DNA of 64,000 nucleotides from an uncultured Planctomycetales bacterium (GTDB taxonomy: Bacteria > Planctomycetota > Phycisphaerae > UBA1845 > Fen-1342), in contig CAZWYT010000004.1 of assembly GCA_964638325.1 (NCBI GenBank), positions 29,308 to 93,307 of the forward strand, in the 5' to 3' direction. Position numbers and translations under genes: made by a program. Below the pieces are notes generated by a model, which did not search any database, had not been told where the DNA came from, and saw only the letters and a list, made by a program, of their open reading frames with translations. Shown here piece by piece: positions 1 to 64,000 of this stretch (position 1 is its first letter; every line of letters starts with the position of its first letter).

Positions 1-2
1 CT

Positions 3-1730
3 GACATCTCGGTCACGACGGCCAATGGCGATTTCCTGGCTGCATTCACCTCGCCGCTGTCGGTGCCCAAGGTCCTGCCGCCCACCGCCGCGGAAATCGC
101 CGAGAAGCCGGACGAGCAGCTCACGGTTGAGGAGACGTATCTGCGGGGTCGCAAGTACGACTTGGCGACGAATCGGGCGAAGGCCCGTGAATACTACGAA
201 AAGGCGCTCGCACAAGATCCGGGCTGCGTCCGCGCGCTGTGCGGTTTGGCGGTCCTGGCGGTTGAGGCGGGAGACTACTCCAGCGCAGTGGCGCAATTGG
301 AGCGCGCCCTCGCGCGCGATCCCAGCGACGGGCTGTCGTGGTACTTCCTGGGCGCAAGCGAGTTGAAGCTCGGCGATGAGCCCGAAGCGCTGCGCTGTGC
401 TTACCAGGCAGCCCGATGTTTCGGAACCGTCGCGCTTGGGGATGATCTGGCTGGCCGGGCCTACCTGCGATTGCACGAGCCGGACAGGGCGGTGGAAGCC
501 TTCGCGAACGCCGTGCGCGCCAATCCGCGGGACACCCAAGCGAGAGATCACCTGCTGCTCGCGAAGTACGCGCATGGCGATGCGCAGGCGTGGGACGAGG
601 CCAAGGCGAGGAGTGCTGAAGGCCCCACGGACTTGCTTCCGCGGGCGATTCTGGCCCTGCGGAACGACGACGAGCTGAATCGCTTTGTGCGCGACGTGCG
701 GGGCTTTGTCGGCGAAGTGGATTTTGAGCTGCTCGAAACGAGCCTCGTTCTGGCCGACGTCGGGTTGCACGCTGAAGCAATGCGTGTGCTTGAAGCCGTG
801 TGCGTCAACCCCGTACCGGAGGCCGAGCGGAGCCCGCTGGTGCTCTATCACCTCGCCCGCTGGGCGGCGCTGCTGGGCGACGAGGCTCGTGCAGAGGCGT
901 ACCTCGGGCAGGCGTGCGCCGCGCATAAGGACTACGACTTCGCCTCTGATCCGGACACGGCGCCCGCGCTGGAGTATGCCATCGAGAAGCACCCGGAGGA
1001 TGCGCACGCACATTTTCATCTGGGAAACCTCTGTGCCCACCTCGGCCGGCTCGACGCGGCGGCTGCGCACTGGCAGAAGGGTGCCGAACTGAATCCGTCG
1101 CTGAGCATCGCCTTCCGTAACCTTGGTCTTTACAGTCGCGTCGTGGAGAAAGACCTTCTGAGAGCCGCCGCGCTCTACCAGAAGGCCATTACCGCGCGGC
1201 CCAGCGACCAAACCCTCTATCGCGATCTGGCGGAGGTTCTCAGCGAGGACGGGCGGCGGCCCGAGGCCATCCGCGTGCTCGAGTCCATGCCGGCCGACAA
1301 GCCGCGGCGAGCCGATGCGCTGATTCTGCTCGCGCAGGCCTATCTCGACGAGAAGCGCTTCGATGACGTGATCCATCTGTTCGAGACCACGCAGTACTTC
1401 GTGGCTTGGGAAGGCCAGGCGACCACCTGGGTCATTTTCGGCAAGGCGCATGTGGAACGCGGGCAGGCCCGGCTTGAGGCCGGCGACTTCGCGGCCGCCT
1501 TGCAGGACTTCGACGCTGCGCTGACCTACCCGGAGAACCTGGGCGTCGGCCGCTCGAACAAGCCTGAGGAGGCAACGGCCCTCTATTGGCGGGGAAGAGC
1601 GCTGGAGGCACTGAGTCGGAGCGATGAGGCGCGCGCAGCCTGGAGACAGGGCGCCGCGGGTAGCGAAGGCTCGCCGCAACAGAATGAGTACCGGCAGCGA
1701 TGCAAGGATGCCCTTCACCAGAGCGGCTGA
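3..1730 (+). CDS. TPR repeat-containing protein; 5' partial (open frame continues to window edge, first in-window start codon GTG at 63)
   Basis: 555-aa ORF with repeated 34-aa TPR-like units (AxxYYEKALAxDP..., LERALARDP, WQKGAELNP). Frame is open from nt 3 with no upstream stop, so the gene probably begins before the window. Confidence 0.6.
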   Translation, partial: DISVTTANGDFLAAFTSPLSVPKVLPPTAAEIAEKPDEQLTVEETYLRGRKYDLATNRAKAREYYEKALAQDPGCVRALCGLAVLAVEAGDYSSAVAQLERALARDPSDGLSWYFLGASELKLGDEPEALRCAYQAARCFGTVALGDDLAGRAYLRLHEPDRAVEAFANAVRANPRDTQARDHLLLAKYAHGDAQAWDEAKARSAEGPTDLLPRAILALRNDDELNRFVRDVRGFVGEVDFELLETSLVLADVGLHAEAMRVLEAVCVNPVPEAERSPLVLYHLARWAALLGDEARAEAYLGQACAAHKDYDFASDPDTAPALEYAIEKHPEDAHAHFHLGNLCAHLGRLDAAAAHWQKGAELNPSLSIAFRNLGLYSRVVEKDLLRAAALYQKAITARPSDQTLYRDLAEVLSEDGRRPEAIRVLESMPADKPRRADALILLAQAYLDEKRFDDVIHLFETTQYFVAWEGQATTWVIFGKAHVERGQARLEAGDFAAALQDFDAALTYPENLGVGRSNKPEEATALYWRGRALEALSRSDEARAAWRQGAAGSEGSPQQNEYRQRCKDALHQSG

Positions 1731-1783
1731 ACGCGCTGGGAGCGCCGTCTGAGGCGCCGGCCGGAACCCGCCAAGGAACCGCA

Positions 1784-2062
1784 ATGGACGAGTCACCGCT
1801 GCTTTGCCATCGGTGCGCGATGGAGCTGAAACCCGGGGAAGGCGAATTCTACGTGGTCCGGATCGAAGCCCTCGCCGACCCCACACCGCCGACCATCACG
1901 GAGGCGGATCTGAAGCGCGACATCCTCGGCGAAATCGAGCACCTGCTCGAGGCGCTGCATGGCGTGTCGGAGCAGGAGGCGATGGAGCAGGTATATCGAA
2001 AGCTGACCCTGTGTCTGTGCAACGCCTGCTACCGGGATTGGATTGAGAACCCCACGCGGTGA
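1784..2062 (+). CDS. small CxxC/CxxC zinc-ribbon-like hypothetical protein
   Basis: ATG at 1784 inside ORF 1700..2062. Two Cys pairs (CHRC ... CLCNAC). Protein-like composition, unlike the Arg-rich antisense ORFs. Confidence 0.35.
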   Translation: MDESPLLCHRCAMELKPGEGEFYVVRIEALADPTPPTITEADLKRDILGEIEHLLEALHGVSEQEAMEQVYRKLTLCLCNACYRDWIENPTR

Positions 2063-2176
2063 ATGACCGTGCCGACCCTTGCGTCAGGTTTCGTGACGTG
2101 CGTGCGGCCGAGCAGAACTTGGCACGGGTTGCCCGCGGTCGCGCGAAGGATAGCGAGCTCATGAAAGAGGATTACG

Positions 2177-3427
2177 ATGCCGAGCGCAACGAGCGCCGCG
2201 TCCGCTCAAGACCCTCCCAAGTCACTCTGGCTCGCCGGTGCAGGCCTGCTTGACCCGGTGGATGGTCACGTGCTCCAGGGGCACGACGTACTCGTGTCCG
2301 ACGGGCGCATCGCGCAGGTGGCGCCCATAGCCGAGCTGAAGCCGCCGCCGGATACCGAGCGGCTCGACTTGACCGGCCTGACGCTGCTGCCCGGCCTGAC
2401 GGACCTGCATTCCCACCTGCTTTTGCATCCGTACAGCGAAGCGAGCTGGGACGACCAGATCCTGAGGGAATCGCTCGAGCTCCGCACGATTCAAGCGGTG
2501 GTCGCGGCCCGCGTCACGCTGGACGCGGGGTTCACGACACTCCGAGATCTGGGCACCGAAGGCGCGGGCTTCGCTGACGTGGCCCTGCGCGACACCATCA
2601 CGCGCGGCACCGTGCCGGGGCCACGGCTTTTCGTCGCCACACGCGCCATCGTCGCGACCGGCTGCTACGGCCCGGCGGGTTTCGATCCGCGCTGGGACGT
2701 GCCAAAAGGCGCCCAGGTCGCCGATGGCGCGGACGGGGTGCGTCGGGCAGTGCGGGAGCAAATCGCCGCCGGGGCGGACTGGGTCAAGCTGTACGCGGAT
2801 TACCGCCGGCGCCCGGGCGATCCGGCGACGTCGACGTTCGCGCAGGACGAGCTGAACGCGGCCGTCGCGGAGGCCCGCAGCGCCGGGCGTCCAGTTGCGG
2901 TACACGCCGCCACGGACGAGGGTATTCGGCGTTCGGTCCTGGCCGGCGTGAACACGATTGAGCATGGCTACTACGTGTCCGCGGAAGTACTGGCCCAGAT
3001 GCGCGAGTGCGGCGTCGCGCTCTGCCCGACGCTGGCCGCTTCTGAAGCGCTGGCCCGCTACGAGGGTTGGACAGAGGGCCTGCCGGAGCCGCCACGGATT
3101 CAGCGGGCGCGGCAGATGTTCGCGCGGGCGCTGCAATCCGGCGTGACGATCGCTTGCGGTAGCGACGTGGGGGTGTTTGCCCATGGTGACAATGCGCGCG
3201 AGCTGGAATTGATGCGTGCGTACGGCATGACGGCGATCGACGTGCTGCGGTCGGCCACCAGCATCGCGGCGCGCATCCTTGGGCGGGAGAACGACCTGGG
3301 GCGCATTGCCGCCGCGTACATCGCCGACCTGATCGCCGTCCGCGGGGATCCGCTCCAGGACCTGGGGGTGCTGCGAAAGCCGGCTGTCGTTCTGAAAGAG
3401 GGACATATCGTCGTAGACCGGCACTGA
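2177..3427 (+). CDS. amidohydrolase family metal-dependent hydrolase (imidazolonepropionase/Xaa-Pro dipeptidase-like)
   Basis: 416 aa. Motifs LLPGLTDLHSHLL (metal-binding H-x-H), VAVHAATDEG, GSDVGVFAHGDN are typical of the amidohydrolase superfamily TIM barrel. Confidence 0.7.
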   Translation: MPSATSAASAQDPPKSLWLAGAGLLDPVDGHVLQGHDVLVSDGRIAQVAPIAELKPPPDTERLDLTGLTLLPGLTDLHSHLLLHPYSEASWDDQILRESLELRTIQAVVAARVTLDAGFTTLRDLGTEGAGFADVALRDTITRGTVPGPRLFVATRAIVATGCYGPAGFDPRWDVPKGAQVADGADGVRRAVREQIAAGADWVKLYADYRRRPGDPATSTFAQDELNAAVAEARSAGRPVAVHAATDEGIRRSVLAGVNTIEHGYYVSAEVLAQMRECGVALCPTLAASEALARYEGWTEGLPEPPRIQRARQMFARALQSGVTIACGSDVGVFAHGDNARELELMRAYGMTAIDVLRSATSIAARILGRENDLGRIAAAYIADLIAVRGDPLQDLGVLRKPAVVLKEGHIVVDRH

Positions 3428-3587
3428 GCAGTATTCCTCTTCAGGCTCAGGGCCGTTCATCCGCGTGCCGATCGCCAGCCCGCCCGCGCGATTCAGGCAC
3501 AGGCAACAGCGACGGCGTCACCGTCGCCGGGCAGAGACAGGGAACGAGCAACCGGGCGCACCCGTGGGCAGCGCTCAAGATGAGCGT

Positions 3588-4421
3588 TTACGGGGATCTT
3601 ACTGCGCCTGGCGCGCCGGATTCCTCCCTAGGCCCGAGGGCTGCGCGGAGCTGCCGGCAGCTTTCCGGCCCGTGGCCGGCGTAATGGTTGTTGACGAAAA
3701 CGAGCAACCTGGTTCGCCGGGCGATTCTCCGCAACGCGCCGGCGATCCGCTGCAGGTCATCACCGCGGTCGAGAACGATCTTGCCCCAAGTCGTGGTAAT
3801 CTTCTCGATCCCCTCCCGATCGCCGATCAGCCGGACATAAGCATACGACCCGGTCGCCACATCGTGCTGCTCGATCAGCGCGTCGATCGGCGGTAACCAG
3901 GCGTGTTCCACGAGCGCGGCGGCGACGTTGTGCGCGCGCAACAGGGAGAAGTAGTCCTGGGTCAGCCAGTTCCGATTGCGAATCTCGCAGGCCAGCGGCA
4001 GCCGGGCGGCATACTGGCCGAAAAACGCCGCCAGTCGCTCGAAAAACGGCCTGGACCCTGCAAAGGCCGTGCGATTGAAGTAACCGAACTGGAGCAGCAC
4101 GGATTTGAGTTTCGCGCCGAGCAGACCGAAGGTCGGCACGAGCTCCTCCATTTCGGCCGCGCAGTCGTACAGCACCTTGTCGTGCGTGATCGCGCGGGGC
4201 ATCTTGAGGGCGAAATCGAAGTGCGCCGGCGTGCGGGCCGCCCAACCCGCCACCATCCGCGCCGTGGGCGGGCGGTAGAACGTGCTGTCCACCTCAACCA
4301 CGTTGAAGTGCTCGGAATAGCACGCCAGGTAATCCCCCGGCTCCGTCCCGCTGGGATAGAAAGGGCCGACCCAGTCGTCGTACGACCACCCCGCAGTACC
4401 GATGTTTATCCTGTCTGCCAT
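3588..4421 (-). CDS. DUF72 (UPF0759) family protein
   Basis: MADRINIGTAGWSYDDWVGPFYP...FYRPP is the characteristic N-terminus of the DUF72 family. Start chosen at internal ATG (4421) rather than ORF start 4481. Confidence 0.6.
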   Translation of the reverse strand: MADRINIGTAGWSYDDWVGPFYPSGTEPGDYLACYSEHFNVVEVDSTFYRPPTARMVAGWAARTPAHFDFALKMPRAITHDKVLYDCAAEMEELVPTFGLLGAKLKSVLLQFGYFNRTAFAGSRPFFERLAAFFGQYAARLPLACEIRNRNWLTQDYFSLLRAHNVAAALVEHAWLPPIDALIEQHDVATGSYAYVRLIGDREGIEKITTTWGKIVLDRGDDLQRIAGALRRIARRTRLLVFVNNHYAGHGPESCRQLRAALGPREESGAPGAVRSP

Positions 4422-4766
4422 AGCCGCACCAGAATGCGCGAACACAGCGACCAGGGCCGTGCCCCGGATAGGGACCAGCAAAGCTCACGCCATACCCGGC
4501 GGCCACCTACTGCAGCAGGCGGACCGGGACGACGAGCCGAAAGGCGCGGCAGCAGAGGAGGACGGCGCGCTGAATCGACAAGACGCCGAGGGGCGACGGC
4601 CTCTTTCCGCAAAAGACGTCGTCGGTGCCGAGCCTATCGTCACGATGATAGGCGCGAGTGGCCGGAGGCGGCTGTGCGGGAATGCGCTCGCGGCCCGGCG
4701 TGCGACCGACTCCACGCGTTTCGGCAGGGGGGTCGGTCCCTCGCCGGGCTTGGTGCGGAGCGGCGC

Positions 4767-7046
4767 CTACCCGCCGCCGCTGAGCAGGGCGACAAACGGG
4801 TTGATATCGCCGAACGAGCCTTGCCCGTACGTGCCGTCGCCGTTGATGTCGCCGTTCTGGGGCGGACAGCCGGGATATGCGGCCTGCCAGGCGGGAGCGT
4901 CGGAAAGAAGCAGCACGAACGGATTGATGTCGCCAAAGTCCACCGTGCCGTCGCAGTTCATATCGCCGGTGAGCGTGACGTAGAACGTCGCGACCGCGCT
5001 GCCGCCGGGCAGACCGTCGCCGCTGGGCAGCGGATCGGGGCTGTCGGGCTTGACCAGTTCGCCGTCGAGCGGCAGGCCCCCGCTGTCCACGATCGACTCG
5101 TGAACGGTGAGGGTGTACGTATCGGTGCCGAGCGCCGCCTGGGGCGTGAGGTCGGCGGCGTGGCGGACACTGTCATACGAGAACGCAAACGGCACGGCGC
5201 CGCCGCGCTGTCCGACCAGCTCAAAGTCGCCGGCGTCCGCTACAACGCCCTTGTGAAAGACGACCTCCAGGGCGGCCGGCTGCTGCGGAAGCGGCACCAC
5301 CGCGCGCGGGGCCGGGTTCATCGTGACGATTTTCGGCGGGCCCTGGACAAAGCTCACCGGGCTGGCGGCGGTCGAAAGGATCCAGGGCTTGGGGTCAAGA
5401 TTGATGCTCGTCACGGTGGGGCCTTCGACCTGGAAGAGCAGGTTCTCGATGCGGGCATCGTTCCACACGGTGTGCGTATGCGCACCCTGGGCATCGTTGG
5501 TCACGATGTCGATCGGCATCGTGAAAACCGGGTACGAAACGGATTGCGTCTGCTTAACGTACAGCTCGACATAGCGCACCCCATCGATGAGATACTGGGT
5601 CCAGCCGTACTGGTATGCGGGTGCGCCCCCGGCGTAGACCCACTCGTCGAAGAACCATTGCAGGTCGCGACCGGAGACGGTCTCGGCGACCTGCCGCAAC
5701 TGATCGGTCGTAGCGGAATTGCCCTGGTAGGCAGCGCGGTAGGCGGCAAGGGTGTCGAAGAACTCCGTGTCGCCCAGGACATGCCGGAACATGTGCAGCA
5801 CCCAGCCACCCTTCAGGTAGGAGAGGTTGTAGTCGAAGATACGGTTTACGTCGCTGATGTCATAGCAGTACACCGTGCCGCTGACATCCCAGGGCCGTCG
5901 GGACGCCATCGCGGCGTGCAGGGCGGCCTCGCTGCCGCCGGGCTCGTACTGGTACCAAAGGGCTTCGCAGTACGTGGCGAAGCCCTCGTTAAGCCAGATG
6001 TCCATCCAGGTCGCGCAGGTGACGTTGTCGCCCCACCACTGGTGGGACAGTTCGTGGACGATTCCATCTTCCCAATCGAAGTAGCCGCCAATGCTCGTGA
6101 GCGTCTGGTGCTCCATGCCGCCGCCCCAGCCGAACTCGAGCATGCCGTACTTCTCCTGGACAAACGGGTAGAGGCCAAACAAGTCGCTGAAGGTCGTCAG
6201 GGGGCCGGCGATGCTCAGCCAGAATTGCCGGTTCTGGGTGGAGTCGTCCTCGGGGTAGATGAAGAATTTCAGCGGCATTACGTGGCCCTGGTAGGTCCAA
6301 AGCGCGCCGAACTGGTGGAAGTTCGTGGCCCCAATAGAGTACAGATAGTCGTCGGTCTGATACGTTGTTTTCCAGCGGTAGCGCAGCTTGCCCACGCCGA
6401 TGTTGTCGGTCCCTTGCAGCGCCCCATTGGAGCCTACGACCATGGTGTTGGGTACCGTGAACCACAGGTCCGCGGTGGTCTTGTCCTCGAGATCATCCTT
6501 GGCCGGCCACCAGGTGTAGGCGAACCACGGCTCGCTCAGGGTGTACACCTCCCGTGCCCCATTGCGGATACGGAACGTGATCCCGCCCAATCCGCCGCTC
6601 TGCGGCTGGCCGTTGTAGGCCACGTACAACTCGAACTGCTCGCCGGTGTTGTAAGGACGGTCGAGTGTGACCTGCACGGCGGGATAATCTACGCGGACCC
6701 AGTCGACCGGCGCTCCACCGACCTGCACGTCGGTGATGGTGAAGGTCGTGTCCAGGCGGAAGTGGAAGAGCGTCAGGTTATCGACCAGGCTCTGCACGGT
6801 CATCGTGTTCGACCCGCCGATCCAGGCCGTGACCGGGTTGATCTCGATGTCGAGCTGGTAGTGCAGCACGTCGGTGTCGGTGCTGAAGTCGTCCACGGGC
6901 GGTCCCGCATCACGGCCCTGGGCGCGCAGGATCGCCGCCACTTGGGCCTTGGCACGTGCGCAGCCCCTCGGTTGGACGGGGAGTTGCTGGGCCACGAGAA
7001 CGACCGGTGCTGCGGCCAGGACAATCAGAACCAGCAGGTTACGCAT
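4767..7046 (-). CDS. secreted M1-family zinc aminopeptidase (aminopeptidase N-like) with C-terminal tandem dockerin-like repeat
   Basis: Signal peptide MRNLLVLIVLAAAPVVLVAQ. HELSHQWWGDNVTCATWMDIWLNEGFATY is the HEXXH-(18)-E gluzincin motif of M1 peptidases. C-terminus DMNCDGTVDFGDINPFVLLLS...DINGDGT...FGDINPFVALLSGGG*. Confidence 0.8.
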   Translation of the reverse strand: MRNLLVLIVLAAAPVVLVAQQLPVQPRGCARAKAQVAAILRAQGRDAGPPVDDFSTDTDVLHYQLDIEINPVTAWIGGSNTMTVQSLVDNLTLFHFRLDTTFTITDVQVGGAPVDWVRVDYPAVQVTLDRPYNTGEQFELYVAYNGQPQSGGLGGITFRIRNGAREVYTLSEPWFAYTWWPAKDDLEDKTTADLWFTVPNTMVVGSNGALQGTDNIGVGKLRYRWKTTYQTDDYLYSIGATNFHQFGALWTYQGHVMPLKFFIYPEDDSTQNRQFWLSIAGPLTTFSDLFGLYPFVQEKYGMLEFGWGGGMEHQTLTSIGGYFDWEDGIVHELSHQWWGDNVTCATWMDIWLNEGFATYCEALWYQYEPGGSEAALHAAMASRRPWDVSGTVYCYDISDVNRIFDYNLSYLKGGWVLHMFRHVLGDTEFFDTLAAYRAAYQGNSATTDQLRQVAETVSGRDLQWFFDEWVYAGGAPAYQYGWTQYLIDGVRYVELYVKQTQSVSYPVFTMPIDIVTNDAQGAHTHTVWNDARIENLLFQVEGPTVTSINLDPKPWILSTAASPVSFVQGPPKIVTMNPAPRAVVPLPQQPAALEVVFHKGVVADAGDFELVGQRGGAVPFAFSYDSVRHAADLTPQAALGTDTYTLTVHESIVDSGGLPLDGELVKPDSPDPLPSGDGLPGGSAVATFYVTLTGDMNCDGTVDFGDINPFVLLLSDAPAWQAAYPGCPPQNGDINGDGTYGQGSFGDINPFVALLSGGG

Positions 7047-7382
7047 GAGAGACTCCTCTTTCACCTTCCAAACCAGCCTACCCAATCATACGCCTCCGTT
7101 TCAAGCCGAAATGGGACGATGACCCGAAAAGCCCGTCGGCGGCCCACGCCGCGCCGGGATGGCGGCGGTCTCCCGCGCCCCCATCGGGCCGCGACGCGCG
7201 CCGGCAGACGCTGTCGCTACGGCTGCACGCTGCGCTCTGGCCGCAGCGCTGGATGGTGGCCCCCCTTGGCATCACCGGACAGGGGCAACGCGGCCCTTGG
7301 GCGATGCGCCGCGGCGCGGTATACTTTACAGTGATGTCTGGGATGGCTTTAGCGGCGCGGGGGTGATCGAGCGACGGCCTAG

Positions 7383-10300
7383 GTGCGCTCACCAGGAGCA
7401 TGTGTGATGGGACACGGGTTCAGGTCCGCCCTGTTGGTCGGTGCGCTGCTCGCCGCCGGCGTCGCGCGCGGCGACCGCCTCATTGTGGCGACCACGGGGA
7501 ATGAGGATTTTGCCGGCATTCAGGGATTCTGCGATTGCCTGGCTGGGCCGGATGTGTCGGTCTCGCCCACCTGCCAAGATCGCTATGACCAGGACGTCGA
7601 TGGGGACGTCGACCTGATCGACCTGGCCCTATGGCAAGCCGGGTACGCCGGCATGGACGTGGTGGAGGCGCAGCTCGCCGGCAACGCGCTCACCGTGTAC
7701 CCGTTCTTCGAGTATGTCACGGCGTTCAACGTTAACGCGCCCGTCAAGGTGGGGCTGGATCCGACGCGGTACCCGGAGCTGGTGGGCGTGACGGCCGATC
7801 TGTACGTGGTCGCGGACAAGACCGAGGAGCAGTGGAACGCGGATCCGACGTTGACCGACGTGCGTGTCGACGGGCCGCAGGTCGTGACGTTCGGCGGCAC
7901 GACGATTCAGCAGAACACGTTCCAGGTCGCGGAGGCCAACGAGCTTGACGCGGACGCCGGCACCGGGCTCGGCGTCGGCTATGACGTCGTGATCGACGCG
8001 AACCGCAATGCCTTGTTGGACGACGGCGACTACATCGACGGCTATCGCCAAGTCGCGGGCTTCTACGTGGTGGCGGACACGGTCGCGCTGGGACCGCTCG
8101 TAACGACCGCGATCCAGTACAGCGGCGGCTCCTGGCTGGGCCAGAGGACGTGGTATCCCACCGACATTGCCGCGCTGGGGCAGTTGCCGCTGGTCGTCAT
8201 CAGCCACGGCAACGGCCACAATTACACCTGGTACGACTACCTGCAGCAGCATCTGGCCTCGTATGGCTACATCGTGATGAGCCATGAGAACAATACGGGA
8301 CCGGGGATCGAGACGGCCTCGACGACGACCCTGACCAACACCGACTACTTCCTCGGTCACCTGGCCACGATCGGCAACGGGGTATTCAACGGCCACGTCG
8401 ACGTGCACAAGATCATGTGGATCGGCCACAGCCGCGGGGGGGAGGGGGTCGTCCGCGCCTACGACCGCCTCTACGACGGTTACACGCCGGCGAATTACAC
8501 GCTGGATGACGTGATCCTCGTCAGCAGCATCGCGCCAACAGACTTCCTCGGCCCGGAGCAGAGCAACCCGCACCAGGTGGACTATCACCTGATCTATGGG
8601 GCGGCGGACGGGGACGTGGGCGGCTACCCGGACAACGACATTGCCGACTCGTTCAACGTCTACGAGCGGGCCCAGGGTTTTCGCCAGTCCACGTACGTGC
8701 ACGGGGCCGATCACAACGACTTCAATTGCTGCGGCGACGATGACTTTAGCGGCCCGCCGGGCACGGCCATCGGCCGGCCGGAGGCGCAGCGCGTCGCGAA
8801 GGCCGTGTACCTCGCGCTGGTGAAGCACTACGTCGAGGGCAACGTGCCGGCGAAGGATTTCCTGTGGCGGCAATACGAGGACCTCCGGCCGATCGGTGTC
8901 GCGGCCATGGATACCGTTGACCTGGAGTACAAGGAAGGCACGGGCAGCTTCTTCGTCGACGATTTTCAGACGCAGAGCGCGCTGGGGATCAGCAGTTCGG
9001 GCGGGGCGGTCATGTACAGCGTGCAGAACCCGTACGAAGGGTTGATGAACGACACGGACGGGAGTTTTGCCTGGTCCGCGTCGGATCCGATGAACGGCAT
9101 GACCCGCGCGCGCACCAACGACACGACCAAAGGGCTCGTATTCGACTGGACGTTCCTCGGCGCGCGGTTTCTGGAGTTTGAGGTCGTGCCGGCGGCGCGC
9201 GACGTGTCCAGCTACGAGTACCTCTCGTTCCGCGCCTGCCAGCAGACGCGCCACCCCGAGACGACCAGCGAGCTCGGAGACCTGACGTTCACGGTGAGCC
9301 TACGGGATGCGGACGGCACCTTAAGCTCGATCAACATCGGCGCCTACGGCGGCGGCCTCGAGGAGCCGTATCAGCGGACCGGGTATGGGACCGGGGCCGG
9401 CTGGCAGAATGAGTTCGAGACGATCCGCGTCCGGCTCGGCGATTTCCTACGGAATGGTGCGGCACTGGATTTGACGAACATCGTCGCGGTGCGGTTTAGC
9501 TTCGGGGGCGGGGCCGGCTCATCGCGCGGGCGAATCGGGTTTGACGATCTGCAATTCAGCAAGGATCCGAATCCGGGCGGGCTGACCATCCGACCGATCA
9601 GCGTTCCAGACCATATCCCGCCAGGCCAACCGACGCCTGTCCAAGTCAAGATCCGCGGACGAAGCGAGACCTATGTGCCGGACACGGGCCGGCTCCATTT
9701 CCGCTACGACGACGGCGCGTACAACACCGTGCCGCTGGTACCGGTCGGGCAGGACGTGTACGCCGCGATTCTGCCGGCGCCCGCGTGTAGTGACCAGCCG
9801 CAGTTCTACTTCACTGCCGAAGGCAGCGAGAGCGGACTGATCGCGGACCCGCCGGCTGCCCCGGCGAGCGTGTACCTGGTTGCCGTGGGCGAGTGGGTGA
9901 GCTTCTTCGAGCAGTTGATGAACGCCGACCCCGGCTGGGCCATCTCGGGCGGATTGTGGGCCTTCGGACAGCCGACGGGCGGCGGCGGGCAGCACGGCGG
10001 CCCCGACCCGACCAGCGGCTGCACCGGCCCCAGCGTGTACGGATACAACCTGAACGGCGACTACGAGCCGAACATGCCGGAACGCCATCTGACGACGCCC
10101 GCCATCGATTGCACAGGTCTCACGGGCGTGCGGCTGTCCTTCTGGCGGTGGCTCGGCGTCGAGCAACCGGCGTATGACCACGCGCGGCTGCGGATCAGCA
10201 CGGACGGCAGCACGTGGACGATGGTCTGGGAGAATGGAAGCGAGGTCGCGGACACGGCCTGGACGTTCCAGGCGTTCGATATCTCAAGCATTGCCGACGA

Positions 10301-10415
10301 CCAGCCCACCGTCTACGTGCGCTGGACCATGGGAACGACCGACGAATCCTGGGAATACTGTGGCTGGAACATCGATGACGTACATCTGTCGATGTTTGAG
10401 TGCAACGAAGACTAA
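7383..10415 (+). CDS. secreted alpha/beta-hydrolase (lipase/PAF-acetylhydrolase-like) with N-terminal CLAGP/acidic-repeat module and C-terminal MAM/lectin-like domain
   Basis: Signal peptide. GHSRGGEG nucleophile elbow (GxSxG) preceded by HGNGHNYTWY. N-terminus CDCLAGPDVSVSPTC...DVDGDVDLIDLALWQAGYAG. C-terminal ~170 aa rich in W/G (TDGSTWTMVWENG...) resembles MAM-type domains. Alternative start at 7407. Confidence 0.6.
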   Translation: MRSPGACVMGHGFRSALLVGALLAAGVARGDRLIVATTGNEDFAGIQGFCDCLAGPDVSVSPTCQDRYDQDVDGDVDLIDLALWQAGYAGMDVVEAQLAGNALTVYPFFEYVTAFNVNAPVKVGLDPTRYPELVGVTADLYVVADKTEEQWNADPTLTDVRVDGPQVVTFGGTTIQQNTFQVAEANELDADAGTGLGVGYDVVIDANRNALLDDGDYIDGYRQVAGFYVVADTVALGPLVTTAIQYSGGSWLGQRTWYPTDIAALGQLPLVVISHGNGHNYTWYDYLQQHLASYGYIVMSHENNTGPGIETASTTTLTNTDYFLGHLATIGNGVFNGHVDVHKIMWIGHSRGGEGVVRAYDRLYDGYTPANYTLDDVILVSSIAPTDFLGPEQSNPHQVDYHLIYGAADGDVGGYPDNDIADSFNVYERAQGFRQSTYVHGADHNDFNCCGDDDFSGPPGTAIGRPEAQRVAKAVYLALVKHYVEGNVPAKDFLWRQYEDLRPIGVAAMDTVDLEYKEGTGSFFVDDFQTQSALGISSSGGAVMYSVQNPYEGLMNDTDGSFAWSASDPMNGMTRARTNDTTKGLVFDWTFLGARFLEFEVVPAARDVSSYEYLSFRACQQTRHPETTSELGDLTFTVSLRDADGTLSSINIGAYGGGLEEPYQRTGYGTGAGWQNEFETIRVRLGDFLRNGAALDLTNIVAVRFSFGGGAGSSRGRIGFDDLQFSKDPNPGGLTIRPISVPDHIPPGQPTPVQVKIRGRSETYVPDTGRLHFRYDDGAYNTVPLVPVGQDVYAAILPAPACSDQPQFYFTAEGSESGLIADPPAAPASVYLVAVGEWVSFFEQLMNADPGWAISGGLWAFGQPTGGGGQHGGPDPTSGCTGPSVYGYNLNGDYEPNMPERHLTTPAIDCTGLTGVRLSFWRWLGVEQPAYDHARLRISTDGSTWTMVWENGSEVADTAWTFQAFDISSIADDQPTVYVRWTMGTTDESWEYCGWNIDDVHLSMFECNED

Positions 10416-10443
10416 CCCTCTACGCGTGAAAGGTCGGCACGAT

Positions 10444-11067
10444 ATGAGAAACACGATCCTGACAGCCTTGACGCCCCTGTGCTTGATGACCAGTACGTTG
10501 CTGGCCGAACCGCCGCCGATGCCGCCGACGCCCGCATCCATCCAGGACATCGTGTACGCACGGCCGTTCGCGCTCGAGAAGGGCTACGAGTACGCCTGGC
10601 GCAAGGAGCGGCCTACGGTCACCGAGGGCTACATCCTGGTGCTCAGGGTAGACCCGGCGCTCGTGTACCCGCGGCAGACGGCGGAGCCAGTGCTGTATGT
10701 CGGCGACACGACCGCCCAGCACGTGAACGTCGGCTACGCCTCCGGGCATCTGGTGGTCATTGTGCCCGGCAACCTCGCGGACTTCGACCTGAAGAAGACG
10801 CTGATTTGGTTCGGAACGCCGGAGCTGCCGGAACGCTGCACGGCGAAGATCATCGCGGAGGAGCGTGAGAAGGCGGTAAAGGCCGGGCTCCGGCCGCCGG
10901 CGGAGGCCAAGATCGACGCCGCCCGCGCCAAGGGCGGCGAGCGCTTGAGCGTGAAGGACGAAAACGAGCTGCTGCGGCAAGTCGCGCCGCTCATCAAGCA
11001 GTACGCGCCGGACGAGACCGAGCGGGCGGACAACCTGCTCACGCCGCGGGTGGAGGAGAAGAAGTAG
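10444..11067 (+). CDS. hypothetical secreted protein
   Basis: ATG at 10444 gives signal-peptide-like N-terminus MRNTILTALTPLCLMTSTLLA. Lys/Glu-rich C-terminus. Normal codon and amino-acid composition. Confidence 0.45.
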   Translation: MRNTILTALTPLCLMTSTLLAEPPPMPPTPASIQDIVYARPFALEKGYEYAWRKERPTVTEGYILVLRVDPALVYPRQTAEPVLYVGDTTAQHVNVGYASGHLVVIVPGNLADFDLKKTLIWFGTPELPERCTAKIIAEEREKAVKAGLRPPAEAKIDAARAKGGERLSVKDENELLRQVAPLIKQYAPDETERADNLLTPRVEEKK

Positions 11068-11343
11068 GGCGCGCCGTGTGCCCGTCAAGAACGGGGTGGC
11101 CCCCCGAAGACTCCGTCGTCGTCGCGACGCAACGACTTGTGGCGATCGTTGTTTCGATGATCGGGACGTACGGCGGCCCCACACTGAAACCGAATTGAGG
11201 GCGAAGCGATGAGCGACGGAGTCGGCGTGCGCCTGTGCCTCCCCGCCGTTGCTCGTACGCGTGCAGCGCGCCGGAACCGTCAGGCGTCTCCTGACGTCCC
11301 CGGATGAGGTCTTCGGCCAGGGCACGCGTCCGGCCAGTTCACC

Positions 11344-13611
11344 CTATCCGCGACCGCCCCGCCTGGGACGATCTCCGCCGGGGCGTTTCGCGCCAGATGA
11401 CGGAATCCGAGTCAGGACGACCACCGACCGCGGACCGACCTCGTAGGTGGGGAAGTCGGCCAACGGCTCAGCGCCGGGCTCGGCGAAGTCCTCCGGGCTG
11501 GGGCGGCCGGTGTCGACGACGCGCCGCCATTGACCGCGGCAACCCTCCCGGATAGCGAATCGCAGCGGCTCCCAAAACGCGTTGATCATGACGTACAGGT
11601 CGCCTTCGCCGAAACGCGCCCCGTGCAGGCAGTAGGCCAGGCTGCGCGACTCAGGGCGTAGGTCGGGCGGGCCGGCGACGCCATACCAGCGCACGTCATC
11701 CCGCCAATATCGGTTACGGGCGAGCGCGCGGCAGGCCTTGCGCAGCGCGATCATGCGCTGGAAGAAGCGGAAGACGTCCCGGTTTTCTTCCCGCCTGTCC
11801 CAGTCGAGCCATGTCGTCTCGTTGTCCTGGTTGTAGGGATTGTTGTTGCCTTGCTGCGTGTGCAGGAACTCGTCGCCAGCACAGAACATCGGCGTGCCGT
11901 TCGCCAGCATGAGCAGGCAGAAGAAGTTCTTGACCTGGCGGCGGCGGAGCGCCAGCACTTCGGCGGGGGCGCCAGAGTCACCTTCCCAGCCGCAGTTCCA
12001 GCTCAGGTTGTGGTCCGTGCCGTCGCGCCCGCCGTGGCCATTCGCTTCGTTGCGCTTGTGGCTGTACGCGACGAGGTCGTACAGGCAAAACCCGTCATGC
12101 GCCGTGATGAAGTTGACGCTCTGATAGGGTCGGTACGCGTCGCCCGGGCCGTCGGGGAACAGGTCGGCGCTGCCATACAGACGGCTCATGAGCGCAGCAA
12201 CCTTGCCCGGGTCGCCCCGGACAAAGGCCCGCAGGTCATTGCGAAACTGGCCGTTCCACTGCCGCCAACCCAGGCCCGGGAAGCTCCGCCCCAGCAGAGA
12301 GGTGCTGATGTCCCAGGCTTCGGCCACCAGGCGCACGTCGCACCGCCCGGCCAGCGCGCTGATCTCGCTGATCAGCGGCGATTCGTCGGTGTCCAGGTTT
12401 CCGCGGCGGTCCCGGGCGAAGACGGAGGCGAGGTCGAAGCGGAAGCCGTCCACGTGCAGGTCGTCAGCCCAGTGCCGCAGGCTGTGCAGCACGAGCGCCC
12501 GCACAACCGGGTGCGCGCAGCGCGTCGTGTTGCCGCAGCCGCTGTCGTTGCGGTTGCGCCCGGTGTCCATGTCGAGCAGGTAGTAGTTGCGGTTGTCGAT
12601 GCCGCGGAAGGAGTAGGTTGGCCCGTCGTCGCCGCCCTCGCACGTGTGGTTGTACACGACGTCCAGCCAGACCTCGATGCCCGCCGCATGGAACGCCTGC
12701 ACCATCGCGCGGAACTCCTGCACCACATCCTGGACGGCGTAGCCCTGGTGGGGCGCGAAGAAGTTCAGCGTCATGTAGCCCCAGTAGTTCCCTTCCTGCG
12801 GATCGAACTGCTGCACCGGCAACAGTTCCACGACGGTGATGCCGAGTTCGTGCAAATAGGGAATCTTGTCGACCAGGCCGAGGAAGGTGCCCCGTCTCGC
12901 CGCCGCCACGCCGGAGTTGCCCCTCGCCGTAAAGCCCTTTACGTGCAGCTCGTAGACGATCGCATCGTGCGTGTGGCGCGGGGGCGGAGGGCCGACCGGC
13001 GCGGCGGGTGCCGGCTCCGGCCCCGGTAGCACGCCAAGGGGGGCCTGGCCGTCGTTCGGGCCGGGGCGGCTGGCTGCGGCGCGCGAGAAGTCCGGCGGGA
13101 AGAAGACCGCACAGGCGAAGGGATCGAGCAGAACCTTGTGCGAATCGAAGCGCTGGCCGGCCGGCGGATCCCAGGGTCCCGCCACGTGATACGCGTAGTA
13201 CTTGGCGCGCGGCGCCGCCGCGCGCGCAACGAAACAGTGCCAAATACGGCCGGTCTTGTGCTGAAGCGGGTCGAGCCGGAGCTGATGCACGGGTCGCACG
13301 ACATCGTCCCCGGCGTACAGCAGCAGGGTCACGCTCGTGGCATGCCGTGAATACAGCGCGAAGTTCCAGGACTGCTCCGAGTCCACCCAGGTCACGCCCA
13401 GGGGGGCCGGGCTGCCGTCGGCACGCTCCCACTCGTCGATCGTGCCCAGGCAGCCCAACCGGGCCTGGTCCTGCGGCGTGAGCGCGTGGGGCGGGCGCGG
13501 CGCGGTGGCTTCCCGCCCGGCCAGCTCGGCATGCGCGGTCGGCCGCCGTGCCGTCGTCCAGCGCCGGTCGCTACGGTGCGCGTCTCTACTGCGGCGGTTC
13601 TGGCGAGGCAT
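11344..13611 (-). CDS. glgX: glycogen debranching enzyme GlgX (GH13 isoamylase-type)
   Basis: GH13 motifs: DVVYNHT, GFRFDLASV (catalytic Asp), EAWD (catalytic Glu), FITAHDGF, plus N-terminal CBM48-like region PLGVTWVDSEQSWNFALYSRHATSVTLLLY. Start uncertain (13611 or 13680). Confidence 0.8.
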   Translation of the reverse strand: MPRQNRRSRDAHRSDRRWTTARRPTAHAELAGREATAPRPPHALTPQDQARLGCLGTIDEWERADGSPAPLGVTWVDSEQSWNFALYSRHATSVTLLLYAGDDVVRPVHQLRLDPLQHKTGRIWHCFVARAAAPRAKYYAYHVAGPWDPPAGQRFDSHKVLLDPFACAVFFPPDFSRAAASRPGPNDGQAPLGVLPGPEPAPAAPVGPPPPRHTHDAIVYELHVKGFTARGNSGVAAARRGTFLGLVDKIPYLHELGITVVELLPVQQFDPQEGNYWGYMTLNFFAPHQGYAVQDVVQEFRAMVQAFHAAGIEVWLDVVYNHTCEGGDDGPTYSFRGIDNRNYYLLDMDTGRNRNDSGCGNTTRCAHPVVRALVLHSLRHWADDLHVDGFRFDLASVFARDRRGNLDTDESPLISEISALAGRCDVRLVAEAWDISTSLLGRSFPGLGWRQWNGQFRNDLRAFVRGDPGKVAALMSRLYGSADLFPDGPGDAYRPYQSVNFITAHDGFCLYDLVAYSHKRNEANGHGGRDGTDHNLSWNCGWEGDSGAPAEVLALRRRQVKNFFCLLMLANGTPMFCAGDEFLHTQQGNNNPYNQDNETTWLDWDRREENRDVFRFFQRMIALRKACRALARNRYWRDDVRWYGVAGPPDLRPESRSLAYCLHGARFGEGDLYVMINAFWEPLRFAIREGCRGQWRRVVDTGRPSPEDFAEPGAEPLADFPTYEVGPRSVVVLTRIPSSGAKRPGGDRPRRGGRG

Positions 13612-13689
13612 ACAGTCTCCCTGGACGGACGGGCGAGGTCTCGTGCCGACGCAGGCGCTCAGGCCCGCGGCGGCGGACAACCCGGCGAA

Positions 13690-13884
13690 TCATGCCCTGA
13701 ACAGCGTGGTCTCGGCAACCCGCAGGTCGCCCACCGCTTGCTTTATATGCTCGGCGATGGCGACTTCGGCCCGCGTGAAGTACGGGCGCGGGTCGTAGGC
13801 CTTTTTGGTGCCGACGTCGCCGTCCAGGCGCAGAACGCTATCGTAGCTGCGGAACACGTGGTCCGCGATCGCGCGGGTTGTCAC
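13690..13884 (-). CDS. possible small hypothetical protein (GTG start)
   Basis: C-terminal 64 aa of ORF 13690..14163 have balanced composition (VTTRAIADHVFRSYDSVLRLDGDVGTKKAYDPRPYFTRAEVAIAEHIKQAVGDLRVAETTLFRA). Upstream part is low-complexity. Weak call. Confidence 0.2.
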   Translation of the reverse strand: MTTRAIADHVFRSYDSVLRLDGDVGTKKAYDPRPYFTRAEVAIAEHIKQAVGDLRVAETTLFRA

Positions 13885-14221
13885 CCGCCCGGACGAGCAA
13901 GGGGGCAAGCCACGTGGCGTAGCACGTGATCTTTGGTCGCCTCCTTTCTGATGTCTCCCATTCGACCCCGTCGTCCCTCCTGCTCGGTGACAGCGCGACG
14001 TCCAGCCGTTCAGGCTGAACGTCGTTCTTGTTGCCGCCGCCTGACCAACTCCGGCCAGGCCCCGAGGCTGAGGCACGCCGCCACCCAGTTTTGTCCCCCT
14101 CAGCATGGAGCTCGCGCAAAGGCGCAGAGACGCGAAGAAGACGCCAGAAATGAACGCTCGCACTCCCGTGCCGCCCGGCGAGCCCCCGGGGATCCTGTTG
14201 GCATCGTCGCTGCCGCGTGGC

Positions 14222-15457
14222 TCAGCGCGGCACGGGCTGGCCGTCCGTCAAGCGGTCCACGCCCTCCACCGCGACTTCCTGTCCGTCGACCAGGCCGGAC
14301 ACCACCTCGACCGAGTCGCGCTCACGCGCACCCAGCAGGACGGGTACCGCGATGAACCGGCCCGCGCGGGCGACGAAGACCCGCGCGCCGCCTCCGTCGG
14401 CGTTCCGGAGAACGGCCGAGCACGGTATCCACAGCCCGGCGCCTGGGGACGTCGCCGCCTGCGGCTCAGCGGCAAGGAACTGAACCTGCGCAGCGCCCTC
14501 GATCCGCAGGTACTCGTCCGGCTTTTCAATGCGCACTTTTACCTGGACCGTCGCTTTCGCGTAATTCGCACCGGGGTCGAGCCACAACACGTGGCCGCGG
14601 TAGCGCCGGTCCTTGCTCGAGTCGGGCACCACGACACACGGCATGCCCGCCTGCAGGCGACCCACGTCGAGCTCGTTGACGTCCACCTCCACGCGGAGCT
14701 TGCTCATGTCCGCGATGGAGCCGACCTGCGAGTTGGCCATCGCCCCGCGCCCGCCCTCCGCCGCCACGAAGTCGCCCACCTCGACGCTGCGTTCCAGCAT
14801 GACGCCGGCGATGGGCGCCTCGACCTGGCAGTCGCTCAGCACCTTGTCGGCGTAGGCCAACTCGGCCTCGGAAGCGGCGACGAGCGCCTGCGTTTCCGCA
14901 CACGCGCGGCGGGCCTCGGCGAGCTCGATTTCCGACGCCTGGCCAATCTTCGACAGGCCTTGCACGCGGGCGAAGTTAACCTTCTGATACTCGAGATTCG
15001 CCTTCGCCTTGGCGAGGTTGGCGGTTGCCGCGTCGCGGCGGGCGCGCGGAAGCACGTCTTCGATGCGCGCCAGAATCTGCCCGCGCTCCACGCGGTCACC
15101 CTGCTCGAAGAGCAGCGCGACGACCTGGCCGGACACCTTCGTCGCCACCTCGACGCGGTGGTCGGAGACGATCTTGCCGGTGGCGGTTAGCGTGGGGGTC
15201 GCATCGGTGACGTGCTGCGCCTGGACCTTGACCAGCCGCACGGGCGCCGGCTGCGTGGTGGCGGGCTTCAGCATGGGCAGCCGCGCACCGAACTTGTCCC
15301 ACGCGATGTACCCGGCCAGCCCGAGCAGGAGCAGGAGCAGGAACACGACGGTCGCGGAGCGCCCTAGACGGGCACCTGCTCGCGTTGCCCCCGGCCGCTG
15401 CTCGCGCGGGATGCTGAGGCTGCGGAGTTGATCCCGAAGCTGGGGTCCGTTCTGCAT
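14222..15457 (-). CDS. efflux transporter periplasmic adaptor subunit (HlyD/MacA family)
   Basis: N-terminal TM helix, coiled-coil region (ANLAKAKANLEYQKVNFARVQ...AEARRACAETQALVAASEAELAYADKVL), barrel-sandwich and beta-barrel motifs typical of MFP adaptors. Confidence 0.75.
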   Translation of the reverse strand: MQNGPQLRDQLRSLSIPREQRPGATRAGARLGRSATVVFLLLLLLGLAGYIAWDKFGARLPMLKPATTQPAPVRLVKVQAQHVTDATPTLTATGKIVSDHRVEVATKVSGQVVALLFEQGDRVERGQILARIEDVLPRARRDAATANLAKAKANLEYQKVNFARVQGLSKIGQASEIELAEARRACAETQALVAASEAELAYADKVLSDCQVEAPIAGVMLERSVEVGDFVAAEGGRGAMANSQVGSIADMSKLRVEVDVNELDVGRLQAGMPCVVVPDSSKDRRYRGHVLWLDPGANYAKATVQVKVRIEKPDEYLRIEGAAQVQFLAAEPQAATSPGAGLWIPCSAVLRNADGGGARVFVARAGRFIAVPVLLGARERDSVEVVSGLVDGQEVAVEGVDRLTDGQPVPR

Positions 15458-15777
15458 GATACCCCAATTGTAACCGCCGCATGGACTGGCCAGTAGAACC
15501 CGGCCCGCGCGTGCTGGCGCGCCGCGGTCTCACCCGGACGGAAGGGTTCTGAGCGGCGCTCAGCCCTTTCGAACCGCTGGGAGGATGTTGATCCGCGCGG
15601 CGCGGGCGCCGGACGGCGCGGGCCCCGGCCACGCCGACCAGAGTCGTCACTCCTGGGGCCGAGGCCACGATTCCCGGTGCGAGGGAGTCCCTTGTTCCCT
15701 GTTTACGGACCGCCCCTTCCTGGTGTCCATGCCGCTCGGCCCGCACTCGGCGTCCATCACTCACCCTTCCCGCAGGA

Positions 15778-16959
15778 CTACTCTTGTCGCAAAGCGCTGA
15801 TCATCCGGACCCGCGCCGCCCGCCAGGCCGGCATGAGTGCCCCGCACGCCCCGACCAGCGCCACCACGCCCAGCGCTGCGGCGACGATGGGCGGCGTCAG
15901 GCGGATATCGAACGCCAGCGTCGTGAAGCTCGTCGTGCCGTACATATCCTTTGTATGCCCCACGAACTCGAGCCACATGCCGCACGCCAGGCACCCGACG
16001 ACTCCGCCGAGCAGCGCCAGCAGCACCGCCTCCAGCACGAACCCGAACAGGATCTGGCCGCGCTTGAAGCCGATCGTACGCAGCATCGCGATCTCGCGCG
16101 TGCGGCCGGCAACCGCCGCGAACATCGTGTTGGCGATTGCGAACACTGCCGCCAGTGCCATGACCGCGACCAGCGCCGCCACAATGAGCAGGTACACGCG
16201 AATGCGGGCGGACTGCTTGTCCCAGTAGTCGCGTTCGGTCTGAGCCGTCATCTCGATGGCCGGGCCGGCGATCTCTTGCACCACGGCCGGCGCGTCGGCC
16301 CCGTCGCGCAACCGCAGCGCCGCGGAGGAGTACATCGTGCGGTTGTACGCGTTCATCAGCGACGGCAGGTAGGCCCAGATCTCACTTTCCAGCGGCCCAC
16401 CAGCGGCGCTGAAGTAGCCCACCACCTTGTAGCCGCGGTTGCTGCCGTAGCCGAGGCTGATCAGGTCGCCGAGCTGCAGACCGCCGAACTGTTGGGCCGT
16501 GCGGAGGCCGACGATGACCTCCTGCCCACCGGTCGAGAACACCGGTCCGAGCGGCTTCACCGTCCGGTGCACGTCAAACGCCCGCAGCGTGACCCCGCGC
16601 ACCGCAACGTTCGCCTGCGTGCGGCCGCCGTCGCGAAGCCGCGGCAGCGAGACCTGCACGATCATCTCGGGGCTCAGCAGGGCGTCGCCGCCCGGCGCGC
16701 GGGCCAGGTCGGTGAGCTGGTTGAGCTTGTTGTAGTCTGCGACGGGCAGCGCGCTGGTCGTCTCGGACGTCGCCCCCCGGCGGATGACGATCAGCTTGCG
16801 GTCGTCACTCGCGACCGAGAGCGAGCTCTCCAGGGCGGCAGCGAAGCCGAGCATCCATGACAGCGTGCCGACCACTGCGGCAATCACCAGCACGGTGAGC
16901 GTGGTCGTCGTCCTGCGAACGAGCAGGCTGCGCCAGTGATACGACAGCGGCAAGGCCAT
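15778..16959 (-). CDS. ABC transporter permease, FtsX/MacB family
   Basis: N-terminal TM, large periplasmic domain, then C-terminal 3-TM FtsX domain (RTREIAMLRTIGFKRGQIL...). 393 aa. Confidence 0.75.
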   Translation of the reverse strand: MALPLSYHWRSLLVRRTTTTLTVLVIAAVVGTLSWMLGFAAALESSLSVASDDRKLIVIRRGATSETTSALPVADYNKLNQLTDLARAPGGDALLSPEMIVQVSLPRLRDGGRTQANVAVRGVTLRAFDVHRTVKPLGPVFSTGGQEVIVGLRTAQQFGGLQLGDLISLGYGSNRGYKVVGYFSAAGGPLESEIWAYLPSLMNAYNRTMYSSAALRLRDGADAPAVVQEIAGPAIEMTAQTERDYWDKQSARIRVYLLIVAALVAVMALAAVFAIANTMFAAVAGRTREIAMLRTIGFKRGQILFGFVLEAVLLALLGGVVGCLACGMWLEFVGHTKDMYGTTSFTTLAFDIRLTPPIVAAALGVVALVGACGALMPAWRAARVRMISALRQE

Positions 16960-17030
16960 CCGCGGCTCTCAGCTTTCACCTTTCGCGACGCCCGGCCGTC
17001 CTCGTCCGCACGTGGACGCGCGACCGCTTT

Positions 17031-18200
17031 CTACGCCACCCGGCGCAGCGCGTCCGCGGTTCGCAGCCGCAGCCCCTGGTACGCCGGCCAGAACCCGGCC
17101 ACGATCCCGACGCCCAGCCCGATGGCGAGCGATCCGCCCGCCGCCACCCAGGACAACTGCGGCGAGCTGAAGGATCCCAGCGTCATGTACTTCCGCGGCG
17201 TCAGCACCAACGCCGCGCAGACCGGCATGATCCCCAGCAATGACCCGAGCAGCGCCAGCAGCACGCTCTCCGACAGGACGATGGTGAACACGCGCCACGC
17301 CTGGAAACCGATCGCCTTGAACACCGCCAGCTCGCCGATGCGTTCCCGGAAGCTCATCATCATCGTGTTGCCCGCCACGAGGGCAATGATGAACACCACG
17401 ACGATCGCCATCGTGCGGGCCAGGCTGGGGATGTCGCCGACCGCCTGGATGAAACCGGCGATCAACGCGTTCTCGTCCTCGCTTTTGGTCTCGTTCGGGC
17501 TGTTTGCGAATTGCGTGTCGATTTCGGTCTGCAGCGCGCGCAGCGCCGCAGCGCTGTGGCACTTGACCCAGAAGATGTTGCAGCCGGTGCCGGTCGCGCC
17601 GGCAGCCTCCAGTGAATCGACCAGGTAGTCCCGGCGGAAGTAGAACATGTTCGGCGGGGAGGAGTTCGGGATGATCTTGACGATCTGGAATTCGAGCCGC
17701 TCGTAGGGCGGGATCGTGCTCTCCAGCTCGATGCGCTGCCCGGTCCGCCACCCGTATTGCATCGCCACGCCGTCCCCGACCACCGCCGCCCGGCGGTCGC
17801 GCTGCCACTGGGCGATGTCGTCCGCGCTCATTTGGGCGTCGGCGTACACAATCGGGAACGTGTCGGCGTCGGAAGCGAGGCTCGTCAGCGTGTTCTGCGT
17901 CCCCGGGACGCGCCCGCCGAACCAGCGCATGCCGCACACGGCGACGAGCCGCTGGCGCTGCGGGTCGAGCTCCTCGATTTTCCGCCGCAGGCCGTCGGGC
18001 AGCGAGCTGGTGAGCGAGACCTTGTGCCGCACGCCGAGACGGAGTTGCTTCTCGTTCTTCTCCGCGGTGCGGGCCAGTCCGACGACCAGCGAAAGGGCGA
18101 GCACAAAAATGCCCATCGGCAGCGCGAACGCGACCAAGGTGAGCCCGGTCCGGAGCCGGTTGCGTCTCAGGTTTTGCAGCAGGACGTAGGAGCGCGTCAC
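17031..18200 (-). CDS. ABC transporter permease, FtsX/MacB family (GTG start)
   Basis: The 737-aa ORF 17031..19244 is a read-through artefact. The permease proper begins at GTG 18200 (VTRSYVLLQNLRRNRLRTGLTLVAFAL...) and ends with the FtsX domain (FRERIGELAVFKAIGFQAWRV...). 389 aa by codon count. Confidence 0.7.
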   Translation of the reverse strand: MTRSYVLLQNLRRNRLRTGLTLVAFALPMGIFVLALSLVVGLARTAEKNEKQLRLGVRHKVSLTSSLPDGLRRKIEELDPQRQRLVAVCGMRWFGGRVPGTQNTLTSLASDADTFPIVYADAQMSADDIAQWQRDRRAAVVGDGVAMQYGWRTGQRIELESTIPPYERLEFQIVKIIPNSSPPNMFYFRRDYLVDSLEAAGATGTGCNIFWVKCHSAAALRALQTEIDTQFANSPNETKSEDENALIAGFIQAVGDIPSLARTMAIVVVFIIALVAGNTMMMSFRERIGELAVFKAIGFQAWRVFTIVLSESVLLALLGSLLGIMPVCAALVLTPRKYMTLGSFSSPQLSWVAAGGSLAIGLGVGIVAGFWPAYQGLRLRTADALRRVA

Positions 18201-18223
18201 ACGTGGACTCCGCTTGCGGCGCC

Positions 18224-18940
18224 TCAGCCGCGGGGCGTCGGGGCCATGGGCCGGTTGGTTTCCTCGCGATCGAGCACGCCCTTGTCCAGGTGCAGCACAC
18301 GCCGGCCGTGGGCCGCCGCCCGCGGGTCGTGCGTGACCATTACGATCGTCTTCCCGAACTCGGTGTTCAGCAGCGCCAGCAGTTGCAGGATCTCCTCGGA
18401 GGTCTTCGCGTCCAGGTCGCCGGTCGGCTCGTCGGCCAGGATCACGTCTGGGTCGGTGACGATCGCGCGGGCGATGGCGACGCGCTGCTCCTCCCCGCCG
18501 GAAAGCTGGCTCGGCCGATGGTCCATTCGGTCGGTCAGCCCGACGATCCGCAGCGCGGTCTGGACGCGGCGGCGGCGCTCCCGGCCTGGCATACGGAACA
18601 ACAGCAGCGGCAGCTCGATGTTCTGCGCTGCGGTCAGCACCGGCACCAGGTGGTACATCTGGAAGATAAAGCCGACGTGCCGGCTGCGCCAGGCGGTCAG
18701 CGCGCCTTCGCTCATGCGTTCGAGCTGCGCCTCGCCGACGCGGACCGCGCCGGAGGTCGGCGAGTCCAGCCCGCCGACCACGTGCAGCAGCGTGGACTTG
18801 CCGGAGCCGCTGGGGCCCATGATCGCAAGGAACGAGCCGGCGCCGATCGTCAGCGTCAGGCCGTCCAGGGCCGGAATGTCGATGCGACCCTTGCGATAAT
18901 GCTTGTGTACCTCGACCAGCTCGATGTCGGCTGCGCTCAT
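18224..18940 (-). CDS. ABC transporter ATP-binding protein (MacB/LolD-type)
   Basis: Walker A GPSGSGKST, Q-loop, signature LSGGEEQRVAIARA, Walker B VILADEPTGDLD, H-loop VTHD. Start at ATG 18940 (MSAADIELVEVHK). Confidence 0.85.
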   Translation of the reverse strand: MSAADIELVEVHKHYRKGRIDIPALDGLTLTIGAGSFLAIMGPSGSGKSTLLHVVGGLDSPTSGAVRVGEAQLERMSEGALTAWRSRHVGFIFQMYHLVPVLTAAQNIELPLLLFRMPGRERRRRVQTALRIVGLTDRMDHRPSQLSGGEEQRVAIARAIVTDPDVILADEPTGDLDAKTSEEILQLLALLNTEFGKTIVMVTHDPRAAAHGRRVLHLDKGVLDREETNRPMAPTPRG

Positions 18941-19461
18941 GCTCCGCTCCGGCTTGGCGTCCGGCACCCGAGAGAAATCGGCCGCACGCGATGGGGGGAT
19001 TATAGGGTCGGCAGCCGGCGGAGCCTATGGCGGCTGTGCGCGGGTACCTGGTCCGCTTTGCGGACGGCGCGGCGCTGGGGTGCGAGGAGGAACGCGCTGC
19101 TCGGCGTGGGCTGGAGGTGCTGCCGAGACGCCTCGGTCGCTTCGCCGGCACTGGGTGGTGAGGCGCAAGACCGCCAGCAGCACCGTACCCTGACATAGAA
19201 ATCGCGGGGGCACTACGCGTGTTACAGGTGCACCGGAAACGCACCAGCCATGCGCAGCTTTTTCCGCACGGTCCGCCGCTTGTGGAAAAAGTCGATCGGC
19301 CGCCGCTCTCAGCGTGAACGCGTTACCTGGGAGTCGTGCGAGCGGATGCTAGAGCCCTACCCGCTTCCCCGCCCGGTCGTGGTCCATTCGGTCTACCGTC
19401 GGTTGCCGACCCCGGCATAAGGAGCCGCTTGTGGGAATCCCGCTCGTGCGGACGGGTGGCG

Positions 19462-19487
19462 GACCCGGGTGAAAAACCACCCGGGTC
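19462..19487. promoter_or_regulatory. perfect 10-bp inverted repeat hairpin (GACCCGGGTG-AAAAAC-CACCCGGGTC) followed ~16 bp later by a TATAAT-like hexamer
   Basis: Read directly in the 600-bp intergenic region upstream of ORF 19554. Either an operator/terminator or a promoter-associated element. Confidence 0.3.
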
Positions 19488-19553
19488 TAGCCGCGAGCCA
19501 CATATAATCGACTAGTCCGCCCGCGGGCCGCTGGGCGAGTTACGGAGAATAGC

Positions 19554-19892
19554 GTGCGCATCGCTCGAAAAACGCAGTTCGCGGTGTGGTGCGCGTTGCT
19601 CGGCGTGCCGTTGCTGGCCGCCCTGCTCTGGCTGGCCAGCGGACGCGAAACACTGACCAAATCCGGCAAAGCCGTGGAGTTTACCGTCCGCGACGAACTT
19701 TTCGGCGACACTCTGGTGGAGCGGCGACTGGTGCCCGGGCCTGTGCTGGGCTACTACGTTGGGCTGGACGTTGTCGCCGTTACTGCGCTCGCCACGCTCG
19801 TCAGCGGCTTCATCTGGCGGCGCGTGACCTCCCATAGTCAACAGCGTGAACCCCCGCGCGAGGTAGGCACGAATGACACCTCGAGAGTCTAA
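19554..19892 (+). CDS. hypothetical small membrane protein
   Basis: 112 aa with two hydrophobic segments (FAVWCALLGVPLLAALLWLA; YVGLDVVAVTALATLVSGFIW). Preceded by hairpin and TATAAT-like box. Confidence 0.3.
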   Translation: MRIARKTQFAVWCALLGVPLLAALLWLASGRETLTKSGKAVEFTVRDELFGDTLVERRLVPGPVLGYYVGLDVVAVTALATLVSGFIWRRVTSHSQQREPPREVGTNDTSRV

Positions 19893-20431
19893 ACCGCGTT
19901 TCAAGTCGCCTGTTGGAAGCCGCGGCCCCGGACTCGTTCTGGCGTTGCTGCTGAGCGTGACGCTGACGCTGCACATGTCGAAGACGATTTCCGGCGGCCA
20001 GACGCTCCGCCTGCAACGCTTGGCTGCGGACTGGGGGGAGGGCACCTCGCATGCGCCCGGCGAGGAGGGCGGCGGAGACTGACGCGGGCAGCCATAATGT
20101 CGTGGTCAGCGATCCCTGCGGTTCCGTCACGAGCATGTCGGCGATGCTGACGGTGCAAGCGCCGCCGCCCGCGCCGCAGGACTGTGGCGCCATGCTCTGT
20201 GCGCCCGGCGTTGTCCCGTTCCTGCCGCTTACGCTGGGGGGTGTTGGCTGGCTCGAAGTGCGTCACCGCCGCAAGCTTTGCTCGGCGTCGTGACATGATA
20301 CGGAGGAGTTTGCTGTTGAGCCGACGGGGGAGCCAGAGGACACGATGTCGGCGATGGTGGACAAGAAGGTGGTCGTTGCGGAATAATGCGCGGCGGTGGA
20401 TGATGTTCGGGCTTCGTCGCAGGAGACCCAC

Positions 20432-21187
20432 ATGGCACTGGGAAAACGCAGCCTCGGGATGAGCCTGGCCGGGCTGGTGGTGCTGCTTGCCGGCCGGCCG
20501 GCACCCGTCGGTGCACAGACGGCGCTGGAGGTCAAGGCGACCGGCAAGAAGACGTTCTACGTCGACGGCCGGGCCGGCAACAACCAGGTCACCGTGCTGA
20601 GCCAGTCGACGCTCGAGGATTTCACCTGCGTTTGCGACAAGGTCATGGGCAAGGGCGAGGTCGACCCCAAGAACATCGAGTCGCTCAGGGGCCGGTTCTC
20701 GCTCCGCGTGGAGGACATCAAAACCGGCATCGACCTGCGCGATCATCACTTGCGCAGCCCGGACTGGCTCGACGCCGCGAAGTACCCCGAAGTCGTGATG
20801 GAGTTCACGGGCATCGAGGACGCCAAGAAGACGGCCCCGAACGAGGCCTCCCTGCTCCTGATCGGCACCTGTGCCGTGAAGGGCAAAACCAACGCGGTGA
20901 AGATCCCGACCACCCTGAGCTTCCTCGACGAGTCGCCCGTCACGATGAAACGCGTCAAAGGCGACTTGCTGCGGGTGCGCTCAGAGTTCAAGCTGAAACT
21001 CTCGGATTATGGCGTGACCGGCCCGCCGGGTTCCGACACGATCGGCCTCAAGGTAGCCGATACGCTCGAGATCAAGGTGACGGTGTTCGGTTCGACCGAG
21101 GCGCCGCCAGCCGCGCTCGAGCCCGACAAGGACGCGCCGGCGACCCAGCCGGTGAAGCCGCCGCCGCCCAAGAAACCGTCGGGCTGA
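20432..21187 (+). CDS. YceI-like periplasmic protein with Pro/Lys-rich C-terminal tail
   Basis: Signal peptide, then YceI-like lipid/polyisoprenoid-binding domain features (DGRAGNNQVTV...LRDHHLRSPDWLDAAKYPEVVMEFTG...IPTTLSFLD). Start at ATG 20432. Confidence 0.65.
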   Translation: MALGKRSLGMSLAGLVVLLAGRPAPVGAQTALEVKATGKKTFYVDGRAGNNQVTVLSQSTLEDFTCVCDKVMGKGEVDPKNIESLRGRFSLRVEDIKTGIDLRDHHLRSPDWLDAAKYPEVVMEFTGIEDAKKTAPNEASLLLIGTCAVKGKTNAVKIPTTLSFLDESPVTMKRVKGDLLRVRSEFKLKLSDYGVTGPPGSDTIGLKVADTLEIKVTVFGSTEAPPAALEPDKDAPATQPVKPPPPKKPSG

Positions 21188-21362
21188 CAAAGGGCCGCCG
21201 AGAGCGCCGAGGTATCGGGGCGCATGGGCTTGCGATTCCAACATCGGTCGCGAGGGACGCTGCGACGATTGGGTGTTCTTTCACAGCCTCCGGCGGAGGC
21301 CGAACCGCTGGTGCTTTCTGCGCTCCGGGCGTCCTTTGCGACGCGATCTTGAGGCGGCCGAG

Positions 21363-22760
21363 ATGAGCGGCTGGACGATACGCGCACAGTGGGTCGCCCT
21401 GGTGGGGGCGGTGTGGCTGGCCGGCGGCTGCGCCACGAATCCGGCGGGACCCAAAGTGGAGTTCCCGCCCGCGCCGCAGTTCCCGCCGGACCATCCATAC
21501 ACGCTCGACGAGCTCATTCAGCTTTCGATTCACCGCAACGCCGGCCTGGATGTAGCCCGCCACGAGGCAGAAGCCGCCCAGGGGCTGGTGGACCAGGTCA
21601 AGGCGCTGTGGCTGCCCTCGGTGCGGTACGACTTCGCCGCCACCGCGTACGACAACGACCTGAATTACAAGGTCCGCGCGTTGCATCTTGCCACCATTAA
21701 CGTGCCGCTCACCGGCTCGTTCAACATCATCAATTCGCTGAACCTGTCGCAGATCGTCGCCACCGGCGGCAAGCGCACCAGCGGGCTCAAGCAGGCCAAG
21801 ATGTACGCCGCGATCAAGCGACTCGAGGTGCAGCGTCAGCAGGACGCGGTCGCGCAGGACGTCACGACCTACTATCAGTTGGTCTGCCTGACCAGCGAGA
21901 TCGACGCGGTTCTGGACGACACGGTGCGGCGGATTCGCGTCTTCCGGCAGGTGGCGGAGAACCTGAACCAGCGCGGCTCGCTGCGGGCCAGCGACCTTGA
22001 TTACCTGCAGGCCGACTACTTCGTGTCGCAGCTCGACCAGTTCCGCCTGGCGCTCCAGACCGGCCGGCACCAGGCCTACACGGCCCTGAAGCAGACGGTC
22101 GGCGTCGGGCGTGACGAGCGGATGTTGCTCAAGTCGGTCGAACTGCCGCCGGCCGTCACGATGCCGGAATTGGTGAGCGCGTATGCCTCGATCGTGAAGG
22201 GCTTTCTCGGCCGGCCCGAAACGCATGAGGTCGATTTGTTCGCCCGGCTGCGGGCCGAGCAGGTCAATTTCGCCAAGGCCCAGTACGCGCCGAACGTGGC
22301 GTTCACGTTCGAGGCGATCAACACGCAGGGCGCGCACAACACGATTCTGAACGCTCTCGACGGCCTGATCGCCGGTTTCATCGTCGACGTGCCGATCTAC
22401 GATCCGGCGCGCCGCGGGAAGCTGCGCGAAGCGCTGGGCCTCGAGCAGGCCGCCCTTGCATTCCAGCGACAGGTCGAGGAGCTGATCACGCTGGAGATCG
22501 AGGTCACCGCGGTCGAAGGCCAGCGCGCCCTGGTGACCGTGTTTCAGGCCGAACGAGCCGAGCGCGTCGCCGCGGCTCATTACGAGGCCGCCCGCCAGGC
22601 CTACAGTCGTGAGTTGGTGCCGGCCTCAGCGGTCGTCACCGCGATTGCCTTCGACATGCTCGCCAAGATTCAGCATTTGCAGGCGGTGTTCGCTTACCAA
22701 AACGCCCGCGCCAAGCTGAACCGCGTGACGGCGGAACGGGAGGCGCCGTATGGCTATTAG
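21363..22760 (+). CDS. TolC-family outer membrane efflux protein
   Basis: Lipoprotein-like N-terminus (LAGGCATN), two tandem halves each with coiled-coil/beta-strand patterns typical of TolC/OprM family (LDELIQLSIHRNAGLDVARHEAEAAQGLVDQVKALWLPSV ...). Confidence 0.7.
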   Translation: MSGWTIRAQWVALVGAVWLAGGCATNPAGPKVEFPPAPQFPPDHPYTLDELIQLSIHRNAGLDVARHEAEAAQGLVDQVKALWLPSVRYDFAATAYDNDLNYKVRALHLATINVPLTGSFNIINSLNLSQIVATGGKRTSGLKQAKMYAAIKRLEVQRQQDAVAQDVTTYYQLVCLTSEIDAVLDDTVRRIRVFRQVAENLNQRGSLRASDLDYLQADYFVSQLDQFRLALQTGRHQAYTALKQTVGVGRDERMLLKSVELPPAVTMPELVSAYASIVKGFLGRPETHEVDLFARLRAEQVNFAKAQYAPNVAFTFEAINTQGAHNTILNALDGLIAGFIVDVPIYDPARRGKLREALGLEQAALAFQRQVEELITLEIEVTAVEGQRALVTVFQAERAERVAAAHYEAARQAYSRELVPASAVVTAIAFDMLAKIQHLQAVFAYQNARAKLNRVTAEREAPYGY

Positions 22761-24321
22761 GCACGACTTCGAGCCGTCCGTAATGCCAACTCGTGGCCGG
22801 CGGAGGCGCCCGATTCGCATTGTGGCACTGGCGGATGGCCGGTGCCCGCACGGGCCACTACCCCGTGCGGCGATTCGGCGGACAGCGGGGCTGTTGATAA
22901 ACGGGTACAGGCACCTCGCCAGCGCACGTTTTCGCCAGCAGCAAACGAGTCGGGCTCGGAGCCAGTCCCCGTTTTTCAACCGTCCTACAGCCCCGCAACG
23001 GTCATGGTGGGTTGCGACATTCTCAGCCATTGCGGCGCTGCTGCCAGCGAGCTGCACGACTCCGTCACCGACGACAACCACACAAACCGCTGCCGCAACC
23101 GCCGCCCCGACCAGCGCCCCAGCTTCACAGCCGACCGTCGTCTACGACACCACCCTGCCACGCCCGGTCCCGCCGCGCGACTGGCTCGAACGCCTCGCCC
23201 AGGACCGGGGGGCCGATCTCCGGCTGATCGATCGTCTGGTCGACCAGCACACCGAGCCGCCGCCATTCGAGCGCAAGTCCCTGCCACCGCGTCCACCCGA
23301 TGCGCAGATCGCCGAGGGCGTCGCACTGCTGGCGGATACGGACCCGTTCGTGCCCGAGCCGGCTCTGGAGCCGAAAGAGGCCACCATTCGCGTGGCCCTG
23401 CTGCGCTCGACCTACAAGACCCGCGAGCGCGAGGAGGTGCTCGCCGCTGCGCAGCCCTTCATCGACCTCGTGCAGCGCGAGGTGAACGTGCGCGGCGCGC
23501 CGGACCTGCTGGAGACGCCCGATGAGGCGTTTTATGCACTCACCGAAGGCAAAGACCAGATGCTCATCAGCCACGTCTTCGACTATCTGCTGATTCATAG
23601 CTGGTTCGCCGACGTACCCAACAACGGGAGCGTGCTCCTCGGCTGGGCCGAGCCCGCCCATGCCCGCACGGCCGACCTCGACCGCAACCTGCCCGGCGTC
23701 CCCGGCACCTCGCTGGAGCTGGTCGTCGCCGCGGACTCGCCGTACGAGAGCTTCGCCGACCTGCGCGGCAAGCGACTGGCCCTGGCGGCCAACGACACGT
23801 GCGGCCCCGGCACGGTCCTCACGCGCCTGCTCGCCGACGCCGGCCAGCCGAAAGACCAGCCCTTCTTCGGCCGCGTGACCTTGCGGCGGTACCCGAAGGA
23901 CGTGGTCATTGACGTCCTCAAGGGTCAGGCGGACGCCGCGTGCGTCGATCAGGGCACGATCGGGGCGGTGACGCGCTTCTACGGCGTGGGCAGCAAGCTG
24001 CGGACACTCGCCGTCTCGCCGCGCTACAACATGGACGTGCTCTACACCAGCGTGAACAACCTCGCCACGCACCGCACGGAGATCGAGCTGACGCAGCGGC
24101 AACTCAACACGCTCGGCAAGAACCCCGAGGGGCAGGAAGTCCTGTTCTTCTTCGACGAGGCCGGGTGGCATTTCTACCGCGAAGGCGACATCCTCGTGGC
24201 CCGCGCGAACTTCGCTGATTTCGTCAAGTTCCTGAACGAGACGCCGGTCGACCTGCGCCCGCTGCTCGACCCGCACGCCCCCGTCGACCGCCACACCTAC
24301 GATCGCTACGGCGACGAGTAG
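22750..24321 (+). CDS. PhnD/SsuA-like periplasmic substrate-binding protein (phosphonate/phosphite-binding fold); true start uncertain
   Basis: C-terminal ~300 aa match ABC-type phosphonate-binding protein architecture (IRVALLRSTYKTRE...GKRLALAANDTCGPGTVLTRLLADAG...ADAACVDQGT). The first ~90 aa are Arg-rich and likely an ORF-caller extension. Lipobox-like LLPASC near aa 100. Confidence 0.5.
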   Translation: MAIRHDFEPSVMPTRGRRRRPIRIVALADGRCPHGPLPRAAIRRTAGLLINGYRHLASARFRQQQTSRARSQSPFFNRPTAPQRSWWVATFSAIAALLPASCTTPSPTTTTQTAAATAAPTSAPASQPTVVYDTTLPRPVPPRDWLERLAQDRGADLRLIDRLVDQHTEPPPFERKSLPPRPPDAQIAEGVALLADTDPFVPEPALEPKEATIRVALLRSTYKTREREEVLAAAQPFIDLVQREVNVRGAPDLLETPDEAFYALTEGKDQMLISHVFDYLLIHSWFADVPNNGSVLLGWAEPAHARTADLDRNLPGVPGTSLELVVAADSPYESFADLRGKRLALAANDTCGPGTVLTRLLADAGQPKDQPFFGRVTLRRYPKDVVIDVLKGQADAACVDQGTIGAVTRFYGVGSKLRTLAVSPRYNMDVLYTSVNNLATHRTEIELTQRQLNTLGKNPEGQEVLFFFDEAGWHFYREGDILVARANFADFVKFLNETPVDLRPLLDPHAPVDRHTYDRYGDE

Positions 24322-24426
24322 TCGCGCGGCGCAAAGCCCCAGGTGCCCGCGCGGGCAAGAGCTGCCCTAAGGCCGGCATGCTTGGAGCGTCCGCTTGAGG
24401 CCATCCGTGCCCATGCCGGCGGCAGA

Positions 24427-25611
24427 TTACGCCACGCGCAGTGCGTCGACCACCGGCATCCGGCTGGCAGCGCGCGCCGGCCAGAAGCCGCCGAGCACGC
24501 CGATCGCAGCTGCGACAGCCAGCGAAAGCGCAAGGTTCGCCCCCGAGAGATCCACGCGGAAAGCAACGGAGGTGAACGTGGCCGATCCCACCAGGTCCTT
24601 GGTCCCCCGATCGAGCAGGATCACCGCGGCGCACGTGGCACAGCCGATCATCCCGCCGACGACCGCAAGGAGCAACGATTCGGTTAGAATCCCGAGCATG
24701 ATGCGCGGGGCGGAGAACCCGATCGCCCGCAGCATGCCGATCTCGTGCGTCCGGCCTGTCACCGCGGCGTGCATCGTGTTCATCGCCGCGAACACCGCCC
24801 CGGCTCCCATGATGAAGACCAGCCCGAGCGCCAGCACCTCGAGCACGCGTGCGTTCGCGCCCTGACTCGCGAAGTAGTCCGGTTCCGGCACTGCCCGCAG
24901 CGCGATGCCCGCGGAGGCGATCCGCTCATTTGCCTCCGCGAGCGCCGTCCGGTCGGCCGATTGCAGCCGCACCGTGGCACTGGAGTACGCCTTGCGCCGA
25001 TATGCGTCGGCCACGTTTGCGAAGTAGCCCCACAGCTCGCTCTCATGGACCCCGCCGGCGGCGCGAAAGATGCCGACGATCGTGAACGTGCGCTCACCGC
25101 ACTCCACTTCGGAGCCGATCGTCGCGTTTGCGAACTGCCGGGCGGCCGCCGCGCCGACGACCAGCTCGTCCGTACCGGCGTGGAACCAGCGGCCCGCGAC
25201 CCGCTCCGTGCCCCCGTGAACCGGCAGCGCCACTTCCGGATCGACACCACGCACGACCACACTCGCGGGCGCGCGCGACGGATCCCCGCGCCGCCAAACG
25301 TTGGTCTGGACGACGAACTCGGGCGACACCAGGGCTTGCCCAGCGGCGTTCCGCGCGACGTGGGGTATGCCCTCCAGCTTGTGTAGATCGTCGCGAAAAA
25401 TCACGCTGTTACTTTCCGCGGTCGCCGCCTCGGCCAGGACGATTACATTGCGCGGATCGCCGCTGCGCGCCAGCGCCCGGCGCAGCCCGTCCGCAAAGCA
25501 CTGCAGATAGCAGAACACCGCCACGACCAGGCCGACCCCCAACACCGTGAATGCGCTCCGCACGCCCCGGATACGGAGATTCTGAAGCTGGTAGCGCAGG
25601 TTCAGGATCAT
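24427..25611 (-). CDS. ABC transporter permease, FtsX/MacB family
   Basis: MILNLRYQLQNLRIRGVRSAFTVLGVGLVV... N-terminal TM, periplasmic domain, C-terminal FtsX 3-TM domain (VTGRTHEIGMLRAIGFSAPRIM...). Confidence 0.7.
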   Translation of the reverse strand: MILNLRYQLQNLRIRGVRSAFTVLGVGLVVAVFCYLQCFADGLRRALARSGDPRNVIVLAEAATAESNSVIFRDDLHKLEGIPHVARNAAGQALVSPEFVVQTNVWRRGDPSRAPASVVVRGVDPEVALPVHGGTERVAGRWFHAGTDELVVGAAAARQFANATIGSEVECGERTFTIVGIFRAAGGVHESELWGYFANVADAYRRKAYSSATVRLQSADRTALAEANERIASAGIALRAVPEPDYFASQGANARVLEVLALGLVFIMGAGAVFAAMNTMHAAVTGRTHEIGMLRAIGFSAPRIMLGILTESLLLAVVGGMIGCATCAAVILLDRGTKDLVGSATFTSVAFRVDLSGANLALSLAVAAAIGVLGGFWPARAASRMPVVDALRVA

Positions 25612-25624
25612 TGGCCCGGGTGCC

Positions 25625-26794
25625 TCATGCTTCTTCCCGCAGGGCCGTCGTCGCGGACAACCGCGCCACGCGCCGCAGCGGCACCAGCCCGGCCAGCATG
25701 CCCACGAGAACGCCGACCCCGACTGCGAGCCCCACGACGGCCGGCGACACGCTCACCAGCGGGAAATAGGGCATACTCAGCCCGGCTGCGGGCGACCCGC
25801 CGAACGCGATCAGTGCCGGGACGCAGCCGAGCAGCGCGCCGCTGAGCCCCAGCAGGGTGGATTCGCCGAGCACGAGCCAAAGAAGGCGCGCGGACGAGAA
25901 GCCCAGCGCCTTGAGGACCGCCAGCTCGCGCGTCCGCTCGCGGATGGTCATCGACATCGTGTTGCCGACTACGAGCAGAATCGACGCCACGACGACCAGC
26001 CCCGCGCTGTTCAGCATCCGCGGAATGTCGCCAAACATCTTCGTGAACTGTGCGACAAAGGACTCCTCCAGCTCCGTCCGGGTTGCGTCCGGCGACTGCG
26101 CGAAGAGCGCATCGATCGCCCCGCGCGCCGCCTCCAGGGCCGCTGGCGTGGCCGTTTTCGCCCAGAAGAAGTTGACGCCGTCATAGTAGTACGGCGGCAG
26201 CTCGGGACCGACTTTTAGCGCGTCCAGCAGGTAGTCCAGCCGCAGCACGAAGAGATTCGGGTATGCCTGTGCTGCCGTCACGCCGACGATGTGGAATTCG
26301 AGCAGCGGATACGGCGGAATGCCGGCCCGCAGCGTCACACGCTGGCCGCGCGTCCAGCCCATCCGCTGGGCCAGTCCAGCGCCCACGATGGCGGCGGTGC
26401 GCTCTGCACGCCACGCGTCCAGCTCAGCGTCGCGCAGCTCGAAGTCGGCATACACGGCGGGAAACGTCTCCGGCTGCGCCGCCAGCGACGGGAACTGTGC
26501 GCTGCCGTTCGGCACGCGTCCGCCAAACCAGCGCACCGCGCAGACCGCTTGCACGCCCGGCACGGCGGCGATCTTCGGCCCGTGCCCCAGCGGCAGCAGC
26601 TTGGTCATCGTGGTCTTCTGCTGTACAACCAGCCGGAGCTGGCTGGCCGACCGGTCCGCGACCGTCTGCATGGACACGACGACGGCCCGCAGCATCGTGA
26701 ACAGGAACAGCGACACCGCGACGGAGCCGATCGTCAGGCCGGTACGGACCTTGTTCCGCCAGAGGTTGTGCCAGATTACCGTGCGGCTGGTCAC
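25625..26794 (-). CDS. ABC transporter permease, FtsX/MacB family (GTG start overlapping PKS stop: GTGA)
   Basis: FtsX domain at C-terminus (IRERTRELAVLKALGFSSARLL...). GTG 26794..26792 overlaps the TGA 26793..26791 of the upstream type III PKS, indicating translational coupling. Confidence 0.7.
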   Translation of the reverse strand: MTSRTVIWHNLWRNKVRTGLTIGSVAVSLFLFTMLRAVVVSMQTVADRSASQLRLVVQQKTTMTKLLPLGHGPKIAAVPGVQAVCAVRWFGGRVPNGSAQFPSLAAQPETFPAVYADFELRDAELDAWRAERTAAIVGAGLAQRMGWTRGQRVTLRAGIPPYPLLEFHIVGVTAAQAYPNLFVLRLDYLLDALKVGPELPPYYYDGVNFFWAKTATPAALEAARGAIDALFAQSPDATRTELEESFVAQFTKMFGDIPRMLNSAGLVVVASILLVVGNTMSMTIRERTRELAVLKALGFSSARLLWLVLGESTLLGLSGALLGCVPALIAFGGSPAAGLSMPYFPLVSVSPAVVGLAVGVGVLVGMLAGLVPLRRVARLSATTALREEA

Positions 26795-27927
26795 GGGCGT
26801 GCGTGGTCGATGTCGAGGAGCACCATCTCGATCGTCAGCCCGGGGCCGAACGCCATCGCGACACACCGCCCCGCGGGCCGGGTCTCGAAGAGCTCCTTCA
26901 TGATAAAGAGAATCGTCGGCGAGGACATGTTGCCGTAGCGCCGCAGCACAGAACGCGACAGCGCCAGCGCATTTTCGGGCAGTTTCAGCGCCTCCTGCAC
27001 GCTGTCCAGGATCTGCGGCCCGCCGGGGTGCACGAGCCAGTGGTCAATCTCCGCGACGGAAGTCCCGTTGTCGGCCAGGCATTTCGTGACGACCCCCGGT
27101 ACGCTCTCAGCCAGGGTGTCCGGCAGGTCCTGCGACAGCTCCAGCCGCAAGCCATGATCGTCCGCAAACCAGACCATCTGCCCGGCCTTCTCGGGCACGC
27201 TCGCGCACCGGCAATCCACGACTCGCACGGCCGAGACCGTCGGAGAAAGCGTCATTGCCGCCGCCCCGTCCGCGAAGAGCACGTTCGCCGTGAGTTGGTC
27301 CAGCCTGTCGGTGTACTGGAAGTGCAGCGACGACAGCTCGCACGCGACGATCAGCGCTTCGCGCTCTGCGTCGGCCATCTGGTGCAGCAGCCGCATCGCC
27401 GCCAGCGCGCCGGAGCACCCCATGAACCCCAGATTCCACCGATCGACGCTCGGCCGCACCGCCGTCCGCGTCAAGACCGGGTGCTCCAGTCCCGGTGCCG
27501 AGGCGTGCGTGCAACTGACCGTCACCAGGGTGTCGACGCGGGCCAGCGACTCGGCCGAGAATCCGTCCAGCACCTTTCCCACCAGCGGCCCCGACACTTT
27601 CTGAAACAGCTCCGTGCGCGCCCCCATGCCCGGACCCCCGGGCTGCTCCGCGGGCGCCCGGTACAATGCTTCCGCGCCGTACGGGCCAAAGCGCGGGTCC
27701 ATCGCCGCCAGGTAACGCCGCTCAATCCCGGTCAGACGAACAATGCGTGGCAATAGTCGCGGCGTACGCGGATCGCGGCACGTGAGCTTGAACAGGTCGA
27801 CCGACTGCTGCGGGCCGAGCGAATGGTCCGGGACGGCGGTGCCGATGTTCTGAACGTAGCAGGCTGTTGTGAGACGCTTACTCAAGCGCAGACCTTTATG
27901 TCCCCGCGTGTACCCAGCTAACGACAT
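26791..27927 (-). CDS. type III polyketide synthase (chalcone/stilbene synthase superfamily; SrsA/alkylresorcinol-synthase-like)
   Basis: Catalytic triad contexts present: GFMGCSGALAAMR (Cys), WLVHPGGPQILD (His), YGNMSSPTILFIM (Asn). Length ~378 aa. Confidence 0.85.
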   Translation of the reverse strand: MSLAGYTRGHKGLRLSKRLTTACYVQNIGTAVPDHSLGPQQSVDLFKLTCRDPRTPRLLPRIVRLTGIERRYLAAMDPRFGPYGAEALYRAPAEQPGGPGMGARTELFQKVSGPLVGKVLDGFSAESLARVDTLVTVSCTHASAPGLEHPVLTRTAVRPSVDRWNLGFMGCSGALAAMRLLHQMADAEREALIVACELSSLHFQYTDRLDQLTANVLFADGAAAMTLSPTVSAVRVVDCRCASVPEKAGQMVWFADDHGLRLELSQDLPDTLAESVPGVVTKCLADNGTSVAEIDHWLVHPGGPQILDSVQEALKLPENALALSRSVLRRYGNMSSPTILFIMKELFETRPAGRCVAMAFGPGLTIEMVLLDIDHARP

Positions 27928-29002
27928 TCGCCAGCGCCGGTCGCGGCAGCACGGCCGGTCCCGCGGCGAGCCAATGGATCAGCCCGCTCCGCAGCACGCG
28001 GCTGATGCAGCGCAAACGCCGCGTCGCCGGACGATGATGGCGGCGCATGAGCAGCGTGTAGTGTCGGAGGACATCGCCAGCACGGCGGCCGGCCGAAATC
28101 GCGCGCGCTGCACACACCCCGCTGCACAACGCCTGCCCGATACCCTCGCCGGAAAACGGCTCCTCGTAACCCGCTGCGTCGCCGACCAGCAGCACATTCC
28201 GGTCGCCGAGCCGCTGCGGCGTCCACGGAAAACCGGCGGTGCCCTTCGCGCCGTACCGCTGGAGCGCCTCCTCGGAGAGCACCGACCAGACCGGCGTGTC
28301 GGGATTCAGGGTTCGCAGCCGCTGCCACGCAGTCTGTCCGCCGGACTCCGGAACCTCGGCCCCGAGCGCGACCACGCAGTGCTCCGGCGCCGGCGTCGCG
28401 AGCCCGACGTATCCGCTCCGCAACCAGTGCATTTCGACGCTGCCGAGCGTGGGCAAGCCCGGCCCCGGCGGCTGAATCCACTGCTGCGCAATCATCCGGC
28501 GTTTCTGCGGCAGACCCTCGATGCCCAGTTTGCCGGCGAGGCCGCCCAGCCCCGACGCGACGAGGATCATCTGCGCCCGAATACGCTCCGCGCCGACCCG
28601 TACCACCCAACGAACGTCTTCGCGCACGAGCTCTGCTGGTTGTCCGTAGCGCGCTGCAGCGCCTCCGGCGGCCGCTGCATCGGCCAGACGCGCGTCGAGT
28701 TCGGAGCGCAGGACCAGGCGCGTCTTGCCGCACGGGCGGCACGTCAGCCGATAAGAGCCGATGACGAAGGTGATGGTTTCGCCTGGCACGCCCGGTAGGG
28801 GCCGGCTCGTGCCCAGTAGTTCCCGCAAGCGCTTCGTCGCGCGCCCGGAAAGGCACCCGCCGCACACCTTCTGGCGAGGGAAGTGCTTTTTCTCGATCAG
28901 CAGCGCGCTCCGCCCGGCGCGCGCCAACTCGATCGCTGCGGCCGAGCCCGCTGGCCCGGCCCCGATGATCGCGACTTCCACGTCCGCCCGGGTTACCGGC
29001 AT
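27896..29002 (-). CDS. FAD-dependent oxidoreductase (geranylgeranyl-reductase/PHBH-fold flavoprotein)
   Basis: VAIIGAGPAGSAAAIELARAG Rossmann GxGxxG at N-terminus, LVGDAAGY motif. 3' end overlaps PKS start by 32 nt. Start at ATG 29002 chosen over 29107. Confidence 0.7.
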   Translation of the reverse strand: MPVTRADVEVAIIGAGPAGSAAAIELARAGRSALLIEKKHFPRQKVCGGCLSGRATKRLRELLGTSRPLPGVPGETITFVIGSYRLTCRPCGKTRLVLRSELDARLADAAAAGGAAARYGQPAELVREDVRWVVRVGAERIRAQMILVASGLGGLAGKLGIEGLPQKRRMIAQQWIQPPGPGLPTLGSVEMHWLRSGYVGLATPAPEHCVVALGAEVPESGGQTAWQRLRTLNPDTPVWSVLSEEALQRYGAKGTAGFPWTPQRLGDRNVLLVGDAAGYEEPFSGEGIGQALCSGVCAARAISAGRRAGDVLRHYTLLMRRHHRPATRRLRCISRVLRSGLIHWLAAGPAVLPRPALANVVSWVHAGT

Positions 29003-29214
29003 TGCTGCTCCTGCGGCGGTGCTGCGGATCCTACGCTCCCGGCCAATGGTTAATGTCCCGACATTATAGGCGCCTTGCATTGCGCCGGGGGCCCGCGTTT
29101 CCCGCACGTGGGCTCACGATTACTCCGGCCAAAGCCTTGGCGATCAGCCGAGACAGTTCCAGAGCAGTGGCGCAAGGTCGCCCGCCCTCAGCAAGTGAGA
29201 CTAGAATCGCAGCA

Positions 29215-29934
29215 ATGGCTTCTGTGTTTGACATCGCGCAGCGTACCCGCGAACCGGAACTCATGGACGACCCCGGCCTGGAAGAGCGCCGCCACCAGTG
29301 CGCCCTGCGCGGGCTGGCACGGATCAACCGCTGGAGCCGTAGCGCCGCGAGCCTTTGGCGTGCGCTCCGCGTCGGGCTTCGCAGGGGTACGGGCGCGGCG
29401 CGCGTGCTGGACGTGGCCACCGGCGCCGGGGACATCCCGATTGGCCTGTGGCGCTACGCGCGCCGGAGGGGGTGGCGGCTCGAGATTGACGGCTGCGATA
29501 CCAGCACGCGGGCGCTGGACTATGCGCGGGCGCAGGCAGCCGCCGGCGGTTCCCGCGTGCGGTTCTTTCAGCTCGACGTGCTGCGCGACGAGCTGCCAAC
29601 CGGTTACGACGCGGTCATCAGCTCATTGTTCCTGCACCATCTTGATGACGAACAAGCGGTGTGCGTGCTCCGCAAGATGGCTACGTCGACCCGGACCCTG
29701 GTCCTCGTCAACGACTTGCGGCGCGACTGGCTCGGGTTCGTGCTGGCGTGGTGCGGCAGCCGCACGTTGACGCGGTCGGACGTCGTCCACGTCGACGCGC
29801 CACGCTCCGTGCAGGCGGCGTTCACGTGGGCGGAGCTGCACGCGCTCGCCGAAGACGCCGGGCTCTCCGGAGCCACCGTGCGGCGTTGCTGGCCGCGCCG
29901 TCTGCTGCTCGTGTGGCGCCGTCCTTTGACGTGA
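29215..29934 (+). CDS. class I SAM-dependent methyltransferase
   Basis: Motif I VLDVATGAGDIPIGL, acidic motif II FQLDVL, motif III ISSLFLHHL. Divergently transcribed from the oxidoreductase-PKS operon. Confidence 0.7.
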   Translation: MASVFDIAQRTREPELMDDPGLEERRHQCALRGLARINRWSRSAASLWRALRVGLRRGTGAARVLDVATGAGDIPIGLWRYARRRGWRLEIDGCDTSTRALDYARAQAAAGGSRVRFFQLDVLRDELPTGYDAVISSLFLHHLDDEQAVCVLRKMATSTRTLVLVNDLRRDWLGFVLAWCGSRTLTRSDVVHVDAPRSVQAAFTWAELHALAEDAGLSGATVRRCWPRRLLLVWRRPLT

Positions 29935-30656
29935 GCCCGGCAACCCGCGCGAATCGTCGCCGCGCGTGCGACTCCCGGCGAAGCTCCGTCCACGAAGACG
30001 ACCTCCGATCACTGCTCGTCCCATTCATAGTACGTGCGCCCGAGCTTCAGTTTCCGGTGGACCACGGCGTAATGGTCGTCACCGACGAGCGCGCGCGCAA
30101 TCGGCGGGGCTTCCGACCGCGTTTCGCGGGCCGCCAACCGGTCGCCGCGGCCCCCCTGCCGCAATCGGAGGTTGTTCAGCGCCGCGGCATGATTCTGGCT
30201 GTGCTTCCCGCATGGCTCCCGCAAGTCTCAATTGCGGCGCGCCGACCGTGGTACCGTACCAATGTCTGGTGTGTGCGTCGCGGACATGCTCAACACCTCG
30301 CGTGTCCAGAGCATTCGCCACCGGGTTCTGTCACTCCGCCTCACAGGGTCGGGTCGCAAAAAGATCATGCAAACCTTGTTCCACGCGTTTCAACAAGCCG
30401 CATAGAGTGCAAGCGTTGAACTTAGGGGGGACTACAGGGGGGTCGTTGCGACCGACGACCCTCGCTTAGCCCCTCCCGGACAGTGAGGGGAGTCGTGCTG
30501 CGCCTGCCGACTCTGTCACACGCCGCCGGCGCCGGTTATGAGAATTCATCCGGATTCGAATAGGCGCCCGCCGCGGATGGGGTACTCTTTACATGGTGCA
30601 AGGGCGTGTCCGCCCGGCCAATGCAGGGGCGGGCCATCCCACCAGCGAGGTGCCAC

Positions 30657-31340
30657 ATGCTCGAAAGCAGCCTTCTGGGTCTGGTCCTGGCGGACAGCGC
30701 GGCGGTCCTGACCGCCGTTTACTGGGCCTGCCTCATCGCCGGCGGCGGGCTATTGCTGTTCTCCCTGCTGGCCGGGGGCGACCACGGGAATGTGGACGTG
30801 GATGCCCATGCGGGCTTGGATTTCCACGCCGACGGAGGCGTCGACACCCTGCACGCCGACGCCGGACATGCCGATGTCGGCCATGCGGCCCACGACCATC
30901 CGGCCGCCGGTCTGTCGACCTGGTTCTCGATTCGCTTTATGGTGTTCTTCGTCGCCGTGTTCGGCGCCGTCGGTGTCGTCCTGACGCACCTGAGCGGCGC
31001 GCCGACCGGTACGACGTTCGCGGTCGCGCTCGCCGCCGGAGCCCTGATCGGTCAGGCCGTCCACCATTTGTTCCGCGCGATCCGGCGCACGGCGGGCGAC
31101 AGCACCCCCCAACCACAGGACTACGTCAACAAGCTGGCGCGCGTGACGATCGCCATTGAGCCGCCGCAGATCGGCGAGGTCTCCTTGCAGGTGCGGCAGG
31201 GGGAGCGTTTTGTGCCCGCGACGGCGGTGGACGCGCACACGAAGTTCAACATCGGTGACGAGGTCGTCGTCGTGACGTATCGTGGTGGGATCGCGCAGGT
31301 CGTCTCAAAGGAGCAGTTCGAGCCGTCGCGCTCGGCCTAA
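30657..31340 (+). CDS. NfeD-like membrane protein (flotillin/stomatin operon partner) with His/Asp-rich insert
   Basis: N-terminal TM helices, unusual HxD-rich segment (GDHGNVDVDAHAGLDFHADGGVDTLHADAGHADVGHAAHDHP), C-terminal OB-fold-like NfeD domain (GEVSLQVRQGERFVPATAVD...IGDEVVVV). Immediately precedes flotillin. Confidence 0.6.
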   Translation: MLESSLLGLVLADSAAVLTAVYWACLIAGGGLLLFSLLAGGDHGNVDVDAHAGLDFHADGGVDTLHADAGHADVGHAAHDHPAAGLSTWFSIRFMVFFVAVFGAVGVVLTHLSGAPTGTTFAVALAAGALIGQAVHHLFRAIRRTAGDSTPQPQDYVNKLARVTIAIEPPQIGEVSLQVRQGERFVPATAVDAHTKFNIGDEVVVVTYRGGIAQVVSKEQFEPSRSA

Positions 31341-31351
31341 GGAGGATTTCC

Positions 31352-32650
31352 ATGAGCGTCGGGATCGTGCTGGGCGTCATCGGTCTGGTCGTGTTCCTCG
31401 TGGTACTGTCCACGATAGCCAAGCTCGTGGTCCGCGGGCAGCCCAACGAGATGCTGATCATCAGCGGTCGCCGGCAACGCGACGGCCTGGGCTATCGCAC
31501 GCTCATCGGCGGCTCCACCCTCGTCTGGCCCATCATCGAGCAGGTCGCCCGCCTGAGCCTGCGCAACATGCAGGTGCCGCTGGAGGTCAAGGCCCAGGCC
31601 GGCGGCGGCACGATGATGCCGGTCAACGTCAACGGCGTGGCCAACGTGAAGGTCTCTTCGGATCCGGCCGAGCGGGCCAATGCGATCGAGCGCTTCCTGG
31701 GTCAGCCGCTCGAGCAGCTCCAGCGCGTCGCCAAGGAGACGCTCGAAGGCGGGCTGCGGGCCGTGATCGGCAAGATGACACCCGAAGAGATCGTCGGCGA
31801 TCGCGACAAGTTCGTGGCGACGGTCATGCGCGAGGTGGCCGAGGACTTCCGCAAGCTGGGCCTGCTGATCGACAGCGTGGTCATTCAGAACGTGCACGAC
31901 GAGGAAGAATACCTGGTCTCGATCGCCCGCAAGGCGCGGGCCGAGGTGATCTCGGCCGCCCGCAAGGCCGAGGCCGAGCGCGCCGCCGAGGCCGTCACCA
32001 AGGAAGCCGAGGCCAACGCCACCGCGCGTAAGGCGAAAGCCGACCGCGACGCCGAGGCCAAGCTGGTCGAGGCGGCGGGGCGGCAGAAGGCCGAGCAGGC
32101 CCGCCTGGGCGCCGATAAGGCCATCGCCGAGTCGGAGACCGCGCTGCGGGTGCGCAAGGCGCAACTCGCCCGCGAGGCCGCGCTCGCCGAGGCCGAGCAG
32201 CAGAAAGCCGAGGCTTTCGTGGAGCAGGCGCGGCTGACGGCGACGGAGGTCGCGAAGGCGATCGCCGACCGTGACGTGGCGAAAGCCAAGGCCGAAGGCG
32301 ATGCGGCCACGACACTCGAGGAAGGCAAGGCCCGCGCCGGCGCAATCGAGCAGATTGGCCAGGCGATTCAACGAAACCCCGAAGCGCTCAAGGTCATGCT
32401 GGTGGAAATGATGCCCAACGTCGTGCAGGAGTTGGCCAAGGCGGTGCAGGGCGTGCACCTGGGCCACGTCACGGTTATCGACAACGGCAGCGGCCAAGCG
32501 TTGGCCGGGGCCGCCTTGAGCCGCGCGCGGATGCTCTCGGAATCCCTCGCCGCCGTCGAATCGGTGCTGGGCGTCGACCTGCGGCAACTGTCGCAGAGCA
32601 TCGCGCAGAATATGACCGGAAAACCGGTCGCGGTCGCCCAAAAGACGTAG
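31352..32650 (+). CDS. flotillin-like SPFH/band-7 protein (YqiK/FloT-type)
   Basis: N-terminal TM, SPFH domain, long Ala/Glu/Lys-rich coiled coil (EA repeats: AEAERAAEAVTKEAEANATARKAKADRDAEAKL...), C-terminal flotillin tail. Confidence 0.8.
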   Translation: MSVGIVLGVIGLVVFLVVLSTIAKLVVRGQPNEMLIISGRRQRDGLGYRTLIGGSTLVWPIIEQVARLSLRNMQVPLEVKAQAGGGTMMPVNVNGVANVKVSSDPAERANAIERFLGQPLEQLQRVAKETLEGGLRAVIGKMTPEEIVGDRDKFVATVMREVAEDFRKLGLLIDSVVIQNVHDEEEYLVSIARKARAEVISAARKAEAERAAEAVTKEAEANATARKAKADRDAEAKLVEAAGRQKAEQARLGADKAIAESETALRVRKAQLAREAALAEAEQQKAEAFVEQARLTATEVAKAIADRDVAKAKAEGDAATTLEEGKARAGAIEQIGQAIQRNPEALKVMLVEMMPNVVQELAKAVQGVHLGHVTVIDNGSGQALAGAALSRARMLSESLAAVESVLGVDLRQLSQSIAQNMTGKPVAVAQKT

Positions 32651-32724
32651 CGCCAAGGAACCCGAGCCGCGACCGTAAGCGAGCGGGTTACACGTCACCA
32701 TGCCCAAGCCGAAGGAGCGGGCGG

Positions 32725-34209
32725 CTAGACCCGCAGCGCCGGCGACCGTGCCGCTGTCTTACCGGCGCGCGTCAGTAGTGGCCGGACATGCTGGCGGAGG
32801 TAGTCGCGCGTCTGCTGCGGCGCGAGGCCGACGTAACGGCGCGCGTCGAAAATACTTGCCCACTTGATTCTCGCGAACGCCGGATCGGCCTTCAGCCGAT
32901 CGATCAGGTCGTTCGGTCCGCCCGCCCGTTTGACCTGCATCCCCGCCGCCTGGGCGTGCCGACGGATGCGCTCATGGAGCTCCTGCCGATCGCCGCCCCG
33001 CGCGACGGCTTCCATCAGGATTTCCTCGGTGCCAATGAACGGCAGCTCGGCTGCGATGTGCGCCTGGATCATGGCCGGGTAGACGACCAGGCCGTCGAAG
33101 ATGTTGTGCAGCAGAATCCCCAGCGCATCAGCAGCGAGAAACGCCTCCGGCACCACCAGCCGCTTATTACTCGAATCGTCGAGCGTGCGCTCGAAGGCCT
33201 GGGCCCCAAGCGTCATGAGCGGCGAGCTCGCCAGGCTGACCAGGTAGCGGGCCAGCCCCGTCGCCCGCTCACAGCGCATCGGGTTGCGCTTGTACGGCAT
33301 CGCCGAGCTGCCGACCTGCGACTGCTCGAACGGCTCCTCGATTTCCTTGAGCATGGCCAGCAGGCGGATGTCGTTGCAGATCTTCTGGGCAGTGGCGGCG
33401 AAGGAGGCCAGTGCCGAGACCATCTCGATGTCCACCTTTCGCGAGTACGTCTGCCCGCAAACCGGGTAGCACTCCTTGAACCCGAGCTTTCGGGCGAACG
33501 AGCCCTCCAGCCGGCGCACTTTCGTCGCACTGCCCAGCAGGTTCAGGAAGGACGCCTGCGTGCCGGTCGCCCCGCGCAGGCCGCGACACCGCAGCCCGCC
33601 GTGCACCGCCTCCAGACGCTCGAAATCCGCCACGAGGTCCGCCAGCCACAAGCAGCCTCGTTTGCCCACCGTGGTGAGCTGAGCTGGCTGCAGGTGCGTA
33701 AAGCCGAGCGTCGGCAAGTCGGCGTACTTCTCGCAGAACCGCGCCAGGACCCCGATGACGCCCTGCAAGCGCTGCTGCAGCAGCGCCAGGGCACGCCGCA
33801 TCAGTATCAGGTCGGCATTATCGACAATGTCCATGCTCGTCGCGCCAAGGTGGATGATGCCGCGCGCCGCGGGCGCCGCATCCCCAAAGGCGTGGATGTG
33901 GGCCATGACGTCGTGGCGGAACTTGCGCTCGTACTCGGCGGCGACGCGGAAGTCGATGTCCTCCACGGCGCGCTCCAGCGCGCGGACCTGCGCCGCGCGG
34001 ATCGGCAGGCCCAGCTCGCGCTCCGCCTGCGCCAGCGCCACCCAAATCCGCCGCCAGGTCGAACAACGCGACTGCGGACTCCACAGCCGGATCATGTCCG
34101 CCGACGCGTAGCGTGAGACCAACGGGTGCTCATACTCGTCCTGCGGCGGCTTACGCCGCGTGTGCTGCGGGTGGGCGCGGGCGTGCGGCTTCCGGTGGAT
34201 GGGGGGCAT
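32725..34209 (-). CDS. purB: adenylosuccinate lyase (eukaryote-like long form)
   Basis: YEHPLVSRYAS N-terminal signature, fumarate-lyase signature region GSSAMPYKRNP, 494 aa. Confidence 0.85.
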   Translation of the reverse strand: MPPIHRKPHARAHPQHTRRKPPQDEYEHPLVSRYASADMIRLWSPQSRCSTWRRIWVALAQAERELGLPIRAAQVRALERAVEDIDFRVAAEYERKFRHDVMAHIHAFGDAAPAARGIIHLGATSMDIVDNADLILMRRALALLQQRLQGVIGVLARFCEKYADLPTLGFTHLQPAQLTTVGKRGCLWLADLVADFERLEAVHGGLRCRGLRGATGTQASFLNLLGSATKVRRLEGSFARKLGFKECYPVCGQTYSRKVDIEMVSALASFAATAQKICNDIRLLAMLKEIEEPFEQSQVGSSAMPYKRNPMRCERATGLARYLVSLASSPLMTLGAQAFERTLDDSSNKRLVVPEAFLAADALGILLHNIFDGLVVYPAMIQAHIAAELPFIGTEEILMEAVARGGDRQELHERIRRHAQAAGMQVKRAGGPNDLIDRLKADPAFARIKWASIFDARRYVGLAPQQTRDYLRQHVRPLLTRAGKTAARSPALRV

Positions 34210-34215
34210 GGCCGG

Positions 34216-35406
34216 TCACTCCTCCAGCGCTTGGCGTACATCGTCTACCAGGTCGTCGGTCGATTCGAGCCCGGCGTGCAGCCGGATGATCCACGGCGGC
34301 TCGTCGGGATTGTCGGCGAAGAGGTCGCTGCTGCGCCCGCCCACTACCAGGCTCTCGTAGCCGCCCCAACTGCAACCGATGCTGAAAACGCGCAGCCGGT
34401 TCACAAACCGATGGGTCGCCTCGCGCGTCTGATCACGCAGCGCGAAGCTGAACAGGCCGCCATAGCCGCGCATCTGCCTTTGGGCGACCGCGTGTTGCGC
34501 GTACGACTCCAGCCCGGGATGGTACACACGCAGCACCGCCGCGTGTCCCGCCAGCATCCGGGCCAGCGCCAGCCCGCTGCGCTGATGCTGCTCCATCCGC
34601 AGGGCCAGCGTGCGCAACCCCCGGATGAGCAGCCACGCCGCAAAGGGGTCGATCGAGGCCCCCAGCAGCTCGGCCTCCCCGCACAGCCGCTGCCGCAGTT
34701 GCTCGTCACGTCCGACGACCACGCCGCCGAGCGTGTCGCTATGCCCGCTAATGAACTTGGTCGCGCTGTGCACGACCAGATCGACGCCCAACTCGAGCGG
34801 CTGCTGGAAGTAGGGCGAAGACCACGAATTGTCGAGGATGGTGGTGATGCGGCGCTGACGGGCCGCGGCGATGATCGGGGCCAAGTCGAGCACGTCGAAG
34901 CGCCCGGAGGTCGGGCTTTCGAGGTAGATCAGCCGCGTCTCGTCGCGCACCGCCGCCACGAAGTCCTCCGGGTTCGTGCCCCGCACGAACGTCACCTGCA
35001 CGTCGAACCGGCTCAGATACTCGGTCAAGTAGCGCCGCGCGGGCTGGTAGCAGTCCGAGACCACGACGGCGTGCGCATCCGTCGCCAGACAGAGGTTCAT
35101 CGCTGCGGTGATCGCTCCCATCCCCGACGCGAAACAGCGCGCCCAGCTCCCATGCTCCAGCCGGGCCAGTTTGGCCTCGAGGATCGCCGTCGTCGGGTTG
35201 CTCCGCCGGGTGTAGACATAGTACGGCGTGTCCGGACGATCCCGGCCCTCAAAGGCCTCCGCATCCGGGTAGACAAACGTGGAAGCCTGGTAGATCGGCG
35301 GAGCGGCGCCGCCGCCGTGAATGAGCCGGTGCTCGCCGTAGTGGGCACACAGGGTCGGGAAACCGCCGTCGTCACGCGAGTCACGAACAGGCACGCGCTG
35401 ATTCAA
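34216..35406 (-). CDS. Cys/Met-metabolism PLP-dependent enzyme (cystathionine gamma-synthase/beta-lyase or methionine gamma-lyase)
   Basis: PLP-lysine context HSATKFISGHSDTLGG, N-terminal HGG...PPIYQASTF, typical ~396 aa length. Confidence 0.8.
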   Translation of the reverse strand: MNQRVPVRDSRDDGGFPTLCAHYGEHRLIHGGGAAPPIYQASTFVYPDAEAFEGRDRPDTPYYVYTRRSNPTTAILEAKLARLEHGSWARCFASGMGAITAAMNLCLATDAHAVVVSDCYQPARRYLTEYLSRFDVQVTFVRGTNPEDFVAAVRDETRLIYLESPTSGRFDVLDLAPIIAAARQRRITTILDNSWSSPYFQQPLELGVDLVVHSATKFISGHSDTLGGVVVGRDEQLRQRLCGEAELLGASIDPFAAWLLIRGLRTLALRMEQHQRSGLALARMLAGHAAVLRVYHPGLESYAQHAVAQRQMRGYGGLFSFALRDQTREATHRFVNRLRVFSIGCSWGGYESLVVGGRSSDLFADNPDEPPWIIRLHAGLESTDDLVDDVRQALEE

Positions 35407-35499
35407 GTCCTGCTCCTTGCCACCCGGGTTCTATTGCTGCCACGCCGCGCCTGCGCCAATGCCACCATACCAGGAACTTGCTCGTTTTGCGCTCCCCGG

Positions 35500-36621
35500 T
35501 CAAGCCGGCGCGGACCGGGCCGGCCGGGCAAAGAAGTCCACGTGCGGCAACAGCTCGGCGGCGCGTTGAAACACGATCTCGTTACAGCCCTGCCACCGAC
35601 ACATCCGCGCCTGCCGCTGCGGCCACGAGGGCTCAGCCGTCAGTCGGCGATAGTCACGCCCCAGATCGCAGCGTAGCCGCTGTGCCAACGGCGGCACAGG
35701 AAAGTCCGACCCGAACAGCAGTTTCCGGTGCAACTCCTGTCGCCGCACCAACTGCCGCAGGAATCCGGTCTTCACCCAGGTCGTCAGGGCCGCGATGTCT
35801 GCATACAAGGGAGCGTCCGCAAACTCCCCCCCGAGCGCCTCTAGGAGGGCGTGGTGCGAATCGCGATCGCCGAAGGGCGAAACCGGCGTCGCGGCGTGCG
35901 GCACGATCGTGCACGGCATGTTGCCCGCGTGGCGTAGCTCGCGCAGCGCCGTCAGCAGCGGTCGGACTGAACGATGCTCCGGCCGCTGTGTCGTCAGCGT
36001 AAACTCATCGCCGCAATGCACGAGCACCGGCAAACCCAGTTCCGCGCACGTGCGCAGCACCGCGCGCGTCCGCGGGTCGGCGAGGTTGATGTTCTGATGT
36101 AGCGGAATCCACTTGAGCAGGCACGCCCCGGCGGCGAAGATCTCCTCGACGCAGGCGACCGCGTTCGGCCGATACGGATGGACCGATGCGCCGAAGAGGA
36201 ACCGCTGCGGGTGACGTCGACACAGGTCCCGCACGAAGCTGTTCGACGTATACATGTCGCTGCCCAGGTCAGCCCGCGAGTGCGGCAGCGGCGGGCACTG
36301 CCCGTCGTCAGTGCGCACCGCATCGAACGCCAACAGCACAAATCGTTCGATGGGGCCAGCGGCGTGGAGGTGCTGCTCATACTCGGCCGCCAGGCGGCGG
36401 TCCAGCTCGGCGTCGCCTCGCGGCAGTCGCAGCCACCAGCGCGCTGCACGCCAGCTCCAGCGGCGCAGCGCGCGGGGGGAGACACAGGAGTCGTATTCGG
36501 TCGGCCGTGCTGCGTGCCCGCCGTCCGTGGCCTGCGGGGGCCCCGGTTCGAAGCTGAACCGATCGGCGACCACGGCCGGCCGGCGCGTCAGCGTATAGTG
36601 GCAATGAATGTCAATGATCAT
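35500..36621 (-). CDS. amidohydrolase-2 family TIM-barrel metal-dependent hydrolase
   Basis: MIIDIHCHY N-terminal metal-binding HxH, LKWIPLHQNINLADP, VLVHCGDEF. 373 aa. Confidence 0.6.
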   Translation of the reverse strand: MIIDIHCHYTLTRRPAVVADRFSFEPGPPQATDGGHAARPTEYDSCVSPRALRRWSWRAARWWLRLPRGDAELDRRLAAEYEQHLHAAGPIERFVLLAFDAVRTDDGQCPPLPHSRADLGSDMYTSNSFVRDLCRRHPQRFLFGASVHPYRPNAVACVEEIFAAGACLLKWIPLHQNINLADPRTRAVLRTCAELGLPVLVHCGDEFTLTTQRPEHRSVRPLLTALRELRHAGNMPCTIVPHAATPVSPFGDRDSHHALLEALGGEFADAPLYADIAALTTWVKTGFLRQLVRRQELHRKLLFGSDFPVPPLAQRLRCDLGRDYRRLTAEPSWPQRQARMCRWQGCNEIVFQRAAELLPHVDFFARPARSAPA

Positions 36622-37414
36622 CGGGACGTTCGCGGTCCGCCCAGCGGGCCAGGTCGTCAGCCAGGTTCACCGGGGCTTCGTGGCTCGCACGCAAGCTGCG
36701 GTAATCCCGCCCGCCGGCACGGAAGGGCCGCCGCAACAAGAGCACTGTGATGACCAGCCCGACCGCGATCACGCCCACCGGCCAGCGCCAATCGAGCGCG
36801 CCCGTCTGGGCCGCGCGCGGCACGGAGCGATCGACGGTCGTCGGGCCGGCGGCGACCAGCAGCGCGGCCTGCTGCACCCGCTTCGACGGGCCATAGTACG
36901 CCCGGATCATCACGAAATAGCCCGTCACGGTCACGGTGGCGTTCAACGGGATGTCCGCCACGTTCTCGGTAAAAATCACCGTGCAGGCCAGCGGCTGGTC
37001 CGCGCGCGATAGCTCGAGCTGCGAGACCAGCCCAAGCTCGGGGCGGCTCTCCAGTGCGTAGGGGGCCTTGTTGCGGCCAACGACGCCCATGATCGTCACC
37101 GGCCGGCCGCGGAAATCGTTGGGCCGCTCCAGCAAGTCACGCCAGTCCGTGACCTCCACTGGCGTTTGCATGTAGCCTGGCGAGCGTGGACTCCGCTTGA
37201 CGTACTCGAGCGCCGCATAGAAGCCGGGCTGGTCGAAATCGAACGCGAAATCCCGCGCCTGGGTGAGTGCCGCACGCACGCTCTCAGGCAGCTCCCACCC
37301 CTCCGCCTGTGTGGCCGGTTCCGAGGTCTGCGCAGCGGCCGAAAACGTCCACAGGCCGACGAGCGCCGGCAGCGCAAGCCCACGGTCACTCAATAGTCGC
37401 CGTCCGCGTCCCAT
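36611..37414 (-). CDS. hypothetical exported protein (overlaps downstream amidohydrolase start by 11 nt)
   Basis: Signal-peptide-like N-terminus (LALPALVGLWTFSAAAQT), C-terminal TM segment (WPVGVIAVGLVITVLLL). No recognisable catalytic motif. Confidence 0.4.
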   Translation of the reverse strand: MGRGRRLLSDRGLALPALVGLWTFSAAAQTSEPATQAEGWELPESVRAALTQARDFAFDFDQPGFYAALEYVKRSPRSPGYMQTPVEVTDWRDLLERPNDFRGRPVTIMGVVGRNKAPYALESRPELGLVSQLELSRADQPLACTVIFTENVADIPLNATVTVTGYFVMIRAYYGPSKRVQQAALLVAAGPTTVDRSVPRAAQTGALDWRWPVGVIAVGLVITVLLLRRPFRAGGRDYRSLRASHEAPVNLADDLARWADRERPDDH

Positions 37415-37992
37415 GGGTAGCTCGGGACCGAGGTGGCCGGACCGCTCGCAGGCCCCGCCTCGTCCACCACCGGCTGCAGGTCCGACGGCGCCGGGGCCAT
37501 CCGCAACTCGCCCTCTTCCTCAAACACGAGAATGGCCACGCGGCTGTTGTCGCCACGCCGCAACGCGACCCGGCGGTGCGGCAGAAACTCGACCTGGCTG
37601 ATGACGCGGTAGGTGGGCCCAGACACCCCGGGCAACTCAGTCGGCTCGATCGACTCAATTGTCAGCGACCGCAGCGAATTGAGGATCTTCTCGAAGCGGG
37701 CCCGGCTTTCCGGGTCGGCCAGCCGCGAGACCATGCGGCGATACGCCGCGTAGTCGCCGGCCAGCGAGGTTTCCATGAAGCGCCGGAGGAAGTCAGCCAC
37801 GTTTGGGTGCGCGTCCTCCAGGCCGGCGGCAAAGGTGTACTCGGGCTTCGGCGTCAGGGGCTCGACCTGATCCTGGGCCTGAGTCGTCGGCGCACGTTGG
37901 GCGGGCGTCTTCCCGCGCTCGCAACCGGCCGACCAACCGATCAGCAGGATCGCGAGCGAGCCCAAGACCTGCCGCTGCCAGATTCGTCGCAT
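37390..37992 (-). CDS. hypothetical lipoprotein
   Basis: ATG at 37992 gives MRRIWQRQVLGSLAILLIGWSAGC (lipobox L-I-G-W-S-A-G-C). Overlaps downstream gene by 25 nt. Confidence 0.45.
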   Translation of the reverse strand: MRRIWQRQVLGSLAILLIGWSAGCERGKTPAQRAPTTQAQDQVEPLTPKPEYTFAAGLEDAHPNVADFLRRFMETSLAGDYAAYRRMVSRLADPESRARFEKILNSLRSLTIESIEPTELPGVSGPTYRVISQVEFLPHRRVALRRGDNSRVAILVFEEEGELRMAPAPSDLQPVVDEAGPASGPATSVPSYPWDADGDY

Positions 37993-38504
37993 CGTCGAGC
38001 ACTCCCTGGCGCAACGCTCGGCGCAGATGCTACCGCGGGCGGCAGGAATTGGCCAATCGCACTCCGCGTGGCTGGGACATCTGGAGGCTCCTATCATCTA
38101 ATAAGACCGCCGCAAGACAATATCTCCGGCGGCAGACGGACCAGGAGCGGGCCGCCTGGTTCGATGACCGGCGCGACATGTCGGTCGGCCATGGTGCATG
38201 TTTGCTCAGCCCGGGACCGCAGGCTAAGCGCCGCGGCGTACGGCTCCAGCAGTGATGACTGGTTCCCCAGGACTGTCGGTTTCGGCGCGGGCAGGCTCTG
38301 GTCGGGATCCGGTAGCGGCTCATTGGTTCCTGCCGGGTGCGCTCCGGAGGAGGAAGCGTTCGCGGTTCCTGGCCCATCCTGCTCAATCCGGGCCTGTCGC
38401 CGCCGAGGCGATCGGCCCGGCGCCGTTACCGGCTCTCTTCGTGGCGTGCAAAACGCGCCCTTTCTTATCCTCTTCTCCACCTGCTATGATAGGCAGACTG
38501 GCTC

Positions 38505-38579
38505 CGGGGCGTAGCTCAGTCTGGCTAGAGCGCGTGGTTTGGGTCCACGAGGTCGCAAGTTCGAGTCTTGTCGCCCCGA
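38505..38579 (+). tRNA. tRNA-Pro (anticodon TGG)
   Basis: Cloverleaf folded by hand: acceptor CGGGGCG/CGCCCCG, D-arm GCTC...GAGC, anticodon stem CGTGG/CCACG with loop TTTGGGT, T-arm GCAAG-TTCGAGT-CTTGT, discriminator A. No encoded CCA. Confidence 0.85.
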
Positions 38580-38761
38580 TTCAGAAGGTCGTTGTGAGCC
38601 CGAGGCTCACAGTGTTAATTCCGGTGCTGTCCCGGCGTGTGCCGCCAAGTTCCGCCGACGTGCAAAACCGCATCTGCCCAGAGTAGGTGGAGTTCCCTCA
38701 TGAACGCCCGTCGCGTGGCAAGCGCCTATCTTTTTCCGCAGGGTGGGCGGGCGGGCCCCTG

Positions 38762-39091
38762 CTACTCACCGCCGCGCCAGATTCGAACCGTGCTATCGCC
38801 TGAGCTCGAGATGATTCGCGAACCATCGGCGCTGATTGCGACCCCCGACAGCAGGTAGCCGTGACCGTGAAGGGCCGTGGCCTCCTCGCCGCTGGCCACG
38901 TCCCACACGCGCAACGTCCGATCGTCTCCGCCCGAGATGATGCGCGACCCGTCGGGACTGAATGCGAGGCAGCGGACCGCAGCGGCGTGCCCGCGCAGCG
39001 TGCAAACCTCAAGCCAGGAATCGCAAGCCCAGATCTTGATCGTGTTGTCGTCCGCGCCCGATGCGAGCCAACGGCCGGACGGCTTAGCCAC
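38762..39091 (-). pseudogene. orphan WD40-repeat fragment (about 2.5 blades), likely remnant of a Ser/Thr-kinase-WD40 gene
   Basis: 109-aa ORF with canonical WD40 units (GHAAAVRCLAFSPDGSRIISGGDDRTLRVWDV ... GHGYLLSGVAISADGSRIISSSGDSTVRIW) but no kinase or N-terminal domain. Resembles WD40 tail of CDS 59339..62821. Confidence 0.5.
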
Positions 39092-39436
39092 GGAACGTAC
39101 CGCGGCCTTGCCGCCTGCCTATGGTGCATGGCTATTTCGTGGCTCGTGGCAGTCAACATTCACCTGAGCCGGCTACCGGGCAGGGCACCATACGCCGTCA
39201 TAGCTTATTCTCCACGCACCTGGGAGAAAGACGAGAGCGAAGCGTTTAAGGACCTACCGTGCATGACGATCTGGACGAGCGGTTCCCAAGCAGGGACTCT
39301 GGAAGTCCGTGTATATCCCGCACTAACGCCCAAGATAGTACAGGAAGCACGAGAGCGCCTTGAGCAACTCGGATGCCAAGTAACGAAAGTTACGCTCAAG
39401 GGGCGCTGATGCACGGTATACTACACGTACTACGCG

Positions 39437-40618
39437 ATGGGTCACGTGGCGCACATTACGGTGAAGGACGTGGGCTACCCGACCTACAAAGACGTGTGCC
39501 TGCACTATGCGGACAACGAGACGCTGTGGTACGCCATGTGGCAGGAGTGGGACGAGCAGTACGGGCAGACGCATTACGACTGGCCGGCCTGCCCGGACGA
39601 GGATGACCCGAACCACCTCACGGTGCCGGACGCCTGGGAGTTCCGGTACGACAGCGGGCGGGAGCGCTACCTGGCCCGGCAGTGGGACACGCAGGGCTCC
39701 AACTATCCGCCGAACTGGACGGAGCTGGACGCGACCTGGACGGATTACCTGGGTGACGAGCCGTGGGGCGATTACGGCGTGACGCTGGATGCCAACGACA
39801 CGCCGGAGGTCACGGAACAGACGCGGTTCCTGGGCGGCCTGGGCATCCAGACCCAGGAAACTGTAGCACAGCCGCCCTCGGCTGTGTTGTTCCACGGCGA
39901 CCTCATCGGCTCGACGATGCTGCTGACGGATGGGGAGGGTGCGGTGGCCGGCTCGCCCACCAGTTATACGGCCTTCGGCGAGCAGGTGTGGCGCGACCCG
40001 AACAGCGCGGCGCACGTCGGCGGCCCGCTGCCGGCGGGCTATCCCCGCCACGCTTACGCCGGGGCGTGGGGGTACGAGTCCGGCCCGTGGGGTCAGGACC
40101 CGAACGAGGCGGCCAGCCCCGGCCCGCTGGTGCTGTATGGCGCGAATCCCGATCTTCCGCCGATCACGCTAATGCACGTGGGCGAACGCTGGTACCAGCC
40201 GGGGATCGGGCGGTTCATCCAGCGGGATCCGATTGGGCTGCGCGGCGGGCTGAACCTATACGCGTACTGCGCCAACAGGCCGGCCGCACGCGTTGACCCG
40301 TTCGGGCTCGCTGGCGCCTCTGATCCCGCGTTTGATTGGGAAATCCTCGGGGGGACGACCCTAGCCGGGGTGAATATCGGCCTCGGGTGGGGAGGAGTAG
40401 GTGCCATACCCGGGGGTATCATCGGCGCGACGACGTACGTTTCATACTGGGCGACATGGACGATTTGCGTCCGGAGTTGGGACATCGGGGCTAATCTGCG
40501 GCGCCTCAGCGAGCAGGAGGAGAAGAACCGTAAGTATCGCGAGACGCGCCCAGACGTGTTTCCGCCGATTCCGCCGAATCCTACGGACGGCCCCGTTCCT
40601 TGTGGACCGCACTACTGA
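39437..40618 (+). CDS. orphan Rhs/YD-repeat core C-terminal fragment with variable toxin tip (cassette 1)
   Basis: Contains the Rhs repeat-associated-core terminal hallmark ...RWYQPGIGRFIQRDPIGLRGGLNLYAYCANRPAARVDPFGL followed by a unique ~110-aa C-terminal domain. No YD-repeat shell upstream. Confidence 0.55.
   Translation: MGHVAHITVKDVGYPTYKDVCLHYADNETLWYAMWQEWDEQYGQTHYDWPACPDEDDPNHLTVPDAWEFRYDSGRERYLARQWDTQGSNYPPNWTELDATWTDYLGDEPWGDYGVTLDANDTPEVTEQTRFLGGLGIQTQETVAQPPSAVLFHGDLIGSTMLLTDGEGAVAGSPTSYTAFGEQVWRDPNSAAHVGGPLPAGYPRHAYAGAWGYESGPWGQDPNEAASPGPLVLYGANPDLPPITLMHVGERWYQPGIGRFIQRDPIGLRGGLNLYAYCANRPAARVDPFGLAGASDPAFDWEILGGTTLAGVNIGLGWGGVGAIPGGIIGATTYVSYWATWTICVRSWDIGANLRRLSEQEEKNRKYRETRPDVFPPIPPNPTDGPVPCGPHY
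39818..40230 (+). repeat. direct repeat copy A (~410 bp, ~90% identical to 41108..41520): conserved Rhs core-end coding segment
   Basis: Translated segments VTEQTRFLGGLG..QETVAQPPSAVLFHGDL..GSTMLLTDGEGAVAGSPTSYTAFGEQVWRDPNSAAHVGGPLPAGYPR..AYAGA.GYESGPWGQDPNEAASPGPLVL.GANPDLPPITLMHVG.RWYQPGIGRF.QRDPIG are near-identical in both cassettes. DNA read directly. Confidence 0.7.
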
Positions 40619-40718
40619 TAGCCCCCTGCTGCGGGCGGTCGCCCGCCAAAGGTGAACTCGAAAACGTCCGCATCGCTTGATTTGGTTAGTCGAGGCTGGT
40701 GACGTGGAGGGTTCTAAT

Positions 40719-41111
40719 ATGCTGCGGGAACTTCTGTGGGGCAGGATGCTTGAAGCCGATCTGCCGGGGATCGATGACCCGGGCGCACTGCAGGCAGTAC
40801 GGCAAGCGTGCCTACGTCGGTCGGCTTCCATCGGGAAGTTACTTCTCTGGGTTTGCGGTTTGGGCATCGCGGCCGGTGCACTATCAGAATGCGCAGGGCG
40901 CTTTGCGGGCGCGCCGGCATGGGGAAGCAAGCTGCTCTTCATGTGCGTGGTCGGCGCCGGGCTGGTTCCGCTGTCGCGCTGGCGACAGCGGCGCGCGAGG
41001 AGGTTGCTCCCGGACGTCCTTCGATCACTGGGACGATGCGCGCGTTGCGGGTACGATTTGCACGGGGCGGAGGTCTGCCCTGAATGTGCACAGGCGGCGA
41101 GCCGAGCGTGA
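40719..41111 (+). CDS. candidate immunity protein for cassette-1 toxin tip (small membrane protein with C-terminal CxxC...CxxC)
   Basis: Immediately downstream of cassette 1. Two TM-like segments, ends RCARCGYDLHGAEVCPECAQAA. Position is typical for Rhs immunity genes. No homology claim possible. Confidence 0.3.
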   Translation: MLRELLWGRMLEADLPGIDDPGALQAVRQACLRRSASIGKLLLWVCGLGIAAGALSECAGRFAGAPAWGSKLLFMCVVGAGLVPLSRWRQRRARRLLPDVLRSLGRCARCGYDLHGAEVCPECAQAASRA

Positions 41112-41905
41112 CCGAACAGACGCGGTTCCTGGGCGGCCTGGGCCTCCAGGGCCAGGAAACTGTAGCACAGCCGCCCTCGGCTGTGTTGTTCCACGGCGAT
41201 CTGACCGGCTCGACGATGCTGCTGACGGATGGGGAGGGTGCGGTGGCCGGCTCGCCCACCAGTTATACGGCCTTCGGCGAGCAGGTGTGGCGCGACCCGA
41301 ACAGCGCGGCCCACGTCGGCGGCCCGCTGCCGGCGGGCTATCCCCGCTACGCTTACGCCGGCGCGTACGGGTACGAGTCCGGCCCGTGGGGTCAGGACCC
41401 GAACGAAGCGGCCAGCCCCGGCCCGCTGGTGCTGCACGGCGCCAACCCCGACCTGCCGCCGATCACGCTCATGCACGTGGGCGCACGCTGGTACCAGCCG
41501 GGGATCGGGCGGTTTGTGCAGAGGGATCCGATTGGAATCGACGGCGGCGTCAACCTCTATGCATATGTGGGAAGTTGTCCGACCGCCACTGTCGACTCGG
41601 ACGGCTTGGGGGGCCAGGTGCCCGAAGGCCCTCGGATTTGGACCGGGCTACCACGCGACTGCAAAGGTTGGATTGAGCAGCCGCCACCGCCTGGGATGAG
41701 GTTCGGTTGGGATCCTGTGACCAGGACCTTCAAGTTGCTGCCGAAGACACCGGCCGTGGCCAAGGCGAGCATCTGCGTGCGCTTCTTACGACTACTGGGT
41801 ATACTTGGAAAGATGTTCGAGCCCTTTAATGTAATTTACGTAGACTGGCGACAATACGGGGGGCAGCCGCCGGAGTGGAACCCAGTGCCTCCCGTTTTGC
41901 TTTAG
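41084..41905 (+). CDS. orphan Rhs core-end fragment with different toxin tip (cassette 2; N-terminally truncated relative to cassette 1)
   Basis: Shares conserved core-end (…LYAYVGSCPTATVDSDGL) then diverges into a distinct C-terminal domain. Lacks the first ~130 aa present in cassette 1. Confidence 0.5.
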   Translation: MCTGGEPSVTEQTRFLGGLGLQGQETVAQPPSAVLFHGDLTGSTMLLTDGEGAVAGSPTSYTAFGEQVWRDPNSAAHVGGPLPAGYPRYAYAGAYGYESGPWGQDPNEAASPGPLVLHGANPDLPPITLMHVGARWYQPGIGRFVQRDPIGIDGGVNLYAYVGSCPTATVDSDGLGGQVPEGPRIWTGLPRDCKGWIEQPPPPGMRFGWDPVTRTFKLLPKTPAVAKASICVRFLRLLGILGKMFEPFNVIYVDWRQYGGQPPEWNPVPPVLL

Positions 41906-41931
41906 CGCGGGGATGCGGTGTCCTCGAGCCT

Positions 41932-42438
41932 ATGGAGGTCGCCATGATCAGATTGCTGCCACGCCGTGTATACGACCTGGATCGCCCAATACAGGAAACT
42001 GAGCTGGATCCAATGGACGAGACCTGGGTTGACGAGTTTTTCCGCCACACGCTGCAGTTCATGCTGACCGACGGTCTTTATGGCCTACACTGGTTCTACC
42101 ACGAAGCGGCAGACTGCGTCCGGTGCTGCCTGTGGAGCCCGGACCAGTCAGGGAGTGGCACGTGGCAGGAGCGCTGCCCAGTGAGCAGCACTGGCGGCCG
42201 CAAGTTGCTCCGAAAGCTGCGGCGCGATGCGCGAGTGAAGAGCCGAGATGGCAGCCGAATCTGGGGTGTAGTCTACTATAGGTGGCGTGGGCTCGTGGGG
42301 ACACTGAATCTCGATTCGCCACACGAGTGGGACGCACGCCTTTGGCGGGGCACGAAGCCATCGCCGGCCCTGTCGTATGAACTGGTATTCAACGGTCCGC
42401 CACCGGGTCCAAGCAACGGGCTCTCCTCCGCGTCATGA
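41932..42438 (+). CDS. candidate immunity protein for cassette-2 toxin tip
   Basis: ORF directly following cassette 2. Cys/Trp-rich (CVRCCLWSPDQSGSGTWQERCP). Ordinary composition. Confidence 0.3.
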   Translation: MEVAMIRLLPRRVYDLDRPIQETELDPMDETWVDEFFRHTLQFMLTDGLYGLHWFYHEAADCVRCCLWSPDQSGSGTWQERCPVSSTGGRKLLRKLRRDARVKSRDGSRIWGVVYYRWRGLVGTLNLDSPHEWDARLWRGTKPSPALSYELVFNGPPPGPSNGLSSAS

Positions 42439-42510
42439 AGACGAAGAGAACAACGCGACGGGGCCGATTCCTAACACGAGTACCACCTATACGCCGGCGG
42501 GGCGACCGGG

Positions 42511-42600
42511 CCGACGGTACACTACGCGTACCGGACCTCGGGCCACGTGGCCCACATCACGATCAAGGATGAGGGTCAGGACATCGTGAAGGACCTGGGC
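42511..42600 (+). repeat. third, truncated copy of the cassette 5' junction (GHVAHITIKDEGQD...), direct repeat of 39413..39500
   Basis: DNA 42511-42570 (ggtacactacgcgtaccggacctcgggccacgtggcccacatcacgatcaaggatgagggt) aligns with 39413-39470 (ggtatactacacgtactacgcgatgggtcacgtggcgcacattacggtgaaggacgtgggc). Brackets the cassette array. Confidence 0.55.
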
Positions 42601-42749
42601 GTTGAAAGAGGGTACAGGCACCGCCGGAAATCCGGTCGGCGCTACCGGGTGAGCCCTGGGCGGCGGAGCCAGTCCCCTTTTTCAACGCAGAAGATGGGCG
42701 TGGCGCTCGATCGGGAGCTCGCCGCGGGGCGCGCGACCGTCCACCAGTA

Positions 42750-44837
42750 TCAGCGCTTCCCTGCGGCTTCGTGCGCGCGGGCGATTACCTCCTCCTGCAC
42801 GTCGCGCGGCGCCTGCTTGTAGCGCGCAAAGTGCATGGAGAACGTGCCGCGCCCCTGCGTCACGCTGCGCAGATCGGTCGCATAGCCGAACATGTTCGCC
42901 AGCGGCACGTCGGCGCTGATGACCGTCACCGCACCACGCAACTCCGTGGCATGGATCAGGCCGCGGCGGGAACTGAGATCGCCGGCGACCGGTCCCTGCA
43001 GTGCAGTCGGCACCTCGACTTCGACCTTCATGATCGGCTCGAGAATCGCCGGTTTCGTCCGCGGATATGCGTCTTTGAACGCGTCGCGGGCCGCGATCTG
43101 AAAGGCAAGATCGGACGAGTCTACGGCGTGCGCCGTGCCGTCCTCGAGGACGACCTTCACGCGGATGACCTCGTACCCGGCCAGCGGGCCGTTCCGCCGC
43201 GCCTGCTGGAAGCCCTTGTCGCACGACGGGATGTACTCGGTGGGGATGCGCCCGCCGGTCACTTCGTTCGCGAACTCGTAGTCATTCTCGGCGTTCTCGG
43301 GCAGCGGCTCGATGCGCCCGATCACGTGGCCGTACTGGCCGGAGCCGCCGGTCTGCTTCTTGTGCTTGTAGTTGAATTCGGCGGCCTTGGTGGGCGCCTC
43401 GCGGTAGTTCACGCGCGGGGCGCCGGTCGTGACCGCGCAGCCGTACTCGCGGCGAATGCGTTCGACGTAGACTTCGAGCTGCAATTCGCCGACGCCGGAG
43501 ATGATCGTCTCCCCGCTTTCCGGGTCCGTGTGGACGTGGAAGGTCGGGTCCTCGCGCACGAAGCGCTGCAGGGCCTTGGCCAGCCGCTCGCGGTCGTTGT
43601 TCTTCACGGGCGCGACGGCCAGCGCGATGACCGGCTCCGGCGTTTGGATGTTCTCGAGCGCGTAGTTCACGCGGTCGTCGCAGAACGTGTCGCCCGAGGC
43701 GCAGTCCAAGCCGATGAACGCCACGATGTCTCCGGCGCCCGCCTCCTCCACGTCCTCGCGGTCGTTGGCGTGCATGCGGACCATGCGGCCGACGCGCGCC
43801 CCGCGGCGCAGCCGGGTGTTCCGCAGGACCCGGCCCTTGCTCAGCCGGCCCTGATAGATGCGCGTGTAGGTGAGCTGCCCGAAGCTCTCCTCGACGAGCT
43901 TGAAGGCCATGGCGACGACGGGCGCGTCCGGGTCCGCGGTGATCGCAACCTCGGCGCCGTCGTTATCGTTGTCCTTGGCGTAATAGACGCGGTCCAGCGG
44001 CGACGGCAGGAAGCGGACGATGGCATCGAGCAGAAGCTGTACGCCCTTGTTCCGGAAGGCCGAGCCCATCATGACGGGCACGATGTCGCGGCTGATCGTC
44101 AGCCGGCGAATGACCGTACGCAGCTTCTCGATCGGGACGGCCTGTCCGGCGAGCAGCCATTCCATCAACTCGTCGTCGTAGAGCGACAGCGTGTCGAGCA
44201 TGCCCTGCCGGGCGCGCTCCGCGGCCTCGCAGAGCTCCGCCGGAATCGACGCACGCCGAACCTGCTCGCCGTGGTCGCCGTCGAAATAGACGCCTTCCAT
44301 CGTCAGCAGGTCCACGACCCCGCGGTGATCGTTCTCCAGGCCGATGGGAATCTGGAGCGGCACGGCCTCGAGGCCCAGCTTCTCCTCGATCTGCTGAATC
44401 ACGCGCGCGGGGTCCGCGCCCACCCGGTCAAGCTTGTTGATGAACGCAATCCGCGGTACGCCGTAGCGCTTCATTTGGCCGTCGACGGTGAGCGATTGCG
44501 ACTGCACGCCGCCCACGCCGCAGAGCACGAGGATGGCCCCGTCGAGCACGCGCAGCGACCGTTCGACCTCGACCGTGAAGTCCACGTGCCCGGGCGTATC
44601 GATCAGGTTGATTTGGTGGTCAAGCCACGAGACCGTCGTCGCGGCCGACGTGATGGTGATGCCGCGCTCGCGTTCCAGCTCCATGTGGTCCATGACTGCG
44701 CCGCGCTCGCCGTCGTGGACCTCGCCCATGCGGTGGATACGCCCCGTGTAGTAGAGGATGCGCTCGGACAAGGTCGTCTTGCCCGAGTCGATGTGGGCCG
44801 AGATGCCGATGTTGCGAATGCACCTGATCGCGTTCAT
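42750..44837 (-). CDS. fusA: translation elongation factor G (stand-alone copy, possibly EF-G2-type)
   Basis: G1 [10 protein letters not shown]3 DTPGHVDF, G4 NKLD, full five-domain length 695 aa. Not adjacent to rpsL/rpsG/tuf in this window. Confidence 0.85.
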
Positions 44838-45682
44838 GTACTGCGTTCCACCGATCTAGCTGCTTCTTCCTCTGTAGCTCACGAATGCGCTCGTTGGCGC
44901 CGGCTACCCGCCGGCTCCGGCACCGTGACGGCTCCGCGTCCGCGGCAGCGTTCCTCATTCGCCCCACTGTGTCAGCACCGATACCGCGGTCGCGGTCTAA
45001 CCCGAATCACCTCAGTGCTCGGGAACCCCCGCCATCCACGCCTGGGTGGCGCTGCTTTCTGCAACCGGCCCGACGAGTTGGTGTTATTATAGCGGTTCGT
45101 GTTTCGTGAATCAAGGTCATTCGGCGCGCAAACGTAGTCGCGGAGGAGTGTTAGCGGGCACGTGGCACCCCCGTCCGGACCCCGGCGAGCGTGAATAAGG
45201 TGCCGGGCTCTTGCTTCGGGTCGTGACGCACAGGCGTCGTTCAGGTTGCGGGTCGAAGATGCGGGGTGCGGGGAGGCCTTGCTGGGGGCCGGCGATCTGA
45301 ACGCGGATCAGGCGTCTCCCGGCCGCTTGTCGTATCCGGACACCCCCCGACGGTGTGGGATCCGGGCAGGTTTTTGGAAGTGGTGACGCTTGAATGCGTG
45401 CTGGAGTGCCGACCGTCGCGCGGTCTCGTTTGGAAGCCGCCGCGCGTTGTGTTATCCTATGGGCATCTTGTTCGCAAGATGGGCAAGCGCTGGGACGTGG
45501 GGCATGGCCGACGCATGTGACGGTCGGGTCCGACCTGCTCAGCGAAGGACACGAACTGGTTTGGCCGGGCCGGCGGAGGCTGGTTACGGCCGATGGTTGC
45601 GCGGGTGAGCCCTGGGGCAGCCGCGCGGGCCCAGCGCGGGCAAGCCTCGGAGGCACCTGTGCACTGGAGAGCAGAGGGCAAC

Positions 45683-47242
45683 ATGCGAGCATCATCCAAG
45701 TTAGCGATCTTCGTTGCGCTACTCGCGGCAGGACCCGTCGCGCGCGCGGACTTCAACCGCGATGGCGACGGCCATCGCGGTACCCTGCAAGAGCTCGCAG
45801 CGTGCCTGGCGGGTCCCGAAGTCCCGGTCGGGCCCGCGTGCCTCGTGGCCTTCGACCGCGACGATGACCTCGACGTCGACTTAACTGACGCCGCGGCGTT
45901 TCAAATGGACTATACCGGCCCCATCCCCTTCGGCGCGTGCTGTTTCGACGACCTCTCCTGCCAGATGCTCACCGAGACCGACTGCCAGGCCGCCGGCGGC
46001 GGAGGCGAGTGGCTCGGGGCCGACACCGAGTGCGGCGAGTGCGTCACCGTCCACATCCAATCCGTAGCCTATGGCGGCAGCGGCGCCTATACGGTCAAGG
46101 TCGATTGCCCCTACCCTCCGTGCAGCAGCTATGGCAGCCCACAGTGGCTCGATGCCAACTACGACGGCGACGCCGAGGACCCCGGCGACCACGACTATCC
46201 CGTCGCCTACGTGCGCGGCGCGTCGGTCTCCCTCTCCAACGTCAAGTTCTACGTGGAGCCCAGCGGCTTGAACGCCAACAACGTGCCGGTTCGCGGGGTC
46301 GGCCCGGACGGCCTCATCTTCGAGGGCACCGGCAATCTCTCCGGCAGCTTCCTGACCGTTCCCGGCTCGCTGCCGTCAAGCGTGCCGCTACCCAACACGG
46401 TTCGCTACTACGCGAGCTTCGCGATTGACTGGGAGGTCGCGGTCGACGGCGAGAACTTCTACCCGGCGGGCACCAGCAGCAACCGCCTCTGCGTCACCTA
46501 TGCCGCGCCGCTCGGCGACCGCCTGGAAAGCTACTTCTATATCAGCACGCAAGCGGCCCACGGCCTGAGCGGCGAGCAGGACATCGTCGATGCCGTCTGG
46601 GCCGAGTTCGCGGATCGCGAGGTCTACAACGCCCACGGCGAGCGGCTCGCCTACTACCGGGACGTCCTGTGCGCCGCGGACTGTACGTACTACTCGGCCA
46701 GCGAGCTGGTCTACTTTACGACTTCGCAATGCGGCGGCTGGGCCGACCTGATGATCCAATGTCTGCGGACCCAGGGCCTGGGCGGGGCGCAGTTCATCAC
46801 CATCGAGCCGCGCGGATACCCGACGCTGCCGCTCGATTGCGACTCCCCAGCCTGGCCGGCGGCTGGCTTCGTCGTGAAGAACTACAACTTCCTGCCAGGC
46901 TTCCCGACACCGTGCCCGGCCTATCCCTACGGTTTCAATGATCCGTGTGATTACTACAACCCTTGGCCGCAGCCGACGTGCATCGACGCCCCCGGGCTGC
47001 CGGGCCAGGACAACCCGAACCCGGCCAGTTGGTTTGCCCGGCATTTCATCGTGAAGATCAATCTGAAGTACTACGACCCGTCGTACGGGGCCGGCCCGTT
47101 TACCGGCACTCAGGAGGAGGCCAACCAGGCCTGGGAGCTGGGCGCTATCGCCGGATACTTCGGGGTCGCCCAGCCGTCGCCCGCGCGCCTCGGAGTGCGC
47201 AAGGACCAGGGCCTCATTCGCGAGACCTACTTCGACCAATAG
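45683..47242 (+). CDS. secreted Cys-rich hypothetical protein with N-terminal CLAGP/acidic DVDL module
   Basis: Signal peptide MRASSKLAIFVALLAAGPVARA. N-terminal DFNRDGDGHRGTLQELAACLAGPEVPVGPACLVAFDRDDDLDVDLTDAAAFQMDYTGP parallels N-terminus of CDS 7383..10415. Many Cys pairs downstream. Confidence 0.5.
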   Translation: MRASSKLAIFVALLAAGPVARADFNRDGDGHRGTLQELAACLAGPEVPVGPACLVAFDRDDDLDVDLTDAAAFQMDYTGPIPFGACCFDDLSCQMLTETDCQAAGGGGEWLGADTECGECVTVHIQSVAYGGSGAYTVKVDCPYPPCSSYGSPQWLDANYDGDAEDPGDHDYPVAYVRGASVSLSNVKFYVEPSGLNANNVPVRGVGPDGLIFEGTGNLSGSFLTVPGSLPSSVPLPNTVRYYASFAIDWEVAVDGENFYPAGTSSNRLCVTYAAPLGDRLESYFYISTQAAHGLSGEQDIVDAVWAEFADREVYNAHGERLAYYRDVLCAADCTYYSASELVYFTTSQCGGWADLMIQCLRTQGLGGAQFITIEPRGYPTLPLDCDSPAWPAAGFVVKNYNFLPGFPTPCPAYPYGFNDPCDYYNPWPQPTCIDAPGLPGQDNPNPASWFARHFIVKINLKYYDPSYGAGPFTGTQEEANQAWELGAIAGYFGVAQPSPARLGVRKDQGLIRETYFDQ

Positions 47243-47253
47243 GAGTCGCTCCA

Positions 47254-48048
47254 ATGCCGATGAACTGCTATTTCACCTGTGCCATAGGGCTGGCCCTCGC
47301 GCTGACCATGCGGGCCGCACCGGCCTATGCGAGCGATCCTGCCGAGGCCGTGGCCCGCGTGCGTGCCGTCCCGCGCCACAATCAGTGGACCCTCGTCGAC
47401 CCTGAGCAGCGAACGCTCCTGACGAACATCATCCAGATGCCCGCCGCACAGCGCGACCAGCTCCTCCGCAGTGACGACGCTCGGCTTCGCGGCATTGGGA
47501 TTTTCATCGCCGAGCAGCAGGGCGACCTCGCCACGCTCCTGTCGCTTTCCCACCTCGTGGCCGACAATACGCCCACGGTGCCGTTTGCCGTGCCCCTGGC
47601 GCAGCCCGGCGACTATCGCGTCCGCGACCAGACCGTGGCGGCCTACCTGACTACGGTCTATCTCGAATGGTTCGGCGTCGACGTGGACAAGTCGCAGGAG
47701 CGCTTCGACGACCTGCTCGGCCGAGTGAAGGACCAGCCGCAGGACCTCGTGCAGCCATGGATCGTTCGTCTACGCCGCGCGCAGCCGGACGCCCAGGCCG
47801 TCGCGAAGCTCAAGGAACGTGTGGCGGAGTTGCCCGAGGGGGTGCGCTGGGCCGTGATCACCCTCGGGTACAGCAACAGCCTGTACACGAAGGCGGAAGC
47901 CCGCGCGCTGCTGGCAACGCTTTCCGACAAGACCCGGGAGGCGCTGCGCACGCACGCGACGCTGCCGCCCAATGAACCGCTGTTCCGCAGCGGCATGTCC
48001 TTCCGCGACGCGGCCCTGCGTCAGTACGAAGAGCTCGTGAACCCCTGA
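47254..48048 (+). CDS. hypothetical secreted protein
   Basis: 264 aa, signal peptide MPMNCYFTCAIGLALALTMRAAPAYA. Starts 12 nt after previous gene (operon-like). Confidence 0.45.
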   Translation: MPMNCYFTCAIGLALALTMRAAPAYASDPAEAVARVRAVPRHNQWTLVDPEQRTLLTNIIQMPAAQRDQLLRSDDARLRGIGIFIAEQQGDLATLLSLSHLVADNTPTVPFAVPLAQPGDYRVRDQTVAAYLTTVYLEWFGVDVDKSQERFDDLLGRVKDQPQDLVQPWIVRLRRAQPDAQAVAKLKERVAELPEGVRWAVITLGYSNSLYTKAEARALLATLSDKTREALRTHATLPPNEPLFRSGMSFRDAALRQYEELVNP

Positions 48049-48437
48049 GCTGGTGTGCCCAGAGCGAAACACCTGGAAAGCCGCGCCGTGCTGTTCTACG
48101 TCGCGCCGGGCCGCGCTACCGGCACCGGCGGCCGCCTCGTGTGGGTCGCGTAACCTACACCCCCCTCCCGCGTCGTGAGGGCGGGCGAGCACACTTCGGC
48201 GCAGAGCCGGTCTCGGCGCAGGACACGCGGGCGCGAAGTTCACGACTCCCGGCTGGGACACTCGCGGGACGGCTCACAACCACCTTCCCAGCAAACGGGT
48301 CGACCGCGTTTCCGGACGGTGCACGAGCACTGCAACTAGGTGGCCACTCACTGAAGAAGCGGATAAAGAGGTCGCCACCACGTGCCGACTGAGCAACTCA
48401 GTGGCCAACTTCCGAGGCCGCGTGTCGCACGGCGACA

Positions 48438-50225
48438 TCATCCGCCACCGCTCAGCAGCGCGACGAACGGGTTGATGTCGCCGAACGACACGGTGCCGTC
48501 GCCGTTGATGTCGGCGTTCAGGATCTCGCAGTCGGGAAACGCCGCCAAGTAGCCGGCCGGACTGCTGAGCGCGAGCACGAACGGGTTGATGTCCCCGAAA
48601 TCGATCGTCCCATCACAGTTCAAGTCGCCGGGCGGGCTCCACGTGAACGTGTCAATCTGCGCCAGGCTGTTGGTCGCGTCGTAGCCGGCGTTCAGAATGT
48701 ACGTCATGGAGTGGTCCAGGTAGGTGCGGAACGCGCTGTTCGGATCGTCGGGGTCGGCGCTGGGGTAGGGCCACGGCGGTGAGTAGCCGTTCGCCAGGAA
48801 CGCGGGGATGAGAATGTTCTTCACCGCCCAGATGTCGGTGGCGACGGGGTCCAGGCTCGCGATCAGCTCGTCCCGCCGGGTGGCGCCGGCATACGTCGTC
48901 CACGGGCCGTCGTACGGATTGGCGTTGATCCAGACGCAATCGAGGATGTTGAGGTTGGCCGGGCGGATCTCGCCCAGCAGCGCGCCGAGAATGCCGCGCG
49001 CGATGGCGCTATGGGAATTCGTGTTCAGCTCCCCGGTGACGACGCCCATGTAATGCTTCACGCAGGCCGTCGCGCCGTACGACGCATGGTGCGATTTCAG
49101 CACCGGCACGTTGATGAACTTGAGGTGCTCCAGGTCATACGTTCCGCGCAGCGGGCTCCACAGGCCGTATTTCAAGCTGATGTAGGTGCCGTAGCTGGTC
49201 CGGAACTTCGGGTACGAGATCCGGCCCTGGAGCTGCGGGTCGTACGGGTAGACGACGTAGCCGTTCTGCAGATTCCCCGCGGAGTACTCGGTGACACTGG
49301 TGGTGCGGATGCTCGTCCAGTCGAAGTGCGTGACGGGGTAGCCCTGCGACTGGAACCCTATGACCACGTCGTGCGGCGAGAGCGAGTGGTCCTGCGCGTT
49401 GTTGGCGGCCCGGTCGAAGTTCTCGACCGAGTTGAACTGGGCGTTCTCGCACACGACGACCTGCCCGGTGAAGGTGTCGGGATGATCGACGATACAACGG
49501 ATCAGGCCGCGCAGGAGGTCCGTGTTCGTGCCGCCGCGCTCGGGCCACTGATAGTTGATCTTGACGACCACCACGTCGTCGGCGGCGATGATTCCGTCGG
49601 GGCCCGCCAGTAGCGACTCATCAGGCGAGCGATAGAACTTCAGCCCGTTGCGGCCCATGAGCTTGAGGAGATCATCCAGGCCCACAAAGCGGTCGCCGAC
49701 CGGGTTCTGGGGGCAGTCCGTCACGTGGTAGAGCTGGGCGCGGTAGTCGCGCGGGGCGGCCCGCATGGGCAGGGGGGCCGCGCTGGCCCGGGTCAGATAG
49801 CCCCACGTGCCGAGCGTAGCAAAGAGCCCGAGTGCGGCGATGGCAACACCGACCGGCGTGCGCAGCACGGCCAGCGTCCGGCGCCAGGCCGCGATCACGG
49901 CGGCCACAAGCAGCCCGCCGAACGCCAGGGACGCGGTCGAAACGGCGGCCTGCTGACATGGGTAGGTGAGCCGGCTGGGTTTGGTGCCACTGCGGAGCAG
50001 CAGCCAGGCGAGCGCGAAAATCCCGCTGAGCAGCAGGTTGATGCGCAGCCAGCGCTGCAGGAAGCCCGCCGGCGGCTGGTGATGGGAATGCTGCCCTCGG
50101 TCAAGGCGGACGCTGTGCGGGCGCGGGTGGAAGTTCATGATCGCTCGTCTCCCCGTGGGTCGAATGACTCCACCAGTACACGGGCCCTCCGCGGTCGGGG
50201 TATTCCGGTTAAACCTACCGGCCAT
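48438..50225 (-). CDS. membrane-anchored DUF362-like protein with C-terminal tandem dockerin-like repeat
   Basis: N-terminal TM helices, central region resembling DUF362 (VVVKINYQWPERGGTNTDLL...VVVCENAQF...ILDCVWINANP...LDPVATDIWAVKNIL), C-terminus DLNCDGTIDFGDINPFVLALSSPAGYLAAFPDCEILNADINGDGTVSFGDINPFVALLSGGG*. Alternative start 50138. Confidence 0.55.
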   Translation of the reverse strand: MAGRFNRNTPTAEGPCTGGVIRPTGRRAIMNFHPRPHSVRLDRGQHSHHQPPAGFLQRWLRINLLLSGIFALAWLLLRSGTKPSRLTYPCQQAAVSTASLAFGGLLVAAVIAAWRRTLAVLRTPVGVAIAALGLFATLGTWGYLTRASAAPLPMRAAPRDYRAQLYHVTDCPQNPVGDRFVGLDDLLKLMGRNGLKFYRSPDESLLAGPDGIIAADDVVVVKINYQWPERGGTNTDLLRGLIRCIVDHPDTFTGQVVVCENAQFNSVENFDRAANNAQDHSLSPHDVVIGFQSQGYPVTHFDWTSIRTTSVTEYSAGNLQNGYVVYPYDPQLQGRISYPKFRTSYGTYISLKYGLWSPLRGTYDLEHLKFINVPVLKSHHASYGATACVKHYMGVVTGELNTNSHSAIARGILGALLGEIRPANLNILDCVWINANPYDGPWTTYAGATRRDELIASLDPVATDIWAVKNILIPAFLANGYSPPWPYPSADPDDPNSAFRTYLDHSMTYILNAGYDATNSLAQIDTFTWSPPGDLNCDGTIDFGDINPFVLALSSPAGYLAAFPDCEILNADINGDGTVSFGDINPFVALLSGGG

Positions 50226-50335
50226 TCTAGGAGGATGACCGCTTCGGCCACAAGCAAAAAAACCGGTCGCCTGTCGTGTCGCGTGATCGACAAACTCCCC
50301 TCTGTTCCCAGCCGGGAGAGGGGGGCCATGGGTCG

Positions 50336-51655
50336 TTACCCGCCGGTCAGCAGCGCCACAAACGGGTTGATGTCGCCGAAGTTCAACGTGCCGTCTTCAT
50401 TGATATCGCCGTCCATGATGTCGCAGTCTGGGAACGTGGCCTCATATGCGCTCGGGTTGGACAACGCCAGCACGAACGGGTTGATGTCGGCGAAGTTGAC
50501 GGCGCCGTCGCAGTTCAGGTCGCCGTAGGCCGGCGTCAGGCGGCAGGCGCGCCACTGGCCGTTGAGCACGCCGCAGCCGGCGATCTGGCCGCGATCGTTG
50601 ATGTCCAACGCCTGCGTAAGGTACCAGCCTGCGCCGCCGACGAGCGCGTCGTTCAGGACCGTCATGACGCCCCGGCGCCAGACGAACGCCAGCGCGGTAG
50701 AGTCATCAAACTGCAACGTCCATGGCGGGTTGTACATGTAGCCGCAGCCGACCACGGTTTCGCTGTTGTTGAGCCGGTAGGCCCGGCTGTAGGGTTTCCC
50801 GGGCGGGGTACCGAGATCGATGGCCTGGTTCCCGTCGTGGAAAAAGGCCCGGCTGCAACCCTCTCCCCCTGGGGGAGTCCAGACCCCGACGTATTGGTTG
50901 AAATCATTGATATCGGCAGTCCCGGTCGGATCGCCGAGACCCTCCAGTTGCCGTACGTCGTCGGGGTAGTTGGGGTCGTTGGGGTCCCAGCCCCATGCGC
51001 ACGCCACCGACACGGGAATTTCGAGTGAACACCCGACGATGACGCCCGACTGATTGATGCCATAGGCGTGCGCTTCGGGCCACGGCGGCAGTGGGTCAAG
51101 CAGCCGTAACGTCCATTGGCCGTTGAGCTTGTCCCACCGAGGGGCTTGCCCATCGTAGTTGCCAGTGCGCCGGCACGCCGCCCCCACGATGATCCCGTCG
51201 TCGTTGACGGCCAAGGCGCCGCTGGTGTCGCGGTCTGCCGGGGGCGGCAATTGTTCCAGGTGCGGCTGCGGATCGCGCTCCCAGACGAACGGCACCCACC
51301 GCCATCCGCCGCTGTAGATCTTCGCCTCGCCCACGATCTTCGTGCCATCGTTCGACGCGCCGTGGGGCCATGCGTCATACCAGCCGGCGAGTGTGCCGAG
51401 GTCCTCGGCCACACCGTTGGGATCCATAGGATCCCAGCGCGTCGCGTGCCCCACATAGTTGCTGTTGTCCGACGTGCCGGCCACCACACCGGCGGTGTCG
51501 ATCGTGCTGCCGAAGCTGCGTGGGTACGGCGACAGCGGCGGCAGCTCCTCGATCCAGTAGCGTTGCGCCAGGGCCGGTGCGACGGCGGCCAGGGCGACGA
51601 GCGCAGCGATCGCCAACCGACCGATACTCAATGAGTTGTGATTCGTGGGGTTCAT
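50336..51655 (-). CDS. secreted HAF-repeat protein with C-terminal tandem dockerin-like repeat
   Basis: Signal peptide (IGRLAIAALVALAAVAPALAQ). At least 6 HAF-type repeats (AHAYGINQSGVIVGCS, AYRLNNSETVVGCG, ALDINDRGQIAGCG, ALAVNDDGIIVGAA ...). C-terminus DLNCDGAVNFADINPFVLALSNPSAYEATFPDCDIMDGDINEDGTLNFGDINPFVALLTGG*. ORF 50336..52708 is a read-through artefact. Confidence 0.6.
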   Translation of the reverse strand: MNPTNHNSLSIGRLAIAALVALAAVAPALAQRYWIEELPPLSPYPRSFGSTIDTAGVVAGTSDNSNYVGHATRWDPMDPNGVAEDLGTLAGWYDAWPHGASNDGTKIVGEAKIYSGGWRWVPFVWERDPQPHLEQLPPPADRDTSGALAVNDDGIIVGAACRRTGNYDGQAPRWDKLNGQWTLRLLDPLPPWPEAHAYGINQSGVIVGCSLEIPVSVACAWGWDPNDPNYPDDVRQLEGLGDPTGTADINDFNQYVGVWTPPGGEGCSRAFFHDGNQAIDLGTPPGKPYSRAYRLNNSETVVGCGYMYNPPWTLQFDDSTALAFVWRRGVMTVLNDALVGGAGWYLTQALDINDRGQIAGCGVLNGQWRACRLTPAYGDLNCDGAVNFADINPFVLALSNPSAYEATFPDCDIMDGDINEDGTLNFGDINPFVALLTGG

Positions 51656-51802
51656 GGGCAGCCTCCGTTTCTGAGCCACGAGTTTCATCTGGACGTTTCG
51701 CTTCGAAAGCGAGATACTGATATCTGCGTCCAAACTTCTATTCGCTGTTTTCCTGGCGGACCGACTCACGAACTTCGCCTTTTTTTTCGATGACGGGCCA
51801 AA

Positions 51803-52390
51803 ATGGCGACGACCGAACCGAAGCACGTCACCTCGCTGCTGAACGCTGCACGGACGGGAGACGGCGCAGCGGCAGGGGAGCTGTTGCCGCTGATCTATGG
51901 TGAGTTGCGTCGCTTGGCGGCCAGGCAGATGGGCAGGCTGCCCGGCGGGGGCCGGGACGACACGCTCCAGCCCACGGCGCTTGTGCACGAGGCCTACCTG
52001 CGGCTGGTCGGCGGCGACGACGTTCCCTGGCCCGATCGCAGACAGTTCCACGCCGCCGCCGCCGTGACGATGCGCGAGATCCTCGTCGAACGGGCGCGGC
52101 GGAAGTATCGCGCCAAACACGGCGGAGGGCGCAAGCCCGTCGGATTGGGGGCCGTGGCCGAGGTGGTGGACAAGACCCAGCGCGCGCCGATCGACATCCT
52201 GGCCCTGGACGAGGCCCTGACACACCTGGCAGCGCGGCATCCGCGCTGCGTTGAGATTGTCATGTTGCGATACTTCGCCGGTCTGTCGGCCGAGGATACG
52301 GCGCGGGCGCTGGAGCTTTCGCGCGCGACCGTCCAGCGCGAGTGGACGCTGGCCAAAGTCACGCTTTTTGAGGAACTGAGGGGGGACTAG
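51803..52390 (+). CDS. ECF-type RNA polymerase sigma factor (kinase-associated TIGR02999-like subgroup)
   Basis: Region 2 (LVHEAYLRL), region 4 HTH (EIVMLRYFAGLSAEDTARALELSRATVQREW). N-terminal AARTGDGAAAGELLPLIYGELRRLAARQM typical of the sigma subgroup that pairs with Ser/Thr kinases. Followed 77 bp later by a kinase. Confidence 0.8.
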   Translation: MATTEPKHVTSLLNAARTGDGAAAGELLPLIYGELRRLAARQMGRLPGGGRDDTLQPTALVHEAYLRLVGGDDVPWPDRRQFHAAAAVTMREILVERARRKYRAKHGGGRKPVGLGAVAEVVDKTQRAPIDILALDEALTHLAARHPRCVEIVMLRYFAGLSAEDTARALELSRATVQREWTLAKVTLFEELRGD

Positions 52391-52466
52391 GACACGCGCA
52401 GCGCGACGGTGCGCCATGCTTGCAGCGCTCGCCCGGCCCTGCCGAAGGTCCTCCGGAGGGCAGAGC

Positions 52467-55400
52467 ATGGCTGAGATCGATCCGGAGCGCTGGGTGCAGG
52501 TGTACCTGGCCGCGCTGGAGCAGGAACCGGCGGCCCGCGCCGCGCTGCTCGACCGCGAGTGCGCCGGCGACGCGGCCCTGCGGGCGCGCGTCGAGCGCTT
52601 GCTGGCGCGCGGCGCGGAGCTCGAACAGTTCCTGGAAAAACCCGCGACCCTGGCCGCGCCCGAACCCGATGGCGCTGACGCGGCCAGCGCCGATCGCCTC
52701 GTGGGCACCCGCGTGGGCCGCTACCGCGTGCGGCGCGTGATCGGCGTGGGCGGCATGGGCGTGGTCTACGAGGCCGAGCAACACTCACCGCACCGGACCG
52801 TCGCGCTCAAGCTGCTGCGGCCCGGCTGGGTGTCCCAGTCGCTGCTGCGGCGCTTCGAGCACGAGGAAGAGGTGCTCGGCCGCCTGCACCATCCGGGCAT
52901 CGCGCAGATCTACGAGGCCGGAATCCACCGGTTGGAAACCGGTGCCACAGTTCCCTTCTTCGCGATGGAACTGGTCCACGGCCGGCCACTGACGGAGTAC
53001 GCCGAACAGGCCAGGCTGGGTACGCGGCAACGGCTGGAGCTGTTCGCGCGCATCTGCGACGCGGTGCAGCACGCCCACCAGCACGGCGTCATTCACCGCG
53101 ACCTCAAGCCGGGGAATATCCTCGTGGAGGAGGAAGGGATCGAGGGAGCAAGGGATCAAGGCAGCGAGGTCCACCCGGGCCGAATCGAACGTCATCCCGA
53201 TCGATTCCCCGAGCCATTGATTCGCAGCTCTCTTTCGGTGCAGCCGAAGATTCTCGACTTCGGAGTCGCCCGTGTCACCGACGGCGACATTGCCCTGACG
53301 ACCATGCGGACCGACGTCGGCCAGCTCATCGGCACGATCGCTTACATGAGCCCCGAACAGGCTCGCGGCAACAGCCGGGAACTGGACACGCGCTCGGATG
53401 TCTACGCCCTGGGCGTCATCCTGTACGAGCTGCTTACCGGCCGGCTGCCGCACGATGTGACGCACAAGCCGATTCCGGAGGCCGTGCGGGTCATCACCCA
53501 GGACGATCCAACGCCGATCAGCTCCGTCGTCGATGCGGCCGGACGGCCACTCCGCCACCTTCGTGGCGACATCGAGACGATCGTGGCGCGGGCACTGGAG
53601 AAGGACAAAGGCCGACGCTATGCATCCACGGCGGAGTTGGCCGCCGACATCCGCCGCTACCTGGCGGATGAGCCGATTGTCGCTCGTCCGACCAGCACGT
53701 TCTACCAGTTGCGCAAGTTCGCCCGCCGCAATCGGGGACTGGTGGGCGGGGTGGTCGCGGCGTTTGTCGTGCTGGTGGCGGGGCTGACGGGTTCGCTCAT
53801 CTCCTGGCGAAACGCGGTCTACGAGCGAAACCGCGCCCAGAGGGCCGAGCAGGTAGCGCGGGAGGCTCAAGCTGTTGCGGTCGCGGAGCGCGAGGAAGCC
53901 CAACGGCAGCGGGATAGAGCACGAGAGACAGGCAAGGGAGGACGCATTGAAGTTCTGCGGCGTCTTTACGGTGGTCTGCCGGGGCCCCAGGTTGAGCCCG
54001 CCTGGTTCATCGCCAGTGCGGACCTGGACGCCGAGGGGGACGCGGACCTGGTGGTGGCGAACACCTACAGCGATCGAGTATCCGTGCTGCTCAACCGAGG
54101 CAGCGGATCTTTCGCGGCCCCCGTCGCCTACGCGGTTGGGGACGAACCTCTGTCCGTCGCGATCGGGGATCTTGATGGCAATGGGTACGCCGATCTGGCC
54201 GTGGCGAACGCGAACGATGACAACGTCTCGGTCCTGCTGAACCACGGGGACGGCACGTTCGCCACCCAGTGCACGTACACGGCGGGCTACTATTCTTGCT
54301 CGGTTGCGATCGGCGATGTGAACCGGGACGAGCACGCGGACCTGGTGCTGGCAAACGCCAACACCAGCAACGTATCGATCCTGCTGAACCGTGGTGACGG
54401 CACATTTGCGGATCAGGTGACGTGCCTTGCAGGCGCGGCGCCCTGCTACGTCGCGCTCGCGGACCTGGACGGCGACGGGGATCTTGATTTGGCCGTGGCG
54501 AACGAAAGCGGGAACGATGTGTCGATCCTGCTCAACCACGGAGATGGGACCTTCGCGGCGCACGTGACGTACCCCGTCGGACAAGGGCCACGGTCGATCG
54601 CGCTCCACGATCTGAACGGCGATGGGCATCCCGACATGGTCACGGCCAATCCGAGCAGCAACACCGTCTCCATCCTGCTCAACCGCGGCAACGGTGCGTT
54701 CGCGGGTCAAGTGGTCCACGCGGTTGGCGATCGACCCAGGTCTGTCGCGCTGGGGGACCTGGACGGCGACGGGGATGCCGACCTGACCGTGGTACACTGG
54801 ATGAGCGACGACGCCTGGATCTTTTTGAACCGCGGGGACGGCGGGTTTGGGCCCGCGGTTTCCTATTACGCCGGCGACGGGCCCTGGTCGCTCGCGCTCG
54901 CCGACCTCGACGGCGACGGGCACATCGACCTCGCCGTGGCGAACACGCTGGGAGACAAGGCCATCCTCCTGAACCGGGGGGACGGCCGGTTTGCGGCGCC
55001 GATTACGCACGCCGTCGGGGATGAGCCCGGCGCTGTCGCGATCGCGGACCTCGATGGCGACGGAAACGCGGACTTGGTGGCGGTGAACGGGCACAGCGAT
55101 GACGTATCCGTCCTGCTAAGCCGGGGGGGCGGCTCATTCGCGCCGCAGGTAAGGTACGCGGTCGGCGACTCGCCGCGCTCCGTCGTGATTGGTGATCTGG
55201 ATGGCAACGGCAGTCCCGATCTGGCCGCGACACACCACTTCGACCGCGACGTCTCGATCCTGCTGAACCGCGGCGACGGCACGTTCGCCGGCCAAGCCGC
55301 CTGCCACATCGGTGCGGGCAGTGCCGCCGCGGCGGGTGACCTGGACGGCGATGGGCATGTTGACCTGGCCGTGACCAGCAGCGACGACGTCAAGGTACTG

Positions 55401-56018
55401 CTGAACCGCGGTAACGGCACCTTTGCTGCCCCGGTTCGCTACAGCACCGGGGAGGGTGCCGGGTCCGTGGCGATCCAGGACCTCAATGGCGACGGACACG
55501 CGGACCTGGCCATGGCGCTCGATGGCGATGGCAGCGTATCGGTGTTCATGAACCAGGGCGACGGCACGTTCGTGCTGCAGGGAGTGTACCCCGTCGGCTA
55601 CGGGGCATACGCGGTCGCTGCGGGGGACCTGGACGGCGACGGAGCTGCCGACCTGACCGTGGCCATGCGTTGGGACGACCGCATTCTGATCTTCCTGAAC
55701 AACGGCGACGGCACGTTCGCGGCGCCCACCGCCCACGCGGTTGGGCGCGGACCCGTATCGGTGGCGATCGGTGATCTGGATGCTGATGGACACGCCGACA
55801 TTGCCGTAGCAAACCCGGGCAGCGAAAACGTCTCCATTCTGCTGAGCCACGGGGACGGCACGTTCGCGACGCAATCCGCGTTGTCGGCCGGGGGCAGCCC
55901 TTGGTCGGTCGCCATCGGCGATCTGGATCGAGACGGGATCCCAGACCTGGCCCTCGCGATTAGCGGCAGCAACACTATCTCGGTCTTGCTGAGTTCGGCG
56001 CGCCCCACAGCACGTTAA
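52467..56018 (+). CDS. Ser/Thr protein kinase with TM segment and C-terminal FG-GAP/VCBS-type beta-propeller repeats
   Basis: GVGGMGVVYEA (Gly-rich loop), VALK, HRDLKPGNILV, DFGVAR, AYMSPEQ, TM helix (LVGGVVAAFVVLVAGL), then ~28 tandem repeats of DLDGDG.ADL.VAN....VS.LLN.GDGTFA. Confidence 0.8.
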   Translation: MAEIDPERWVQVYLAALEQEPAARAALLDRECAGDAALRARVERLLARGAELEQFLEKPATLAAPEPDGADAASADRLVGTRVGRYRVRRVIGVGGMGVVYEAEQHSPHRTVALKLLRPGWVSQSLLRRFEHEEEVLGRLHHPGIAQIYEAGIHRLETGATVPFFAMELVHGRPLTEYAEQARLGTRQRLELFARICDAVQHAHQHGVIHRDLKPGNILVEEEGIEGARDQGSEVHPGRIERHPDRFPEPLIRSSLSVQPKILDFGVARVTDGDIALTTMRTDVGQLIGTIAYMSPEQARGNSRELDTRSDVYALGVILYELLTGRLPHDVTHKPIPEAVRVITQDDPTPISSVVDAAGRPLRHLRGDIETIVARALEKDKGRRYASTAELAADIRRYLADEPIVARPTSTFYQLRKFARRNRGLVGGVVAAFVVLVAGLTGSLISWRNAVYERNRAQRAEQVAREAQAVAVAEREEAQRQRDRARETGKGGRIEVLRRLYGGLPGPQVEPAWFIASADLDAEGDADLVVANTYSDRVSVLLNRGSGSFAAPVAYAVGDEPLSVAIGDLDGNGYADLAVANANDDNVSVLLNHGDGTFATQCTYTAGYYSCSVAIGDVNRDEHADLVLANANTSNVSILLNRGDGTFADQVTCLAGAAPCYVALADLDGDGDLDLAVANESGNDVSILLNHGDGTFAAHVTYPVGQGPRSIALHDLNGDGHPDMVTANPSSNTVSILLNRGNGAFAGQVVHAVGDRPRSVALGDLDGDGDADLTVVHWMSDDAWIFLNRGDGGFGPAVSYYAGDGPWSLALADLDGDGHIDLAVANTLGDKAILLNRGDGRFAAPITHAVGDEPGAVAIADLDGDGNADLVAVNGHSDDVSVLLSRGGGSFAPQVRYAVGDSPRSVVIGDLDGNGSPDLAATHHFDRDVSILLNRGDGTFAGQAACHIGAGSAAAAGDLDGDGHVDLAVTSSDDVKVLLNRGNGTFAAPVRYSTGEGAGSVAIQDLNGDGHADLAMALDGDGSVSVFMNQGDGTFVLQGVYPVGYGAYAVAAGDLDGDGAADLTVAMRWDDRILIFLNNGDGTFAAPTAHAVGRGPVSVAIGDLDADGHADIAVANPGSENVSILLSHGDGTFATQSALSAGGSPWSVAIGDLDRDGIPDLALAISGSNTISVLLSSARPTAR

Positions 56019-56294
56019 GACCCACAACGATGCGCTGCCGCGCGGACATCCGCTTGCACCACGGCCGATGCCTGCTGGCGCTGGGCCGCCATGCCGACAC
56101 CGGGCGCGCGCTGCTTGAAAGCGACCGCCTCCTGGAGTCATCCGCGAACCCCGACGAAACGGCGCGGCAGTCCCTGACGGAAGCGATGATCAAGCTCTAC
56201 GATGCGTGGGATAGGCCCGATCAGGCCGCCGCGTGGCGCGCGAAGCTGCCCGCTACGCAGCCCGCCGAAACTCAGCCCTGACTGAGCCTGCGCA

Positions 56295-58478
56295 TCATCC
56301 GCCCGTCAGCAGCGCGACGAAGGGGTTGATGTCGCCGAAATTCACGCCGCCGTCGGCGTTGATGTCGGCGTTTAGGATGTCGCAATCCGGGAACGTGCTC
56401 GCGTATGCGGTCGGGTCGGCCAGCGCCAGCACAAACGGGTTGATGTCGCCGAAGTCGACCGCGCCGTCGCAGTTCAGGTCGCCGGGGAGCGCGACGATTT
56501 CGACGTGCGTCACGCGCAGCGCAGAATAGTCCCCCAGGCCGTGCTCGGGGTTCGCCCCGCGTACGCAGTAATAGTAGTCGCCCGCGATTCGTCCCGTGAT
56601 ATCGAACGAGGTCTCCGTGATGTCGCTGCCCAGCGTGACGATGTTCGCCCACGAGGCGACCGGGTGGATGTCATCCACGTAGAACCCCTGACCCACCGTG
56701 CTCGCGTCGCTCGTGTACCGGAACCGCAGGTAAATCGACTGGCCCGTGTACGGCGCCAGCGAGTGCGTCCTCTGCACCCAGGTGCCGCTCTGGCCCGTAA
56801 ACGCAGCGAGCAGGTCGTACTCGCGGCCGTCCGTGGACACCTCCACGAACGCCATGTCCCGCCGAAGCTGCAAGTCGTACCACACCCAGAAGCTGAGCGA
56901 GTCGCCCGCCACGACCGGCAGCGGAGCCGCGGTGGTCATGGCCGCGATCTGTCCATTGCCCGTCGGCGATGCGAAGCTGTGCGTGCCCGAGTGATAGCGG
57001 GCCGTCGTGATGGTCATGCCCTGCATGACCCACGCAGCGCTGCCCGATTCGGCCCCATCGGTCGACGCCGTCAACCCCGTCAGCTCCTGGAGCGCATAGT
57101 GGTCCGCCCCGGCGTCCGGATTCTGCTGCTGCCAGGAGACCGTGTAGTTGCCGTCAGCGTCGACCGCCGGCGTGGTCAGGAGCGGCGGCAAAACGTAGGG
57201 CGTCGTCTGACTGAGCACATTCGGCGCCTGCTGCAAGACGTACAGGGCGCCGAGCCAGTTCGCGTCCAGAATAGGCTGCAACTGGGACTCGGTCGGATGA
57301 AAGCTGTTCCCCATCTCGATCGTATAGGGCAGGGTGTTTTGCCCAAACTCATAGTAGCCGTACCCGTACACCCAGTCGATTGTCTCGCCGACGGTCGCAT
57401 AGTCGAGCGCCGACTGCATGGGCGTGTAGGTGCCGGTCCCGCCGTGCGTGATCTCTGTGGCCAGGCTCTGGCCGACGGAAACCAGTAGGGCATTGTCCGG
57501 CGTGGTTGCGGCGCTGTAGCCCCACGGCCAGAGCACGAGTCGGCCGTACGTGTGGTACGTGAGCGCGATCGCGACCCTGTTGACCTCAAAGAGGCCCTGG
57601 ATCGCCTGCGTCTCCAGCTCGGAAAACGGCGCCAGACCGCAGTAGGCTTCCTGCGCGGGATCATGCGTAGTCAAGCCGGCCCCAACTGAGCCCCAGGCCC
57701 CGCCCTTGTCGCCGTTGACCGAGCCGTCGTAATTGCGGTTCAAGTCAACGCCGACCGTGCCGAACTGGGGGAAGACGTGCCGGTTCTTGCGCCAGTCGTG
57801 CCCCTGATCATGGCAGTAAACATAGCCGTCCGGATTCATGCACGGGATGACCCAGATGCGGCGGTTATCGACCAGGTCGGCAATCGACGGGTCCGAGCCG
57901 TAGTTCGAAGTCAGCCGCGTGGCGATTTCCAGCCCCATCTCGACGCTGGGCCACTCGCGGGCGTGGTGCAACCCTAGGAACGCGACGCTGGGCTCACCCT
58001 CGTCCACCCCGGGGTTATCCGAGATCTCCAGGCACCAGATGTTGCGGCCCTCGTACGACTGGCCAAGCGAGGTGAGCTGCGTCATCGCCGGATAGCTCGC
58101 CGCCATCGTGCCGAGGATGCTCTCGACCTGCGGAAACGTGTGGTAGACGGCCCGCACTTCGCTGGCAGCCTGCTCCACGTCCTCGAGCACGACCTCAAAC
58201 GGGATGCCCGCCGCCACCAACTGCCGCCGCTCGTGGCCGGTCACCACCAGGTCGAGCGAGCGACCGGCGTCGACCGTGCCGGCCACGTCCCAGCTCGGCA
58301 GCGTCTGCTGGAGTCTGGTGCGTATGTCGGCATCGCTGACCCGCACGCGGACCAGACTCTTGGCCCCCTCCGCTACAGCCCTGTCAACGCCGTCGTCGAC
58401 AAACGACCCCGTCGTCGCCGCACTGGCAAGCCAGCCGCCAGCGGCGACTACGAAAACGAGACACAGTCGTGCGATCAT
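56295..58478 (-). CDS. secreted M14-family zinc carboxypeptidase with C-terminal tandem dockerin-like repeat
   Basis: Signal peptide MIARLCLVFVVAAGGWLASAA. Zn ligand motif LGLHHAREWPS (HxxE), NPDGYVY, RNYD. C-terminus PGDLNCDGAVDFGDINPFVLALADPTAYASTFPDCDILNADINADGGVNFGDINPFVALLTGG*. Confidence 0.75.
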   Translation of the reverse strand: MIARLCLVFVVAAGGWLASAATTGSFVDDGVDRAVAEGAKSLVRVRVSDADIRTRLQQTLPSWDVAGTVDAGRSLDLVVTGHERRQLVAAGIPFEVVLEDVEQAASEVRAVYHTFPQVESILGTMAASYPAMTQLTSLGQSYEGRNIWCLEISDNPGVDEGEPSVAFLGLHHAREWPSVEMGLEIATRLTSNYGSDPSIADLVDNRRIWVIPCMNPDGYVYCHDQGHDWRKNRHVFPQFGTVGVDLNRNYDGSVNGDKGGAWGSVGAGLTTHDPAQEAYCGLAPFSELETQAIQGLFEVNRVAIALTYHTYGRLVLWPWGYSAATTPDNALLVSVGQSLATEITHGGTGTYTPMQSALDYATVGETIDWVYGYGYYEFGQNTLPYTIEMGNSFHPTESQLQPILDANWLGALYVLQQAPNVLSQTTPYVLPPLLTTPAVDADGNYTVSWQQQNPDAGADHYALQELTGLTASTDGAESGSAAWVMQGMTITTARYHSGTHSFASPTGNGQIAAMTTAAPLPVVAGDSLSFWVWYDLQLRRDMAFVEVSTDGREYDLLAAFTGQSGTWVQRTHSLAPYTGQSIYLRFRYTSDASTVGQGFYVDDIHPVASWANIVTLGSDITETSFDITGRIAGDYYYCVRGANPEHGLGDYSALRVTHVEIVALPGDLNCDGAVDFGDINPFVLALADPTAYASTFPDCDILNADINADGGVNFGDINPFVALLTGG

Positions 58479-58829
58479 TGCTTCCCTCCTCCCGCTAGGG
58501 ACACGGATAAGAACAAAACCGCCTCGCGGATAGCCACCTCGCTCGTGCGCTGTAAGTCGAGATTTCCCATTTACCGAGCCTCTCACAACCACTTTACGCA
58601 AAACGGTCGCTCGACTGCAAGCGAGTGTCGGCGGTCCGGCCTGGAAGCCTTGGTTCTCAGCGGCTGAGCCCGTGAATCTCACTTGGTCGGCGCCTGGAAA
58701 CGAGGGTTCCGCCGCCTCGCCTCTCGGCGCCAGCTACACCGCACACATCGTGGCCCGTGGCGAGGAACGCAGCGCCCGGGAGCGTGTCCCCGGCTATCGC
58801 GCGGGGCCTGTCAGCGGCGGTGGGCCGTG

Positions 58830-59240
58830 TGGCTGACGCACCTTCGGCACTACCCCGCGCACGAGGTTGCTACGCGGCTCGGGGTTTCCACTGCGGCCGT
58901 GTGGCGTTGGCTGAGCCAGTACAATCGCCAAGGTCCCACGGGACTGGCCCGAAAAGGGCGTGGGGGACGGCGCTGGGCCTTCCTGACATGGGATCAGGAG
59001 CGGGAGCTCGTGACCGGGCTGCAGAAGGAGGCCGGGCGAGGCCGGTGCTCACGGCGAAACAGGTTCACGGCCGCGTCCGCCAGGCGGTCGGGAGGAAGGT
59101 CTCGCTGGATTACGTCTACCAGCTCCTGCACCGCCATGGTTGGCGCAAGCTGGGTCCCCGGCCGTGGCACGTGCAAGCCGACCCGCAGGCCCAAGCCGAG
59201 TTCGAAAAAAACTCCGGGAACTCGTGGCGGAAGCGTTGAA
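58830..59240 (+). mobile_element. IS630/Tc1-mariner-family transposase remnant (N-terminal HTH region only, frameshifted, no DDE domain)
   Basis: Two frames encode consecutive HTH pieces: EVATRLGVSTAAVWRWLSQYNRQGPTGLARKGRGGRRWAFLTWDQERELV (frame 58683) and LTAKQVHGRVRQAVGRKVSLDYVYQLLHRHGWRKL (frame 58757). No catalytic domain follows before the next gene at 59339. Confidence 0.45.
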
Positions 59241-59338
59241 AGACGTGCCCCGCGATCGGCCGCGCCGCTGGCGGTTTCAGGACGAAGGCGCTTCGGCCGG
59301 ATCAACGATACGCGGCGCTGCCCCTCAAGCTCGTGGAC

Positions 59339-62300
59339 CTACGGACCTTCGTTGGGCGGGCTGCGAAACCGCGCGATCTGCTCCGCGTAGCGGCGTACGT
59401 CTGCTTCCAAGGTTGCGTTTGTGGCCAGGGCTGTCAGCACACGCCCAGCCGTCGCCGGCTCGGTGAACAATTGGTCAAGCAACTGCTCGGCGGCAACGCG
59501 GGCGCGGCGCTGCGCGAGGACGGCCGCGTCCGGCCCGGTCGTTTCCCACAGGCGGATGCACTTCTCGCCGGTGGCGAGCCATTGACCGTCCCGGCTGAAA
59601 GCGACGCAGAAGGGGTAGTCTTGGTGCGCACGGAGCACCAGCACGGTTTCGGTGCTGGCTGCATCCCACAGTCGCAGCGTGTGGTCGTAGGAAACCGAGG
59701 CGAGCCGCGTGCCGTCCGGGCTGAACGTCACGTTGGCCACGACGTCGGTGTGCCCCCGAAGCGTCGCGATTTCACGCTCCTGCCCCACGTCCCACAACTT
59801 CAGCGTGCCGTCGCGCGAGGCCGACACCAGTTGCTGTCCGTCCGGCCGATAGGCTACGCTCAGCACTTCTCCGGCATGCGCCGCGCGCGCGGTCGTGGGC
59901 TCGCCCGTCCGCACATTCCAGAACTCTACGCTCCCGGTGGTTGCCCCGGAGGCGAGTTGCTCGCCGTCGGGGCGAAATGCCAATGCCGTTAGGGCTTGGC
60001 GGGCGCTGCTCAGGGTGCGCACTTCCGATCGCGTCCCCAGATCCCACAGCTTGATCGTGCCGTCTTCTGATGCCGTGGCCAGGGTGCGGCCATCTGGGGA
60101 GAAAGCGGCGGCGGTGATGCCCCGTTCGTGCGCGACAAACGACCCGCGTGCCTCGCCGGTTTCCGCCCCCCAGAGTCGAACCGTCCGATCGTGCGAAGCG
60201 GAGGCGATCAACGCGCCATCCGGGCCATAAGCCACGGCGGAGACGGCGGACTTGTGACCGTGAAGCGCAAGCAACCCGGCGCCGGAGGACACGTCCCAGA
60301 CGCGTACCACGGCGTCCTCGCCGCCGCTGACGAGGCGTTTGGCGTCGGGCGAGATGGCGAGCGTCCAGATCCCGCGGCTATCGTGACCACGCAGCCGCGT
60401 GAAATCCCGACGAAGCCGGGGGTCCCACAGCCGCACGGTTTGGTCGTCGGAGCCGGTCACGAGACGTGTCCCGTCGGGCGAGAACGCAGGCGCCCAGACG
60501 ATCCCCTCATGCCCCACGAACACAGCCAGTTCGATGGCGGCGCGAACATCCCATAGGCGGAGGGTGCCATCCTCGGAGGTGGACGCCAGCACGGTCCCGT
60601 CCGGGCCGTACGCCAAGCCGCGCACTCGGGCGGTGTGACCCGCCAGACTCTCCCGCAGTTCCGCAGATCGGGCATCCCAGAGCCGGACGACGCCATCGTG
60701 CGAACCGGTCGCCAGCGTGCTTCCATCGGGCGCGAATACGACCGGCCAGGAATGCACGAAGTCCCAGTCGCGCGTGTTCGGGGCCACGGCGATCTCGAGC
60801 TGTTGCTCGCCGCCCGGCAGCGCCCAGACCCGCACGCGGTTGTCGCGGCAACTCGTCGCCAGGCGCCGGCCATCCGGACTGAACGCGGCGGAGTAGACCC
60901 AATTCGGGTGTTTCAGCGACACCAACTGTTGTCCTGTGTTCGCGCTCCACAGCGCGGCGTGGCTATCAACCGAAGCAGTTGCCAGCGACGCGCCATCGGG
61001 GCTGAAGTGCACGTCGTTCACGGGTGCGCGATGGGCCTTTAGCGTTTGCAGCAGTCCGCCGCGCTGTGCGTCCCAGATGAATACGAGCCCGTTCGTCGCG
61101 CCCGCCGCCAGCAGTCTGCCATCCGCGCTTCGGGCGAGGCTTCCGAATTCGGCACCGTCGGCGCGCAGCGTCTCCCGGCAAGTGCCGTCGGCGACGTCCC
61201 AGTAGCGGATCGTTCCGTCATGCGACGCCGAGAACACTGTCGCACCGTCGGCGCTGAACGCCACGCCCCAAACGCGGCCCGTGTGCCCGTGGAAGGTCAT
61301 CAAACTCGCATCGAGCTCGGCGACGAGATACCGCCATTCCCAGTTGCGCAGATGAACCGGCGCCAGCTCGAGCTGTTGCCGCGCCGTGCGGACATCCTTG
61401 GCCTCCAGAGCGGACTGGGCGGCGGCAATGTTGGCCACATAGGCGCGGAACTCGGCCACGGCCCCGCGCTGCTCAGCCAGAGCTTCGGCCTGAAACGCGC
61501 GGTTTCGATCGGCCTCGGCGGCACGGCGCTGGGCCGTTGCCTGGACGTAGCCGCGCCACGTGCCAATCAATCCCAGTGTCAGCGCTGCAAAGGCCGTCAG
61601 TACACCGGCGACGAGCGGCCGGTTGCGGCGCGCGAACTTGCGCAACTGGTAGAACGTCGTCGCCGGCCGGGCCAGGATCGGCTGATCCGCCAGATACCGC
61701 CGGATATCCTCGGCGAGCCCCGACGCGGACTGATAGCGCCGGTTCTTGTCCTTCTCCAGCGCCTTGGCAACGATCGTGGCCAGATCGCCACGGAAGACAC
61801 GGTTAATGGTGCCCAGCGACGGCGGCTCTTCTTCCGTGATCGTGCGGGCGGCCTGTGGAATCGTCTTGGTCGACACGTCAAACGGAACGCGGCCCGCGAG
61901 CAGCTCGTAGCCAATGACGCCCAGCGCGTACACATCCGACCGTGTGTCGAGCTGTCGCGGATCGCCCGAGATTTGCTCGGGGCTCATGTACGCGAGCGTC
62001 CCGATGAGCTGTCCGGGCAGGGTCTCGGGCACCGTCGCGCGCAGGTCGGCGTCGGTGGCCCGGGCCACGCCGAAGTCGAGAATCTTGGGTTGCCCGCTGG
62101 CGTCGACGAGGATGTTGGCCGGCTTGAGATCCCGGTGAATGACCCCCTTCTGGTGGGCGTGCTGGACGGCGTCGCAGACGTTGGCGAGCAGCTCCAGTCG
62201 CTGGCGAATATCAAGGTGCCTGGCCTCGACGTATTCCGTGAGCGGCCGGCCGAGGATGAGCTCCATCGCAAAGAACGGCTGTGGGCCGAATCCGGCCTCC

Positions 62301-62821
62301 GCGGTCCCAGCCTCGAAGACCTGCGCGATGCCGGGGTGTTGGAGCAAGCCCAGCACCTGTCCCTCGTGCGCGAAACGCCGCAGCAGGTCGCGCGATTGGA
62401 GGCCGGGGCGGATGACTTTGAGCGCGACGGTCCGACGGGGGTTTTCCTGCTCCGCGCGGTAGACGACGCCCATGCCGCCCTGGCCGATGACTTCGAGAAC
62501 GCGATACTGGCCAATTCGCGGCGGGTGCGGCACAGGTTGGGCCGCGTCCGCGGCGCTGGCCTGCGAATGTTGACTCGGCGCGCCCCCTTCGACACGCGCC
62601 GCGAGGGATTCGGGCCTGTGCACCGCGAACGACTCGCCCAGCGCGGGCGTTTGCAGGAACGTATCGGCCAACGCGTCATTGGCGAGCAAGGATTCGACTT
62701 CCGCCCGCAGGCCGTCGTCGCCCCCGCATGTGCGTCCCAGGAACTCACCCCTTCGCTCCGGCGGCGTTTCTCGGGCCGCCAGGAAAACCTCGCGCACGCG
62801 CTCGTATTGCTCAGGCGTCAT
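59339..62821 (-). CDS. Ser/Thr protein kinase with TM segment, coiled-coil linker and C-terminal WD40 beta-propeller (~14 repeats)
   Basis: GQGGMGVVYRA, VALK, HRDLKPANILV, DFGVARA, AYMSPEQ. TM (LVAGVLTAFAALTLGLIGTW). Repeated GH..V..VAFSPDG..LAS.S.D.T.RLWD units. ATG 62821 overlaps sigma-factor stop (ATGA). Confidence 0.8.
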   Translation of the reverse strand: MTPEQYERVREVFLAARETPPERRGEFLGRTCGGDDGLRAEVESLLANDALADTFLQTPALGESFAVHRPESLAARVEGGAPSQHSQASAADAAQPVPHPPRIGQYRVLEVIGQGGMGVVYRAEQENPRRTVALKVIRPGLQSRDLLRRFAHEGQVLGLLQHPGIAQVFEAGTAEAGFGPQPFFAMELILGRPLTEYVEARHLDIRQRLELLANVCDAVQHAHQKGVIHRDLKPANILVDASGQPKILDFGVARATDADLRATVPETLPGQLIGTLAYMSPEQISGDPRQLDTRSDVYALGVIGYELLAGRVPFDVSTKTIPQAARTITEEEPPSLGTINRVFRGDLATIVAKALEKDKNRRYQSASGLAEDIRRYLADQPILARPATTFYQLRKFARRNRPLVAGVLTAFAALTLGLIGTWRGYVQATAQRRAAEADRNRAFQAEALAEQRGAVAEFRAYVANIAAAQSALEAKDVRTARQQLELAPVHLRNWEWRYLVAELDASLMTFHGHTGRVWGVAFSADGATVFSASHDGTIRYWDVADGTCRETLRADGAEFGSLARSADGRLLAAGATNGLVFIWDAQRGGLLQTLKAHRAPVNDVHFSPDGASLATASVDSHAALWSANTGQQLVSLKHPNWVYSAAFSPDGRRLATSCRDNRVRVWALPGGEQQLEIAVAPNTRDWDFVHSWPVVFAPDGSTLATGSHDGVVRLWDARSAELRESLAGHTARVRGLAYGPDGTVLASTSEDGTLRLWDVRAAIELAVFVGHEGIVWAPAFSPDGTRLVTGSDDQTVRLWDPRLRRDFTRLRGHDSRGIWTLAISPDAKRLVSGGEDAVVRVWDVSSGAGLLALHGHKSAVSAVAYGPDGALIASASHDRTVRLWGAETGEARGSFVAHERGITAAAFSPDGRTLATASEDGTIKLWDLGTRSEVRTLSSARQALTALAFRPDGEQLASGATTGSVEFWNVRTGEPTTARAAHAGEVLSVAYRPDGQQLVSASRDGTLKLWDVGQEREIATLRGHTDVVANVTFSPDGTRLASVSYDHTLRLWDAASTETVLVLRAHQDYPFCVAFSRDGQWLATGEKCIRLWETTGPDAAVLAQRRARVAAEQLLDQLFTEPATAGRVLTALATNATLEADVRRYAEQIARFRSPPNEGP

Positions 62822-63390
62822 GGGCCAGCATCTTCCCGCAACTCGCGGCGGAGCCACGCGCGGGCCATGCTCCAGTCCCCGTCCACAGTGCGCGGCGAGA
62901 CCTTGAGAAACTCGGCGACCTCCTTGAGGCCGAGGCCGCCGAAGAAGCGCAGCTCGACAATCTGGGCCTGGCGCGGGTGGAGTTGGGCGAGCTTCTCCAG
63001 AGCCTCATCGACGGCCAGCAGGTCCAGGTCACGTTCCTGGGGAGCAACGATGTCCTCATCCAGCCGCACCCGCTCCCGGTCGCCGCCGCGCTTGGCTCTT
63101 TGGTGACCGCGGGCGTGATCCACCAGGATTCGCCGGATGGCCTGGGCGGCCACCGCAAAGAAATGGGCCCGGTTCTGCCACTCGACTTCCTCTTGCTTGA
63201 TGAGCCGCACATAGGCTTCGTGCACGAGCGCGGTAGCTTGGAGGGTCAGATCGGGCCGTTCACGCTGGAGGTAGCTCTCGGCCAGCGCGCGCAATTCGTC
63301 GTAAACCAAGGGCAACAGCCGGTTTACGGCCGATTCGTCGCCCGCGCTGGCACGTTTCAGGATGCTGGTTACATCCGTACGCTTCGACAT
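62818..63390 (-). CDS. ECF-type RNA polymerase sigma factor (kinase-associated subgroup), translationally coupled to downstream kinase
   Basis: LKRASAGDESAVNRLLPLVYDELRALAESYL, LVHEAYVRL, HTH QIVELRFFGGLGLKEVAEFLKVSPRTVDGDW. Start at ATG 63390. Confidence 0.75.
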   Translation of the reverse strand: MSKRTDVTSILKRASAGDESAVNRLLPLVYDELRALAESYLQRERPDLTLQATALVHEAYVRLIKQEEVEWQNRAHFFAVAAQAIRRILVDHARGHQRAKRGGDRERVRLDEDIVAPQERDLDLLAVDEALEKLAQLHPRQAQIVELRFFGGLGLKEVAEFLKVSPRTVDGDWSMARAWLRRELREDAGP

Positions 63391-63537
63391 CTCGCGACCC
63401 GAAAAACGCGGAATTCCGTTGCGATCTTCCGCTCTTATTGTCGCGTCTCTGGGTAGATGGAACAAGGCAAATCCGAGTCACAAGGCGCGCGCTGCGCGGA
63501 GGAGCGCACCGCGGGCCGGTTTATCGGGAGTACAGCC

Positions 63538-64000
63538 ATGAAGCGCGCATCTTGGGTCCTCTATGGCACGGTCATCATCGCCCTGCTTGCGGCAGGCACA
63601 ACGCTCGCTCAGACGCCGGCGGGTACGGCGTTCACGTACCAGGGCCAGCTCAAGGAAAACGGCGTACCGGTCAACACAACGACCGGTTCGATCCGTGTTG
63701 CCCTGTACGACGCTGAAACGAGCGGCAACCAGATCGGCGAAAGCGTCGGGCTGGAGAACGTCACGATCAACAACGGTCTGTTCACGATCCCCCTGGACTT
63801 CGGCACCGGGGCCTTCGGCGGCGAAGCCCGCTGGCTTCAGATCGCCGTGTGGAAATCGGGCACCGGCTGGGTCACGCTCACGCCGCGGCAGAAGGTCACG
63901 CCGGCGCCGCAGGCGCAATTCGCTCAGAACTCAGCCGACCTCGCGTGGCCCGTTGTGGCATCGTACGACGGTGGGCCCGAGGTAAGCAACATGCTCGCGC
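63538..64000 (+). CDS. hypothetical secreted protein, 3' partial
   Basis: ATG 63538 gives MKRASWVLYGTVIIALLAAGTTLAQT signal peptide. Open to end of window. Not in the ORF table because no stop is reached. Confidence 0.4.
   Translation, partial: MKRASWVLYGTVIIALLAAGTTLAQTPAGTAFTYQGQLKENGVPVNTTTGSIRVALYDAETSGNQIGESVGLENVTINNGLFTIPLDFGTGAFGGEARWLQIAVWKSGTGWVTLTPRQKVTPAPQAQFAQNSADLAWPVVASYDGGPEVSNMLA

What the first reader, a model, noticed from the sequence alone, without database searches (positions are those of the whole stretch)
51803..63390. Two ECF-sigma/Ser-Thr-kinase modules with different extracytoplasmic sensor propellers, facing each other across a peptidase and an IS remnant
Module 1 (plus strand) is a sigma factor at 51803..52390 followed by a kinase at 52467..56018. 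The kinase has a TM helix and about 28 FG-GAP-like repeats. Module 2 (minus strand) is a sigma factor at 63390..62818 and a kinase at 62821..59339. Its kinase has a TM helix, a coiled coil and about 14 WD40 repeats, and the sigma stop and kinase start overlap as ATGA. Both sigma factors belong to the kinase-partnered ECF subgroup (conserved LPL(I/V)Y(G/D)ELRRLA and LVHEAYLRL). The duplicated architecture with swapped sensor domains suggests a diversified signalling family in which the kinase replaces the anti-sigma factor. The convergent placement around the M14 peptidase gene and a transposase relic hints at recent duplication or rearrangement.
Basis: partly seen in the sequence, partly recalled or inferred. 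Interest (0 to 1): 0.6.

Follow-up and report, generated by a model that had tools for sequence, protein, structure and literature searches.

The report
Two ECF43-type sigma/kinase signalling pairs
This stretch of a planctomycete chromosome carries two old paralogous copies of a known bacterial signalling pair, in which a membrane receptor kinase is thought to switch on its own sigma factor by phosphorylation; one kinase has an unusual sensor domain, but the system itself is an ordinary member of a described family.

Summary
The sigma genes lie at 51803..52390(+) and 63390..62818(-). Each is followed by a single-pass receptor Ser/Thr kinase, at 52467..56018(+) and 62821..59339(-). The two pairs converge on an M14 carboxypeptidase gene and a frameshifted IS630-like relic that keeps only its DNA-binding part.

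One detail is wrong. The FG-GAP sensor has 14 blades of about 49 aa (7+7), not 28.

Both sigmas match the ECF43 group, the group of Vibrio EcfP/PknT and Xanthomonas EcfK/PknS. The acidic sigma-2.2 patch is replaced by QPTA/QATA, and the phospho-acceptor Thr is kept (T58, T53). Both kinases keep all catalytic motifs. No anti-sigma gene is nearby.

The partner kinases also share a roughly 50-aa N-terminal three-helix module with PknS (E=3.5e-9). All 52 sigma-linked kinases surveyed have it, and none of 7 bystander kinases does.

The sensors are shuffled. The closest relative of STK1's kinase part (69% identity) carries WD40 repeats. Related partner kinases mostly carry TPR repeats. FG-GAP was found fused to such a kinase in only one other protein.

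The two pairs are old paralogues (sigmas 46% identical, kinases 52%), and each has closer relatives in other genomes, so this is not a recent duplication.

Verdict: a new member of a known kind, of modest interest.

The parts
51803..52390 (+). sig1, an ECF43-type sigma factor (195 aa). The sigma-2.2 motif QPTA is at aa 56-59, and the predicted phospho-acceptor T58 is encoded at 51974-51976.
   Evidence: PF07638 E=3.9e-47 and TIGR02999 171 bits against a cut-off of 126. Motif found. Aligns to EcfK tryptic peptides.
52467..56018 (+). STK1, a receptor Hanks-type Ser/Thr kinase (1183 aa). Parts: N-terminal helical module aa 1-52; kinase aa 86-386, with a 34-aa loop insert between HRDLKPGN (aa 210) and DFG (aa 264); TM helix aa 424-446; helical stalk; 14 FG-GAP blades aa 511-1183 (nt 53997-56015).
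   Evidence: Pfam domains. Catalytic motifs G-loop, VALK, HRDLKPGN, DFG and SPE, plus the TM helix. Repeat count. AF2 model with pLDDT 92. Foldseek finds multi-propeller proteins.
56295..58478 (-). Secreted M14 zinc carboxypeptidase with a MAM-like domain and a dockerin-like C-terminal domain. It lies between the two modules, and no functional link to them was shown.
   Evidence: PF00246 E=3e-63 and PF20773. Signal/TM segment. The C-terminal domain is shared with three other ORFs in the window.
58840..59330 (+). IS630-like transposase relic. Only the N-terminal HTH part remains, it is broken by two frameshifts, and there is no DDE domain.
   Evidence: The three-frame reading joined by hand matches HTH_33 (6e-15), HTH_23 (4e-8) and HTH_32 (2e-6).
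59339..62821 (-). STK2, a receptor Hanks-type Ser/Thr kinase (1160 aa). Parts: N-terminal three-helix module aa 3-51; disordered linker aa 53-96; kinase aa 106-366; TM helix aa 402-422; helical stalk; about 14 WD40 repeats aa ~517-1095.
   Evidence: Pfam domains. Catalytic motifs. AF2 model of aa 1-400. WD spacing.
62818..63390 (-). sig2, an ECF43-type sigma factor (190 aa). The sigma-2.2 motif QATA is at aa 51-54, and the predicted phospho-acceptor T53 is encoded at 63234-63232. Its stop codon overlaps the STK2 start as ATGA.
   Evidence: PF07638 E=3.2e-61 and TIGR02999 228 bits. Overlap. Motif. EcfK peptide alignment, with the linker positions of EcfK T106 and S108 both Asp.
50336..51655 (-). 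Divergently transcribed secreted protein (439 aa, dockerin-like C-terminus) upstream of sig1. The intergenic region is 147 nt. It is a candidate regulon member only.
   Evidence: ORF and signal peptide read. No Pfam match above the curated cut-off. This adjacency was not found to be conserved elsewhere.
63538..64000 (+). Divergently transcribed secreted protein upstream of sig2, cut off by the end of the window. Homologues sit in the same divergent position in four related loci.
   Evidence: tblastn finds 43-48% identity in L012, L013, L015 and L025, directly upstream of and divergent from the sigma gene.

Best explanation
These are two independent, anciently paralogous ECF43-type signalling modules in a Phycisphaerae-like planctomycete chromosome.

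In each module a sigma gene is co-transcribed with a single-pass membrane Hanks-type Ser/Thr kinase. The overlap is ATGA in module 2; the gap is 76 nt in module 1.

Proposed mechanism, inferred by homology to Vibrio EcfP/PknT and Xanthomonas EcfK/PknS:
1. The sigma is made in an inactive form. Its sigma-2.2 surface, which must contact the RNA polymerase beta' subunit, has lost the acidic DAED patch and reads QPTA or QATA.
2. A periplasmic ligand or protein partner engages the kinase's double seven-bladed propeller. That propeller is built of 14 FG-GAP blades in STK1 and about 14 WD40 repeats in STK2.
3. The signal passes through the helical stalk and the TM helix and activates the cytoplasmic kinase.
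4. The kinase phosphorylates the conserved Thr (T58 in sig1, T53 in sig2). This restores the negative charge and lets the sigma bind core polymerase and switch on its regulon.

A conserved three-helix module of about 50 aa sits at the N-terminus of each kinase on a flexible linker. It is shared with PknS and probably contributes to pairing each kinase with its own sigma.

Shown here: gene order, domain content, intact catalytic motifs, the sigma-2.2 motif, and conservation of all these across related loci. Inferred: phosphorylation itself, the periplasmic location of the propellers, the signals sensed, and the regulon.
For: Sigma family:
- PF07638 and TIGR02999 both score above their cut-offs.
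- The sigma-2.2 motif is Q[PA]TA with Thr at the third position in both window sigmas, and Thr holds that position in all 55 related sigmas where the region is present. This matches the ECF43 consensus QTTA, and the phosphorylated Thr of EcfP and EcfK is at that position (PMC13147305, PMC8999054).
- EcfK tryptic peptides from the paper's supplement align along sig1 and sig2: LQATELVHEAW against LQATALVHEAY, and RAHFYSVAA...LVDLAR against RAHFFAVAA...LVDHAR.

Kinases:
- All catalytic motifs are intact.
- The closest solved structures are PknB, PknA and PknS (9EED).
- A profile of the N-terminal module hits PknS residues 7-55 at E=3.5e-9.
- The AF2 model gives three helices, then a disordered linker, then the kinase. 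PMC13147305 describes the same arrangement for PknS.

Linkage:
- In 49 of 52 cases the module-bearing kinase lies immediately downstream of the sigma on the same strand. This holds in Planctomycetota and Sorangium.

No anti-sigma, PP2C or FHA gene was found among the window ORFs scanned, which are most of the long ones.

Topology:
- Each kinase has one TM helix with an RKFARRNR flank on the kinase side.
- WD40 and TPR arrays of planctomycetal receptor kinases are predicted to be periplasmic (PMC11032199).
Against: - Nothing here demonstrates phosphorylation, and no regulon or promoter motif could be identified.
- Formal ECF-group assignment with the ECF Hub models could not be run. Other kinase-linked planctomycetal groups exist (ECF59-62, ECF217). 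They are reported to keep acidic sigma-2.2 residues, which these sigmas lack.
- In EcfK, the T51A mutant still works because a second site in the linker can substitute. The single-switch model may therefore be too simple. The sig1 linker could not be aligned reliably to EcfK.
- The role of the N-terminal module is unknown in the literature. It showed no detectable similarity to anti-sigma domains.
Confidence: 0.8

Rival explanations
1. The two modules arose by a recent local duplication or an IS-mediated rearrangement, followed by rapid replacement of the sensor domain.
For: The two modules are arranged convergently around an IS630-like relic. The two kinase genes show up as long inverted repeats of 70-88% nucleotide identity.
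Against: - Protein identity is only 46.5% for the sigmas and 52% for the kinase parts.
- sig1 is closer to sigmas in other genomes (54%), and STK1 is closer to P0001 (69%), than either is to its neighbour.
- Module 2 shares a conserved divergent neighbour gene with four other genomes, so its locus predates those lineages.
- The IS relic is heavily decayed and has no second copy or terminal repeats in the region.
Confidence: 0.05
2. The kinase does not activate the sigma by phosphorylation. Instead it holds it: the N-terminal helical module would act as an anti-sigma-like tether that sequesters the sigma at the membrane, with kinase activity directed at other substrates or at release.
For: - The N-terminal module is present in 52 of 52 sigma-linked kinases and in 0 of 7 bystander kinases.
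- It is a small helical bundle on a flexible linker, as class I anti-sigma domains are.
- Its function is stated to be unknown for PknS (PMC13147305).
Against: - There was no Pfam match and no hhalign similarity to the ChrR or RsrA anti-sigma domains, with probability at most 2%.
- The loss of the acidic sigma-2.2 patch together with an invariant Thr is explained by phospho-activation and not by sequestration.
- Direct phosphorylation has been shown for EcfP and EcfK (PMC13147305, PMC8999054).
- Tethering and phosphorylation are not mutually exclusive.
Confidence: 0.1
3. The adjacency is only genomic. The kinases have general cellular substrates, and the sigmas are controlled transcriptionally or by an unlinked anti-sigma factor.
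For: - Planctomycetes encode very many receptor kinases with WD40 or TPR arrays (PMC11032199).
- No target promoter or autoregulatory motif was found here.
Against: - The sigma-kinase gene order is conserved immediately adjacent and on the same strand in 49 of 52 cases across two phyla.
- In module 2 the genes are translationally coupled by the ATGA overlap.
- The sigma carries a defect (no DAED patch) that needs a charge-restoring modification.
Confidence: 0.05

Closest known systems
EcfK/PknS of Xanthomonas citri (ECF43; PMC13147305, PDB 9EED)
   Same: - The sigma has QATx at sigma-2.2 with the phospho-acceptor Thr (EcfK QATE with T51; sig2 QATA with T53).
- The kinase is a single-pass receptor kinase encoded next to the sigma.
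- The kinase carries the same N-terminal helical pre-kinase module (profile hit E=3.5e-9), followed by a flexible linker.
- There is no anti-sigma factor.
   Different: - PknS has three periplasmic TPR repeats. The window kinases have double seven-bladed propellers (FG-GAP or WD40).
- EcfK keeps one acidic residue in the motif and has a second functional phospho-site (T106) in the linker. In sig2 the aligned linker positions are already Asp, and the sig1 linker is shorter and could not be aligned.
- EcfK controls a type VI secretion system. No such genes are nearby here.
EcfP/PknT of Vibrio parahaemolyticus (ECF43; described in PMC8999054)
   Same: - The sigma is intrinsically inactive because it lacks the DAED patch (EcfP reads STTA).
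- A single Thr at the third motif position is phosphorylated by the adjacent kinase to allow RNA polymerase binding.
- With no acidic residue in the motif, sig1 and sig2 resemble EcfP more than EcfK in this respect.
   Different: - The host phylum, the sensor domain and the signal differ (polymyxin stress in Vibrio).
- No direct sequence comparison with EcfP or PknT was possible here.
Planctomycetal membrane Ser/Thr kinases with periplasmic WD40 or TPR arrays (PMC11032199)
   Same: The architecture is the same: cytoplasmic Pkinase domain, one TM helix, then a long C-terminal WD40 array predicted to be periplasmic. STK2 is a typical example.
   Different: That survey does not mention FG-GAP among the accessory domains in its main text. 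It also does not treat the sigma linkage or the N-terminal module.
Other kinase-linked ECF groups of Planctomycetes (ECF59-62, ECF217; PMC7826278, PMC8999054)
   Same: They are encoded next to a Ser/Thr kinase, have no anti-sigma factor, and are found in Planctomycetes.
   Different: Those groups are reported to keep a DAED-like acidic sigma-2.2 motif. sig1 and sig2 do not, which argues for ECF43 instead.

Membership tests
ECF43 sigma factors | Two-domain ECF sigma (sigma-2 plus sigma-4) of the Sigma70_ECF / TIGR02999 type | tested here: met
   PF07638 E=3.9e-47 and 3.2e-61. TIGR02999 scores 171 and 228 bits against a cut-off of 126.
ECF43 sigma factors | The acidic DAED patch of sigma-2.2 is replaced by uncharged residues, with a conserved Thr at the third position (consensus QTTA) | tested here: met
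   sig1 reads QPTA (T58) and sig2 reads QATA (T53). Of 55 related sigmas, 55 have Thr there and only 2 keep an acidic residue at position 1 or 4.
ECF43 sigma factors | A Hanks-type Ser/Thr kinase is encoded next to the sigma, and no anti-sigma factor is present | tested here: met
   The kinase lies directly downstream in both modules and at 46 of 53 related loci. No anti-sigma domain was found in any scanned ORF of the window.
ECF43 sigma factors | Sequence homology to an experimentally validated member (EcfK) | tested here: met
   EcfK tryptic peptides from the supplement of PMC13147305 align in order along both sigmas, with 39% and 46% identity over the aligned pieces. Only peptides were available, not the full EcfK sequence.
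ECF43 sigma factors | Assignment by the ECF Hub / ECF Finder group models | not testable with these tools
   The models are not available here, and the supplement of PMC7826278 is not held.
ECF43 sigma factors | The sigma is phosphorylated by the partner kinase, and activity depends on it | not testable with these tools
   This needs biochemistry or genetics.
Active Hanks-type Ser/Thr kinases (not pseudokinases) | Gly-rich loop, VAIK Lys, HRDLKPxN catalytic loop, DFG and APE/SPE motifs | tested here: met
   STK1: GVGGMGVV (93), VALK (112), HRDLKPGN (210), DFG (264), SPE (295). STK2: GQGGMGVV (113), VALK (132), HRDLKPAN (229), DFG (249), SPE (280). These residues are invariant across 33 partner kinases.
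PknS-like ECF43-partner kinases | N-terminal helical extension before the kinase domain, joined by a flexible linker | tested here: met
   The profile of 21 N-termini hits PknS (9EED) residues 7-55 at E=3.5e-9. The AF2 model gives helices 3-18, 24-32 and 36-51, then a disordered stretch 53-96.
FG-GAP (integrin-alpha-like) beta-propellers | Repeats of about 50-60 aa with a DxDxDG Ca-binding-like loop that fold into four-stranded blades of a seven-bladed propeller | tested here: met
   PF13517 E=2.7e-123. There are 14 DxDGDG-type loops at 47-49 aa spacing. The AF2 model has pLDDT 92 and 14 blades. Foldseek finds multi-propeller proteins. The 7+7 split is inferred from the confidence dip at blades 7/8 and from a 7-blade homologue, P0241; coordinates were not inspected.
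IS630-family transposase (functional) | Intact ORF with an N-terminal HTH part and a DDE catalytic domain | tested here: not met
   Only HTH_23, HTH_32 and HTH_33 match, the reading needs two frameshifts, and there is no DDE domain. It is a relic.
Canonical anti-sigma domain (ZAS / class I ASD) in the kinase N-terminus | Detectable similarity to known anti-sigma domains | tested here: not met
   No Pfam hit at E<=1. hhalign probabilities are 0.1% against ChrR and 2% against RsrA.

The most novel reading that the evidence does not exclude
The three-helix module of about 50 aa at the N-terminus of both kinases would be the universal sigma-docking and specificity element of ECF43-partner kinases.

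What supports this reading:
- The module has no Pfam family.
- It is shared with Xanthomonas PknS, where its role is unknown.
- It is present in 52 of 52 sigma-linked kinases from Planctomycetota and Sorangium and absent from 7 of 7 neighbouring unlinked kinases.

On this reading the module tethers each sigma to its own kinase. That would explain how genomes with many such pairs, including two within 12 kb here, avoid cross-talk. The freely exchangeable periplasmic sensors (TPR, WD40, FG-GAP) would then supply the input diversity.
Probability: 0.3. Interest if true: 0.5.

Novelty: new member of a known kind. Interest (0 to 1): 0.27.

Why it matters
It adds two clear planctomycetal examples to the ECF43 sigma/kinase family. 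In that family the kinase activates the sigma by phosphorylating it, rather than an anti-sigma factor holding it in check.

Two points go slightly beyond the literature I could read.
1. The N-terminal helical extension noted for Xanthomonas PknS is conserved in sigma-linked kinases of distant phyla and is absent from unlinked neighbouring kinases. This makes it a testable candidate for the pairing determinant.
2. The periplasmic sensor is exchangeable on a conserved cytoplasmic chassis. A 14-blade FG-GAP double propeller is a rare variant.

Neither point changes the understanding of the system. They are leads for anyone who studies signalling specificity in genomes with many such pairs.

Tried and rejected
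1. Autoregulatory or ECF-type promoter. The consensus scan found nothing upstream of either sigma. Upstream regions of 55 sigma genes show scattered -10-like elements (TACAAT, GACAAT, TACACT) but no shared motif. Alignments of the likely orthologous upstream regions were uninformative.

2. Anti-sigma-domain origin of the kinase N-terminal module. There was no support from Pfam or hhalign.

3. Recent tandem duplication of a 7-blade propeller to make the 14 blades. The repeat-by-repeat identity matrix shows no period-7 signal; all blades are about 50% alike.

4. The 34-aa insert in STK1 as a mobile insertion or a sign of a pseudokinase. Similar variable Ser/Thr-rich inserts occur at the same loop in many relatives with TPR or WD40 sensors. 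About 45 of roughly 165 relatives have more than 20 residues there.

5. FG-GAP sensors in related loci. None of 46 downstream kinases has one, and none of the best 120 kinase hits or the best 120 FG-GAP hits shows the fusion. A query spanning the junction found one fusion, P0241.

6. Phosphatase, FHA or anti-sigma partners in the window. None was found among the ORFs scanned.

7. RNA elements. Only one tRNA was found, at 38505-38579.

8. Source genome. It is absent from the species-representative genome set. The best sigma identity there is 54%, in Phycisphaerae MAGs. An exact copy of sig2 exists only on a 4-kb Logan contig from run ERR3804376.

9. Conservation of the M14 peptidase, or of the gene divergent from sig1, next to related modules. 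It was not found: there is one weak M14 hit in L010 and one weak hit in L001.

10. The primary paper on EcfP/PknT (PubMed 31988380) and the supplement of the ECF reclassification are not held.
Full report
**What is there**

The region has 64-71% G+C and shows no compositional break. Four ORFs occupy the stated coordinates.
- sig1: 51803..52390(+), 195 aa.
- STK1: 52467..56018(+), 1183 aa.
- STK2: 62821..59339(-), 1160 aa.
- sig2: 63390..62818(-), 190 aa.

The sig2 stop and the STK2 start overlap as ATGA. sig1 and STK1 are separated by 76 nt. The start at 52467 is preferred over the upstream ATG at 52416, because the homologous N-termini of related kinases align from there.

Two features lie between the convergent kinase genes.
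- A secreted M14 carboxypeptidase at 58478..56295(-), with an InhA-like MAM domain and a dockerin-like C-terminus.
- A decayed IS630-like remnant at about 58840-59330(+). It can be read only across two frameshifts. It matches only the HTH_23, HTH_32 and HTH_33 DNA-binding domains and has no DDE domain.

**The sigma factors**

Both match PF07638 (E=3.9e-47 and 3.2e-61) and exceed the curated cut-off of TIGR02999.

The decisive feature is in region 2.2. Ordinary ECF sigmas carry an acidic patch there (DAED, or DxxDxxQE) that contacts the RNA polymerase beta' subunit. sig1 reads QPTA-LVHEAY and sig2 reads QATA-LVHEAY, with Thr at the third position (T58 and T53). This is the ECF43 signature. PMC13147305 gives QTTA as the group consensus, with that Thr conserved in 88% of members. 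It is the residue phosphorylated in Vibrio EcfP (motif STTA) and Xanthomonas EcfK (motif QATE, T51) (PMC8999054, PMC13147305).

In 55 related sigma genes recovered from other genomes, the Thr is present in all 55, and only 2 keep an acidic residue at position 1 or 4.

Tryptic peptides of EcfK listed in the supplement of PMC13147305 align in order along both sigmas. In sig2, the linker positions that align with the second EcfK switch (T106 and S108) are both Asp. sig2 therefore looks like a single-switch sigma of the EcfP kind. The sig1 linker is shorter and could not be aligned with confidence.

**The kinases**

Both keep every catalytic motif of an active Hanks-type kinase: the G-loop, VALK, HRDLKPxN, DFG and SPE. 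These residues are invariant across 33 partner kinases. The closest solved structures are PknB, PknA and PknS.

Each kinase has one hydrophobic helix, preceded on the kinase side by the basic stretch RKFARRNR. The C-terminal part should therefore be outside the cytoplasm. The same topology is predicted for planctomycetal WD40 and TPR kinases in general (PMC11032199).

STK1 has a 34-aa insert between the catalytic loop and DFG. Similar variable, Ser/Thr-rich inserts occur at that loop in many relatives, so it is a clade feature and not a sign of decay.

**The sensors**

STK1 carries 14 repeats of 47-49 aa (147-nt period), each with a DxDGDG loop and an LLNxGDGTF motif.

An AlphaFold2 model of aa 500-1183 is confident (mean pLDDT 92.1). 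It consists of about 56 strands, that is 14 four-stranded blades, with a confidence dip at the boundary between blades 7 and 8. Foldseek retrieves proteins built of several seven-bladed propellers, such as DDB1, SF3B3 and CPSF160. I read this as two seven-bladed propellers but could not inspect the coordinates.

STK2 has about 14 WD40 repeats. Eleven clear WD motifs sit at 42-aa spacing, with gaps that fit three more. Pfam scores 12 of them individually.

**Relatives and gene order**

A scan of species-representative genomes with sig1 gave 53 loci, mostly Phycisphaerae and other Planctomycetota MAGs, plus Sorangium and one acidobacterial MAG. The best identity was 54%. The source organism is therefore a Phycisphaerae-like planctomycete that is not in that set.

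At 46 of the 53 loci, a kinase gene follows the sigma on the same strand, within about -40 to +100 nt.

Among 33 full-length partner kinases, counting the two in the window, 20 carry TPR arrays and 9 carry WD40 repeats. Only STK1 carries FG-GAP repeats.

**Sensor exchange**

- The closest relative of STK1's cytoplasmic part is P0001, at 69% identity. It sits behind a sigma that is 54% identical to sig1 and 46% identical to sig2. P0001 has a WD40 ectodomain that is 37% identical to that of STK2.
- The closest relatives of STK1's FG-GAP region are secreted FG-GAP proteins with no kinase (best hit P0121, 51% identity).
- A query spanning the junction found one protein with the same fusion. P0241 comes from a JGI metagenome and has a kinase, a TM helix, a similar stalk and seven FG-GAP blades. 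It is 57% identical over the junction, but its cytoplasmic part is only 50% identical.

The cytoplasmic chassis and the sensor therefore have different histories. FG-GAP is a rare sensor in this family.

**Age of the two modules**

The sigmas are 46.5% identical and the kinase parts 52%. Each is closer to genes in other genomes.

The secreted-protein gene that is divergent from sig2 (63538 onward) has homologues in the same divergent position in L012, L013, L015 and L025. The kinases at those loci are the ones most like STK2.

The modules are old paralogues. The IS relic is no evidence for a recent event.

Both kinases begin with a conserved motif of about 50 aa: W.R.e.LF..Al.Lp..eR.aFL...C.gD..LraeVesLL....FLe. 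It has no Pfam family.

A profile of 21 such N-termini hits residues 7-55 of PDB 9EED at E=3.5e-9. 9EED is PknS(1-364) of X. citri. PMC13147305 notes that PknS has an 83-aa N-terminal extension conserved in Xanthomonadaceae. That extension is invisible in the crystal, is predicted as three to four helices on a flexible linker, and has no known role.

My AF2 model of STK2 aa 1-400 gives helices 3-18, 24-32 and 36-51 (pLDDT 70-88), then a disordered stretch 53-96, then the kinase.

Across all kinase ORFs in the window and the fetched loci, 52 carry the module. All 52 lie within about 2 kb of an ECF43-type sigma, and 49 are immediately downstream on the same strand. The 7 other kinases in the same neighbourhoods lack it. 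An eighth ORF that lacks it is the other half of the frameshifted L026 kinase and is not counted.

The sample is biased, because the loci were chosen by their sigma. The contrast within the loci is nevertheless clean.

The module shows no detectable similarity to anti-sigma domains.

**Mechanism**

By homology to EcfP/PknT and EcfK/PknS, the most likely mechanism is as follows. Each sigma is made in an inactive form, because its beta'-binding surface lacks negative charge. A periplasmic ligand or protein engages the double propeller and activates the kinase. The kinase phosphorylates T58 or T53, and the phosphorylated sigma binds core polymerase.

The gene order, domains, motifs and their conservation are shown here. 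The phosphorylation, the topology, the signals and the regulons are inferred.

I found no promoter motif and no phosphatase, FHA or anti-sigma gene in the window.

**Verdict**

This is a correct observation of an already described kind of system (ECF43; PMC7826278, PMC8999054, PMC13147305). The diversity of extracytoplasmic domains in its kinases has also been reported (cited in PMC13147305).

It is a new member of a known kind. It has a rare FG-GAP sensor variant, and it offers a modest lead on the N-terminal module of the partner kinases.

Noticed in passing
window 52467-52622 (+) and 62821-62666 (-); also L001-L053, L056 and PDB 9EED residues 7-55: A conserved three-helix module of about 50 aa sits at the N-terminus of every sigma-linked kinase (52 of 52) and is absent from 7 unlinked neighbouring kinases. 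It has no Pfam family. It is shared with Xanthomonas PknS, where its function is unknown.
   Followed up: yes
window 56295-56500 (-), 48438-48640 (-), 50336-50560 (-), 4773-4979 (-): Four secreted proteins in the window end in the same dockerin-like domain of about 65-80 aa (GDLNCDGAVDFGDINPFV...ADINADG..NFGDINPFVALLTGG), 62-78% identical to one another. They are the M14 peptidase, a DUF362-containing protein, the protein divergent from sig1, and an M1 peptidase. This suggests a shared anchoring or sorting signal.
   Followed up: partly
window 63538-64000 (+); L012 4149-5087 (-), and the same position in L013, L015 and L025: A secreted protein gene (N-terminal motif TFTYQGQL..NG.P.NG) is divergently transcribed from sig2. 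It holds the same position next to the most STK2-like modules in four other genomes. It is a candidate regulon member. There is no Pfam match above the cut-off.
   Followed up: partly
window 53127-53240 (+): STK1 has a 34-aa insert, rich in Ser, Thr and charged residues, between the catalytic loop (HRDLKPGN) and DFG. Inserts of 20-58 aa at this loop occur in about a quarter of related kinases, whatever their sensor type.
   Followed up: yes
window 51698-51712 (+): A perfect 6-bp inverted repeat, TCGCTT-CGA-AAGCGA, lies in the 147-nt divergent intergenic region upstream of sig1, between weak -35-like and -10-like elements. It could be an operator. T-runs lie 10-25 nt upstream of both sigma start codons.
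   Followed up: no
L054 53-2122 (JGI metagenome 3300007871, protein P0241): This is the only other kinase-FG-GAP fusion found. It has the same stalk junction (EPAW[FS]IA[ST]ADLD) but seven blades instead of fourteen. The gene is cut at its 5' end by the contig end, so its sigma partner cannot be seen.
   Followed up: partly
L026 10573-13537 (-): In an acidobacterial MAG, the module-bearing kinase near the ECF43-type sigma is split over two overlapping frames. This is either a frameshift or an assembly error. The kinase is convergent with the sigma rather than downstream of it.
   Followed up: no
window 24427-29113 (-): A cluster with two MacB-type permease genes, a type III polyketide synthase (chalcone/stilbene synthase family) and an FAD-dependent oxidoreductase. 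It is unrelated to the finding.
   Followed up: no
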